This document shows, one piece after another, positions 1-42,789 of a DNA stretch of 42,789 nt. The stretch comes from an uncultured Candidatus Bathyarchaeia archaeon. GTDB taxonomy: Archaea > Thermoproteota > Bathyarchaeia > TCS64. The notes beneath the pieces were generated by a model that searched no databases, was not told the DNA's origin, and was given only the letters and a program-made list of their open reading frames with translations. The stretch covers positions 1-42,789 of the forward strand of contig CAZAKG010000003.1 in assembly GCA_964485755.1 (NCBI GenBank), written 5' to 3'. Position 1 is the first letter of the stretch. The number at the start of each line of letters is the position of its first letter. The position numbers were made by a program, and so were the translations under genes.

Positions 1-79
1 CATCCGCAGGGACCCCGAGTCGGGTGTCCTCACAGGCGGCTCAGACCCTAGGGCAGACGGCTGCGCCGTGGCTTGGTAG
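1..79 (+). CDS. 3' end of a gene truncated by the window edge. C-terminus resembles gamma-glutamyltransferase.
   Basis: Frame 2 reads ...IRRDPESGVLTGGSDPRADGCAVAW then a stop at 77-79. The G-x-SDPR-x-DG-x-A-x-G/W tail is typical of GGT C-termini. Only 25 aa are visible. Confidence 0.4.
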   Translation, partial: IRRDPESGVLTGGSDPRADGCAVAW

Positions 80-276
80 CCAGCAGCCCCATCCTTTTTT
101 AATAAGCCGTAGACCAACTCGTCGTGGGATTCACCCTTGTACCATTACCCCTCCCTCATGTGGCCCTCCAGGGTGAACTCCAGCCGCTCCAGCAGGGGCG
201 TCTCCATGCCTTCCACGGGGCAACGTAGCCCATCGGGGTGATAAAACTACCTCAGGCGGCACCTAAACCGGCGTTG

Positions 277-498
277 TTACGCCGACGCCTTTATGGCGGC
301 CCGCTCCTCCACGCACCTGGGGCACTCAAGCCTCTGCTCGTAGCCGTGGGGGTAGCTCTCCACCAGCCCGTGGACGGGGCACTCGAAGACGTAGTGGGGC
401 AGCGGGCCCCTCCACCCGTCCCTGCTCCTCTCCCCCACGTACAGGTATCCGCTGAGCTGCATCCTGAGGCGGTTCAGAAGGCTGATCCTGGGGTCCAT
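277..498 (-). CDS. Small Cys/His-containing hypothetical protein, possibly zinc-ribbon-like.
   Basis: 73-aa ORF with CPVH...CPRC spacing. No family recognised. Confidence 0.4.
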   Translation of the reverse strand: MDPRISLLNRLRMQLSGYLYVGERSRDGWRGPLPHYVFECPVHGLVESYPHGYEQRLECPRCVEERAAIKASA

Positions 499-600
499 GG
501 CTTCCTCAGGTACCCCTAGACTATTAACTTTTAAAGAATCTAAGTCTGTAGCCTTCCACTACACATATGATAGATAACTGATCTACATTCCCTTGAGTGG

Positions 601-885
601 CTACTCCTCGGCCTTGGCGTACAGCTCGACGAGGCCGCATGCGATGCACCTCCGCCCCTTGACGGCCATGGTGCGCACCTCGTCGCTCTTAATCAGAAAG
701 CCCTTCTTCTCGCCGGTCTTCTCTTGCCACCTGAGCCCCATCTCCTCGGTCACGCCGATGTTGCCTATGCTCATACCGGGCATTGATATCATACCCCCCA
801 TCATCGAGGTGCCCGATGGCACGGGGATGTTCACGTAGAGCTCTCCCTCCACCATCACTCCGCCACACTTAGGACATTCAACCAT
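601..885 (-). CDS. Zinc-ribbon hypothetical protein.
   Basis: 94-aa ORF. It has an N-terminal CPKCG and a C-terminal CIACG pair flanking a Gly/Met-rich loop. Confidence 0.5.
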   Translation of the reverse strand: MVECPKCGGVMVEGELYVNIPVPSGTSMMGGMISMPGMSIGNIGVTEEMGLRWQEKTGEKKGFLIKSDEVRTMAVKGRRCIACGLVELYAKAEE

Positions 886-1027
886 ACTGGTTCACCGTCA
901 AACAGGGTTCGCCGGATAAATAACCTGTTCGAATGAGTTAGCAGTGTACGCGATACAGGTTAACTAGGGTACGCCCTGACGGCCCAGGATCAGGCGTCTT
1001 CTCCTGGGCTTCGCTTCAACAAAAGAG

Positions 1028-1035
1028 TCTTTAAT
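1028..1035 (+). promoter_or_regulatory. TATA-like box upstream of asnS, consistent with a leaderless or short-leader archaeal transcript.
   Basis: tctttaat is preceded by an A-rich BRE-like aaaaga. It is centred about 32 nt upstream of the ATG at 1064. Confidence 0.3.
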
Positions 1036-1063
1036 CCGCACCGCTATCAACCATTGGTCGAAA

Positions 1064-2374
1064 ATGACCGGATTCGTAGACGCAGCCGAAATACTGGAGG
1101 GACGACACGAGGATGGTGCCGAGGTAAAGGTCCGCGGCTGGGTGTACACCAGCAGGTCGAGCGGCGGCATCCAGTTCCTCGAGCTGAGAGACGGGACGGG
1201 AGTAATCCAGTGCACCCTGAATAAGCGCAGCGTGCCCGAGGAGACCTACGCGTACGTGGGGAAGCTGAACCTTGAATCTACCATCGAGCTCAATGGCAAC
1301 GTGAGGAAGGACGAGCGCGCCCCGGGCGGCTGGGAGCTACGCGTCACCGGCATCGGTACGGTCTACGAGGCTCAGCCCGACTACCCCATCGTGAAGAAGG
1401 AGCAGGGCCTGGAGTTCCTCATGGACAACAGGCACCTGTGGGTCAGGGAGCCCAGGCTCCAGAACATATTCCAGCTCAGGGCCAGGTTCCTGAGGGCGGC
1501 CAGAGAGTACTTCGACCTGAACGGTTACACGGAGTGCCACAGCCCCAGCTTCATGACGGCCAGCGTGGAGGGCGGAGGAACACTGTTCAGCGTGGACTAC
1601 TTCGAGCGAAAGGGCGTCTACCTGAGCCAGTCATGGCAGCTCTACGCGGAGGCCATGATAGCCTCCCTGGGCAAGATATACACTGTGGCCCCCAGCTTCA
1701 GGGCTGAGCCCAGCCGCACACGCCGCCACCTCAGCGAGTTCTGGCACCTGGAGGTGGAGGAGCCGTGGACCGACCTCGCCGGCATCCAGGCTACGGGCGA
1801 CAGGCTCGTCTGCCACATAGCCAACGCCCTGGCCCGGGATGAGCCCGAGAAGGTGCGGAAGGCGGGCGGAGACACAGGGTACCTGGCCAGCCTTGAGCCC
1901 CCGTTCCCCAAGATCAAGTACGACGAGGCAGTGGAGATCGTCCAGAAGAGGGGCGTCGAGATGTTCTGGGGCGACGACTTCGGGTACCAGCAGGAGGAGC
2001 CGCTGACCAAGGAGTTCGAGACCCCCTTCTGGGTCGAGGGGTTCCCCAGCGGCATCAAGCCCTTCTACCACATGCCTGACCCCAAGCGGCCCGAGGTCAC
2101 CATGAGCTCGGACCTCCTGGCGCCGAAGGGCTACGGCGAGATCATAGGCGGAGGCCAGCGCGTCCACGACTACGGGCAGCTGTACCAGAGGACGATAGAC
2201 GACGGCCTGGACCCCGCCAACTACGCGTGGTACATGGACCTCCGCAAGTGGGGGACGGTGCCCCACAGCGGCTTCGGTCTCGGCGTCGAGCGCGTCCTCA
2301 TGTGGATGCTGAATCTGGAGCACATACGGGACACGATACCGTTCCCCAGGGACATGCGCCGCGTCTACCCCTAG
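1064..2374 (+). CDS. asnS: Asparaginyl-tRNA synthetase (class IIb).
   Basis: 436 aa. Motifs seen: KDERAPGGWEL, PSFRAEPSRTRRHLSEFWHLE, GGGQRVHDY, and YAWYMDLRKWGTVPHSGFGLGVERV...FPRDMRRVYP. These match archaeal AsnRS rather than AspRS. Confidence 0.92.
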   Translation: MTGFVDAAEILEGRHEDGAEVKVRGWVYTSRSSGGIQFLELRDGTGVIQCTLNKRSVPEETYAYVGKLNLESTIELNGNVRKDERAPGGWELRVTGIGTVYEAQPDYPIVKKEQGLEFLMDNRHLWVREPRLQNIFQLRARFLRAAREYFDLNGYTECHSPSFMTASVEGGGTLFSVDYFERKGVYLSQSWQLYAEAMIASLGKIYTVAPSFRAEPSRTRRHLSEFWHLEVEEPWTDLAGIQATGDRLVCHIANALARDEPEKVRKAGGDTGYLASLEPPFPKIKYDEAVEIVQKRGVEMFWGDDFGYQQEEPLTKEFETPFWVEGFPSGIKPFYHMPDPKRPEVTMSSDLLAPKGYGEIIGGGQRVHDYGQLYQRTIDDGLDPANYAWYMDLRKWGTVPHSGFGLGVERVLMWMLNLEHIRDTIPFPRDMRRVYP

Positions 2375-2412
2375 CTCAAACCTTTTTAACAGCCGTTACG
2401 CCAGAAACCTAA

Positions 2413-2775
2413 ATGTACGTCATCGACGTTGACTTCAAGTCGGGCAGCAACACCCTCCACAGGGAGGAGTGCGTACACGCGGTTCCAGACAACAGCCCCG
2501 ACAAGGCCGTCGGGGAGCTGGGGGAGGGAGGAGGCTGGATCAGCTTCACAAGCCCCGGCGAGGCCCTCAGGTGGCTGAAGGAGAACCGGGTCAGGGGCCT
2601 GATAGTTCACTGCAAGCAATGCGCTCCCCTCAGCACCATGACGCCTGAGCCCGCTGCGAGGCTCAACGTCGGCCTTCTGAAGACGGGGTGCGACGCATGC
2701 ACACGGGAGATGACGTTCCTGGACACCAAGTCCATCAACAAGAGGCTTGAGTCCCGGAGCCAGGGCTCCAAGTAG
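2413..2775 (+). CDS. Hypothetical protein.
   Basis: 120-aa ORF that exactly fills the gap between asnS and the next minus-strand gene. No motif recognised. Confidence 0.45.
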   Translation: MYVIDVDFKSGSNTLHREECVHAVPDNSPDKAVGELGEGGGWISFTSPGEALRWLKENRVRGLIVHCKQCAPLSTMTPEPAARLNVGLLKTGCDACTREMTFLDTKSINKRLESRSQGSK

Positions 2776-2777
2776 CC

Positions 2778-3356
2778 TTATACTTCTGGCTCCCTCTGCC
2801 TGAGCATCCAATAGCCCAGCACCATCTGCCAGACGCCGAGGGAGCCAGCCGACGCCAGCTCCTTTAAGGCGTTGACGGGTCCACCCAACTCCATAACGGC
2901 GATGCCTATGACGCCCCCTATTAAGCCCAGGGCGGCGTAGCCCCTCAACCTCCTCGTCCAGAGGTAGATGCTGTACGCCACCATGCCCAGGGGGATCAGG
3001 ACGAACAGCGCGATTGCGAGGAAGTCGTGGATGGGCTGGTGCTGGACCGTGGCGACGCCGAGCACCGCGGTCAACACAGAGGCCGCCAGATAGGTTGCGC
3101 TCCCCACCTGCCCCCTCCGGTCCCCCTTGGACACCTCGAACAGGCCCGTGCTGAACAGCATCATGACAGCCCCCGTCATGAGGAGCCCGCTGTTGAACAG
3201 GACGGCGCCGAACCCCTCGGCGCCGAGCTGGCTCAGCGTCTGGACGGCCGGGTCCCATCCCGGCGTGAACTGGACGCTGAGGAAGATCATCAGAGCCCCT
3301 ATGATGGGGGCCGCCACACCGAAGAACCCCATGAGCCTGACGATCTTGACGTTCAT
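2778..3356 (-). CDS. Polytopic membrane protein, DUF998-like.
   Basis: 192 aa with about 6 hydrophobic helices. The early ...QTLSQLGAEG... motif is reminiscent of DUF998 proteins. The longer antisense ORF 2386-3393 was rejected. Confidence 0.6.
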   Translation of the reverse strand: MNVKIVRLMGFFGVAAPIIGALMIFLSVQFTPGWDPAVQTLSQLGAEGFGAVLFNSGLLMTGAVMMLFSTGLFEVSKGDRRGQVGSATYLAASVLTAVLGVATVQHQPIHDFLAIALFVLIPLGMVAYSIYLWTRRLRGYAALGLIGGVIGIAVMELGGPVNALKELASAGSLGVWQMVLGYWMLRQREPEV

Positions 3357-3408
3357 TGGGACAGTAGTGAGGCTGCTCTTCTATAAGTGTCATGATAAAA
3401 AGAGGGGG

Positions 3409-3906
3409 CTACCTAAGCTGCTTCACGTACTCTGACCGCTCCAGCGCCTTCACCAGAGCCACTCCGAGCACGGACACGGCCACCAGGCTGCTCAGCGTTA
3501 TGCTAACCATCATGGCCAGCCATGCCGGGAGCTGGAGCCCCATGATGCTGGGCGGCGGAAAGAAGAGCCACAGGTAGCCGCCCACCACGACGCCGATGAC
3601 CAGCGACGCCGCCACCGACGCGGGAACCAGCCTGTCCTTGAACCTGTAGATGATGTAGCCTGCGGCAAGGTTGGCCGCGGCGCCGAAGACCACGTCGATG
3701 GGGCTCAGGAACCAGTAGGCGTTAGCCACCAGCGCCCCTAGGGCTACGCCCAGGACCGCCGGCGGCCCCAGGAGGGCTGACAGCGGTATAAGGCAGTCCG
3801 CTAACCTCAACTGTATTGGCCCAAAGCTTATGGGCGCAAGGATGATCACGGTGGCTGCGTAGAGGGCAGCTATAACGGCTGATAGACTGATCTGTCTCGT
3901 GTTCAT
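3409..3906 (-). CDS. queT: QueT-family transporter (queuosine/archaeosine precursor, ECF S-component-like).
   Basis: 165 aa. The N-terminus ...ISLSAVIAALYAATVIILAPISFGPIQLRLADCLIPLSALLG... is typical of QueT (PF06177-like). About 5 TM helices. Confidence 0.72.
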   Translation of the reverse strand: MNTRQISLSAVIAALYAATVIILAPISFGPIQLRLADCLIPLSALLGPPAVLGVALGALVANAYWFLSPIDVVFGAAANLAAGYIIYRFKDRLVPASVAASLVIGVVVGGYLWLFFPPPSIMGLQLPAWLAMMVSITLSSLVAVSVLGVALVKALERSEYVKQLR

Positions 3907-4139
3907 GTTTCTACCTCCTTACTCCGGGGTTTCTAGGGCGGAACGGGTCGGAGGCCCCACCTACCCGCCAAGAAGGGCAGACCACTGGGCCGCTTATAAT
4001 GGTTTCCGGTGCGTTGACGGCCCATGTGTGTATAGCCGGGCGACAAGGCTCAGTTTAAAAACCATTGTTTGGCTGTCAGCCCGAGGCGGTTGCGAGGGCT
4101 ACGGGTTCATCACCTTTCCCTGTCGCGCCCTCTAACCAT

Positions 4140-4472
4140 TCATCTGCCTGACAGGTCCCTTATCTTGCTCTTGATCTCGAAGACTCGGCGGTCGATTACC
4201 TGCTCGAACTCCGCCATCTCGTGGAGGCTTATGGGCTCCCTGCTGTGCATCTTGTAGTTGATGAAGTAGCTGAACGCCTCCGCATATATCTTGCCGAACA
4301 TGGCGCTCTCGGCGCTCTCAACGATGCCCATCTCCTCGAAGCGCTTGAAGGTGTTGTGGTTGAGCTCCAGGCGGCGGTCCATGAGCTCGTCGTCTATGGC
4401 CTGCTCAACGACTCCCCGTGCGACTGCCTCCATCGTTGACCGTGAGGGACTCCGCCCCGGCCTTAAAAACAA
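4140..4472 (-). CDS. Hypothetical helical protein.
   Basis: 110-aa ORF. The start may instead be the internal Met at residue 14 (MEAVARG...). No family recognised. Confidence 0.45.
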   Translation of the reverse strand: MFLRPGRSPSRSTMEAVARGVVEQAIDDELMDRRLELNHNTFKRFEEMGIVESAESAMFGKIYAEAFSYFINYKMHSREPISLHEMAEFEQVIDRRVFEIKSKIRDLSGR

Positions 4473-4620
4473 TTAAGGAGACCTATCACGTAACTATGAA
4501 ACAGGGCTAACCTCGTTACCGCGGCTCGGTACCTGAGATACGGAGCCCTGAACCTCAAACCGGTGACGCTTCACGGGATAAAAAGATGAGCGCCCGGCGG
4601 CGCAGGCGCTGGGAACCTCA

Positions 4621-4628
4621 TTTATACC
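4621..4628 (+). promoter_or_regulatory. TATA box upstream of the PHP phosphatase gene.
   Basis: tttatacc is centred about 31 nt upstream of the ATG at 4655, which suggests a leaderless transcript. Confidence 0.35.
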
Positions 4629-4654
4629 GGAGGCTGAAATAGATTGAGGACACT

Positions 4655-5494
4655 ATGACACCCCCAATGATAGACTACCACGTCCACGAGAGCCACTCCA
4701 GGGACGCCCCGACAGCGACCGTCAGGAGCCTGGTCGAGGCAGCCGAGGCCGGGGGCGTCGAGGAGCTAGCCTTCACAACTCACCTCATACTGGAGGGCCC
4801 CGACACGTACCTTGGGGTGCAACCTAACGAGCTGGACGGCTACTTCAGGCTCATCGAGGAGGCCCAGCTGGACACCGACATGAGGCTTAGGGCCGGCCTG
4901 GAGGTGGACTACTTCAGGTCCCAGGAGGGGCGGATACGGGCCATCGTTGAGGAGCACCCGCTGGACTACGTGCTCGGAAGCACCCACTACATCAACGGCG
5001 TCGACATAGGGTCGCGGGTGGAGGCCAGGGGCTTCTTCGAGGGCAGGCCCCTGGGGGACGCAGCCGACGAGTACTTCACGGTCTGGAGGGAGGCCGTGGA
5101 GTCTGGGCTCTTCGACGCCATGGCTCACCCGGACTACTGGAGGAAGTTCCTGCACACGGCGAGGGCTGAGCCTGCCGCCTGGAGCGAGTACGGGGCCGTG
5201 GTGGCGGACGCCATCGAGAGCCTTGCCCGGTGCGGGGTCGGCGTGGAGGTGAACACCTCGGCCACGAGGCACGGCCTCGGCGGCTTCTACCCCGTGAGGG
5301 AGTTCATGGAGGCGGCCCACGCCGCCGGTGTGCGGAAGGTCACTTTAGGCAGCGACACCCACAGCCCGGAGGTGCTGGGATACATGATACCGGAGGCGGC
5401 GAGGCAGCTGCAGAGCGTGGGCTTCAGCAGAGTATCCACGTTCAGGGGCAGGAAGGCCGCGTCCATTCCGTTGAACCGCCTACTGCCCAGCTAA
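4655..5494 (+). CDS. PHP-domain phosphatase, histidinol-phosphatase (HisJ) family.
   Basis: 279 aa. IDYHVHESHSRD at the N-terminus, later THY and HPDY, then GSDTHSP. This is the PHP metal-ligand pattern. Confidence 0.8.
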   Translation: MTPPMIDYHVHESHSRDAPTATVRSLVEAAEAGGVEELAFTTHLILEGPDTYLGVQPNELDGYFRLIEEAQLDTDMRLRAGLEVDYFRSQEGRIRAIVEEHPLDYVLGSTHYINGVDIGSRVEARGFFEGRPLGDAADEYFTVWREAVESGLFDAMAHPDYWRKFLHTARAEPAAWSEYGAVVADAIESLARCGVGVEVNTSATRHGLGGFYPVREFMEAAHAAGVRKVTLGSDTHSPEVLGYMIPEAARQLQSVGFSRVSTFRGRKAASIPLNRLLPS

Positions 5495-5524
5495 TGTGTT
5501 AAGTACCCTTCGCTCATCCTAGGT

Positions 5525-5977
5525 TTGATCACGTTGCCCACGAAGGAGCTTGTCGACTCGGTTGAGGGCTTCCACCTCGCGTCCTACTACGCCGGGATCA
5601 GTGTCGCTTTCGCCGAGGTGGTGGCCGCCGGCTGCAAGAGGCTGGCCCTCAGCTCCCCCTACAGCTGGGACGAGGCAGAGTTGATGAGGGAGCCCACGCG
5701 CGTCGCGGCTCAGGAGTACGGCGTGAGGCTCCTGGAGGAGGCGGACCTGCTCACCACGAGGCTGTTCCCCAGGAACATAGCTGAGGGGAAGACCGTGTTC
5801 CTCATAGCCCGCGACGACGAGGTTCTAGCCGAGTACGCCAGGCTGAAGGAGATGATGCGCCGGAGCGACGAGGAGGGGAACCCCGAGCACCTGGAGCTGG
5901 ACCTGGCGTGGAGGTTCGGCCGGCTCCTCAGCTACAGCGACGAGAAGATAGTGGAGCTTCTTTCGAAGCGCGGCTAG
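5525..5977 (+). CDS. Hypothetical protein.
   Basis: 150-aa ORF with host-like codon usage and a non-ATG start. No family recognised. Confidence 0.5.
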   Translation: MITLPTKELVDSVEGFHLASYYAGISVAFAEVVAAGCKRLALSSPYSWDEAELMREPTRVAAQEYGVRLLEEADLLTTRLFPRNIAEGKTVFLIARDDEVLAEYARLKEMMRRSDEEGNPEHLELDLAWRFGRLLSYSDEKIVELLSKRG

Positions 5978-7203
5978 AGACCTGGGCGCACCCCGAGCAC
6001 TAGGTCTATGTCCAGGGTGTCGCTCTCCCCGCTCCTGATCACCGTGAAGGTGACGACGTCGCCGGGCCTCTTGTTCCTCTCCACGTAGTTTATGAGGTCG
6101 TAGAAGTTGCTCATGGCGTGGCCGTCTACCCCTATTATGATGTCTCCGCCGACCGAGACAGCGGTGCCCTCTATCGTGGCCTGCCTGTCGCCGCCTCTCA
6201 GCCCAGCGGCCTCGGCGGGGCTCTCGGCCGTGACGGAGACCACGAGGGTGCCCATGGTGTTGCTGTCAAGCGACATGGCCTCGGCCACTGCCGGCGATAT
6301 CTGGCGCCCCGTTATGCCTATCCACGGGTGCTGGTAGCCGCCCGTCTCGATGAGGCTGGCCGCCTCCCTCTTTATGGTGTCGCTGGGTATGGCGAATCCG
6401 ACGCCGCTGAACTGGCCTGTGTCGCTGAGTATCCAGGTGTTCATGCCAACCGCCTCCCCCCTGAGGCTGAGTAGGGGTCCTCCGCTGTTGCCTGGGTTTA
6501 TGGCGGCGTCGGTCTGGATCACGTCCACGATGACGTAGTTGCCTGGGGCCGACGACTGTCTGCCGAGGGCGCTGACGATGCCCAGGGTCATGGTGTTTGC
6601 TAGGCCGAATGGGTTGCCTATGGCCGCAACGTACTCGCCGACGAGGAGGTCTGAGCTGCTGCCGAGCCTCAGCGGGATGAGGTCTTCATCCGGCACGTCC
6701 ACGTCTATGACCGCCATGTCGCTGTAGGGGTCAGTGCCCACGAGGGTGGCCGTTGCGACCCTGCCGTTGAGGAACGTGACGGTTATGCTTGTGGCGTCCT
6801 CCACGACGTGGTTGTTGGTGATGATCCTGCCCTCCTCGTCGTAGACGAAGCCGCTGCCCGTGCCTCCGCCTGTGGCCGTCCTCACCGAGATGAGGACCAC
6901 GCTGTTCTTGGTCCTGTTGTAGAGCTGGGTCAGTATCAGGCTGTCCGTGTCGTTGGACGCCTTGATCTTGAGCTGGTCCCTGAGTCCCTGGATCTCCAGC
7001 TGGGCGCTGCTCAGCTGGAACCTGAGGCTGTCCAACTCCGTGTTGATCTGGTTCAGGTCGTCGCCGCCCAGGCTGCCTCTGAAGAACGTGACGTATCCGA
7101 GGACCCCCACGTTGAGGACCATGAAGATGGCGATCACAGCCCAGAGCTTGTTGTCGCTGTACTCGCCGCGGCCCCTTGAACTGTTTAACCGTTCGTCGCT
7201 CAA
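5974..7203 (-). CDS. HtrA/DegP-type serine protease (S1C) with N-terminal membrane anchor and C-terminal PDZ domain.
   Basis: 409 aa. TM helix near the N-terminus, GSGFVYDEEGRIITNNHVV (His region), GNSGGPLL (catalytic Ser), and a PDZ-like tail (...GLRGGD...IIGVDG...). Confidence 0.9.
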   Translation of the reverse strand: MSDERLNSSRGRGEYSDNKLWAVIAIFMVLNVGVLGYVTFFRGSLGGDDLNQINTELDSLRFQLSSAQLEIQGLRDQLKIKASNDTDSLILTQLYNRTKNSVVLISVRTATGGGTGSGFVYDEEGRIITNNHVVEDATSITVTFLNGRVATATLVGTDPYSDMAVIDVDVPDEDLIPLRLGSSSDLLVGEYVAAIGNPFGLANTMTLGIVSALGRQSSAPGNYVIVDVIQTDAAINPGNSGGPLLSLRGEAVGMNTWILSDTGQFSGVGFAIPSDTIKREAASLIETGGYQHPWIGITGRQISPAVAEAMSLDSNTMGTLVVSVTAESPAEAAGLRGGDRQATIEGTAVSVGGDIIIGVDGHAMSNFYDLINYVERNKRPGDVVTFTVIRSGESDTLDIDLVLGVRPGL

Positions 7204-7270
7204 ACCGTATCACCAACACCCTGTGGTCGGTGGATAAAATATCTTTTTCATATTCATATCCAGATCGCGG

Positions 7271-7996
7271 TCACTCCATGTGCCTGTAGGTTCCATCCGC
7301 CAGCTTCCTGTGGACGACCTCCATGATCTCAGGCGGGGGCACCCTGAACGTGGGGAGCTCACTCTCGCCCTGAGGCGTCCTGGGCACCTCGCCCTTCCTC
7401 CACATGCCCACGGCCTCCGTCATGAGGGTGCCCGCCGTGACCAAGGTCTTCCAGCATAGATGCTCGTAGGTGTCGCCCCTGTGGACCGGTATCGTCCGCT
7501 TGACCACTATGTCGCCCGTGTCTATGTCGGGGTCTATGAAGTGGCATGTGCATCCGATGGGTATATCGTAGTATATGCTCCAGGCGACGCTGGCCGAGCC
7601 CCGGACCTCTGGTAGGAGCCCGGGGTGGCTGTTGAGCATCCCGTCTGGCGGTATCTTGAGGACGCCTCTGCTGATTATCCTGGTGCCTCCGAGGACGCCC
7701 AGGTCCGGCCCAAGCTCCATCAGTATCTCCCTGCACCCCCGCTTGTTGTGGTGGGGCACCTTGTGCCTCTGGACGTCCCTTCCCTCAAGGAGCTGGTTGA
7801 AGGTGGGGGCGACCCTGTGGCCCCTGATGCGTGCGAGGAACTTGTCCCGCTCCTCCTCCGCCACGGGGCCCGTCTCCTCAATAATGGCTGAGGGGACGTG
7901 TCCGGCCTCCATGAGCTGCATCAGCATCTCCCTGCCGTAGGGGTGCTCCTCCAGGACCAGGAAGGCGAAGCTCTTAGTCATTCCTCTAGCTCCCAA
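7271..7996 (-). CDS. Formyltransferase-family protein (Fmt/PurN-like fold).
   Basis: 241 aa. NSHPGLLPEVRGSASVAWSI matches the formyl_trans_N HPSLLPxxRG motif, followed by DTGDIV. Confidence 0.72.
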   Translation of the reverse strand: MGARGMTKSFAFLVLEEHPYGREMLMQLMEAGHVPSAIIEETGPVAEEERDKFLARIRGHRVAPTFNQLLEGRDVQRHKVPHHNKRGCREILMELGPDLGVLGGTRIISRGVLKIPPDGMLNSHPGLLPEVRGSASVAWSIYYDIPIGCTCHFIDPDIDTGDIVVKRTIPVHRGDTYEHLCWKTLVTAGTLMTEAVGMWRKGEVPRTPQGESELPTFRVPPPEIMEVVHRKLADGTYRHME

Positions 7997-8002
7997 GCGG
8001 TC

Positions 8003-8794
8003 CTATAGGAGGGCGTAGCGGAGGCTCTCACCGCACTGGCATGTCCTCTTCTCGGGGATGAGGGGCAGCGCGCTCATGATGAGCTCCCTGAACCTGGCGC
8101 TGTTGCTCCGCATGGTCTCCATCACCTCGTCGCTGGTCACCGGCTTCTCGGCCCACACGTCGTAGTCGGTGACCATGGCTATGGAGACGTAGCAGAGCTC
8201 GGCCTCCCGGGCGAGGATGGCTTCTGGGTGGAGGGTCATGCCTATGATGTCGCAGCCCCACTGCCTGAAGAGCTTGGACTCGGCGCGGGTGCTGAACCGG
8301 GGGCCCTGTACGCAGACGTATGTGCCCGCTGGGTGGACGGGGAACCCGAGCTTCTTGGTGTGCTCTGCGAAGAACTGGTGGAGCTGGGGGCATATGGGGT
8401 CAGCTGATGAGATGTGGCATAGCTGGCCGCCGTCGTAGAAGGTGTCCGGCCTGTCCTTGGTCCTGTCTATGTACTGGTCGGTGATGACGAAGTCCCCCGG
8501 CTTGTAGTCCTCGCGGAGGCTGCCCACTGCGCTGCTGGCCACGACGCGTTTAACGCCCAGGCTCTTGAGGGCCCAGATGTTGGCTCTTGACGGGAGCCTG
8601 TGGGGCGGGATGGTGTGGCCTCTGCCGTGGCGGGGGATGAAGGCGACCCTCTTACCCTTGTAGGTGCCCAGGGTGACCAGGTCGGAGGTGGCCCCGTATG
8701 GGGTGTGGACCTTGACCTCCTGGGCGTCCTCGATGAGCTGGGGGTCGTAGACCCCTGTGCCGCCTATGATGGCTATGTCTGCTCTATGCTCCAT
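8003..8794 (-). CDS. mtnP: S-methyl-5'-thioadenosine phosphorylase.
   Basis: 263 aa. IAIIGGTGVYD, FIPRHGRGHTIPPHRLPSRANIWALKSLGV, and MTLHPEAILAREAELCY. These are classic MTAP/PNP-family motifs. Confidence 0.9.
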   Translation of the reverse strand: MEHRADIAIIGGTGVYDPQLIEDAQEVKVHTPYGATSDLVTLGTYKGKRVAFIPRHGRGHTIPPHRLPSRANIWALKSLGVKRVVASSAVGSLREDYKPGDFVITDQYIDRTKDRPDTFYDGGQLCHISSADPICPQLHQFFAEHTKKLGFPVHPAGTYVCVQGPRFSTRAESKLFRQWGCDIIGMTLHPEAILAREAELCYVSIAMVTDYDVWAEKPVTSDEVMETMRSNSARFRELIMSALPLIPEKRTCQCGESLRYALL

Positions 8795-8877
8795 GCATAA
8801 TCAATGGCTCATACACCATAAATGCTCTACGCCCCCGTTTCGATAAGCTTAAGTCCGCTGGTTCATCCACCTCGGCG

Positions 8878-10098
8878 GTGCCCTTGGCCAAGCAGAGGAA
8901 CTACGCGTACGTGCTGCTCGTCACCATATGCGTCACGTACTTCGTGGAGAACTTCCTCCGCAGCGCAGCCGGGGCTTTGACGCCCATACTCATAGGTGAG
9001 CTGGGGATAAGCCACGGCAGCATGGGGCTCCTCATCTCGGCGTTCTTCTTCGTCTACGGCGTCATGCAGATTCCCAGCGGCATCCTCAGCGACGCCCTGG
9101 GCGCCAGGAAGACGATACTCGGGTTCACGGCCCTCACCGCTGTGGGGGTCTTCCTGTTCTGGCTCAGCAGAAGCTATAGCCTCTTGGGCGCGGCCCAGCT
9201 GATGATAGGTGTCGGGTGCAGCGTATTCTACATCAACGCCGTGAAGCTCATATCCACGTGGTTTCCCCCGGAGAGGAAGGCGACGGCCATCGGCGTCCTC
9301 AGCGCTACCAGCGGCCTGGGCAACTTCGTCGCCTACATGGGGTTCCCTCTGGCTGTGGAGTGGCTCGGGGACTGGAGGCCCCTTTACCTGGTGATGAGCC
9401 TCGTCCTGGTGGTCAACTGGGCCATGAACTTCATGGTGCTGAGGGAGAGGGGCGAGGCCGCGGTGGACGGGCCGCAAAAGCGGAGGCAGCCCATACTGGG
9501 GACGCTGCTCGCCACGGTGACGGACACCCGGCTTCTGCCCTTCATAGCTGGCTACGTCCTGGCCAGCTTCAGCTGGGTGTTCCTCACCTGGCTGCCTCAG
9601 TACCTGATAGACGTCAAGGGCTTCACGTACCTTGACGCGGGGATGGTGGCCAGCGTGGGAAGCATAGCGGGCATACCGGGCTGCATAGTCATAGCGGCGG
9701 TCTCGGACAGGCTGCGGAGGCGTAAGCTGCCCATAGTGGCGTTCTCAGCCGTCTACACTGTTCTACTCGCCGTCTTCCTGGGCCTGCCCGGCGGCCTTCC
9801 CCTCGTCGTCTACATGGCCCTGGGTTCTGGGATGACGTTCACGGTGAGCTTCTGGGTGCTATTCTTCAGCATGGTGCCTGAGACGCTGCCTCCGGAGAGG
9901 GTGGGGATCGGGCTGGGGCTGGTGAACGGCCTGGGCACGGTAGGGTTCAGCGTTGTGGCGCCGCTGTACGGTGGACTCATTGATGCGACTGGCGGGTACG
10001 GGGCGTCCAACTTGGTGCTGCTGGGCGGCGCCGTCGCCATGACGCTCATATTCGCCTTGTTCATCAGGGAGTGCTACGGCAGGGCGCCTGATGGGTGA
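8878..10098 (+). CDS. MFS transporter.
   Basis: 406 aa with about 12 TM helices. GILSDALGARKT is an MFS loop 2-3 motif, with a second ...SDRLRRRK motif in the C-terminal half. Confidence 0.85.
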   Translation: MPLAKQRNYAYVLLVTICVTYFVENFLRSAAGALTPILIGELGISHGSMGLLISAFFFVYGVMQIPSGILSDALGARKTILGFTALTAVGVFLFWLSRSYSLLGAAQLMIGVGCSVFYINAVKLISTWFPPERKATAIGVLSATSGLGNFVAYMGFPLAVEWLGDWRPLYLVMSLVLVVNWAMNFMVLRERGEAAVDGPQKRRQPILGTLLATVTDTRLLPFIAGYVLASFSWVFLTWLPQYLIDVKGFTYLDAGMVASVGSIAGIPGCIVIAAVSDRLRRRKLPIVAFSAVYTVLLAVFLGLPGGLPLVVYMALGSGMTFTVSFWVLFFSMVPETLPPERVGIGLGLVNGLGTVGFSVVAPLYGGLIDATGGYGASNLVLLGGAVAMTLIFALFIRECYGRAPDG

Positions 10099-10128
10099 GC
10101 TTATAACCGCCTCGCCGTTATCAGGTTC

Positions 10129-11148
10129 ATGTCTGTGGAGGACGCCATACGGGCGCTGCCGAAGCTTGAGCAGCACGTCCACATCTTGGGCTCGACGAAG
10201 CCGGAGACGTTCCTGTGGCTCATAAGGGACAGCGGCTCCGGCCTCCCCTACGAGACCCTGGAGGACCTTGAGGCGTTCTACACGTACAGGGACTTCCCCC
10301 ACTTCATAGACATCTACAGCAAGGTGAACTCCACCGTCACCAGGGAGAGCCACTACGAGAGGATCACCTACGAGATGCTGGAGAGCCAGGCCGCCTGCAA
10401 CGTGCGCCACGTGGAGGCCATCTTCTCGGCGTGGGACCACGTCTACAGGGGCCTGGACTACGGGCTGATGGTAGACGCCATCAACAGGGGCGTGAGGAAG
10501 GCGAAGCGGAGGTTCGGCGTATCATGCACCCTGAGGATCGACCTCGTCAGGAACTACGGCCCCGAGGTCGGGATGAAGGTCCTCGACCTCATAGAGGCTA
10601 AGCGGGACAACATACTGGCCATCGACACCGGCGGAAGCGAGCTGGGGTACCCGCCGGCCCCATACAGGGGGTGCTACAGGAGGGCCCGGGAGATGGGGCT
10701 CCACACGGTGGCCCACCAGGGCGAGGGCGCGGGCCCGGACTACGTCTGGGAGTGCGTCGAGGCGCTGAGGCCGGAGCGGATCGGTCACGGCGTGGCCGCG
10801 GGGCGTGACCCTGCGCTGATGAAGGCGATAGCCGGGAAGGGCATAGCCATCGAGTGCTGCCCGGTGAGCAACATCAGGACGGCTGCGGTCCCGTCATGGG
10901 GCGAGCACCCCATCAGGAGATTCATGCAGGCTGGTATCAAGGTGAGCGTCAGCAGCGACGATCCATCCATGTTCGGCACCGACATGAACAACGAGTACCT
11001 TCAGCTCCACAGGCACCTTGGGTTCACTCTGGAGGAGCTGTTCAGGGTGAGCCTGGACTCCGTGGAGACCAGCTTCCTGTCTCCTGAGGAGAAGGAGCGG
11101 ATGATGAGAGGCTTCAAGCGGGACTACGAGCGGCTCAGAGCCGCCTAG
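10129..11148 (+). CDS. add: Adenosine/adenine deaminase family protein.
   Basis: 339 aa. LPKLEQHVHILGS, HQGEGAGP, RIGHGV, CPVSNIRT, and SSDDPSMFGTD. This is the complete adenosine deaminase metal and catalytic motif set. Confidence 0.88.
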   Translation: MSVEDAIRALPKLEQHVHILGSTKPETFLWLIRDSGSGLPYETLEDLEAFYTYRDFPHFIDIYSKVNSTVTRESHYERITYEMLESQAACNVRHVEAIFSAWDHVYRGLDYGLMVDAINRGVRKAKRRFGVSCTLRIDLVRNYGPEVGMKVLDLIEAKRDNILAIDTGGSELGYPPAPYRGCYRRAREMGLHTVAHQGEGAGPDYVWECVEALRPERIGHGVAAGRDPALMKAIAGKGIAIECCPVSNIRTAAVPSWGEHPIRRFMQAGIKVSVSSDDPSMFGTDMNNEYLQLHRHLGFTLEELFRVSLDSVETSFLSPEEKERMMRGFKRDYERLRAA

Positions 11149-11322
11149 TCGGCCATTTGATAAGATGAGATATCCCCGCGATGTCAGGTGGATGGCATCC
11201 AGGGAATTATCTTTATAGACGGGTCGTGCAGCCCGTTCAGTATCGCGGCGTTGAGCAGCAGCGGCGTTATGGCCCACCCACGTCTTTTTATGTATGTCCC
11301 CAGACAATAAACCAGAAACTAT

Positions 11323-11643
11323 TTGATACGTCTACAACCAAAAGAGATTGGAAACTACTGGAAACAACTACAAGCAGAGCTCAGCAGTAACGTAGAACTA
11401 GACACATGGGCACTAAAACCCAGAAGCGGCCGCTTCTACGCGCGAGCCGCCTCAGACCGGATATTCATAGAAGGTAAAGGAATAAAGGGAATACGCACGA
11501 TAGCGTTCCCCGACTTCGAGAAGGTAGCTAAGTACTACAATGACTACATCGACGACGTACCCGGCATCAAACAGAAGATGAGAAACGAAGTCGGGTATAA
11601 CACACAATACATCCTGACGCTCATCCACCACGTTCTAAGATGA
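11323..11643 (+). CDS. Hypothetical protein with atypical, A-rich and T-poor codon usage.
   Basis: 106-aa ORF with a TTG start. Its composition is unlike the neighbouring core genes. No family recognised. Confidence 0.4.
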   Translation: MIRLQPKEIGNYWKQLQAELSSNVELDTWALKPRSGRFYARAASDRIFIEGKGIKGIRTIAFPDFEKVAKYYNDYIDDVPGIKQKMRNEVGYNTQYILTLIHHVLR

Positions 11644-11764
11644 CGTTACACCTGCTCTGTTCTACGGGCCCTGAAGAGAGCTCACCGGAACGAATCAAAC
11701 GCCATATAAACATAAGATAGAACCATAAAAAAATTATTAATCCCGGAAAAAGGTAGTTATATTG

Positions 11765-11809
11765 AGAATTTCAATACGCGTGTTACATGGAATAACAGAA
11801 TTTCAATAC
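11765..11809 (+). repeat. Two copies of a 13-nt direct repeat, agaatttcaatac, 32 nt apart. They flank the 18-mer cgtgttacatggaataac.
   Basis: Exact copies at 11765-11777 and 11797-11809. The enclosed 18-mer (11779-11796) recurs with 2 mismatches at 12291-12308 and partly at 16053-16066. Confidence 0.7.
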
Positions 11810-12023
11810 TCCGCATTAGATTGTTTGAATTAGTCATATGGTTATCAAGTCGAGGCGTGCGCGGGGAGTCATCGGATATTTACCCCATTAATTGATTAGG
11901 TCTAATTACATGATGCTTTTTTTTCATAATATTTGTTGGAACTTCAGTAACAATTGATAATAATATTAAAATAAATGATGTTATAAATATCTAACAAGTC
12001 AAATCTTTAGAGATGATGAAAAC

Positions 12024-12179
12024 TTGAAAGAATGGAAATGTATCGTACTCGGGCACCATAAAGAAATCTCAGAGACAATAAAGGATAACCAAGAAGAGGG
12101 GTGGGAATTACACACCTATCAAGCTACAGGACAGGCGAAACTAACAAACCATTACCTCTTATTCACCCGAGAAAAATAA
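12024..12179 (+). CDS. Possible 51-aa small protein, below the ORF-track cutoff.
   Basis: Hand translation from a TTG start gives KEWKCIVLGHHKEISETIKDNQEEGWELHTYQATGQAKLTNHYLLFTREK. The ...EGWEL... layout loosely recalls DUF4177-type mini-proteins. The call is weak. Confidence 0.25.
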   Translation: MKEWKCIVLGHHKEISETIKDNQEEGWELHTYQATGQAKLTNHYLLFTREK

Positions 12180-12594
12180 TCTAAATGCGCACTTATTTAC
12201 ACATGATTAATTTCTATCATGCGAGTGCATTATCTGTATAATGAAACTATTTAAACTCAATCCCTGTTATAATGCGAGAAATTTAATATCCGTGTCACAT
12301 GGAATAATCCTTTACAACCATTTTGTGTATTTAATGTGGCGTCTTTCTCAGATGCGTGCGAATTATGCCTTTAACGGCGAGGAGGGCGGAGACCTCTACT
12401 GCACTATGAGTAGCACCGGAGGCGGCCTGTAGATGGTAGGGGGTGGCGTCGTCAGCGAGACAACTGTTGCTAGCACCAAAAGAGCTGTCCTGGGTGCCAG
12501 CTCCATCGTCATGGATATTCTGGCCCTGAACCACGGTAGACGGCCCCACGGAACTTGACTGAAAATCTATAAACTCCGTACGACATCTAGAACC

Positions 12595-13395
12595 ATGAAT
12601 TTCTTATACGGTGAACTGACTTGGCCCGAGGTCAGGGACGCATCTAAGGATAGGGTCGTGGTGGTGCCCGTCGGCACCCTGGAGGACCACGGCCCACATC
12701 TCCCCCTCAACACGGATGCCGTGATCGTGGAAACGGTCTGCAGGAAAGCCGTGGAGGGTGACCCAGAGAAGGCCGTCCTGCTTCCGGTCCAAACACACGG
12801 ATACAGTCCACACCACATGGACTTCCCCGGCACGATCACCATCAGGGGCACCGTCTTCCTGGAGTACATGCTGGACATAGTGAGGAGCCTCGCCCACCAC
12901 GGCTTCAGAAGAATACTTCTCGTCAACGGCCACGGCAGCAACTCCGCCTGGCTTGAGAACGTGGCGCGCCTGGCCATCGTCGAGATGCCGGGCATCCTGT
13001 GCGGCACCCTGAACTGGTGGGCCATACCCGAGGTGGTTGAGAGCGTGACGTCGATGAGGGACTCTGAGCGGGGCGGGACGAGCCACGCCTGCGAGCTGGA
13101 GACTTCGCTGATGCTGGCGATTAGACCCGACTTGGTGAAGATGGATAGGGCAGTGAAGGAGCTCAGCCGCGGCTCAGGCAGATACTTCCCCGCCTGGGAC
13201 TTCTACTATCCTTCCGGCCCGGTGAGAATGATGAAGTACTGGAGTACGCTGAGCGAAACCGGCGTCATGGGTGATCCGACTGTAGCTACCGTGGAGAAGG
13301 GTGAGGCCTGGCTGGCTGCAGCAGCCGAAGGTCTGAAGGGCATCATAGAGGAGTTCGGGGGCATAGACGTTGCGGGAAGGGTCGATCACCACTAG
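12595..13395 (+). CDS. Creatininase-family amidohydrolase, possibly an archaeal ArfB-type formamide hydrolase.
   Basis: 266 aa. VVPVGTLEDHGPHLPLNTD, LVNGHGSN, and GGTSHACELETS. These are creatininase-fold metal ligands. Confidence 0.85.
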   Translation: MNFLYGELTWPEVRDASKDRVVVVPVGTLEDHGPHLPLNTDAVIVETVCRKAVEGDPEKAVLLPVQTHGYSPHHMDFPGTITIRGTVFLEYMLDIVRSLAHHGFRRILLVNGHGSNSAWLENVARLAIVEMPGILCGTLNWWAIPEVVESVTSMRDSERGGTSHACELETSLMLAIRPDLVKMDRAVKELSRGSGRYFPAWDFYYPSGPVRMMKYWSTLSETGVMGDPTVATVEKGEAWLAAAAEGLKGIIEEFGGIDVAGRVDHH

Positions 13396-13667
13396 CGCAC
13401 AGTAACGCGTCTAGTTCATTACGATATTTGCTGAGTCCAACTTCTTTTCTGTTTTGTTGACATGTCTTTTAACTGTTTCATGGATATGCTGGGTATGTAG
13501 TAGGTTCCGGACCTCGTTTTTCTTATCTTCGCCCTCATTAAACCATCTAGTAGTATTTTAGGTAAAAATGATAAAAACTTGTCTTAGGATCAAAACACCG
13601 TCTTTTTTATTCCGATGTTTCTTTACAGGTAGGATACCCCCAAATACGATTGTTATAATCTAGTATC

Positions 13668-14261
13668 CTAGTTTTTTGGATCAAATATTTTTTTAAAGTA
13701 TTTTACCCTTTGATATTTGTCCATAATTTTAGCGTTCATAGAAAATTCCAAGAATGTTTTATATTCCTCACTTTCTTCCTGAGTCAATGCACTATATTGT
13801 ACTCCTAATACGGCAAGTGTATGATAAATAAAAGACCAAAGAGCTGAAACGCCTTGGGTTAATTCACCGAGTTCTTCTTTTGAGAACAGTTTGGATGCTA
13901 GTATACCTTTTTCTTCATCTCCATAAATTGATGTTTCATGAATTATTTTCAAGTGTTTACTGTTTGCCTTTATCCATGATTCAAAGGGTGGCCATTCTTC
14001 TTGTTTAGCCCAAGGTAATACTTGAAATAGCTTTTCACTAACTAGATGGAGGTTTTTAGCTGCATCATGATCTCTAGGGTACGGTAGATCAAGCATAAGG
14101 TAGAGAGATTTACAACTCAGTTCGAAACAATGTTGGAGAGCTTCAATTGCTCCATGGATATCGTTTTGGTTTTCACGAATTTTAAATGAACGATAGAAAC
14201 ATATTTTTGACTCAAAGAACCAAGCTTTTCCAAGGTCAAAGGATTCTCTGTTAAATTCCAT
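13668..14261 (-). CDS. HEPN-domain-like protein (PF05168-like helical fold). The assignment is tentative.
   Basis: 197 aa. AIEALQHCFELSCKSLYLMLDLPYPRDHDAAKNL resembles the HEPN helix-2/3 signature (...A.E.alKalL...g...p.tHdl..L). An R-x6-H (RENQNDIH) lies near the N-terminus. The expected C-terminal RYP-type motif is degenerate (SIYGD). Confidence 0.5.
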   Translation of the reverse strand: MEFNRESFDLGKAWFFESKICFYRSFKIRENQNDIHGAIEALQHCFELSCKSLYLMLDLPYPRDHDAAKNLHLVSEKLFQVLPWAKQEEWPPFESWIKANSKHLKIIHETSIYGDEEKGILASKLFSKEELGELTQGVSALWSFIYHTLAVLGVQYSALTQEESEEYKTFLEFSMNAKIMDKYQRVKYFKKIFDPKN

Positions 14262-14285
14262 TATGATTCATATTGATGGAGTAGC

Positions 14286-14310
14286 TAGATACCTTATTTA
14301 TTTACCTGTA
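14286..14310. promoter_or_regulatory. Shared AT-rich core of the 66-bp divergent intergenic region between the two HEPN-like genes.
   Basis: ttatttatttacc lies about 28 nt upstream of the ATG at 14328. Its reverse complement lies about 30-35 nt upstream of the minus-strand ATG at 14261. Confidence 0.3.
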
Positions 14311-14327
14311 AATATTTATTACAATAC

Positions 14328-14861
14328 ATGCCAAGGACAATTCCTCATGCTGATTATAATGAAGGCATTCGGCTATGTAGAAAAAATGCCAAAAGCCTTA
14401 CAATAAAAGCTCGTAACGCCTTTGAAAAAGGATGTTTTCATGCAGCTTATCTTCTAGCTATCGCTGCTCTTGAAGAAGTCGGCAAAGCAACTGTAATTAT
14501 CAAATATTGGAATAATGAAAACATATCTTATGAAAAATATAAGAAAGAGATATGCAATCATGAACTAAAAACTACTTTAGCAATCACATTGATAGATGAG
14601 AATCTAATAGAACAATTTTCTGTAGGGCCTCGAGAACATATAGAAATAATATTGGATGAAAATCGTCGAGATACATTAGTTGAAACGCGAACTAGAAGTA
14701 TTTATGTAGATTATAATTTTAAGGAAAAGAAATGGGTATATCCCTTAGAAAAAATGGATGAATTAGCTAGTACTGCAATTAGAGAATCTAGACAAGCCCT
14801 GAGCTTGTTCGGTAGGGAGTTAAAACATAAAGGAATCGAGATACCCGAAAACACGAAATAA
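14328..14861 (+). CDS. AbiV-like (HEPN-superfamily abortive-infection family) protein. The assignment is tentative.
   Basis: 177 aa. The N-terminal helical hairpin ...CRKNAKSLTIKARNAFEKGCFHAAYLLAIAALEEVGKA..., then NHELK, then TRSIYVDY, matches my recollection of the AbiV family layout (A..LA..A.EE.GK / H..K / YVD). No canonical Rx4-6H was found. Confidence 0.5.
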   Translation: MPRTIPHADYNEGIRLCRKNAKSLTIKARNAFEKGCFHAAYLLAIAALEEVGKATVIIKYWNNENISYEKYKKEICNHELKTTLAITLIDENLIEQFSVGPREHIEIILDENRRDTLVETRTRSIYVDYNFKEKKWVYPLEKMDELASTAIRESRQALSLFGRELKHKGIEIPENTK

Positions 14862-14995
14862 GTTTTTACTAGGAAAAGGTAGAAGATTGTCTTGCAGGCA
14901 TAATAGTTAATACTTAGGGCGCGCGCGCCATCTTTTAATTCATCTGCTTAAGATTATTAACCACTTGTGAGCATTAATCCTTTTTTTTTAGACTT

Positions 14996-15886
14996 TTAGT
15001 TTTTCAATTTGAGATAAAATTGTTTAGGATTGAATACACCAGCACAGATATCGCAATAACCCTTTAATTTATCACCAAGTGTAATTTTCCAAATAATAGA
15101 TGAAAGAAAATTTTCGAAGATTTCTTGTTTTTGTATAAAATCTTTTTCCAGTTTAATAATTTGTTCAATTCCTGTAATAATTTCATTAGTATCAATTATA
15201 CTCTCAATAAATTGTTGAACAGAGCCAACGTTCTGTTGATTTGTACTTTTAGATAATGCGTGCCCCCAGCTACCAAAGTTAAGAAAATATTGTTTTCCAC
15301 CGCCAGGAAGTCCAGTATCTACTATTGTTGGTTCCCAGCCAGGCCATTTTACTTCAAACCCTTGACTTCTATTTCGTGCTTCATCAAAAATTAAATTAGC
15401 AACCAGATCAGGTCTAAAATAATCTCTTGGTTCTATACTACCGCTTTTCCAATACCAAATAGAAAAATCTTTATGATGTAGTTTTTGTTCAGCATTTTTA
15501 CGTATCTTATCTTTAAAATCTGATTCTTTCATATTTCGTATACAATTTGATTCAAGCAGGTCATTCCAACTTTTCCATACATCAGAATAACCTGATTCCA
15601 TATGACTTTGAATGAATTGGTGAAATTTAATTTCACTAAAATCACCTAACTTTTTTGGGATGAACCTAGAGTCAGTATGACTATACTCGGCACCAATTTG
15701 ACAAAGTTTTTTAAATTTACCATTCCAATCTTTCAATGCGTTCTCGTTTAATTTTTCTGCATGGTCTCGTAATTTTTGATTCCTTTGAACTAGAATATGA
15801 TTTATTAGATATGTTACTGTACCGCTAATTATTGTGGTGATTAAAATGCTGGCTAAAGATACTTCCCAGTTTAAAGTTAAACTCAT
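14996..15886 (-). CDS. Orphan protein with one N-terminal transmembrane helix. Function unknown.
   Basis: 296-aa ORF in AT-rich DNA, where long ORFs are unlikely by chance. TM segment: VSLASILITTIISGTVTYLINHIL. The C-terminus has a CDIC pair. No family recognised. Confidence 0.7.
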   Translation of the reverse strand: MSLTLNWEVSLASILITTIISGTVTYLINHILVQRNQKLRDHAEKLNENALKDWNGKFKKLCQIGAEYSHTDSRFIPKKLGDFSEIKFHQFIQSHMESGYSDVWKSWNDLLESNCIRNMKESDFKDKIRKNAEQKLHHKDFSIWYWKSGSIEPRDYFRPDLVANLIFDEARNRSQGFEVKWPGWEPTIVDTGLPGGGKQYFLNFGSWGHALSKSTNQQNVGSVQQFIESIIDTNEIITGIEQIIKLEKDFIQKQEIFENFLSSIIWKITLGDKLKGYCDICAGVFNPKQFYLKLKN

Positions 15887-16249
15887 AATTAAATTTAATA
15901 GATTTTAAAAAATAAATAACTATCTATTATTATTCTACCTTTCTCCCGCACGCCATTAAAGTTATGAGTAAGCTAAGAATAAAGGTTCTGAGTCTATGAT
16001 GAAGACAATAAATTTTTATAAGACAAGAAAGAGCACTGAAATCTTCCACCTTTTACATGGAACAACATACCATCACCTTTCACCAGATGAGAGATAATCT
16101 GAGGATAAGATTACACCCAAGGAAGGGGGCACAGTTTAACCCGGCTGTGATAAAAATCGTAAACCTGCGCTGAACCGATGCACCCTGTCGCAGGCTTGAT
16201 GAAAACAGTTACTAGATAGACAATTAGTTGCATTTATCGAGGGAGCCGC

Positions 16250-16882
16250 ATGAGAATCGTCATCTTCGGGGCAACCGGCGCCACAGGCAGACAACTCATA
16301 CAACAGGCAATCGCAGCCGGCCACCAGGTCGTGGCCTACGCCCGCGACCCCTCAAAGATCGACGCCGACAGCGAACGCCTAACCGTCGTGAAGGGCGAGC
16401 TAACCGACGAGGCGTCAATCGAAAAAGCGGTAGACGGCGCGGACGCCGTGATCAGCCTCCTCGGACCCAGAGGAGGCTCCAACCAGAAACCACTCACACG
16501 CGGCACACAGAACATCGTCAAGGCCATGAAGAACAGCGGAGTCAGGAGACTCATCGCCTCATCCACCCTGAGCGTGAGGGACCCGGCGGACAAACCCAGC
16601 CCGACGGTCAGCCTCCTCATAAACATCATAAAGACCACGATGCACGCCGCCTACGAGGACATCACAGGGGCCGCGGAGACGGTGCGCGGCTCCGGCCTCG
16701 ACTGGACCATCGCCAGGGTGGCCACGCTGAACAACGGCCCGAAGACCGGGGAAGTCAGGGCCGGGTACGTGGGCACAGGCCAGGTCGGCCTAGCCATCAG
16801 CCGAGTCGACCTCGCCGCCTTCATGCTCAACCAGGTGGAGGACCGCAGATACCTGAGGCAGGCACCCGCGGTCAGCAACTGA
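16250..16882 (+). CDS. NAD(P)H-binding oxidoreductase (atypical SDR, NmrA / flavin-reductase-like).
   Basis: 210 aa. MRIVIFGATGATGRQLIQQAIAAGHQVVAYARDPSKI is a Rossmann GxxGxxG N-terminus typical of the NAD(P)-bd_dom family. Confidence 0.85.
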   Translation: MRIVIFGATGATGRQLIQQAIAAGHQVVAYARDPSKIDADSERLTVVKGELTDEASIEKAVDGADAVISLLGPRGGSNQKPLTRGTQNIVKAMKNSGVRRLIASSTLSVRDPADKPSPTVSLLINIIKTTMHAAYEDITGAAETVRGSGLDWTIARVATLNNGPKTGEVRAGYVGTGQVGLAISRVDLAAFMLNQVEDRRYLRQAPAVSN

Positions 16883-17011
16883 GACGGGCCCCCGGGACGC
16901 CGCCCCCCTTACCCAACCTTAGCTAAATTCAACCCAGAAAAAAACCACATTCTTCCACGCAGCTGTCAGGACACCGCCGAACAGCGGACACCCCGCAGAC
17001 ACCAATCACCA

Positions 17012-17235
17012 CCTAAAGACCCAGAAAAAGGCCCCACTCCAAGAAACAAGCCCGAAAACGGTGAATCATGATGACGACGACTACACACCCCTCCCCCTAC
17101 CCATGCACGCAACGACAAACCAAGACGACCAGCCCCAGCAACCACAAATTCCCCTTATTACAAGTAGCACGCAACAAACCCGCCAACCCTTAAGTAGCCC
17201 CCAACAAACAAGAAACCACACCCCCACAGTGAACA
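17012..17235 (+). repeat. Copy A of a roughly 220-250 bp A/C-rich repeat, ending a few nt before the GTG start of the PHP gene.
   Basis: Shares long exact runs with the reverse complement of 24983-25228: cctaaagaccc, ggtgaatc, gactacacaccc, tgcacgcaacgacaaaccaag (21 nt) and agtagcacgcaacaaacc (18 nt), all in the same order. Confidence 0.85.
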
Positions 17236-17238
17236 AAC

Positions 17239-17898
17239 GTGAAGCTCAGACTAGACCTACACATCCACACAGAACACTCACCAGACGGCTTCAACACCCC
17301 CAAAGACATCACCACCCAACTAAAGAAACAAGACCTAGACGGCTACGCCGTCACAGACCACGACACCCTCACCGGCATCCAAGACGCAACAGCCAACAAC
17401 GACAACCTGATCGTGATACCCGGCGTAGAGATCACAGCACACGGAGCCCACATAATAGCCCTCCAACCCACAGAGCCCATACCCCAGAACCTCAGCGTAT
17501 CCGAGACCGTGGACATCATCCACGCCCAAGGAGCCACAGCCATACTCGCCCACCCATACGGACTACCCAGAAGCTGGATCTCCATGAGACACACCAGAGA
17601 CGCCAAGCTCGACGCCGTGGAGGTCTGCAACGCGGCCCAGATCCCATACGGCTACATCAGAGACCTGAACGAAGACCTAGCCAGAAGACTCAGCCTACCA
17701 CAGACAGGAGGAAGCGACTCACACATCCCCGAAACCATCGGCAGAGCCTACACAGAGGTAGAGGCAGAGAACACAGACCCGGACGCCATCATAAAAGCCA
17801 TAAAGAGAGGCGCAACCAGCCCCCACGGCTCAGGCACCAAGATCACAGAGAGACTAGCCAAACTACTAAAAAAGAAAAAGAGGAAGAACGAGGCTTAA
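17239..17898 (+). CDS. PHP-domain metal-dependent phosphoesterase.
   Basis: 219 aa with a GTG start. LDLHIHTEHSPDG, VTDHDT, AHPY, and GGSDSH. This is the PHP ligand pattern. The sense strand is extremely T-poor. Confidence 0.8.
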   Translation: MKLRLDLHIHTEHSPDGFNTPKDITTQLKKQDLDGYAVTDHDTLTGIQDATANNDNLIVIPGVEITAHGAHIIALQPTEPIPQNLSVSETVDIIHAQGATAILAHPYGLPRSWISMRHTRDAKLDAVEVCNAAQIPYGYIRDLNEDLARRLSLPQTGGSDSHIPETIGRAYTEVEAENTDPDAIIKAIKRGATSPHGSGTKITERLAKLLKKKKRKNEA

Positions 17899-18152
17899 CT
17901 CTTCCAGCTGGACTCCATGTCATAGAGGTCCACACCAAGGTCGTAGCGGACCTCAGGCCCCGCGAAGGGCTCCATGTTAAACAGCTTAACCTCCTCCAAC
18001 TCCAAGCCTCCGAGCCGCCGGCGGGGCCTCACACCTATGACTGTGAGCGCACTGTGGCCCAAGTCGGCGCGCGAACGCTCAAGCCCCTCCACGTCTAGCT
18101 CTTCAAGGGTCCAGTTAACGGCCCTCTCCATCAGAACCATGTCCCTACTCAC
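17895..18152 (-). CDS. Hypothetical protein.
   Basis: 85-aa ORF convergent with the PHP gene, overlapping its stop by 4 nt. No family recognised. Confidence 0.35.
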   Translation of the reverse strand: MSRDMVLMERAVNWTLEELDVEGLERSRADLGHSALTVIGVRPRRRLGGLELEEVKLFNMEPFAGPEVRYDLGVDLYDMESSWKS

Positions 18153-18595
18153 TCCCCCATTCCGCCAATCAGACTTATTATCCTACACACACCAGCTTTG
18201 TCTCATTTAGGCGTGTGCATCGGCGTTGCTACTGGAATATGTGATAAATCTAATAACATCTGGGAATGGCGGTACAATCATTATTTACACGGAAAGGTCA
18301 AGTTGCCATCATTTATGGAGAACAAATTATATTACTTTCATTTCATGAGAGCAACCAATCAAAGTAAACCTCGTAACACACCCCTCGATAATGACTCAAA
18401 ACAGTAAAAAAATGACGAAAAAGCGACCTCAATTAATAGAAAAAAATCAATGGTTTACGCTTAGGCAGCATAACCTAATTTAAATCCATCGACGAAAAAT
18501 GGAAGGCTCCACGAACCCAAGAAACGCAAACATATAAAAACCGTCTCTTTCGCACCGTTTAATTACCGCCAAACCAACCACATGGAGAGCATCCG

Positions 18596-19870
18596 ATGCC
18601 GAGCGTCTACATAAAAGCCTACGGCTGCAGCGCCAACACTGCGGACGCCGAGATAGCCAAAGGGGTGCTCACAGAGAACGGCTACACGATGGTCAACAGC
18701 CAACGCGCATCAGACCTCAACATGCTGGTGACGTGCATCGTCAAGACCCCCACGGAGCAGAAGATCACCAAGCAGATCCGGCAGCTGTCCTTCACCGGCA
18801 CACCCCTCATCGTCGCAGGGTGCATGCCAAAGGCTATGAAGGACCACGTTGAGGCGGTTGCCCCAGGTGCCAGCATGGTTGGCCCGGACGATCTGGGACG
18901 CGTCGTCGAGGCGGTGGCCAGGACTCTGGAGGGTGAACGCGTCGTGTACGTGGACGGGGCGCCCACCGACAGGACGTGTCTCCCCAGGGTCAGAGCGAAC
19001 AGGCTGGTCCATATTGCCCCGGTGTGCACGGGCTGCCTGGGCAACTGCAGCTACTGCATAGTGAAGTATGCGAGGGGGCGCCTCCACTCGTTCCCAGCCG
19101 AGCACATAGTGCAAGATGTCGAGGCGGCTGTCAGGGACGGGTGCAGGGAGGTCTGGGTCACGGCCGAGGACACGGCGGCATACAGAGACGGCGAAAAGCG
19201 TCTCCCCCAGCTACTTGACATGATATCCTCGGTTGGCGGAGACTTCAAGGTGAGGGTGGGGATGATGACCCCCAACCAGGCCCTGCCCATACTGGACGAC
19301 CTGGTGGACGCCTACTCAAGCGACAAGGTCTACAAGTTCCTCCACGTGCCCATCCAGTCCGGCAACGACGAGGTCCTCAGAGCCATGAGGAGGAGGTACA
19401 CCGTCGCAGACTTCAAGGCAATCATAGACAGGTTCCGCGAAGCCTACCCCACGATGGGCGTGTCGACAGACATCATATGCGGCTTCCCCGGGGAAACCCG
19501 CGAACAGTTTAAGGACTCCGTGGCGCTCGTAGGTTGGTTGCAGCCCGATGTCCTCAACATATCTAGGTTCTGGGAGAGGCCCGGCACGGAGGCGGCGGAC
19601 ATGCCGGGTAAGCTGCACGGCAGGGACACCAAGACGCGGTCAAGGGCTCTCACAAACCTGTGGAAGGGGCTGGCTGTGAAGGCCAGCGAGAGGTGGCTCG
19701 AGTGGGAAGGCGAAATACTCCTCACAGAGAAAGGTAAAGGGTCGAGCAAGGTGGGACGCAACTACGCGTACAAGGCCGTGGCGGTGAACACGGAGGCCGA
19801 GCTGGGAGAAACCATACGGGTGAAGGTGACCGGCGCCGGAGTGGGGTTCCTGAAGGCCAAGGCAGTATAG
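18596..19870 (+). CDS. mtaB: Radical-SAM methylthiotransferase, archaeal/eukaryotic MtaB (CDKAL1-like) type (tRNA ms2t6A37).
   Basis: 424 aa. The UPF0004 N-domain (YIKAYGCSANTADAE), the radical-SAM cluster CTGCLGNCSYCIVKYARG, and a C-terminal TRAM-like segment. Confidence 0.88.
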   Translation: MPSVYIKAYGCSANTADAEIAKGVLTENGYTMVNSQRASDLNMLVTCIVKTPTEQKITKQIRQLSFTGTPLIVAGCMPKAMKDHVEAVAPGASMVGPDDLGRVVEAVARTLEGERVVYVDGAPTDRTCLPRVRANRLVHIAPVCTGCLGNCSYCIVKYARGRLHSFPAEHIVQDVEAAVRDGCREVWVTAEDTAAYRDGEKRLPQLLDMISSVGGDFKVRVGMMTPNQALPILDDLVDAYSSDKVYKFLHVPIQSGNDEVLRAMRRRYTVADFKAIIDRFREAYPTMGVSTDIICGFPGETREQFKDSVALVGWLQPDVLNISRFWERPGTEAADMPGKLHGRDTKTRSRALTNLWKGLAVKASERWLEWEGEILLTEKGKGSSKVGRNYAYKAVAVNTEAELGETIRVKVTGAGVGFLKAKAV

Positions 19871-19909
19871 TTTATCCCCTACTTGACCCAGTTTAACCCG
19901 TGAACATGG

Positions 19910-21397
19910 ATGAGGATAGCTGTAGCGTCCTTCAGTCACGAGACCTGCACGTTCTGCCCCAAGCCCACCACTGTTGAGGGCTTCGAGGCGGGAGGCGTCC
20001 TGTACGGTAGAGATGTCCTGGAGTCGGCTCGGGGGATACCCAACTACATTAACGGGTTCATTAAAGCAGCGGATGAGAAGCCAGGCGTCGAGCTTGTGGG
20101 GATCCTTTCAGCCGCGAGGAGCAGGGGCGGCTCAAGCGGGAGCTGGCTCACCAAGGAGTGCTTCGACAAGTACAGCAACGGCATCGCCGACGGCCTGAGG
20201 AAGGCTGGGAAGGTGGACGGTGTGCTCCTGGCTCTCCACGGCGCCATGGCCGCCACGGGCTACATGAAGCCTGAAGCTGAGGTGGTGAGGCGAGTCCGCG
20301 CAGCAGTGGGTGATACGCCCATCATGGTGACCCTGGACCTCCACGCCAACGAGGACCACGAGCTCGTGGATGCGGCCGACGCCGTGTTCATCCTGAAGAC
20401 CTACCCCCACGTGGACAGCGAGGAGGTGGGCTACGAGGCGGCCAAGTGCATGATCCAGACAGTCAAGGGAAAGCTCAGCCCAGTCATGGCCATCAGGAAG
20501 CCGGGCGTCATCACCCCCAGCGTCTACCAGGGTACAGGCGAGTCCCCCGCCAAGGAGATCATGGACAGGGCGCGCATGTGGGAGCGCGAGGAGTCCAGTT
20601 GCATCAACGTGAGCGTGGCCTTCGGCTTCGCATACGCCGACGTGCCTGACGTGGGGGCCACGGTGATGGTAACTACCGATGACGACCTGGAGCTCGCGGA
20701 GAACATAGCGCAGGACATAAGCGACTACATATGGAGCCTGAGGGAGCCCTTCGCTGGAAAGAAGCTGCCCAAGACCAGGGAGGGCGTCGCGGAGGCCATC
20801 GGCCTGGCGAGGAGAGGTAAAACCCCGGTCATATTAGCTGACCACGGCGACCGCACAGGAGACAGCACATGGGTTCTGAGGGAGCTCATCGATCAGGGGG
20901 CAGCCAACTTCTGTTTAGCCACCATAGCGGACGAGAACGCCATAAAACACGTCAAAGAGAAGGCAAAGAAAGGTCAGGACGTGACCGTCAGCGTGGGAGG
21001 CCACGACGACTGCTACTCGGGGGACCCCGTGGAGATCAAGGGAAAGGTGGAGTACCTCGGCGAATGCAGCTTCACGTTGACGGGCCCCATGAGCAGAGGA
21101 GACCGCAGGAAGCTGGGGCTCACAGCCGTCATAGGCTTCGGTAAGAACAACCACGTGATCGTCACACCGACCCTCCACCAGGTGCTGGACGACGCCATCT
21201 TCCCCGCAGTGGGCCTCGACTTGAGCAAACTGGACATAGTCGCCATCAAGTCACGTGTACACTTCAGGGCCTTCTTCAACAAGGCGGCGGGCAGCATAGT
21301 CGTCGTGGACGCCCCGGGGCTCGGCCCCGCGGACCTATCCCAGCTGAAGTACGTGAACATCCCCGGGGGCCTCTACCCCCTCTCCAAGAAGCGATGA
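19910..21397 (+). CDS. M81-family metallopeptidase (MlrC / DUF1485-like).
   Basis: 495 aa. MRIAVASFSHETCTFCP at the N-terminus, ...LALHGAM..., and LDLHAN. This is the typical MlrC family layout. Confidence 0.82.
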   Translation: MRIAVASFSHETCTFCPKPTTVEGFEAGGVLYGRDVLESARGIPNYINGFIKAADEKPGVELVGILSAARSRGGSSGSWLTKECFDKYSNGIADGLRKAGKVDGVLLALHGAMAATGYMKPEAEVVRRVRAAVGDTPIMVTLDLHANEDHELVDAADAVFILKTYPHVDSEEVGYEAAKCMIQTVKGKLSPVMAIRKPGVITPSVYQGTGESPAKEIMDRARMWEREESSCINVSVAFGFAYADVPDVGATVMVTTDDDLELAENIAQDISDYIWSLREPFAGKKLPKTREGVAEAIGLARRGKTPVILADHGDRTGDSTWVLRELIDQGAANFCLATIADENAIKHVKEKAKKGQDVTVSVGGHDDCYSGDPVEIKGKVEYLGECSFTLTGPMSRGDRRKLGLTAVIGFGKNNHVIVTPTLHQVLDDAIFPAVGLDLSKLDIVAIKSRVHFRAFFNKAAGSIVVVDAPGLGPADLSQLKYVNIPGGLYPLSKKR

Positions 21398-21412
21398 AAA
21401 AAGGGGCTGTGG

Positions 21413-21769
21413 CTAGAAGGGCAGACCGTACCCCCCAAGGCTCACACCGAACAAGACCCCCACGATCACCAGCACCACAGCCATGACGATCACGGCGACT
21501 ATGGAGATCACGACGGCGTTGCCCCACCCGGTCTCGTAGTACGTCTTCACCAAATAGAGGTACGCGACGAGCTGGGCGAGGCTGCCCACCGCCCCGCCCA
21601 CCAGTGAGCCTATGACGGCGTTTACCACGGTGCCTAGGACGCCTATCCAGACGGCGTCCGTGAACTTGGCCTTCTGGCCGCCGACGATCCACTTACCGGC
21701 CAACCAGAGGAAGGGGGCCGTGACGAGGCTTCCGATGACCACGCTTATCAGTACACCCACGATGTTCAA
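21413..21769 (-). CDS. Small integral membrane protein.
   Basis: 118 aa with 3-4 hydrophobic helices. No family recognised. Confidence 0.6.
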   Translation of the reverse strand: MNIVGVLISVVIGSLVTAPFLWLAGKWIVGGQKAKFTDAVWIGVLGTVVNAVIGSLVGGAVGSLAQLVAYLYLVKTYYETGWGNAVVISIVAVIVMAVVLVIVGVLFGVSLGGYGLPF

Positions 21770-21811
21770 GTTTTCACCTAGTCTGAAGATGCAGCTCCAC
21801 GGTAATATATT

Positions 21812-23692
21812 TTAATGTCTCAGCCCGTTGACGCCAAAGACGATGGCTATCAGTGCTAGGGCCATGACGGCTATGTTGCCCACCATGTACGTCGTTGCCT
21901 TGGCCTGCTCCACCACGGCGTCGTTGACCTGCACGACGCTCTCGATGTCGGTCGTGGGCAGGAGGTTGGTGAGTGAGGCTGTGTAGACCCCGTTACCCTG
22001 GTACGAGCAGGGCAGGCCGTTCACCACGACCTGGGCGCCGTCCACGGGGGAGTTGTCGGTCTCGTACCTGACGGTCAGGGTCACCTGCACCATGCCGGGT
22101 ATCAGCTGGTTCTCGGTGTGCTCCACCTCGACTGAGTCGAAGTAGTAGGTTCCCTCGGAGCAGGTGAAGCCCTTCAGACCGTACAGGTTGTCTGTTACCT
22201 CGATCACTCTGTATGTTTCGGAGCCGAGTTCGGATGAGAACTCCTTGTCCAGCCTGTATGACCCAGTGAACGGCTCATGGTCGTAGGAGTAGTACGCGTT
22301 CACCTCGGGGCTGCTCTTGGTGCCCAGTATGACCCTCTCCGACGGCGAATCCACATCAAGAGCCACCTGGTCCCAGATCACCTTACACTTGTTGTAGCTC
22401 ACCGAGGTGATGCCGTGTTGACCTGGCTCGACGCCTGTAACCTCGAAGGTGAAGTCCCCCACAGCATCCATGCTGTGGCTGCGAGCGTTAAGCCTCACCA
22501 TGGACGGGTCCAGGGGCCGCCCATCGTAGGCGTAGCGTGCCGAGACCTCCACGTCAATGCTCTCGCCCAGGTCCACCCTGTCGTCCTCGACCGATAGGTC
22601 GACCTGCACCTGGTCCCAGATCATCGGCACGGTGTTTGCCTCGAAGGCGCTCAGGAAGTAGACCATGTCGCTGACCCTTACGACCCTGACGTTGGCTGAC
22701 CCGGGGGTCTCCAGCACAATGGGGTTGAAGTAGATGTCTCCGCTAAACTCCTGCCCGTCGTAGGCGTGGTGAGCCCTGTAGGCCAGGGGGGCCACCTCTC
22801 CCACGTTTATCCTCTCGTCCAGGGCCTCGACCTCAACTATTATCTTGTCGTAGATAGCCTCCACGACGTTGCACGTGAACGCCGTGACGCCGTTCCTCTC
22901 GTCGTCTATCGACTTCACAGTGAACCTGTACTTGCCCACCTCTCCCTTGGTTAGAGTGTCGTTCAGCTCAACGGTGCCTATGAAGGGCGTGGTGTCGTAC
23001 TTGTAGTGGGCCGTGTACGAGATGCTGGCCTCCTCGCCCACGTCGTAGCGGCGCTTATCGCTGTACAGCTGGATCACTACGGTGTCCCATGTGATCTTCA
23101 CAGTGTCGGCCTCGAAGCATTGTATCCCATTGATTGGGTCCGTGATGTAGTCCACGGTGATGCTGTGTTTGCCCACCTTTGTGTAGGGGCCCGTGTGGTT
23201 GAATATGACTTCACCCTTGAATGTCTCGAAGTTGAAGGCGTAGTAGGCGTACCACACGATGGGGGGCTCCTCGCCTACGTTCACCCTCTCGTACTCGGCG
23301 TGCATCTGGACGATGACCTTGTCGAAGACGCATGTCTCCGTCTCGCAGTCCATCTGGAATGAGCGTAGGGTTCCGCCTGACCTCACCGAGCCTATGGTGT
23401 AGTGTCTGTAGGCGAGCTCGGTTGATGTGTCTGTGATCATGTACCAGCCGTTGCCCCAGTCGCTGCACGTGTGACCATCGACGGTGACCGTGGCTCCGGT
23501 GACTGGGGACCTGGTGCTGGTCCAGACCAGCCTGTATCCAACCGTGATCTGGGTGCCTACGTCGACGCGGTCCTTGCTGATGTAGCTCTGGGTGACGGAT
23601 ATCTCGGCGTCTGCCCGTGCGGGCGGTGCGCTGACGGCTAGTAGCAGTACGGCCGCTAATATCACTAGTTTGGGGATGGCTGCTGGGGGCAT
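21812..23692 (-). CDS. Secreted, C-terminally membrane-anchored surface protein built from about 7 tandem beta-sandwich-like repeats.
   Basis: 626 aa. Signal peptide MPPAAIPKLVILAAVLLLAVSAPPARADA and C-terminal TM helix NIAVMALALIAIVFGV. An ~85-90 aa unit of the form (W/Y/F)D.V.[IV]......R[VIY][ND][VL]GE....Y.A.Y.YD...F.G recurs. Confidence 0.8.
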   Translation of the reverse strand: MPPAAIPKLVILAAVLLLAVSAPPARADAEISVTQSYISKDRVDVGTQITVGYRLVWTSTRSPVTGATVTVDGHTCSDWGNGWYMITDTSTELAYRHYTIGSVRSGGTLRSFQMDCETETCVFDKVIVQMHAEYERVNVGEEPPIVWYAYYAFNFETFKGEVIFNHTGPYTKVGKHSITVDYITDPINGIQCFEADTVKITWDTVVIQLYSDKRRYDVGEEASISYTAHYKYDTTPFIGTVELNDTLTKGEVGKYRFTVKSIDDERNGVTAFTCNVVEAIYDKIIVEVEALDERINVGEVAPLAYRAHHAYDGQEFSGDIYFNPIVLETPGSANVRVVRVSDMVYFLSAFEANTVPMIWDQVQVDLSVEDDRVDLGESIDVEVSARYAYDGRPLDPSMVRLNARSHSMDAVGDFTFEVTGVEPGQHGITSVSYNKCKVIWDQVALDVDSPSERVILGTKSSPEVNAYYSYDHEPFTGSYRLDKEFSSELGSETYRVIEVTDNLYGLKGFTCSEGTYYFDSVEVEHTENQLIPGMVQVTLTVRYETDNSPVDGAQVVVNGLPCSYQGNGVYTASLTNLLPTTDIESVVQVNDAVVEQAKATTYMVGNIAVMALALIAIVFGVNGLRH

Positions 23693-23803
23693 ATGTACTC
23701 TTTTTATCGGGCTTTTCCTATAATGATTCGGAAACTTGGATCAGTAGCTGAAGGTTGTTGTCACTGGTATGTAACGGAAAGATGGTTGGGTGATATGGAT
23801 CGG

Positions 23804-24979
23804 TTAAGCGAGGGCTTTTCTCTGGGCGGATAGGAGGGCGTCTATCTCCTGCTCGGTGTTGAAGAAGTGGCATGAGACCCTGATGCCTCCGACGCCGGCG
23901 GCGTATCTGTGGGCGACGATGATCCTCTCCTTCTTCAGCGTCTCGTAGAGTTTCTGGTTCTTCTCGTAGTTGCCCGTGTTGTATGTGACGAGGGCTCCGC
24001 GTCTCTTTGGCTCGTCTGGGGTGTTGATCTTGACGGGGTGCTCCTTGAGGCCGTCTATGAGGTGCTGGCTGAGCCTCATGTTCTTTTTCTCTATGTTGGC
24101 TGCCCCAAGATGGTTGAAGTAGCTGAGGCATGCGTGGAAGCCCCACGTGAACTCTTCGCTGACCAGTCCCTGGTTGTATTTCCGTGCGTCCCGGTACAGT
24201 GGGTGGCTGTAGCTTGCTATGTTGTCGTGGCCGGGTTTCTCCCAGGGGGCTCCGCTCTTGAAGGCTTCCTCGACGTTGCCGTAGTTGCGGTAGGTGGGCT
24301 CGTACTTGTCGTGTAGGCTGCGTTTGACGTAGAGGACGCCTGTCATGGCTGGGCAGCACAGCCATTTTTCGCTGCCGGCGGTGAAGAAGTCCACGTCTGT
24401 TGCGTGGAGGTCTACGTCTATGGCTCCGAGGGCTTGGTAGCCGTCGTCTACGACTAGGGCTCCGTGTTGGTGGGCTGTGTCTGAGATGGCTTTCATGTCG
24501 TATCTGAGGCTGCTGGTCCACTCGACTCTGCTTATGCAGACGACCTTTGTTTTGTCGTCTATTGCTTTCTCGAAGTCGGTTGTGTCTATTATTCCGTCGC
24601 GGTGTTTTATTCGTCTGATCTCTACGCCTTTTGTTTGGTGGGGCATCCAGACGTATACGTTGGACTGGTAGCCGAGGTCTGTGACGACGATGTTGTCGCC
24701 GCGTTTGAGGGGCATCATAGAGCTGACTGTGTTGAGGCCGTGGCTGACCCGGTTGGCCCAGCAGAGCTCGTCTGTGTCGCAGTGGAGTAGTTTGGCTGCT
24801 TCGGCTTGTGCGTCTGGGGGTTTGGTGTCTTCTTCGTTGATTCTGTGTTGCCACCATTGTTCGGTGGCTGTGTGTACTCTTTTGAGGGTTGGGCCGTGGG
24901 CGGCGCTGTTTAGGTATGTTAGTTTTGTTAGGATGGGGAACTCTTCTCTGATCTTCTGTATGTTTCTGTCTATGTCCAT
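23804..24979 (-). CDS. Class-V aminotransferase (cysteine desulfurase / IscS-NifS-like fold).
   Basis: LNSAAHGP near the N-terminus and a PLP-lysine region FTAGSEKWLCCPAMTGVLYV. I place the start at MDIDRNIQKIREEFP (24979), because the 21-codon extension to 25042 in the ORF track lies inside the repeat element. Confidence 0.82.
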   Translation of the reverse strand: MDIDRNIQKIREEFPILTKLTYLNSAAHGPTLKRVHTATEQWWQHRINEEDTKPPDAQAEAAKLLHCDTDELCWANRVSHGLNTVSSMMPLKRGDNIVVTDLGYQSNVYVWMPHQTKGVEIRRIKHRDGIIDTTDFEKAIDDKTKVVCISRVEWTSSLRYDMKAISDTAHQHGALVVDDGYQALGAIDVDLHATDVDFFTAGSEKWLCCPAMTGVLYVKRSLHDKYEPTYRNYGNVEEAFKSGAPWEKPGHDNIASYSHPLYRDARKYNQGLVSEEFTWGFHACLSYFNHLGAANIEKKNMRLSQHLIDGLKEHPVKINTPDEPKRRGALVTYNTGNYEKNQKLYETLKKERIIVAHRYAAGVGGIRVSCHFFNTEQEIDALLSAQRKALA

Positions 24980-24982
24980 GGG

Positions 24983-25228
24983 TATGTGGTTTGTTGTGGG
25001 GGTTTTACGGTTTGCGGTAGGTTTGTTGCGTGCTACTCGCAATTCCAGGAATTTGGGGTGGCTGGGGTTTGTACCCAGTGGGTGGGTATAAGCGTTTTTT
25101 GGGCTGGTTGTCCGGTTTTCCTTGGTTTGTCGTTGCGTGCAGGGTGGGGGGGTGTGTAGTCACCGCCGCCACGATTCACCTTTTTTAGGCTTGTTTTGTG
25201 GAATGGGGGCTTTTTCAGGGTCTTTAGG
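24983..25228 (-). repeat. Copy B of the A/C-rich repeat, inverted relative to copy A, ending just before the aminotransferase start codon.
   Basis: The reverse complement aligns with 17012-17235 (see copy A). It carries an extra internal insertion of about 35 nt (around 25070-25125) and many transition differences. Confidence 0.85.
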
Positions 25229-25442
25229 CGGCGGTGGTCGGTAGTTGGCCATCGCCGCGGGTGTATGCTGGCCGGTAGTTTGTGTTGTTGGGGCGCCTCT
25301 TATGGGCGTCTTTGGGGGTGAGTTTGGCTGGCTCTCAGGTGGTTTGTGTCTGGTTCCGCTGGTGGTAAGTCGAAATAAATCAGGCCGCGTCCTGGGCCTG
25401 TGGTCCGCCTTCTTCGTGTGCTCTATTCGCGCTTCGCCGTAG

Positions 25443-25898
25443 TCAGCTTTTCAGGAAGTCGAATGCGCCTTTCCTCAGGTTGACGCCGTACTCGAGGTAC
25501 GCCTTGAGGCAGGCTAGGAAGTTGGCCCATCCCTCAGTGTTTCCCTTCAGCCACTTGATGCCCGCCTCGTCGTTGTCCATGCTTTTCTCGGTGATCGTCA
25601 CGATGGTCGCGTCGCCGTCTATAGGGGTTAGCGTCATTTCTACTAGGAGGTCTCTGCCGTCCACGTCCCAGTGATAGGATATGTACTTGTCCTTCTCCAT
25701 CTTGCCGACTCGGATGGGGAACTCCGCGTCGAACTCGGGGAAACGCCACCTGATCTGTTTTCCTTCCTCCATTCTCCCGCTGCCCTCTGAGATGAAGTAC
25801 CTGGACATCTTCTTGGGGTCAACGATGGCCTCGTAAACCTCGAGTGAGGGCTTCGATATTTGTAGCGCGACCTTGATTTCAAGGGTTTCTTTTTTCAT
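25443..25898 (-). CDS. SRPBCC-superfamily protein (AHSA1/START-like).
   Basis: 151 aa. ...LEIKVALQISKPSLEVYEAIVDPKKMSRYF... and the C-terminal TEGWANFLACLKAYLEYG are typical of the Aha1-like SRPBCC family. Confidence 0.8.
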   Translation of the reverse strand: MKKETLEIKVALQISKPSLEVYEAIVDPKKMSRYFISEGSGRMEEGKQIRWRFPEFDAEFPIRVGKMEKDKYISYHWDVDGRDLLVEMTLTPIDGDATIVTITEKSMDNDEAGIKWLKGNTEGWANFLACLKAYLEYGVNLRKGAFDFLKS

Positions 25899-26137
25899 GT
25901 TGCATACCTCCGCTGATAGTTGATTTATCGACCAGTATATTAAATCGCATTCGGAAGAGGGTGTGCCTTCGCTGTCAAATCATCAGTAAAACCAGTTGCG
26001 AAGGAACCTGAGCATCTGCCTTCATCGGTGCCTTCTTCATCGAGGAGATTAAATCCTTATTGTACGCGTTTGTGTAATCTCGTTTGTAAAAGATTCTCTT
26101 ATATCAGCCCTAGTAGTGTCTCATCTAGGAGATCGAA

Positions 26138-26638
26138 TTGAAGTTTGAAGAAGTGTTAGAGAAGAGAAGAAGCATCCGCAAGTACAAGGGTACCCCCGTA
26201 CCAAGGGAAAAAATATTGAAGATGCTTGAGGCTGCCCGGATCGCTCCCTCGGCCAGTAACAGACAGCCATGGCACTTTGTGGTAGTCGAGAACAAGGAAA
26301 CCATCAAGAAACTAGCTAAACAGGAGTGGGCGGCAGGGGCTCCAGTCATGATCGTCGGTTTAGCGGACCAGGCGGCGTCACCTAACTGGTGCAACAACGA
26401 TCTCGGAATAGCTCTCGAACACATCGTGTTGGCTGCGACGAATCTGGGTCTAGGAACATGCTGGATGGGGCAGACAGGCAGGGAAGAATTGATAAAGAGC
26501 CTGCTAGGCATCCCGGATAATTTCAAGGTTGTCGCAGTAATACCTCTAGGAGTACCTGATGAGACACCGGCGCCTAAGGAGAGAAAGAGCCTGGACACTA
26601 TCGTTAGCTGGGAAAAATACGGCTCAAAATCTCCATAA
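26138..26638 (+). CDS. Nitroreductase-family protein.
   Basis: 166 aa with a TTG start. LEKRRSIRKYKGTPVPREKILKMLEAARIAPSASNRQPWHFVVV is the canonical nitroreductase N-terminus. Confidence 0.85.
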   Translation: MKFEEVLEKRRSIRKYKGTPVPREKILKMLEAARIAPSASNRQPWHFVVVENKETIKKLAKQEWAAGAPVMIVGLADQAASPNWCNNDLGIALEHIVLAATNLGLGTCWMGQTGREELIKSLLGIPDNFKVVAVIPLGVPDETPAPKERKSLDTIVSWEKYGSKSP

Positions 26639-26899
26639 CACCCTTTTCTTCAAAACCTTTGTTTTAGCACATTTATAGTCCTGGTTCAAAGAGAACTAGG
26701 CCAAAAGAGCATAAAGAACACCTTGATGCATGTTCAGCTCGCTAAGGAACTCTTCAAAGGCTAGGTTGAATATACCCGTCGGATCGCTGAGACGCCTAAA
26801 CAGGCCATCGAGCTTGCTGAACAAGGGGTTCGAGAATTCGACGAGTTCAGTGGCCTACATCTATATCGAAAAATCAAATAACAGACCCGGTTCAGGTAA

Positions 26900-26977
26900 T
26901 GGCGAGCCCGGTGGGATTTGAACCCACGACCCCCGACTTAGGAGGTCGGTGCTCTATCCGTGCTGAGCTACGGGCTC
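26900..26977 (-). tRNA. tRNA-Arg (anticodon CCU) with genomically encoded CCA.
   Basis: The reverse complement reads GAGCCCGUAGCUCAGCACGGAUAGAGCACCGACCUCCUAAGUCGGGGGUCGUGGGUUCAAAUCCCACCGGGCUCGCCA. The 7-bp acceptor stem is GAGCCCG/CGGGCUC and the anticodon stem is CCGAC/GUCGG. The loop is CU-CCU-AA and the T-loop is GGUUCAAAUCC. Confidence 0.9.
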
Positions 26978-27537
26978 ACGCACCACCACTATACAGCACC
27001 CATTTTTAAGAGTAACCCTCGCCCCTCCAAGTTCCCATATAAGGGAAGATGGACGGGTGGACTTGGCCTCCTATCCTTCGCACGGTAAATCCGGTGCACC
27101 CTGGGCCATGCCGTTAACACCTATGCCACAAGGATTTGGTTGTCCCAGCGAGAGGCGACATTATTAACATAAGCGTGCTAATATATTGCCTCGATCTTAA
27201 AAACGAACATTGTATGTTGATGGACGACAACAACATAACTATAATATAGAGAGAGCTTACCATATAGTTTTGCCCAAGTGGAAGCGGAACCCGGCCAAAG
27301 AAGCGGACGACCGGCCGACGCTGAGCTGTAGAGACGGGCTTCAGAGGGACTCAATGGGCTTTGGCTCGATGAAAACCTTCGTCTCGAAGCAAGACCTCTT
27401 GGGCACTTTCATTTTTGGAGAAAAATTACAGCACCTGGGCAAGATGTTTCCCCTCGTGGGGCCCGGGGACGCGGAGGAGCTGGCCCGTCTCACCAGATAG
27501 CGTCCATCTTTTAGGCTGGCGCCCACCCACTACCAAC

Positions 27538-28233
27538 ATGGCGTACTCCAACAAGCCAACCATAGTCAGGGCCATCAAGCGCCCACCCAAGACCACCATA
27601 GCCGAGTTCAGGGGGCTCCCCGTAGCCAACGTAGCCGACGCACTGGGTAAGCCTTGCAGGTTCACCCTGGACCCCCTCATCAGGCCCGCCTTCGACGGCA
27701 TCAGCCTCGTCGGCCCAGCCGTCACAGTCCAGGAGCGCCCCGACTGCAATCTCATGAGCCACGCCGCCACCGACCTCATGCAGCAGGGAGACGTCCTGGT
27801 GGTGGACGCAGGAGGCTACACGAGGACAGCCGTCGGCGGCTTCCTCATGTCCAGGAAGATGATCAGCAAGGGAGCCGCCGGCGTCGTGGTGGACGGCGCA
27901 TGGAGGGACCGCGCCGAGATCACCGAGGCCAGGTTCCCCGTATACTGTAGGGCCTGGCAGCCAGGCGGCCCCCACAAGGACGTACCGGGATCGGTGAACG
28001 TTCCCGTGGCGTGCGGCGGCGTCGTGGTCCACCCCGGTGACATAATCGTCGGGGACGACGACGGCGTAGCCGTGGTGCCCAGGGACTCCGCCGAAGCGGT
28101 TCTCGCCCTCGCCCAGGAGATAAGGGCCAAGGAGAACAAGACGATGGCCGAGACCAGCGACGAGATCATCCAGAGGCCCAACCCCTCCGCCACCGAGGAG
28201 CGGCTCAGGAAGCTCGGGGTGGAGTTCAGGTGA
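27538..28233 (+). CDS. RraA-family protein (4-hydroxy-4-methyl-2-oxoglutarate aldolase / oxaloacetate decarboxylase-like).
   Basis: GPAVTVQ...DVLVVDAGG...AVGGFLMS...GVVVDGAWRD...FPVY...GGVVVHPGDIIVGDDDGVAVVP matches the RraA/MenG fold. The start is moved to the ATG at 27538. The upstream 41 codons from a TTG look non-coding. Confidence 0.85.
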   Translation: MAYSNKPTIVRAIKRPPKTTIAEFRGLPVANVADALGKPCRFTLDPLIRPAFDGISLVGPAVTVQERPDCNLMSHAATDLMQQGDVLVVDAGGYTRTAVGGFLMSRKMISKGAAGVVVDGAWRDRAEITEARFPVYCRAWQPGGPHKDVPGSVNVPVACGGVVVHPGDIIVGDDDGVAVVPRDSAEAVLALAQEIRAKENKTMAETSDEIIQRPNPSATEERLRKLGVEFR

Positions 28234-28676
28234 GCCTCGAGGCCAGAACACACACGGCCCTCCACATAGTGAAGGGGGCCATATTCAGGGTTCTGGGCGC
28301 CAAGTGGAGCACAAGCGCGGCCTCGGAGGGCGGCCACGGCAGGATCGCCGTGGAGTTCGACAGGAAGCCCACGGACAAGGAGGAGGCCGAGATACAGAGG
28401 CTCGTGGACCAGAAGATCGGGGAGGACGCGCGGATCGAGGTCATGGAGATGTCCAGGAGCGACGCCGAGACACGGTTCGGGGACTACATCTACGACAAGT
28501 TTCCTCTCCCCGAGAGCATACAGACGCTCACTGTGTTCCACCTGCCAGGCTGGAACGTCAACGCGTGCAACAAAACGCACACCCAGACGACGGGCGAGGT
28601 AGGTAAGGTCACGATAAGCAAAATCCGCCACAGGGGCGGCAAAGGGGTCCTTGAGGTCAGCTTCGATGTGGCCTAG
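28230..28676 (+). CDS. alaX: AlaX-S-type trans-editing protein (free-standing Ala/Thr-tRNA synthetase second additional domain).
   Basis: 148 aa. HTALHIV (HxxxH) and CNKTH (CxxxH) are the zinc motifs. The size matches archaeal AlaX-S. The start overlaps the upstream stop (GTGA). Confidence 0.82.
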
Positions 28677-28837
28677 CGGCCCTTGCCCTTGGACCTCTTC
28701 ATGCGCAGGTTCTTGCCGTGGCACTTGCGGCACTTGACGGCGTTCCAGGGGTTGGTGGCTCCGCATGTCCTGCACACCGACTTCTTGATCCTGTGCTCTC
28801 TCGCTATCTCGATCTTCACCGGGTCTCTAAGCGACAT
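28673..28837 (-). CDS. rpl40e: 50S ribosomal protein L40e (eL40). Not in the ORF track because it is under 60 aa.
   Basis: Hand translation gives [54 protein letters not shown] (54 aa). The CxxC...CxxC zinc ribbon and basic tail are typical of archaeal L40e. Its stop overlaps the alaX stop by 4 nt. Confidence 0.85.
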
Positions 28838-29021
28838 TGATGTTTCCCCTATTGAGCCTCCAAGGTATATGGCCGCCCCTTTATAGCTTTTCCCAATCCG
28901 CTGCTGACCAGTTCAAGCACGTGAGCGGCAAAAAACAGAGATGCATCAATGAAACACAAGTGACGCATCACCTCATCCCATACAAGAAAACAGTGAAGAA
29001 GGGTGTCCGCGTCGAGTGCGC

Positions 29022-29147
29022 CTACTTTTCCTTGTTGGCGAGGCTTCTCAGCTTCTTCAGCTGCTCCTCGATGGACGGCAGATTGTCCAGGGCTTCCCTA
29101 AGCCTCTCCTTCAAGGCTTTACCGAATTCCAGTACCTGTTCAGTCAT
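29022..29147 (-). CDS. Possible 41-aa helical mini-protein.
   Basis: Hand translation gives MTEQVLEFGKALKERLREALDNLPSIEEQLKKLRSLANKEK. Host-like codon usage. No family recognised. Confidence 0.25.
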   Translation of the reverse strand: MTEQVLEFGKALKERLREALDNLPSIEEQLKKLRSLANKEK

Positions 29148-29329
29148 GGCTTTTCCTGCGCGATTTTCGTTTATAGGTTTGGTATGTGCGGGGGTCTGTA
29201 CCGTAGGATGGTAGCTATGGTAAGGTGCCTCAGGTATGTATCAATTATTCGTAGAATGGGTAGGTACCCCGTCAACATTGGGCGCAGCGTCCCGTGTGAG
29301 CATATCAGCCCACCCGGAACATGGGGGGG

Positions 29330-29656
29330 TCACCTGATGAGCCTAGTGGTCCCGTCTTCCCTTGCCAGGTAGAGTAGGAACGTGGTCTCCGGGTTCCCGG
29401 CCGCGTACCTCTGGAACTCGCGGTGCTGCATGATGTCCAAGCTGAGGGTGTCATCCGTCTCCACCTCGATTATCCTCGTGGCCTCGCCCTTACGGGCACG
29501 TATATCAGGGATGTATTCGTTGATGTAAGGCGGCTTGAGGTAGCCGCTCACGTGGGCCTCAACGGACCACCCCTCGAAGGAGAGTCCCAGGGCCAGCCTC
29601 TGGATACACCTATCGTGTAAACCCTGGTTCCTCCTACGAGAAACCAATACGCTCAA
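29330..29656 (-). CDS. Hypothetical protein with a PD-(D/E)xK-nuclease-like core.
   Basis: 108 aa with a TTG start. ...GWSVEAHVSG...YIPDIRARKGEATRIIEVET... has the D...E-x-E/K layout and strand order of small restriction-endonuclease-fold proteins (Hjc/Mrr-like). Tentative. Confidence 0.45.
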   Translation of the reverse strand: MSVLVSRRRNQGLHDRCIQRLALGLSFEGWSVEAHVSGYLKPPYINEYIPDIRARKGEATRIIEVETDDTLSLDIMQHREFQRYAAGNPETTFLLYLAREDGTTRLIR

Positions 29657-29743
29657 CCCTACCCCCCGAACACGCTTTAGAGTCAGCGGACACTTAAGCC
29701 ATATGGAGTAGAAGTAGATCAGATGGCGCCCACTGCGGCGGGG

Positions 29744-29851
29744 CTAGAACAGGATGCTGAGGCAGGTGAGGGCGCCGTCGCACTTTTGAATCTCTTGCAT
29801 GTCCAAGTCGATGATGCTGATATCTACCTCTTTAACCATTCTTCCATTACC
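29744..29851 (-). pseudogene. Relic copy of the last ~33 codons of the DDAH-family gene.
   Basis: The minus strand reads GNGRMVKEVDISIIDLDMQEIQKCDGALTCLSILF and then a stop. The intact gene ends ...QQMVREAGFDVISLDVSEIQKCDGALTCLSILF. At the DNA level both carry atgctgaggcaggt and gcgccgtcgcactt. There is no upstream coding continuation, because the phosphatase stop codon abuts it. Confidence 0.7.
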
Positions 29852-29860
29852 GAAGGTGAC

Positions 29861-30511
29861 TTACTGTGGGTTCAGCAGTCTCCCTTTATGCAGTCCACCC
29901 ATCGAAAGGTGGGCGGTGTCGTTGAGTCTTGAGATGGTACGGTCGCCAAGACGGTTGATTGTGAGGACCGTGATGCTGGCGAGGTCGGTCTCGAAGTGGA
30001 CCTTGGACATGGTGGCTATGTCTAGGCCTAACCACCAGTCGATGATGTGAACTATTGTTCCCCCATGAGTTACTATAAGCAGCGTGGCGTCCTCGTCTGC
30101 TATGGTATCCATGCATTCACATACCCTCTGATGGAACTCGCGCCATGTCTCGGCTTCTGGGTAGAACTGCCAGTCCAGCAGGGGCTCGGTGGGCTCCCGA
30201 TAGTACCTCCGGGCCTCCTCCTTGGTCTTGTCCTTGGCAATACCATTGTTGATCTCCCTGAGGCCGTCCAGCGGCGTCGGCTTCAAGCCGAGAGCGGCGG
30301 CGATGAAATCAGCCGTGTGTCTGGTTCTCTTTAAGTCGCTGCAATACAATTTGACGCATGTTCCTTGGAGTTCCTCCTTCAGCCTCGACGTGAGGACAAC
30401 CGCCTGCCGCCTACCCAGGTCCGTCAGGTCCGTATCGGTCCAGCCTCCTGTCAGGTCTCCGTCGATGTGCTCCGCGTGTCCATGGCGTACCAGAATAATG
30501 GGGCTCATCAC
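29861..30511 (-). CDS. Histidine phosphatase family protein (phosphoglycerate-mutase-like, branch 1).
   Basis: 216 aa. ILVRHGHAEH (RHG catalytic motif), ...SDLKRTRHTA..., and ...IVTHGG... Confidence 0.85.
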   Translation of the reverse strand: MMSPIILVRHGHAEHIDGDLTGGWTDTDLTDLGRRQAVVLTSRLKEELQGTCVKLYCSDLKRTRHTADFIAAALGLKPTPLDGLREINNGIAKDKTKEEARRYYREPTEPLLDWQFYPEAETWREFHQRVCECMDTIADEDATLLIVTHGGTIVHIIDWWLGLDIATMSKVHFETDLASITVLTINRLGDRTISRLNDTAHLSMGGLHKGRLLNPQ

Positions 30512-30562
30512 CCAATAATTGGGGTTAGTGTAATTTTACTGTTTTTCAAAAGATGTAAAGCT

Positions 30563-31324
30563 TTAAAATAATATGCTGAGGCAGGTCAGTGCGCCGTCGC
30601 ACTTCTGTATCTCGGACACGTCCAGGCTTATGACGTCGAACCCGGCCTCCCTGACCATCTGCTGAGCCGTCTCGTAGCCCCGGGCCATGAGCACCGTGTC
30701 GCCGACGGCCAGCGTGTCGGCGGCGTACTCGTCTCGGGCCGGCGGGATCAGTATGTTGAACCCCTCCAGGGCCGGGTGGTTGGCGTACTTCTCCGTCGCC
30801 ATCATTATGCCTCTCCCCAGGTGCGTCACGTAGCTCTTCAGGTGCATTATTGAGGGGTCGAATACCGTGTCCACCCTCACGTTCAGCCACTCCTGCATCT
30901 GGGCGACGCCCTCAGGGTTCGTCCTGTCCGTGATGCCCGAGATGAGCCTGTCCTCCAGGTGCACAACGTCTCCGCCCTCCACAGTCGCCGGCGCCGTGGC
31001 CCACTTCACCGGCATGAACTCCTCCAGGGCTGCGGCCACCCCCGGCTGCTCGCCCCTCCTGCTCTCCTTAGCCATCCTGCAGATGAGGGCCCTGCCCCCA
31101 TGCACGACGGCGTTGTCCTCCACGAAGCAGTTGTCCGGGTGCGCGTCGTCCCGGGGCACCCTGATGACCTCCAGGCCCAGCTCCTCCAGGGTACCGCAGT
31201 AGACTGCGTGCTGCTCCCGCGCCTTCTCCAGGCTCACTGTGTGGTGCAGCGGGTGGCTGCTCAGGCACCCAGCGTACCTGTCACCGGGCTCCCGCACCAG
31301 GGCTCTCCTAGGCTCCATGCCCAT
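30563..31324 (-). CDS. Dimethylarginine dimethylaminohydrolase / amidinotransferase-family protein (guanidino-group modifying enzyme fold).
   Basis: 253 aa. ...PDNCFVEDNAVV..., ...TVEGGDVVHL..., HLKSYVT, and the C-terminal catalytic-Cys motif KCDGALTCLSILF. Confidence 0.8.
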   Translation of the reverse strand: MGMEPRRALVREPGDRYAGCLSSHPLHHTVSLEKAREQHAVYCGTLEELGLEVIRVPRDDAHPDNCFVEDNAVVHGGRALICRMAKESRRGEQPGVAAALEEFMPVKWATAPATVEGGDVVHLEDRLISGITDRTNPEGVAQMQEWLNVRVDTVFDPSIMHLKSYVTHLGRGIMMATEKYANHPALEGFNILIPPARDEYAADTLAVGDTVLMARGYETAQQMVREAGFDVISLDVSEIQKCDGALTCLSILF

Positions 31325-31396
31325 ACATTGGGCGCCGAGGTTAAAACCCTTCAGACAACACTTATCCGCTGCAGAGCAACAATCACCTGATCCGAG

Positions 31397-32491
31397 TTGA
31401 CAGTAGACCTATACAAGGTTCTAAGGGACTTCATGGCGGCGCCCGCCGTCACGGGATTCGAGGAGCAGCGCAGGAAGCGCGTAATTGAGGCGTTCAAGAA
31501 GTACTGTGATGTGGTCGAGGTGGACGTCATGGGCAACGTCATAGGCACCATGGGCAGCGGCGACCGCAGCATCATGCTGGCGGGCCACTACGACCAGCTG
31601 GGCTTCATGGTGGACTACGTGGACGAGAAGGGCTTCGCCAGCTTCACCCAGGTGGGGGGCTGGGACAAACGCGTCGCCTACGGCACCCGCCTCAAGATGT
31701 GGGTTGGCGACGGCCCAGGCGACTACCTGGTCGGCACCGTGGCGGTCAAGGCTGCCCACCTAACCGACGCCAAGGAGCGCGACACGTGCCCCGAACTCAA
31801 GGACATGCTCATCGACTTCGGCGCCGCCAGCAAGGAGGAGGCCGAGAAGCTGGGCGTCAAACCCGGCGTCGTATGCACACCGTACCTTGACGTAACGTAC
31901 CTGGGCAAGGAGGGGAGCGACCTCATCATGGGCCCAGCCTTCGACGACGTATGCTGCGTCGCCGCCCTCATAGAGACCATGGAAATCCTCAGGAAGGAGC
32001 CGCTGAAGGGCGTCAAGGTCCACTTCGTGGCCACTGTCCAGGAGGAGGTGGGGCTGCGCGGAGCAACCATCGCCGCATACAACCTGAAGCCCTGGGCGGC
32101 CATAGCCACGGACGTCACCCACGCCGTGGCGCCGGGCGTCAAACCCAACCAGGTGGCGGGAGTCGAGCTGGGCAAGGGCCCCGTGGTGGCGCTGGGAGCC
32201 AACTTCACCAGGGCGCTGTGGGAGATGATGGAGCGTGAGGCCGAGGCCAACGGCATCCCCCACCAGAGGCACGGAGTCCCCGCGAGGAGCGGCACCGACG
32301 CGTGGGCCATCCAGGTGGAGCGCGGAGGCAACATCTGCGGCCTCATAAGCATGCCAAACAGGTACATGCACAGCCCCAACGAGGTCATCAGCCTCAAGGA
32401 CCTGGCCAACCTGGGGAAGCTCATGGCGCTGACGGTGAAGGCGCTGGAGAAGAGCGACCTGAAGCACACAGTGGAAGTCTACAGGAAGTAG
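31397..32491 (+). CDS. M42-family (TET / FrvX-like) aminopeptidase.
   Basis: 364 aa. ...APAVTGFEE..., VDVMGNVIG, MLAGHYDQLGFMV, FDDVCCVAAL, QEEVGLRGA, and MPNRYMHSP. These are the typical M42 motifs. Confidence 0.88.
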   Translation: MTVDLYKVLRDFMAAPAVTGFEEQRRKRVIEAFKKYCDVVEVDVMGNVIGTMGSGDRSIMLAGHYDQLGFMVDYVDEKGFASFTQVGGWDKRVAYGTRLKMWVGDGPGDYLVGTVAVKAAHLTDAKERDTCPELKDMLIDFGAASKEEAEKLGVKPGVVCTPYLDVTYLGKEGSDLIMGPAFDDVCCVAALIETMEILRKEPLKGVKVHFVATVQEEVGLRGATIAAYNLKPWAAIATDVTHAVAPGVKPNQVAGVELGKGPVVALGANFTRALWEMMEREAEANGIPHQRHGVPARSGTDAWAIQVERGGNICGLISMPNRYMHSPNEVISLKDLANLGKLMALTVKALEKSDLKHTVEVYRK

Positions 32492-32499
32492 ACCCTCTC

Positions 32500-32619
32500 C
32501 TATCCCAGGAGCTGCCTCAGCTTCCAGAAGTAGCCGAGGAAGAAGACGACTGTGTAGAAGCCGAACCCGGCGAGGAACCCGCCCATGAAGTACTTATGCT
32601 CGATCCTAAGCTTCTGCAT
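32500..32619 (-). CDS. Possible 39-aa single-TM mini-protein.
   Basis: Hand translation gives MQKLRIEHKYFMGGFLAGFGFYTVVFFLGYFWKLRQLLG. It fills the gap between two convergent genes. Weak call. Confidence 0.3.
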   Translation of the reverse strand: MQKLRIEHKYFMGGFLAGFGFYTVVFFLGYFWKLRQLLG

Positions 32620-32665
32620 GGCTGAGAGCCCCAGGCGGCGTTATAGATGCTTTATGAAGCCTTGA

Positions 32666-33421
32666 TCACGAAAAGTCCTGGACCAGGTACAGCCTACCGC
32701 TGTCGTAGGCGACGCCGACGCTCACCCGCCTGTAGTCCTTGTTGAGTATCTGGTCCCTGTGGCCCCAGCTGTACGCCGAGTCGTCGTACACCATATCGTA
32801 CATGAGCCTGCTCAGGGCGTCCCTGGCCGCGAACTCGTCCCTGCTCGTGTAGTACTTTATGTTCTCGCCCATGGTGCTGGGCAGATCAGGGTTGTGCTTG
32901 AACTCGCCTGTGCTCAGCATCTGCTCAGCGTACCTCTGCGCAATGGGGTTGGTGTCCAGCTCCAGGGCCCCCAGCTTCACCTTGGCCCTCTCCTCGTTGA
33001 CCAGCCCCAGCACGTACTCGTGAAGCTCCCCGACGTTGGGGTTGGTTGGGAAGACGGGCCCGGCGTCAGGCGTCTCAGGCTCCTGGTACCAGTTGTTTAT
33101 GATTGCTATGCTGCCTAGGCTGATGGCCAGGGTTATGGCCACGAAAGCCATCTTCCTCGGGTTCACCCCGGGTCCCAGGTCCAGGAGGCCGGTCTTCCGC
33201 CTCCTGCCGTTCACCTTGGGCCTGTACGCGGGCGCCTCCACGGACTCCACGTAGGGCAGGGGCTCCGCCTCCGCCTGCTCCGTGTAGGGCTTCAGCTTCC
33301 CGCTCAGGGCGATGCAGTTATGGTTCCTCTGCTCTATGTGGTCCTCGCAGAAGCTCAGGTTGCAGTGGGGGCACCTGAGTGGCTCGTCGATTTCCTTGCC
33401 GCAGTGGTAGCAGATGCCCAT
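32666..33421 (-). CDS. AN1-type zinc finger - TM helix - CAP/SCP (PR-1-like) domain fusion protein.
   Basis: 251 aa. CYHCGKEIDEPLRCPHCNLSFCEDHIEQRNHNC fits C-x2-C-x9-C-x2-C-x4-C-x2-H-x5-H-x-C exactly. TM helix: MAFVAITLAISLGSIAII. The C-terminal part has YAEQM...FKHN...GENI...WGHRDQILN...VGVAY, which are CAP motifs. Confidence 0.75.
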   Translation of the reverse strand: MGICYHCGKEIDEPLRCPHCNLSFCEDHIEQRNHNCIALSGKLKPYTEQAEAEPLPYVESVEAPAYRPKVNGRRRKTGLLDLGPGVNPRKMAFVAITLAISLGSIAIINNWYQEPETPDAGPVFPTNPNVGELHEYVLGLVNEERAKVKLGALELDTNPIAQRYAEQMLSTGEFKHNPDLPSTMGENIKYYTSRDEFAARDALSRLMYDMVYDDSAYSWGHRDQILNKDYRRVSVGVAYDSGRLYLVQDFS

Positions 33422-33500
33422 CGCTCCCTAGGTGGGGCACCTTTTTCTTAAAGGTTTACCAACGGATCATCCATAACAGGGATACGGCTTAGGGGAGTCC

Positions 33501-33998
33501 GTGGCCAGCTATTTATATCCAAGGGCTCACAGTATGCAGGTTGGCGAAGTTTTGAAGACATCCAAGTTCCTCGGGTGGGTCATCGCCGCCGTCCAGCTTG
33601 CGGGAGTTGCGGCCCTCGCCCTAGGGGTGCACACGATAATAGGCGTCTCGGGCTCAGCATTCTCGCAGGGGGGCCAGGAGATACAGCCGCAGATGGGGGA
33701 CCCAGTGGTCATCCCCCTCACCCTCCATCCAAGGAACGACGGGTTCCTGGAGGCGAGGTTCACCGTATCGCTGAGCCTAGTCGTGGACGGGGACAACTTC
33801 CTGGCCACAGACTCGGCCACGGTGACCCTGCCCCCGGGGGGCTCCGAGCCGGTTGAGCTGGAGCTGAGTATACCCGCGAGCCAGTTCCAGCAGTACATGG
33901 GCTCCTCGGACGTGTCCTGGGTGGCCGACATCCAGGTTACGACTCTCTTCGACCTCATCAGCTTCAGCAACACCATGACGGTGACGGGAGGCGCCTGA
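33501..33998 (+). CDS. Membrane-anchored hypothetical protein.
   Basis: 165-aa ORF with one N-terminal TM helix followed by a beta-rich region. The start codon is uncertain. Confidence 0.5.
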   Translation: MASYLYPRAHSMQVGEVLKTSKFLGWVIAAVQLAGVAALALGVHTIIGVSGSAFSQGGQEIQPQMGDPVVIPLTLHPRNDGFLEARFTVSLSLVVDGDNFLATDSATVTLPPGGSEPVELELSIPASQFQQYMGSSDVSWVADIQVTTLFDLISFSNTMTVTGGA

Positions 33999-33999
33999 G

Positions 34000-34485
34000 G
34001 TGAGCGGGAACGATAGGATGACGGCGATCATCGGGGCCGCAGTGACACTCATACTCTTCGTGGCGGTGCCCTACATGCTACCAGAGTACCTGCCCTCCGA
34101 CATAGCCCAGCTACTGGCGGAGTCGGGGTTCGACCTCCAGGTCTTCATCAACGAGGTGATGATCCTGGGAGCCGTCACGGCGGCTCTGACGCTCGCCAAG
34201 GGCTTCTTGGGCAAGGCCAGCCCGGTGAGCCTGATGATCAGCGTCGCACAGGACGTGGCCAGCCTCTTCTTCATGGTGGTCCTGCTGGGCGCCGGTGACA
34301 TCTCGTCGCTGGGGGTAACCTCCTTCACGTTCTCCTCGGAGAACACCACCAACCACATAGTAATGGACTTCAGGGTCTTCATCTACGTCACGGTCCTGAC
34401 CGTTGCGCTGCGCGTCGTGGAGGCCTACCTGAACTGGGACGAGGCGAGGATTCAGGCCATGCCGCCGGGCCGGATACCGCCTTAG
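34000..34485 (+). CDS. Integral membrane hypothetical protein.
   Basis: 161 aa with about 4 TM helices. Its start lies 2 nt after the upstream stop, so the two genes are a likely operon. Confidence 0.55.
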   Translation: MSGNDRMTAIIGAAVTLILFVAVPYMLPEYLPSDIAQLLAESGFDLQVFINEVMILGAVTAALTLAKGFLGKASPVSLMISVAQDVASLFFMVVLLGAGDISSLGVTSFTFSSENTTNHIVMDFRVFIYVTVLTVALRVVEAYLNWDEARIQAMPPGRIPP

Positions 34486-34517
34486 CCCTGAACACTTTTT
34501 AAAAATCCGCAGCGCAT

Positions 34518-35537
34518 GTGGTAGGTATGACCGTAAAGGTAGCCGTCAGCGGCGTCCCCAGGGGCCTTCAGAACCCTAGGCCAGATGGTAACTGGCTGAC
34601 CGAGGAACACAAGGACAGGATAAGGGGCGTCAGCCGGGAAGTAGAGCTCGTAGAGGTCCCCGTGCAAAAGGTTAGAAGCGCGGGAGGCTTCCAGGTCGTC
34701 CTCGCCGAGGGAGGCAACAGGACCCACTACCCAGGGGAGCTGGACTGGGAGGACTACCAGAGGTTCTTCACGCCGGGCCTCAGGTGGATCCAGCTCTGCA
34801 GCACGGGCTTCAGCGACAACATAACCCCGGAGGTTCTGGACGGCACGGTCACCCTCACCAACTCCCCGGGCCTCCACACGGTGCCCATCGCGGAGAGTGT
34901 GGCGGCCGCCATGCTGAACCACGCCAAGCGCCTGGGGCAGAGACGCGTCGACCAGGCGAACAGGGCGTGGAGGCAGCTTGGGTGCGATGAGCTCCAGGGC
35001 GGCACGGTTCTACTGATAGGCGTGGGCAACATAGGCTCCAGGGTAGCGAGCATCTGTAAGGCCCTGGGCATGAAGGTGATTGGGACGAGGCGCCGCCCCG
35101 AGCCCCTCTACAACGTGGACCTTATCTTCCCCGCATCCGAACTGCGCACCCACTTTGGGGAAGCCGACTACGTGGTCGTCGCCGCCCCCCTCACCCCGGA
35201 GACCGAGAACCTGCTGGGGGAGCCCGAGTTCAGGGCCATGAAGAGCACCGCCTACTTCATCAACGTTGCCAGGGGCAGGATCGTACACGAGCCCAGCCTC
35301 GTGAAGGCGCTGACTGAACACTGGATAGCGGGGGCCTACCTGGACGCCTTCGAGACCGAGCCCCTGCCCAGGGAGAGCCCACTGTGGGCGCTGGACAACG
35401 TGTTCCTGGTCCCCCACGACAGCCACAGCAGCCCCCACATAGGGGACAGGGTCGTGGAGATGTTCGCCGAGAACCTGGAGCGCTACGTGAGGGGTGAGCC
35501 CCTGCTGCACGTCTGCGACCCGCGGCGGGGATACTAG
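34518..35537 (+). CDS. D-isomer-specific 2-hydroxyacid dehydrogenase family (SerA/GyaR-like).
   Basis: 339 aa. LLIGVGNIGSRVA (NAD GxGxxG), INVARGRIV, DAFETEPLP, and VPHDSHSS (catalytic His). Confidence 0.88.
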   Translation: MVGMTVKVAVSGVPRGLQNPRPDGNWLTEEHKDRIRGVSREVELVEVPVQKVRSAGGFQVVLAEGGNRTHYPGELDWEDYQRFFTPGLRWIQLCSTGFSDNITPEVLDGTVTLTNSPGLHTVPIAESVAAAMLNHAKRLGQRRVDQANRAWRQLGCDELQGGTVLLIGVGNIGSRVASICKALGMKVIGTRRRPEPLYNVDLIFPASELRTHFGEADYVVVAAPLTPETENLLGEPEFRAMKSTAYFINVARGRIVHEPSLVKALTEHWIAGAYLDAFETEPLPRESPLWALDNVFLVPHDSHSSPHIGDRVVEMFAENLERYVRGEPLLHVCDPRRGY

Positions 35538-35566
35538 CATTTTTCTAGTGGACCCTAACCATATAC

Positions 35567-36535
35567 TTGTTCAGCGGAGAGCAACGGATGACCAGCCACG
35601 CCATAGTCCACGGCGACGACGCAGACGGCCTCACATGCGGAGCCTTCCTCAAGCGGCTCACGGGCTGCGAGGTCTATCTGGCTAACTACGATAACCTGGA
35701 GAACGCCCTCGCCAAGGTGCAGCCACCCGTGACAAGCCTGACGATATGCGACCTCAACGTCAGGGAAGCCCTGGAATGCGAGCTCATACGCATAAGGGGC
35801 TTCGCCGAGATTACCATAATCGACCACCACCAGATGGACGCTGGCTTCATGGACCGGCTCCGCGAGCTGGGGGTGAAGGTGACCCTGGACACCCGAGACT
35901 GCGCAGCCGTCCTCGTCTACGAGGCACACAAGGAGAAGCTTGGGAGGGACGCGGCCCGCCTCGCCGCCTACGCCGCGATAAGCGATATGTTCGAGGACGG
36001 CCTCATGGCATCCGTGATCCTCGCCAGGATGGACAGGAAGTTCGCCCAGCACGAGGCCCAGATACTCACCCACGCCCTCGGCAAGGACCAGACCCTGGGC
36101 TTCAGGCGCCACGTGATGGAGTGGCTCAGCAGGTACAGCTACCCCCACAGGATACCCGGGGCAGTGGACACCGCCGTCAGGGGCCTGGAGGACATGGCCG
36201 CCATAAAGGAGGCGATACCCTCAGCCGCCACGGTGAGGGGCAGGGTGGCCGTCATGGAGGCCGCGGGCGACCACAGCACGGGGGCCATAGCCAACCTCCT
36301 CATGGACACACTGGGCGTGGACGTTGGGATCAGCTACAAGGCCAACGGCGAGTACGTGAACGTCAGTCTCCGCGGGATGACCGACCTCAATGAGCACCTG
36401 GGCGACATTTCCAAGGCTCTAGGCCACAGGCTCGGTGGCTTCGGCGGAGGCCACCAGAGAGCCAGCGGCGTAAAGCTGCCCAAGGATCAGCTTGAGGCGT
36501 TCATCGACGAGGTGGTCAGGCAGCTCACTCCCTGA
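35567..36535 (+). CDS. DHH-family phosphoesterase (NrnA/RecJ-like fold).
   Basis: 322 aa. VHGDDADGLTCGAF (DxD), IIDHHQ (DHH), and the C-terminal GGGHQRASG (GGGH of DHHA1). Confidence 0.8.
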   Translation: MFSGEQRMTSHAIVHGDDADGLTCGAFLKRLTGCEVYLANYDNLENALAKVQPPVTSLTICDLNVREALECELIRIRGFAEITIIDHHQMDAGFMDRLRELGVKVTLDTRDCAAVLVYEAHKEKLGRDAARLAAYAAISDMFEDGLMASVILARMDRKFAQHEAQILTHALGKDQTLGFRRHVMEWLSRYSYPHRIPGAVDTAVRGLEDMAAIKEAIPSAATVRGRVAVMEAAGDHSTGAIANLLMDTLGVDVGISYKANGEYVNVSLRGMTDLNEHLGDISKALGHRLGGFGGGHQRASGVKLPKDQLEAFIDEVVRQLTP

Positions 36536-36971
36536 CCTTGCGCCTCCACTCGGATTTCCTGCGCATCTTCCTCACCCTATCCTCCAGGGGCTCCAGCCGC
36601 TCGGGGTCGAATGGGGTCCACACCTTCTCATCTGTCTCCGAGTTGCTCAGCTCCCTTGTGAGGCATATGGTCACGGTGCACTCCCTCTCCCCGTGCCCCG
36701 CGTCCTCGCATCTGAGGCAGTTCATGGCCCTAGCCAGCTTGACTAGCCTGACCCTGCTGAAGGGGTCATCCAGGCCGTAGTAGTCAGCGTTGCTGTAGTT
36801 GATCTCCTTCTCCCGCCCCGTGTCGCTGTAAACCACGTACGCCTCACCGTCCAGTCTCCTCTGGACTGGGGCGAATATCCTGCGGTACACCCTCAGGTTT
36901 ATCCGCTGGCCCTCGGCTACGACGACCAGCCTGTTCCCGAGACCCAGACGCTGCACCCCTCGAACGGTCAC
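36525..36971 (-). CDS. Hypothetical Cys4-cluster protein with a basic C-terminal tail.
   Basis: 148 aa with a GTG start that overlaps the rpe stop by 1 nt. It contains CLRC-x9-C-x4-C, and its tail is RVRKMRRKSEWRRKVRE. Confidence 0.5.
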   Translation of the reverse strand: MTVRGVQRLGLGNRLVVVAEGQRINLRVYRRIFAPVQRRLDGEAYVVYSDTGREKEINYSNADYYGLDDPFSRVRLVKLARAMNCLRCEDAGHGERECTVTICLTRELSNSETDEKVWTPFDPERLEPLEDRVRKMRRKSEWRRKVRE

Positions 36972-37606
36972 TAAGTCTCGGCGGCCGCCTCCAGCTCCCT
37001 GTAGGCCCTCAGAGGGTCGGCGCTCTTCATTATGTAGCTCCCCGACGTGAAGAGGTCTACGCCCTTCATCCTGGCCAGCCTCACGGTCTCAGGCACCATC
37101 CCGCCGTCCGCCTCGACCGTGAGGGAGCGGCGCAGGCCCTTGAGCTCCGCAGCCTTGTCCAGGCACTCCGGCAAGAACCTGCCGCCGTAAGCACCCGGGT
37201 TCACAGTCATCACCATCACCCCGTCTAGGTCTCCGATCACCGGCTTCAGCGCGCTGACAGGGGTCTCCGGGTTCAGGGCCAGAAATAGCTTGTTCGGGAG
37301 TCTCTTGAGCTTCCCGACGTCTCCCCTGATGTTGCGCAGAGACTCGGCGTGCACTATGATGGTTTCGGCCTCCCCCTTGAACCGCTCGACGTGGCTCCAT
37401 ACGTCCCTCACCATGAGGTGGGCCTGGTAGTGGGGCCCCTCGGGGAGCCGTGCCTCAAAGTCCAGGGACCTGCTTGGCACGAACTCGCCGTCCATTACGT
37501 CCAGTTGCACCGTGGACGCGAAGCCCGCCACCTTACCTAGGCACTCGTCCAGCTCGCCTTGGTCCGCCGCTATCACCGCCGGGATGATTCGGGCCTGTCT
37601 CTTCAT
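36971..37606 (-). CDS. rpe: Ribulose-phosphate 3-epimerase family.
   Basis: 211 aa. LDVMDGEFVP, AHLMV, MTVNPGAYGGRF, and VEADGG. These are the Rpe TIM-barrel motifs. Confidence 0.82.
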   Translation of the reverse strand: MKRQARIIPAVIAADQGELDECLGKVAGFASTVQLDVMDGEFVPSRSLDFEARLPEGPHYQAHLMVRDVWSHVERFKGEAETIIVHAESLRNIRGDVGKLKRLPNKLFLALNPETPVSALKPVIGDLDGVMVMTVNPGAYGGRFLPECLDKAAELKGLRRSLTVEADGGMVPETVRLARMKGVDLFTSGSYIMKSADPLRAYRELEAAAET

Positions 37607-37889
37607 CTTGGTTCTTGTATGTTTCTCGTGTTATTTTATTTTATGCAGGGCACCATGTTTTTGTTTAGTGAGGCTCCGTAATGTCCCACATATCAGGGAT
37701 GGTAGTGATGTTCCTGTGGCATATTTCTGCGATCCCATCGCTGAACGAATGTGAGACGACTAAATCTTTTTCACTCAAAATATTTTTAAATAAACTAACA
37801 CTAATCATTGTTATATATAGTGGGTACATATATTATACACAAAAAGTATCTAACTATACGCGTCAAAAATAGCAGACAGGTCAGCTTGG

Positions 37890-39842
37890 GTGAAGGGGGA
37901 GCAGATGAAGGGCGACAGGGTGAACCGAGATAAGCCCATCAGGATTCTCCACGTGGACGACGAGGAGAACCAGCTTGAGTTCACTAAGCTCTTCCTCGAG
38001 GAGATCGACAAGGACGTAGTCATCGACTCCACCTCGGACCCCGACGAGGCCGTCCGGCTCGCCTCCAAGAACAGCTACGACTGCATAGTGAGCGACTACA
38101 AGATGCTCAACATGAGCGGCGTTGAGCTGGCTCAGAAGGTCAGGGCGAACAGCAGCGTGCCCTTCATACTCTACACCGGGCAGGGCAGCGAGGAGGTGGC
38201 CCAGTCGGCCTTCGAGGCCGGCGTGGACGACTACCTGAAGAAGGAGTCGGAGCCCAGCCACTACCAGGTCCTGGCCAGGCGGGTCAGGCAGAACGTTGAG
38301 AAGCACAGGGCCGAGCAGCTCTACAGGAAGGTTGTGGACGAGAGCAGGGACGGCATCATCATAGTCACAGGCACCACGATATCCTTCGCCAACCGGGCCG
38401 CCAGCAGGATGATCGGGGGAGGCGAGCCCGGGGACTTCGTGGGGAAGAGCCTCCTGGACTACGTCATAGGCAACGAGAAGGAGGTGCTCAGCCGCCTGTG
38501 CGCCGAAGGGGGCGGCGAGGAGGCGCCCCTGCTGGAGGTGCAGTTCAGGACAGGCAAGGGATCTATAAGGGTCGCCGAGGTCTCGTCCACGCTCATCAAC
38601 TACCTCGGCCAGGAGTCCCACCTATGCTTCTTCAGGGACGTCACACACCGCAAACGGGCGGAGGAGCGGGTGGAGGCGCTCCACCAGCAGGCCGTGAGGC
38701 TGGGCAGCTTGACGGACCTCCGCAGCGTATCCGCGGCGGCCCTCGACATCATGGAGGACGCCTTCGAGTACCAGGCCCTCAGCTTCCAGGTCATGGAGGG
38801 CGACCGCCTCAAGACGATGGACGTCAGGGGGGCCCCCCGCATCAACCTGTCCCTCCCCATGGACGGCCCGGGCATCACCGTGAAGGCCGCCCGCGAGAAG
38901 CACAGCATACTCGTCAATGACGTCAGGGGGTGCAAGGACTTCTTCAGGGGCTCAGTGGACTCCTTGAGTGAGCTGGCCGTGCCCGTTGTCGTCGACGGCG
39001 AGGCGGCGGCCGTGCTCAACGTGGAGAGCCTGGAGCCCAACGACTTCACGGAGGACGACAGGAAGCTCCTTGAGACCCTCAGCTACCATGTGGCGTACGC
39101 CGTGAGCCGCGTGATGGGCAGGAAGCCCGGATCGGAGGCGGAGAAGGCCGTGAGGCTCGACTACGCCCTGGGCCGCCTCGACGACGCCGAGAGGGTGGAC
39201 ACCCTCGTGCAGGGCGACCTCAAGGGCTCGCTGAGGTCCATCAGGAACGCCTCCGGGATACTGCGTGACCGGCCCGAGATGCTGCCCGACCTGGTGACCA
39301 GCATAGACAGGGACGCGGAGCACGCCTCTAAGGTGGCCGACATGATACGCGAGACGGTGGCGGCGTCCATAATGAACGGCAGCTTCTCCGAGGTTAACAC
39401 AGTGGTTAGGTCGGTGCTGGAGCTGGCATACGTGCCCAGGAACATACACGTCAAGTCCGCCCTGAGCGAGGTCAAGCTCATCACGGAGGTCCCAGTCGAG
39501 AAGATGACCCGCCTGCTGGACAACCTTGTGCGGAACGCCGTGGAGTCCATGCCCGACAGCGGAACCCTGGAGGTGAAGGTCGCCGCCCGGCGAGGCCAGG
39601 CCAGGGTGGAGGTGAGGGACACTGGGCCAGGAATCCCGCCTCACGTCATGGACCGCCTCTTCCAGCCCTTCAACACGACTAAGCAGGGCCACAGCGGCCT
39701 GGGCCTGGCCTACGCCAAGAAGACCCTGGAGGACTTCGGCGGCTCAATCGAGGCTAAGACGGGGGAGAAGGGCACGACCATGGTCGTGACTGTCCCCACG
39801 AGAAGCCTTGAAAAAGATTATGGGAACGAAAAAACGGGTTAG
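37890..39842 (+). CDS. Hybrid sensor: receiver (REC) - PAS - GAF - histidine kinase (HATPase_c).
   Basis: 650 aa. REC: ILHVDDEENQ...DCIVSDYKMLNMSG...LYTGQG. A PAS-like segment (...YRKVVDESRDGIIIV...) and a GAF-like segment (...SELAVPVVVDGEAAAVLNVES...) follow. The kinase has N/G boxes (LDNLVRNAVES..., DTGPGIP, GHSGLGLAYAKK). Confidence 0.88.
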   Translation: MKGEQMKGDRVNRDKPIRILHVDDEENQLEFTKLFLEEIDKDVVIDSTSDPDEAVRLASKNSYDCIVSDYKMLNMSGVELAQKVRANSSVPFILYTGQGSEEVAQSAFEAGVDDYLKKESEPSHYQVLARRVRQNVEKHRAEQLYRKVVDESRDGIIIVTGTTISFANRAASRMIGGGEPGDFVGKSLLDYVIGNEKEVLSRLCAEGGGEEAPLLEVQFRTGKGSIRVAEVSSTLINYLGQESHLCFFRDVTHRKRAEERVEALHQQAVRLGSLTDLRSVSAAALDIMEDAFEYQALSFQVMEGDRLKTMDVRGAPRINLSLPMDGPGITVKAAREKHSILVNDVRGCKDFFRGSVDSLSELAVPVVVDGEAAAVLNVESLEPNDFTEDDRKLLETLSYHVAYAVSRVMGRKPGSEAEKAVRLDYALGRLDDAERVDTLVQGDLKGSLRSIRNASGILRDRPEMLPDLVTSIDRDAEHASKVADMIRETVAASIMNGSFSEVNTVVRSVLELAYVPRNIHVKSALSEVKLITEVPVEKMTRLLDNLVRNAVESMPDSGTLEVKVAARRGQARVEVRDTGPGIPPHVMDRLFQPFNTTKQGHSGLGLAYAKKTLEDFGGSIEAKTGEKGTTMVVTVPTRSLEKDYGNEKTG

Positions 39843-40918
39843 TCGACGGCCTTCTGGCTCTTTATCTTTATGACCTTGGGCTTGGCGTGGTTCACCGTCA
39901 CGGTGCTGGCGTCCTGCCTCATCAGGAACGTGCTATCCACTCCGGCCAGCACCACCGTTACCCTGACCTTGCCCTCTAGGTTGGGGTTGATCTTGCTTCC
40001 CCAGACGACGCGGGCGTCCTTGCTGACGCTCTCCAGGACCATCTCGCCGGCCCTGTTGATGTCCTCAAGGGTCATGTCCTCGCCGCCCTCTATGTGGACG
40101 AGGGCCCCCTGGGCCTTGGTCACGTCAGCTACGTCCAGAAGCAGGTTGTCGGTGGCCTTGGTGACTGCGTCCTCAACCTTGGTGCCGCCGTGGCCCTCTC
40201 CGAACCCGACGGCGCAGATGCCTCCGCCCATCATTATGGCCTTGATGTCCGCGAAGTCCAGGTTCATGATGCCCGGGACGCTTAGTGTCTCAGTGATGTT
40301 GTTGATGAAGTCGGTCACACGCTCGTTGGCCACCGCGAAAGCCTCCCTGACGGGGAGCTTCCCGGCCACCTTCCTAAGCCTGTTGTTGTCGATGACCACG
40401 ACGCTGTCGCAGACGTCCACCAGCTGCCTCAGACCCTCCTTGGCCTTGCCTACCCTTGTACCCTCCACGTCGAAGGGTATGGTGACAACGCCTATGGTGA
40501 GGGCCCCCAGCTCGCGGGCGATCCTGGCCACAATCGGGGCCCCGCCTGTGCCCGTGCCGCCGCCCAGTGCGGCCGCCACGAATATGAGGTTGGCGTCACC
40601 CACCGAGTTCTCGATCTCTAGGGCGCTCTCCTCAGCCGCCTTGGCCCCCTGCTCGGAGAAGCCTCCGCAGCCCAGGCCCCCTGTGAGGCCGTAGCCCATG
40701 ATGACCCTCTCATCTGCCTTGCTGGTCGCCAGGTGCTTCGCGTCAGTATTCATAGCAACCGTCCTCGCGCCTATGATCTTCTTGTCCATCCACGTCACGA
40801 TGTTGCTTCCGCCGCCGCCTACGCCGAGTATAGCGATCTTGGGTGTGGCCTCCCTGGCGATGTCCTCGATGCTCTTATCAAGGACTCCCTGAGGGACCAC
40901 TTCTAGTTCAACGGTCAA
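39839..40918 (-). CDS. ftsZ: Cell division GTPase FtsZ.
   Basis: 359 aa. ILGVGGGGSNIV, the tubulin signature GGGTGTGGAPIVA, and NLDFADI. The paralogue (FtsZ1 or FtsZ2) cannot be assigned by eye. Confidence 0.93.
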   Translation of the reverse strand: MTVELEVVPQGVLDKSIEDIAREATPKIAILGVGGGGSNIVTWMDKKIIGARTVAMNTDAKHLATSKADERVIMGYGLTGGLGCGGFSEQGAKAAEESALEIENSVGDANLIFVAAALGGGTGTGGAPIVARIARELGALTIGVVTIPFDVEGTRVGKAKEGLRQLVDVCDSVVVIDNNRLRKVAGKLPVREAFAVANERVTDFINNITETLSVPGIMNLDFADIKAIMMGGGICAVGFGEGHGGTKVEDAVTKATDNLLLDVADVTKAQGALVHIEGGEDMTLEDINRAGEMVLESVSKDARVVWGSKINPNLEGKVRVTVVLAGVDSTFLMRQDASTVTVNHAKPKVIKIKSQKAVD

Positions 40919-40994
40919 GAATATTCACCTTGTTTACCATTCCATCTCTGTGATCTGTATATAGCGATGTGTAGGTGACGACACTCACACACAT

Positions 40995-42593
40995 CTAGCC
41001 TGATAGATGCTTTATGAGCTCCCTGTACTGGGGGTCGAGCTCGATGGCGCGCCTGTAGTGCTCCAGGGACATGTCGGTTAAGCCGTGCCGGGCCAGGTGG
41101 ACGCCGTAGCTGAAGTGGGTCCTGGCGTCGTCGGGCTTCAGCTCCAGGGCCTTCTTGAAGTGCCTGTCCGCTTGGGCGGGTCTGTCCACCTTGGAGAGGA
41201 ACTGGGCGTAGTACAGGTTGGTCTCGTGGTTCTCGGGCTCAGCCTCCAGGGCCGCCCTGTACTCCCTCTCGGCCTCCTGGTCCCTATCCTGGTCCGCCAG
41301 GGTCTTGGCGTAGTACATGTGGGGCTCCGCGGCCTTTGGGGCCAGCTCCACGGCTCTCTTGTAGTACTCCTCGCTCTGGGGCAGTTTGTTCTGGTTGCTG
41401 AGGAATATGGCGTAGACCAGGTTGCATGTGGGTGAGTCTGGGTCGAGGCTCACTGCCTTGATGTAGTGGCTCTCGGCTGTGACGTTGCTGCCGCTGTGGG
41501 TCAGGAGCACAGCGTAGTGGAGGTGGGCCTCGGCGTTCCCCGGCTCAAGCTGTATGGCTCTCCTGAAGTGGTTCTCGGCCTCTCCCGGCTTATCCATCCT
41601 GTAGAGGACTATCCCGTGTCTGATGTGGGTCTCAGCCCTCTCAGGCTCCATGGCCGAGAGCTGCTTGTACTGTTCCTCGGCCTGCCTGAACCTGCCGCTG
41701 TCCACCAGGAACTTGGCGTAGTTCCTGTGCAGCGTGGGCTCCCCGGGGGTCATCTGCAGCGCCTTACTGAAGCATGTGTCGGCCTCTCCGCCCCTGCCCC
41801 GGCTCCACAGGAACAGGGCGTAGTTGTTGTAGGTGTTGGCGTCCCTGTTGTCCAGCTCCAGGGACCGCCTGTAGTGGGTCTCGGCCTCCTCCCACCTCCC
41901 GAAGTCCACAAGTATGTTGGCCATATTGTTGTGGACCGTGGCGTCCTCCTCAGCCCCCAGGGCCACCCTGAATTGTACCTCGGCCTCGTCCAGCCTTTTC
42001 AGGCTGTAGAGGAGGATGCCCAGGTTGTTATGGATCGTGGGGTCACCGGGCTCAGCCTCCAGAGCCAAGCCGTACTGTGCCTCGGCCTCCTCGTACCTCC
42101 TCTGGTCCACCAGCAGCTGGGCGTAGTTCAGGTGGGCGGCGATGTTGTCCTTCTCGTGGCTGAGGGCCCTGCTGAAGTGATACTCGGCCTGCTCGGGCCT
42201 GTTGATCCTGGCGAAGAACTGAGCGTATATCAGGTGGCTCTCAGCCGTGTCGGGCACGACCTTCAGGGTCTTCCTCGGGACCGGCCTCAGCTTCTCTGCC
42301 TCGGCCTGCGCGGCCGGGGGAGCCTCAGGCTCCTTGGCCCTCAGCTTGATCAGTCTCCCGGATGCCGACTCCCTGGCCTCGTCCGTCTGGGACAGGTCAA
42401 TGGCCGCCACGTACAGCTGGGCGGCCTCGGCGTCCTTGTAGCTCTTCCAGAACTTGTCTCCCTTGGCGACGAGGAGCTGCGCGAGTTTGTCGCTCTTTCC
42501 CTCGTTTCTCTGTATCCACTTCACGAGGTGCAGGACGCCTGGCAGGTCGCCGCTGTCAGCCATCTTGCCTAGTAGCTCCTCGTAGTAGCTCAT
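40995..42593 (-). CDS. Tetratricopeptide (TPR) repeat protein.
   Basis: 532 aa. At least 10 consecutive 34-aa units of the type AE.HYR.AL.L.P..A..H.NYA.(L/F)L. Confidence 0.85.
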   Translation of the reverse strand: MSYYEELLGKMADSGDLPGVLHLVKWIQRNEGKSDKLAQLLVAKGDKFWKSYKDAEAAQLYVAAIDLSQTDEARESASGRLIKLRAKEPEAPPAAQAEAEKLRPVPRKTLKVVPDTAESHLIYAQFFARINRPEQAEYHFSRALSHEKDNIAAHLNYAQLLVDQRRYEEAEAQYGLALEAEPGDPTIHNNLGILLYSLKRLDEAEVQFRVALGAEEDATVHNNMANILVDFGRWEEAETHYRRSLELDNRDANTYNNYALFLWSRGRGGEADTCFSKALQMTPGEPTLHRNYAKFLVDSGRFRQAEEQYKQLSAMEPERAETHIRHGIVLYRMDKPGEAENHFRRAIQLEPGNAEAHLHYAVLLTHSGSNVTAESHYIKAVSLDPDSPTCNLVYAIFLSNQNKLPQSEEYYKRAVELAPKAAEPHMYYAKTLADQDRDQEAEREYRAALEAEPENHETNLYYAQFLSKVDRPAQADRHFKKALELKPDDARTHFSYGVHLARHGLTDMSLEHYRRAIELDPQYRELIKHLSG

Positions 42594-42789
42594 GGGTGCG
42601 CCGTCCGCCGGATCAGTTAAGATGAATATGTTTCATGGGTACTAGTCTTTTACGGAGTCTACGCGTCCCAGGAGCGGGTGGCGGCATAACTTCGCTACAG
42701 ATAAACAGTGGAACGAGGTCTTACATGCAAAGCATCTCCTTTGCCGCTACTCACGGGGTTTATTACGTTGAAACCTCACCCTATCCTGT

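Follow-up and report, generated by a model that had tools for sequence, protein, structure and literature searches.

Results

Composition and gene content of the islet

The stretch of DNA analysed in this study, termed the window (42,789 nucleotides of contig CAZAKG010000003.1 from an uncultured Candidatus Bathyarchaeia archaeon), contains an AT-rich islet (13396..16130, not assigned to a strand), which is flanked by two GC-rich housekeeping genes and of which 74% is coding. Its G+C content of 32.8% compares with 59.5% in the remainder of the window, and the drop, with its onset directly after the stop of the creatininase gene at position 13395 and its end at about 16150-16200, bears out the sharp fall between this stop and about 16130 that had been described in a first-pass annotation. 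The islet encompasses three genes, of which A (13668..14261, minus strand) encodes a divergent HEPN-like protein of 197 aa from a PF05168-related family, B (14328..14861, plus strand) an AbiV-family HEPN protein of 177 aa and C (14996..15886, minus strand) a predicted membrane-anchored protein of 296 aa from an undescribed family. A and B are divergently transcribed across a 66-bp spacer, at the coordinates already annotated, and B and C are convergent. GC3 amounts to 0.20-0.26 in all three genes, whereas values of 0.78-0.82 are reached by the creatininase and NAD-binding genes on either side. The longest stop-to-stop ORF in 1000 shuffles of the islet comprised 175 aa (mean 84) as opposed to 302 aa in the real sequence, where the frames around the remaining two genes are free of stops over 199 and 190 codons, thus corroborating the view that three intact ORFs of this length are improbable by chance.

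On its left side, the islet is bordered by a creatininase-family gene (12595..13395, plus strand; PF02633, E 1.2e-72), whose best genome matches are Bathyarchaeia MAGs, and on its right side by a gene encoding an NAD(P)H-binding, NmrA-like protein (16250..16882, plus strand; PF13460, E 4.5e-47), both representing housekeeping genes of the host. Since the flanking genes have their nearest genomic relatives in Bathyarchaeia MAGs, including L025, which shares 92-93% DNA identity with positions 7902-11274 and 12521-13107 of the window, the host was correctly recognised as a high-GC archaeon. There are no further defence genes among the immediate neighbours of the islet, and it is adjoined, as noted before, by no MNT, Cas, ATPase or methylase gene.

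The composition of the islet looks foreign, in line with the origin that had been proposed for it. Since no relative with an empty site was found, with the contig of L025 stopping within the creatininase gene and other Bathyarchaeia loci being non-syntenic, we infer its insertion from composition only. Neither flanking direct repeats nor att-type repeats, an adjacent tRNA, an integrase or a Rep gene were detected at the islet, and a 14-nt imperfect inverted repeat near both of its ends was judged to be a product of chance. The slot next to it (11275-12520) is replaced relative to the 92-93% identical genome L025.

Two non-coding features were identified upon reading of the sequence. The A/T-rich spacer of 66 bp between A and B (14262..14327, no strand) presumably contains the promoters of both genes, and shows no conservation with the region upstream of the B homologue in L010. 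Between the convergent genes B and C, a perfect 12-nt GC palindrome, GGCGCGCGCGCC (14918..14929, no strand), is followed by a T-run and constitutes the only GC-rich spot of the islet, which may mark a terminator or a junction. A scan with Rfam returned tRNA only and no RNA family upstream of B, and scans for sigma-70 promoters and terminators, with models that are not applicable to archaea, remained at background level.

Gene A belongs to a HEPN-like family

The family of A comprises 24 members, with 23 homologues at 41-79% identity. The protein encoded in the window scores 18.8 bits against Pfam PF05168, which is under the gathering cut-off of 22 bits, and the same profile is matched by all 18 family members that were scanned or aligned (best E 5.1e-7), five members of the family carrying a precomputed PF05168 call. 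Its AlphaFold model is helical (pLDDT 85.9) and retrieves in Foldseek the HEPN entries 4nqf, 1ufb, 1o3u, 1wol, 3o10 and 2hsb with weak E-values of 0.27-2.6 and TM-scores of 0.5-0.63 on the target and 0.32-0.46 on the query. A search of PDB sequences with the family profile gave nothing significant, and the same is true for P0024. The HEPN-like character assigned to A in the first-pass annotation is thus supported at the level of the family.

The R-x6-H signature that had been ascribed to the protein in the same context did not withstand closer inspection. The sole match to the Rx4-6H motif, whose definition we have adopted together with the residue roles in AbiV from a study of the lactococcal protein (bioRxiv 10.1101/2024.05.05.592566), is R29..H36, which is located between helices 1 and 2 and whose arginine is found in nine of 18 members. 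No conserved Rx4-6H was found at the end of helix 3, where its expected position is occupied by residues 108-115 (HETSIYGD; 13917..13940, minus strand), a segment without arginine that contains the invariant residues H108, S111, Y113, G114 and D115 and thus holds H108-x4-Y113-G-D instead. Three further invariant residues, Y61, P62 and H65, are found in residues 61-66 (YPRDHD; 14064..14081, minus strand) within the loop that follows the second long helix, and H65 is a possible counterpart, by analogy, of the 'alternative histidine' that was described for AF0298-like HEPN proteins and AbiV (PMC3710099). An S-[IL]-Y-x-D segment common to A and B hinted at A being a distant paralogue of AbiV, an idea that was dropped since the comparison of both families in hhalign yielded a probability of 0.1.

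Gene B is a divergent member of the AbiV family

Judged by its profile matches, B is a clear, divergent member of the AbiV family. It was detected with models from three HMM libraries, PF18728 (63.6 bits, cut-off 27.1), TIGR04498 (70.2 bits, cut-off 27) and the AbiV model of PADLOC (E 5.7e-13), which far exceeds the curated cut-offs and upholds the initial assignment. A profile of B and P0027 matches the chains 9bj5/9bj7 of the AbiV crystal structures marginally (E 0.05-0.06); B alone gave nothing significant against PDB sequences, and a tblastn search against plasmids no match. Among archaea, a Bathyarchaeales MAG was previously reported to contain AbiV (PMC13477220).

The segment 49-EEVGK-53 of B aligns to the EEVGK of AbiV, with E50 and K53 corresponding to E67 and K70, which form the most conserved dimer contacts (bioRxiv 10.1101/2024.05.05.592566). 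In a profile alignment, residues 76-82 (CNHELKT; 14553..14573, plus strand) correspond to 91-RNHKSKH-97 of lactococcal AbiV, where R91 is substituted by C76 and the second histidine, H97, by T82, while the N-H in between is retained. Both substituted residues are needed for rRNA cleavage by the lactococcal protein (bioRxiv 10.1101/2024.05.05.592566), and an Rx4-6H motif is absent throughout the sequences of B and P0027. Since the arginine and the histidine are, according to the authors of the AbiV study, not strictly conserved in the family (bioRxiv 10.1101/2024.05.05.592566), the missing motif weakens the claim of an RNase and not that of family membership.

Gene C defines an undescribed family with exchanged N-termini

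The description of C as an orphan membrane protein, consistent with a word-indexed homologue search that found nothing, was overturned by an exhaustive HMMER search, which identified 57 distant full-length relatives at 20-33% identity. C matches no entry in Pfam, NCBIfam and PADLOC and no PHROG in a meaningful way, and its confident AlphaFold model (pLDDT 92.7) has no structural analogue in PDB and BFVD. An N-terminal transmembrane helix is predicted at residues ~10-32 (15791..15859, minus strand; Kyte-Doolittle maximum 1.74 at residue 10), as is the case in 45 of the 58 proteins of the family with C of the window among them. In an alignment of 30 sequences, H42, H95 and a CxxC motif (CDIC, residues 278-281; 15044..15055, minus strand) are invariant and constitute a candidate zinc site.

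Two relatives carry a different domain in place of the membrane helix. The N-terminus of P0051 contains the segment FLRNPPSHR and matches genes annotated as 'TIGR02391 family protein' (E 1e-9 to 4e-8), a family that we take to be Ymh. A survey of HEPN proteins includes Ymh (PF09509) among the HEPN families that possess the conserved motif (PMC3710099). In P0049, the N-terminus matches the C-terminal domains of plasmid proteins whose genes adjoin restriction and integrase genes, and its profile finds in the PDB, below threshold, Rcl/DNPH1 (E 0.24-2.1), MilB (1.2) and the TIR-SAVED protein Cap12 (0.8), so that the domain is possibly NDT/TIR-like; neither N-terminus gave a significant match against PDB sequences. 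The exchange of the membrane helix for a Ymh-type HEPN or another domain suggests that the conserved part of the family would act as a sensor domain with swappable effectors.

Homologues of the three genes occur separately

Co-occurrence was investigated by searching the six-frame ORFs of all 108 retrieved loci, which mostly consist of short contigs (1-6 kb), for matches to the A, B and C profiles in hmmsearch. Beyond the window, the comparison covered six contexts for A, nine for C and only one for B, and none of the 108 loci except the window holds two of the families. The arrangement of the trio was thus never seen elsewhere in this sample of mostly short contigs, which speaks against the proposal that it forms a new effector/sensor/membrane-partner system.

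Homologues of A with 55-79% identity are found alone in six different neighbourhoods. These include a defence island (L007) with NsnA-like (5.5e-34), PDC-S33 and BglII genes and an integrase, a locus with Mrr and HNH neighbours (L004) and one with VapBC and Rep (L001). Where the contigs are GC-rich, the homologues stand out once more by their low G+C (0.34 vs 0.62-0.65), and no neighbour from an MNT/NTase family is present in either the window or the six other contexts. The only close homologue of B (64%) has no A gene within 380 nt upstream. Homologues of C are found alone in nine neighbourhoods without a member of a HEPN family next to them and are mostly AT-rich genes, two of them within GC-rich contigs (L012, L014). 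The one in L014 adjoins a tyrosine integrase and a P-loop ATPase, the one in L108 is located two genes away from a SIR2_2 gene, and another, with host-like G+C, resides between genes for proline dehydrogenase and an Fe-alcohol dehydrogenase. The families of A and C have no relatives in IMG/VR and neither A, B nor C has a convincing match in PHROGs, which makes any link to viruses indirect.

Discussion

The islet described in this study combines three genes whose families occur separately in all other contexts examined and we thus consider it reasonably probable that it is a small horizontally acquired patchwork of independently mobile defence- or toxin-type cargo genes rather than one system. 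By analogy to its lactococcal counterpart and in light of the retained residues of the EEVGK interface, B would dimerise and halt translation upon infection by binding or cutting RNA. With the catalytic arginine and histidine of the lactococcal enzyme missing, it would have to rely on a non-canonical active site. A belongs to a separate HEPN-like family that travels alone, with invariant His, Tyr and Asp residues replacing the classical Rx4-6H. Its product probably serves as a further toxin or Abi-type effector directed at RNA, or else constitutes a derivative with altered catalysis. Since neither protein retains the canonical motif, RNase activity is uncertain for both.

The predicted features of C are those of a membrane-anchored cytoplasmic protein carrying a conserved cluster of two histidines and a CxxC motif. 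Since its membrane helix is in relatives exchanged for a Ymh-type HEPN or another globular domain, C would most likely be a stand-alone sensor-plus-effector protein with the helix serving as effector. A more far-reaching proposal, which we advance tentatively and hold to be rather doubtful, is that C represents an undescribed single-protein family of the abortive-infection type, composed of an analogue-less, probably zinc-stabilised sensor and an exchangeable N-terminal effector, which might act together with neighbouring HEPN-fold genes.

Different readings of the islet have to be weighed against these separate occurrences. The proximity of A and B, whose divergent arrangement across 66 bp is typical of co-regulated pairs, could reflect one functional unit with or without C, such as a toxin/antitoxin-like HEPN heterodimer in which one protein holds back the other or senses on its behalf, expressed from a shared 66-bp promoter region and with C as membrane partner. 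Both folds work as dimers and lactococcal AbiV requires a neutralising partner encoded immediately upstream (bioRxiv 10.1101/2024.05.05.592566), a place that is here taken by A, and the fusion of the C domain to a HEPN domain in P0051 provides a Rosetta-stone-type hint of cooperation between this domain and HEPN effectors. Such a unit is nevertheless quite unlikely, in view of homologues of A (55-79%) that have neither B nor C nearby in six contexts, the closest homologue of B that lacks an upstream A, the homologues of C without HEPN-family neighbour in nine contexts and a profile-profile comparison of the A and B families that gave no match. A weak or facultative linkage may have escaped notice, since most of the compared contigs are short (1-6 kb) and B has a single further context.

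The foreign, AT-rich composition, the replaced slot at 11275-12520 and the presence of integrases, a rolling-circle Rep, a P-loop FtsK/HerA-like ATPase and a primase-like gene adjoining homologues of A and C would also be expected if the islet were what is left of an integrated plasmid or provirus after decay, with its genes conferring addiction, superinfection exclusion or anti-defence to the element instead of immunity to the host. We regard this as unlikely for an islet that contains no integrase, Rep, att-type direct repeats or adjacent tRNA, and whose genes A and C are without viral relatives in IMG/VR and convincing PHROG matches. It is very unlikely that the genes have no part in defence at all and instead serve in RNA processing or nucleotide binding by inactive HEPN folds and as a membrane zinc protein, with the low G+C resulting from recent transfer. 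The lack of the canonical Rx4-6H in A and B, the housekeeping genes flanking the islet and the homologue of C with host-like G+C between two dehydrogenase genes would agree with such roles, but the score of B far above curated AbiV cut-offs, the frequent restriction, toxin-antitoxin or integrase genes next to homologues of A, the exchange of N-termini for HEPN-type modules in the family of C and the patchy distribution and foreign composition all argue against them.

The patchwork interpretation has consequences for the investigation of defence in Bathyarchaeia, which are among the most abundant archaea of sediments and whose defence systems are known almost only through automated annotation. 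It directs attention to a Bathyarchaeia gene of the AbiV family whose product is devoid of the residues with demonstrated catalytic function in the single AbiV that has been studied. Since B also has no obvious place for an RNA antitoxin, one has to ask by which mechanism distant AbiV proteins act and what restrains them. It also introduces two uncharacterised families, one HEPN-like with an H...Y motif and the other predicted to be membrane-anchored, with conserved His and Cys residues and swappable N-terminal modules, both of which form AT-rich cargo of archaeal genomes and offer cheap candidates for functional screening. With the concept of a new three-gene system not being upheld, effort on co-expression designs can be saved.

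Among known systems, AbiV of Lactococcus cremoris MG1363 is the closest to B. It consists of the HEPN RNase AbiV1 and the upstream antitoxin RNA abiV2 (bioRxiv 10.1101/2024.05.05.592566; PDB 9bj5/9bj6/9bj7). B belongs to the same class of small proteins of ~180-200 aa, aligns to the sequence of the crystal structure across residues 15-129 and retains the EEVGK segment, the N-H of the motif segment and an R-S-x-Y-x-D segment. It differs in its archaeal host, in the replacement of R91 and H97 by C76 and T82 and in a sequence similarity that is marginal (E 0.05), and an upstream RNA gene of the same orientation would hardly find room and left no trace in Rfam or in conservation with L010, with 66 bp separating B from A on the opposite strand.

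The family of A resembles PF05168 HEPN proteins, including those of the AF0298-like HEPN-T type (2hsb, 1o3u, 1wol, 1ufb, 4nqf), in the profile matches of its members and, weakly, in its helical model, and it shares with the AF0298/AbiV group an invariant histidine (H65) located N-terminal to the motif position (PMC3710099). In contrast to PF05168-type proteins, A is not accompanied by an MNT nucleotidyltransferase in any of its seven contexts, its motif contains H108...Y113 in place of a basic residue and its C-terminus is extended by about 60 helical residues. For C, the closest parallel is found in single-protein defence genes whose N-terminal effectors are exchangeable, such as the fusion series of AbiJ-NTD and AbiTii (PMC3710099). 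Although C differs in having a constant domain without a match among described families and solved folds, and although fusions are represented by two examples only, its organisation follows the same principle, with a constant C-terminal domain being combined with a predicted transmembrane helix (45 of 58 proteins), a Ymh-type HEPN (P0051) or a globular domain (P0049).

Composition and genomic setting of the islet

The drop in composition described in the first-pass annotation is evident in our analysis, with a G+C content of 32.8% in the AT-rich islet (13396 to about 16150) compared to a window average of about 60%, and a GC3 of 0.20–0.26 in its genes compared to 0.78–0.82 in the flanking creatininase (12595–13395) and NAD(P)H-binding (16250–16882) genes. 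The three long reading frames noticed at that stage, encoding the HEPN-like A (13668–14261, minus strand, 197 aa), the AbiV-family protein B (14328–14861, plus strand, 177 aa) and the membrane-anchored C (14996–15886, minus strand, 296 aa), are located as described and account for 74% of the islet. Since the longest stop-free frame among 1000 islet shuffles measured 175 aa (mean 84), all three exceed the length expected by chance, and the presence of relatives with conserved columns in each case indicates that they are real genes. A and B are divergent and separated by 66 bp, B and C convergent with a spacer of 134 bp. A perfect 12-nt palindrome, GGCGCGCGCGCC (14918–14929), followed by a T-run, is the sole GC-rich spot of the islet and is positioned in the region separating B and C; it could be either a terminator hairpin or a seam joining two separately acquired pieces. 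A 14-nt imperfect inverted repeat (86%, 13465–13478 and 16203–16216) near both islet ends is probably due to chance.

The surrounding genes are of housekeeping character, encoding adenosine deaminase, creatininase, NmrA-like and PHP-domain proteins, a MiaB-like radical-SAM enzyme and an M81 peptidase, and neither a tRNA, an integrase nor a flanking direct repeat was found at the islet. Among species-representative genomes, the best matches of the creatininase gene are Bathyarchaeia MAGs. A syntenic Bathyarchaeia relative (L025, DASWLJ010000375) shares 92–93% DNA identity with window positions 7902–11274 and 12521–13107 in conserved gene order, its contig ending within the creatininase gene and thus before the islet position. 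Between adenosine deaminase and creatininase, a second AT-rich islet (11275–12520) includes a direct repeat of 32 nt (11764–11795 and 12276–12307, 84%). In L025, the same slot (3383–5407) is occupied by two different, less AT-rich genes, coding for a 234-aa NADP oxidoreductase-like protein and a 406-aa aminotransferase, which therefore marks it as a replacement hot spot. Other short patches of low G+C (<42%) are found amid GC-rich genes at 18141–18620, 25961–26800 and 37601–38000, one of which adjoins the sole tRNA gene of the window (tRNA-Arg CCT, 26900–26977, minus strand). The composition is strongly strand-asymmetric at 16900–18000 (+), where an A+C-rich, G/T-poor sequence covering the PHP-domain gene, in which 21 nt are repeated (16932 and 17019), displays an AT skew of about +0.5 and a GC skew of about -0.48 on the plus strand, a pattern that is mirrored at 23500–25500 (-).

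Families of the three proteins

The earlier assignment of A to the HEPN proteins holds for its family more than for the single protein. The match of A itself to PF05168 (HEPN; 18.8 bits, E 0.0019) is below the gathering score of 22, whereas all 18 aligned family members match this profile (best E 5.1e-7), with a precomputed call in five of the 23 relatives, which share 41–79% identity. A confident AlphaFold model from the family alignment (pLDDT 85.9) is mainly helical with a short beta-hairpin. Its comparison to the PDB by Foldseek gave no significant match, the six HEPN entries returned (4nqf, 1ufb, 1o3u, 1wol, 3o10, 2hsb) showing non-significant E-values of 0.27–2.6 and a TM on target of 0.47–0.63. 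A divergent HEPN-like fold is thus supported at family level, which falls short of proof. The R-x6-H sequence noted initially (R29..H36) can be dismissed as catalytic motif, since R29 is retained in only 9 of 18 sequences and since the segment resides in the loop joining the first two helices of the model. Invariant residues are instead found in the second helix (H36, E40, Q43, H44, E47, K51), in the following loop (Y61, P62, H65) and at the usual Rx4-6H position (H108, S111, Y113, G114, D115). No A-family member matched PADLOC models, and no relationship to the B family was found in a profile-profile comparison.

The identification of B as AbiV-family protein is confirmed by scores far above the curated cut-offs for PF18728 (63.6 bits, cut-off 27.1) and TIGR04498 (70.2 bits, cut-off 27) and by the PADLOC AbiV model (E 5.7e-13). 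Its single close relative in a collection of 5.8 billion proteins (P0027, 64% identity) is encoded on a 942-bp contig, and a profile of both sequences reaches the lactococcal AbiV crystal chains 9bj5/9bj7 at E 0.05–0.06. In the alignment to lactococcal AbiV, B retains EEVGK, whose E67 and K70 are the most conserved dimer contacts (bioRxiv 10.1101/2024.05.05.592566). AbiV residues 91-RNHKSKH-97 align with C76-N-H-E-L-K-T82 of B, preserving the Asn-His of the motif segment, and a motif scan detected no Rx4-6H in the whole of B or P0027. In AbiV, the mutants R91A and R91A/H97A have lost rRNA cleavage, and neither R nor H is strictly conserved over the family (bioRxiv 10.1101/2024.05.05.592566). 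An alternative histidine was proposed for AbiV and AF0298-like HEPN proteins in an earlier survey (PMC3710099). B is thus an AbiV-family member of uncertain chemistry. The 66-bp spacer preceding B shows no conservation with the upstream region of P0027 and no match in Rfam.

C, previously labelled an orphan and without relative in a word-indexed search, turns out to have 57 relatives of 20–33% identity, most of them full length at about 280 aa, when 1.84 billion cluster representatives are searched exhaustively with HMMER. The family has no match in Pfam, NCBIfam or PADLOC and no meaningful one in PHROG, and its very confident AlphaFold model (pLDDT 92.7, 30-sequence alignment) has no analogue in the PDB and BFVD (best TM on query about 0.2). 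Its invariant residues H42, H95, W107, G276, C278 and C281 possibly form a zinc site. An N-terminal hydrophobic helix is found in 45 of 58 family proteins including C, and the positively charged segment that follows it would place most of the protein in the cytoplasm. In two relatives, the helix is replaced. In P0051 (491 aa), the N-terminal region contains FLRNPPSHR and matches an unannotated Ralstonia plasmid (E 4e-10) and 'TIGR02391 family protein' genes of Streptomyces plasmids (E 1e-9 to 4e-8), which we take to be the Ymh family. Ymh (PF09509) is listed as a HEPN family with conserved motif (PMC3710099). P0049 (401 aa) carries an N-terminal domain about 160 aa long, which is similar, at E-values as low as 3e-20, to C-terminal domains of hypothetical proteins encoded on plasmids, in some cases beside restriction or integrase genes. 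Its pattern may resemble nucleoside deoxyribosyltransferase/TIR-like domains, a candidate label for a fold class to which its profile gave only sub-threshold hints in the PDB.

Genomic contexts of homologues

Outside the window, six contexts were gathered for A, one for B and nine for C, mostly on short contigs. Homologues of A are found near VapBC, DEAD helicase, Rep and PRiA4-like genes (L001-3, gene G+C 0.34 within flanks of 0.62–0.65), with Mrr-like and HNH genes (L004-6), with NsnA-like (5.5e-34), PDC-S33, BglII and integrase genes (L007-8), with function-unknown neighbours and a Cys_rich_CPCC gene (L009), with small ORFs, response-regulator and DUF211 genes (L095-97), and ahead of a Trypsin_2-Endonuclease_NS fusion (L098-100). 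The latter, a 625-aa protein encoded on the strand of the A homologue (L098 1240–3117, likewise L099 and L100), is of unusual protease-nuclease architecture and weakly matches PADLOC RT-Protease_XI. In the B context (L010), the 380 nt upstream hold no A-like ORF. Homologues of C adjoin a primase-like gene (L012), a tyrosine integrase and a P-loop ATPase (L014) or two function-unknown proteins (L102/103), are near a radical-SAM/SPASM gene (L105/106), or are flanked on a 220-kb contig by proline dehydrogenase and Fe-alcohol dehydrogenase, with SIR2_2 two genes off (L108/109); on the short contigs L011, L013, L101 and L104 the neighbours are uninformative. The L013 homologue (372–1094) is split over two frames (372–791, 795–1094), indicating a frameshift or pseudogene. 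The arrangement in L014 (1377–5100) resembles an integrated archaeal element that carries AT-rich cargo: behind a GC-rich block (about 65%) with the FtsK/HerA-like ATPase and the integrase, the sequence turns AT-rich and holds the C-family gene along with a gene for a 180-aa membrane protein.

Discussion

The most probable explanation for these observations is that the islet was acquired horizontally as a cargo patch, in which an AbiV-family gene would be joined by two genes of mobile, solo defence- or toxin-like families. For A and C, this likeness is founded on their AT-rich cargo character, the company of integrase, restriction and toxin-antitoxin genes and the swapping of effector domains; the activities of all three proteins are putative. 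The first-pass annotation had instead proposed a single new defence module of A, B and C. Such a functional unit, with or without C, would be consistent with the divergent arrangement of A and B at a distance of 66 bp, with the known need of AbiV for an upstream neutraliser and with the existence of a fusion between the C domain and HEPN. However, when A, B and C profiles were run by hmmsearch against the six-frame ORFs of 108 fetched loci and the window, no locus but the window carried two of the families. This distribution contradicts an obligate link among all three genes or between A and B, whereas, with contigs that are mostly short and a single other context of B, a looser association may exist. 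A new three-gene system is thus not supported, and we regard a functional unit as unlikely. A decayed mobile-element remnant, whose genes would serve the element itself, is slightly less improbable, and non-defence roles of the three proteins are the least probable of all.

The C family is the more interesting part, combining a fold not described so far with a His/Cys cluster and with N-terminal modules that can be exchanged, a HEPN domain among them. The A family, where H...Y replaces R...H, is of lesser interest. B adds another member to an already known family, AbiV having been reported previously in a Bathyarchaeales MAG by automated annotation (PMC13477220). Its setting is nevertheless distinct from that of the Lactococcus protein, since the latter is neutralised by an RNA encoded immediately upstream, whereas B is preceded by only 66 bp, beyond which gene A follows on the other strand.
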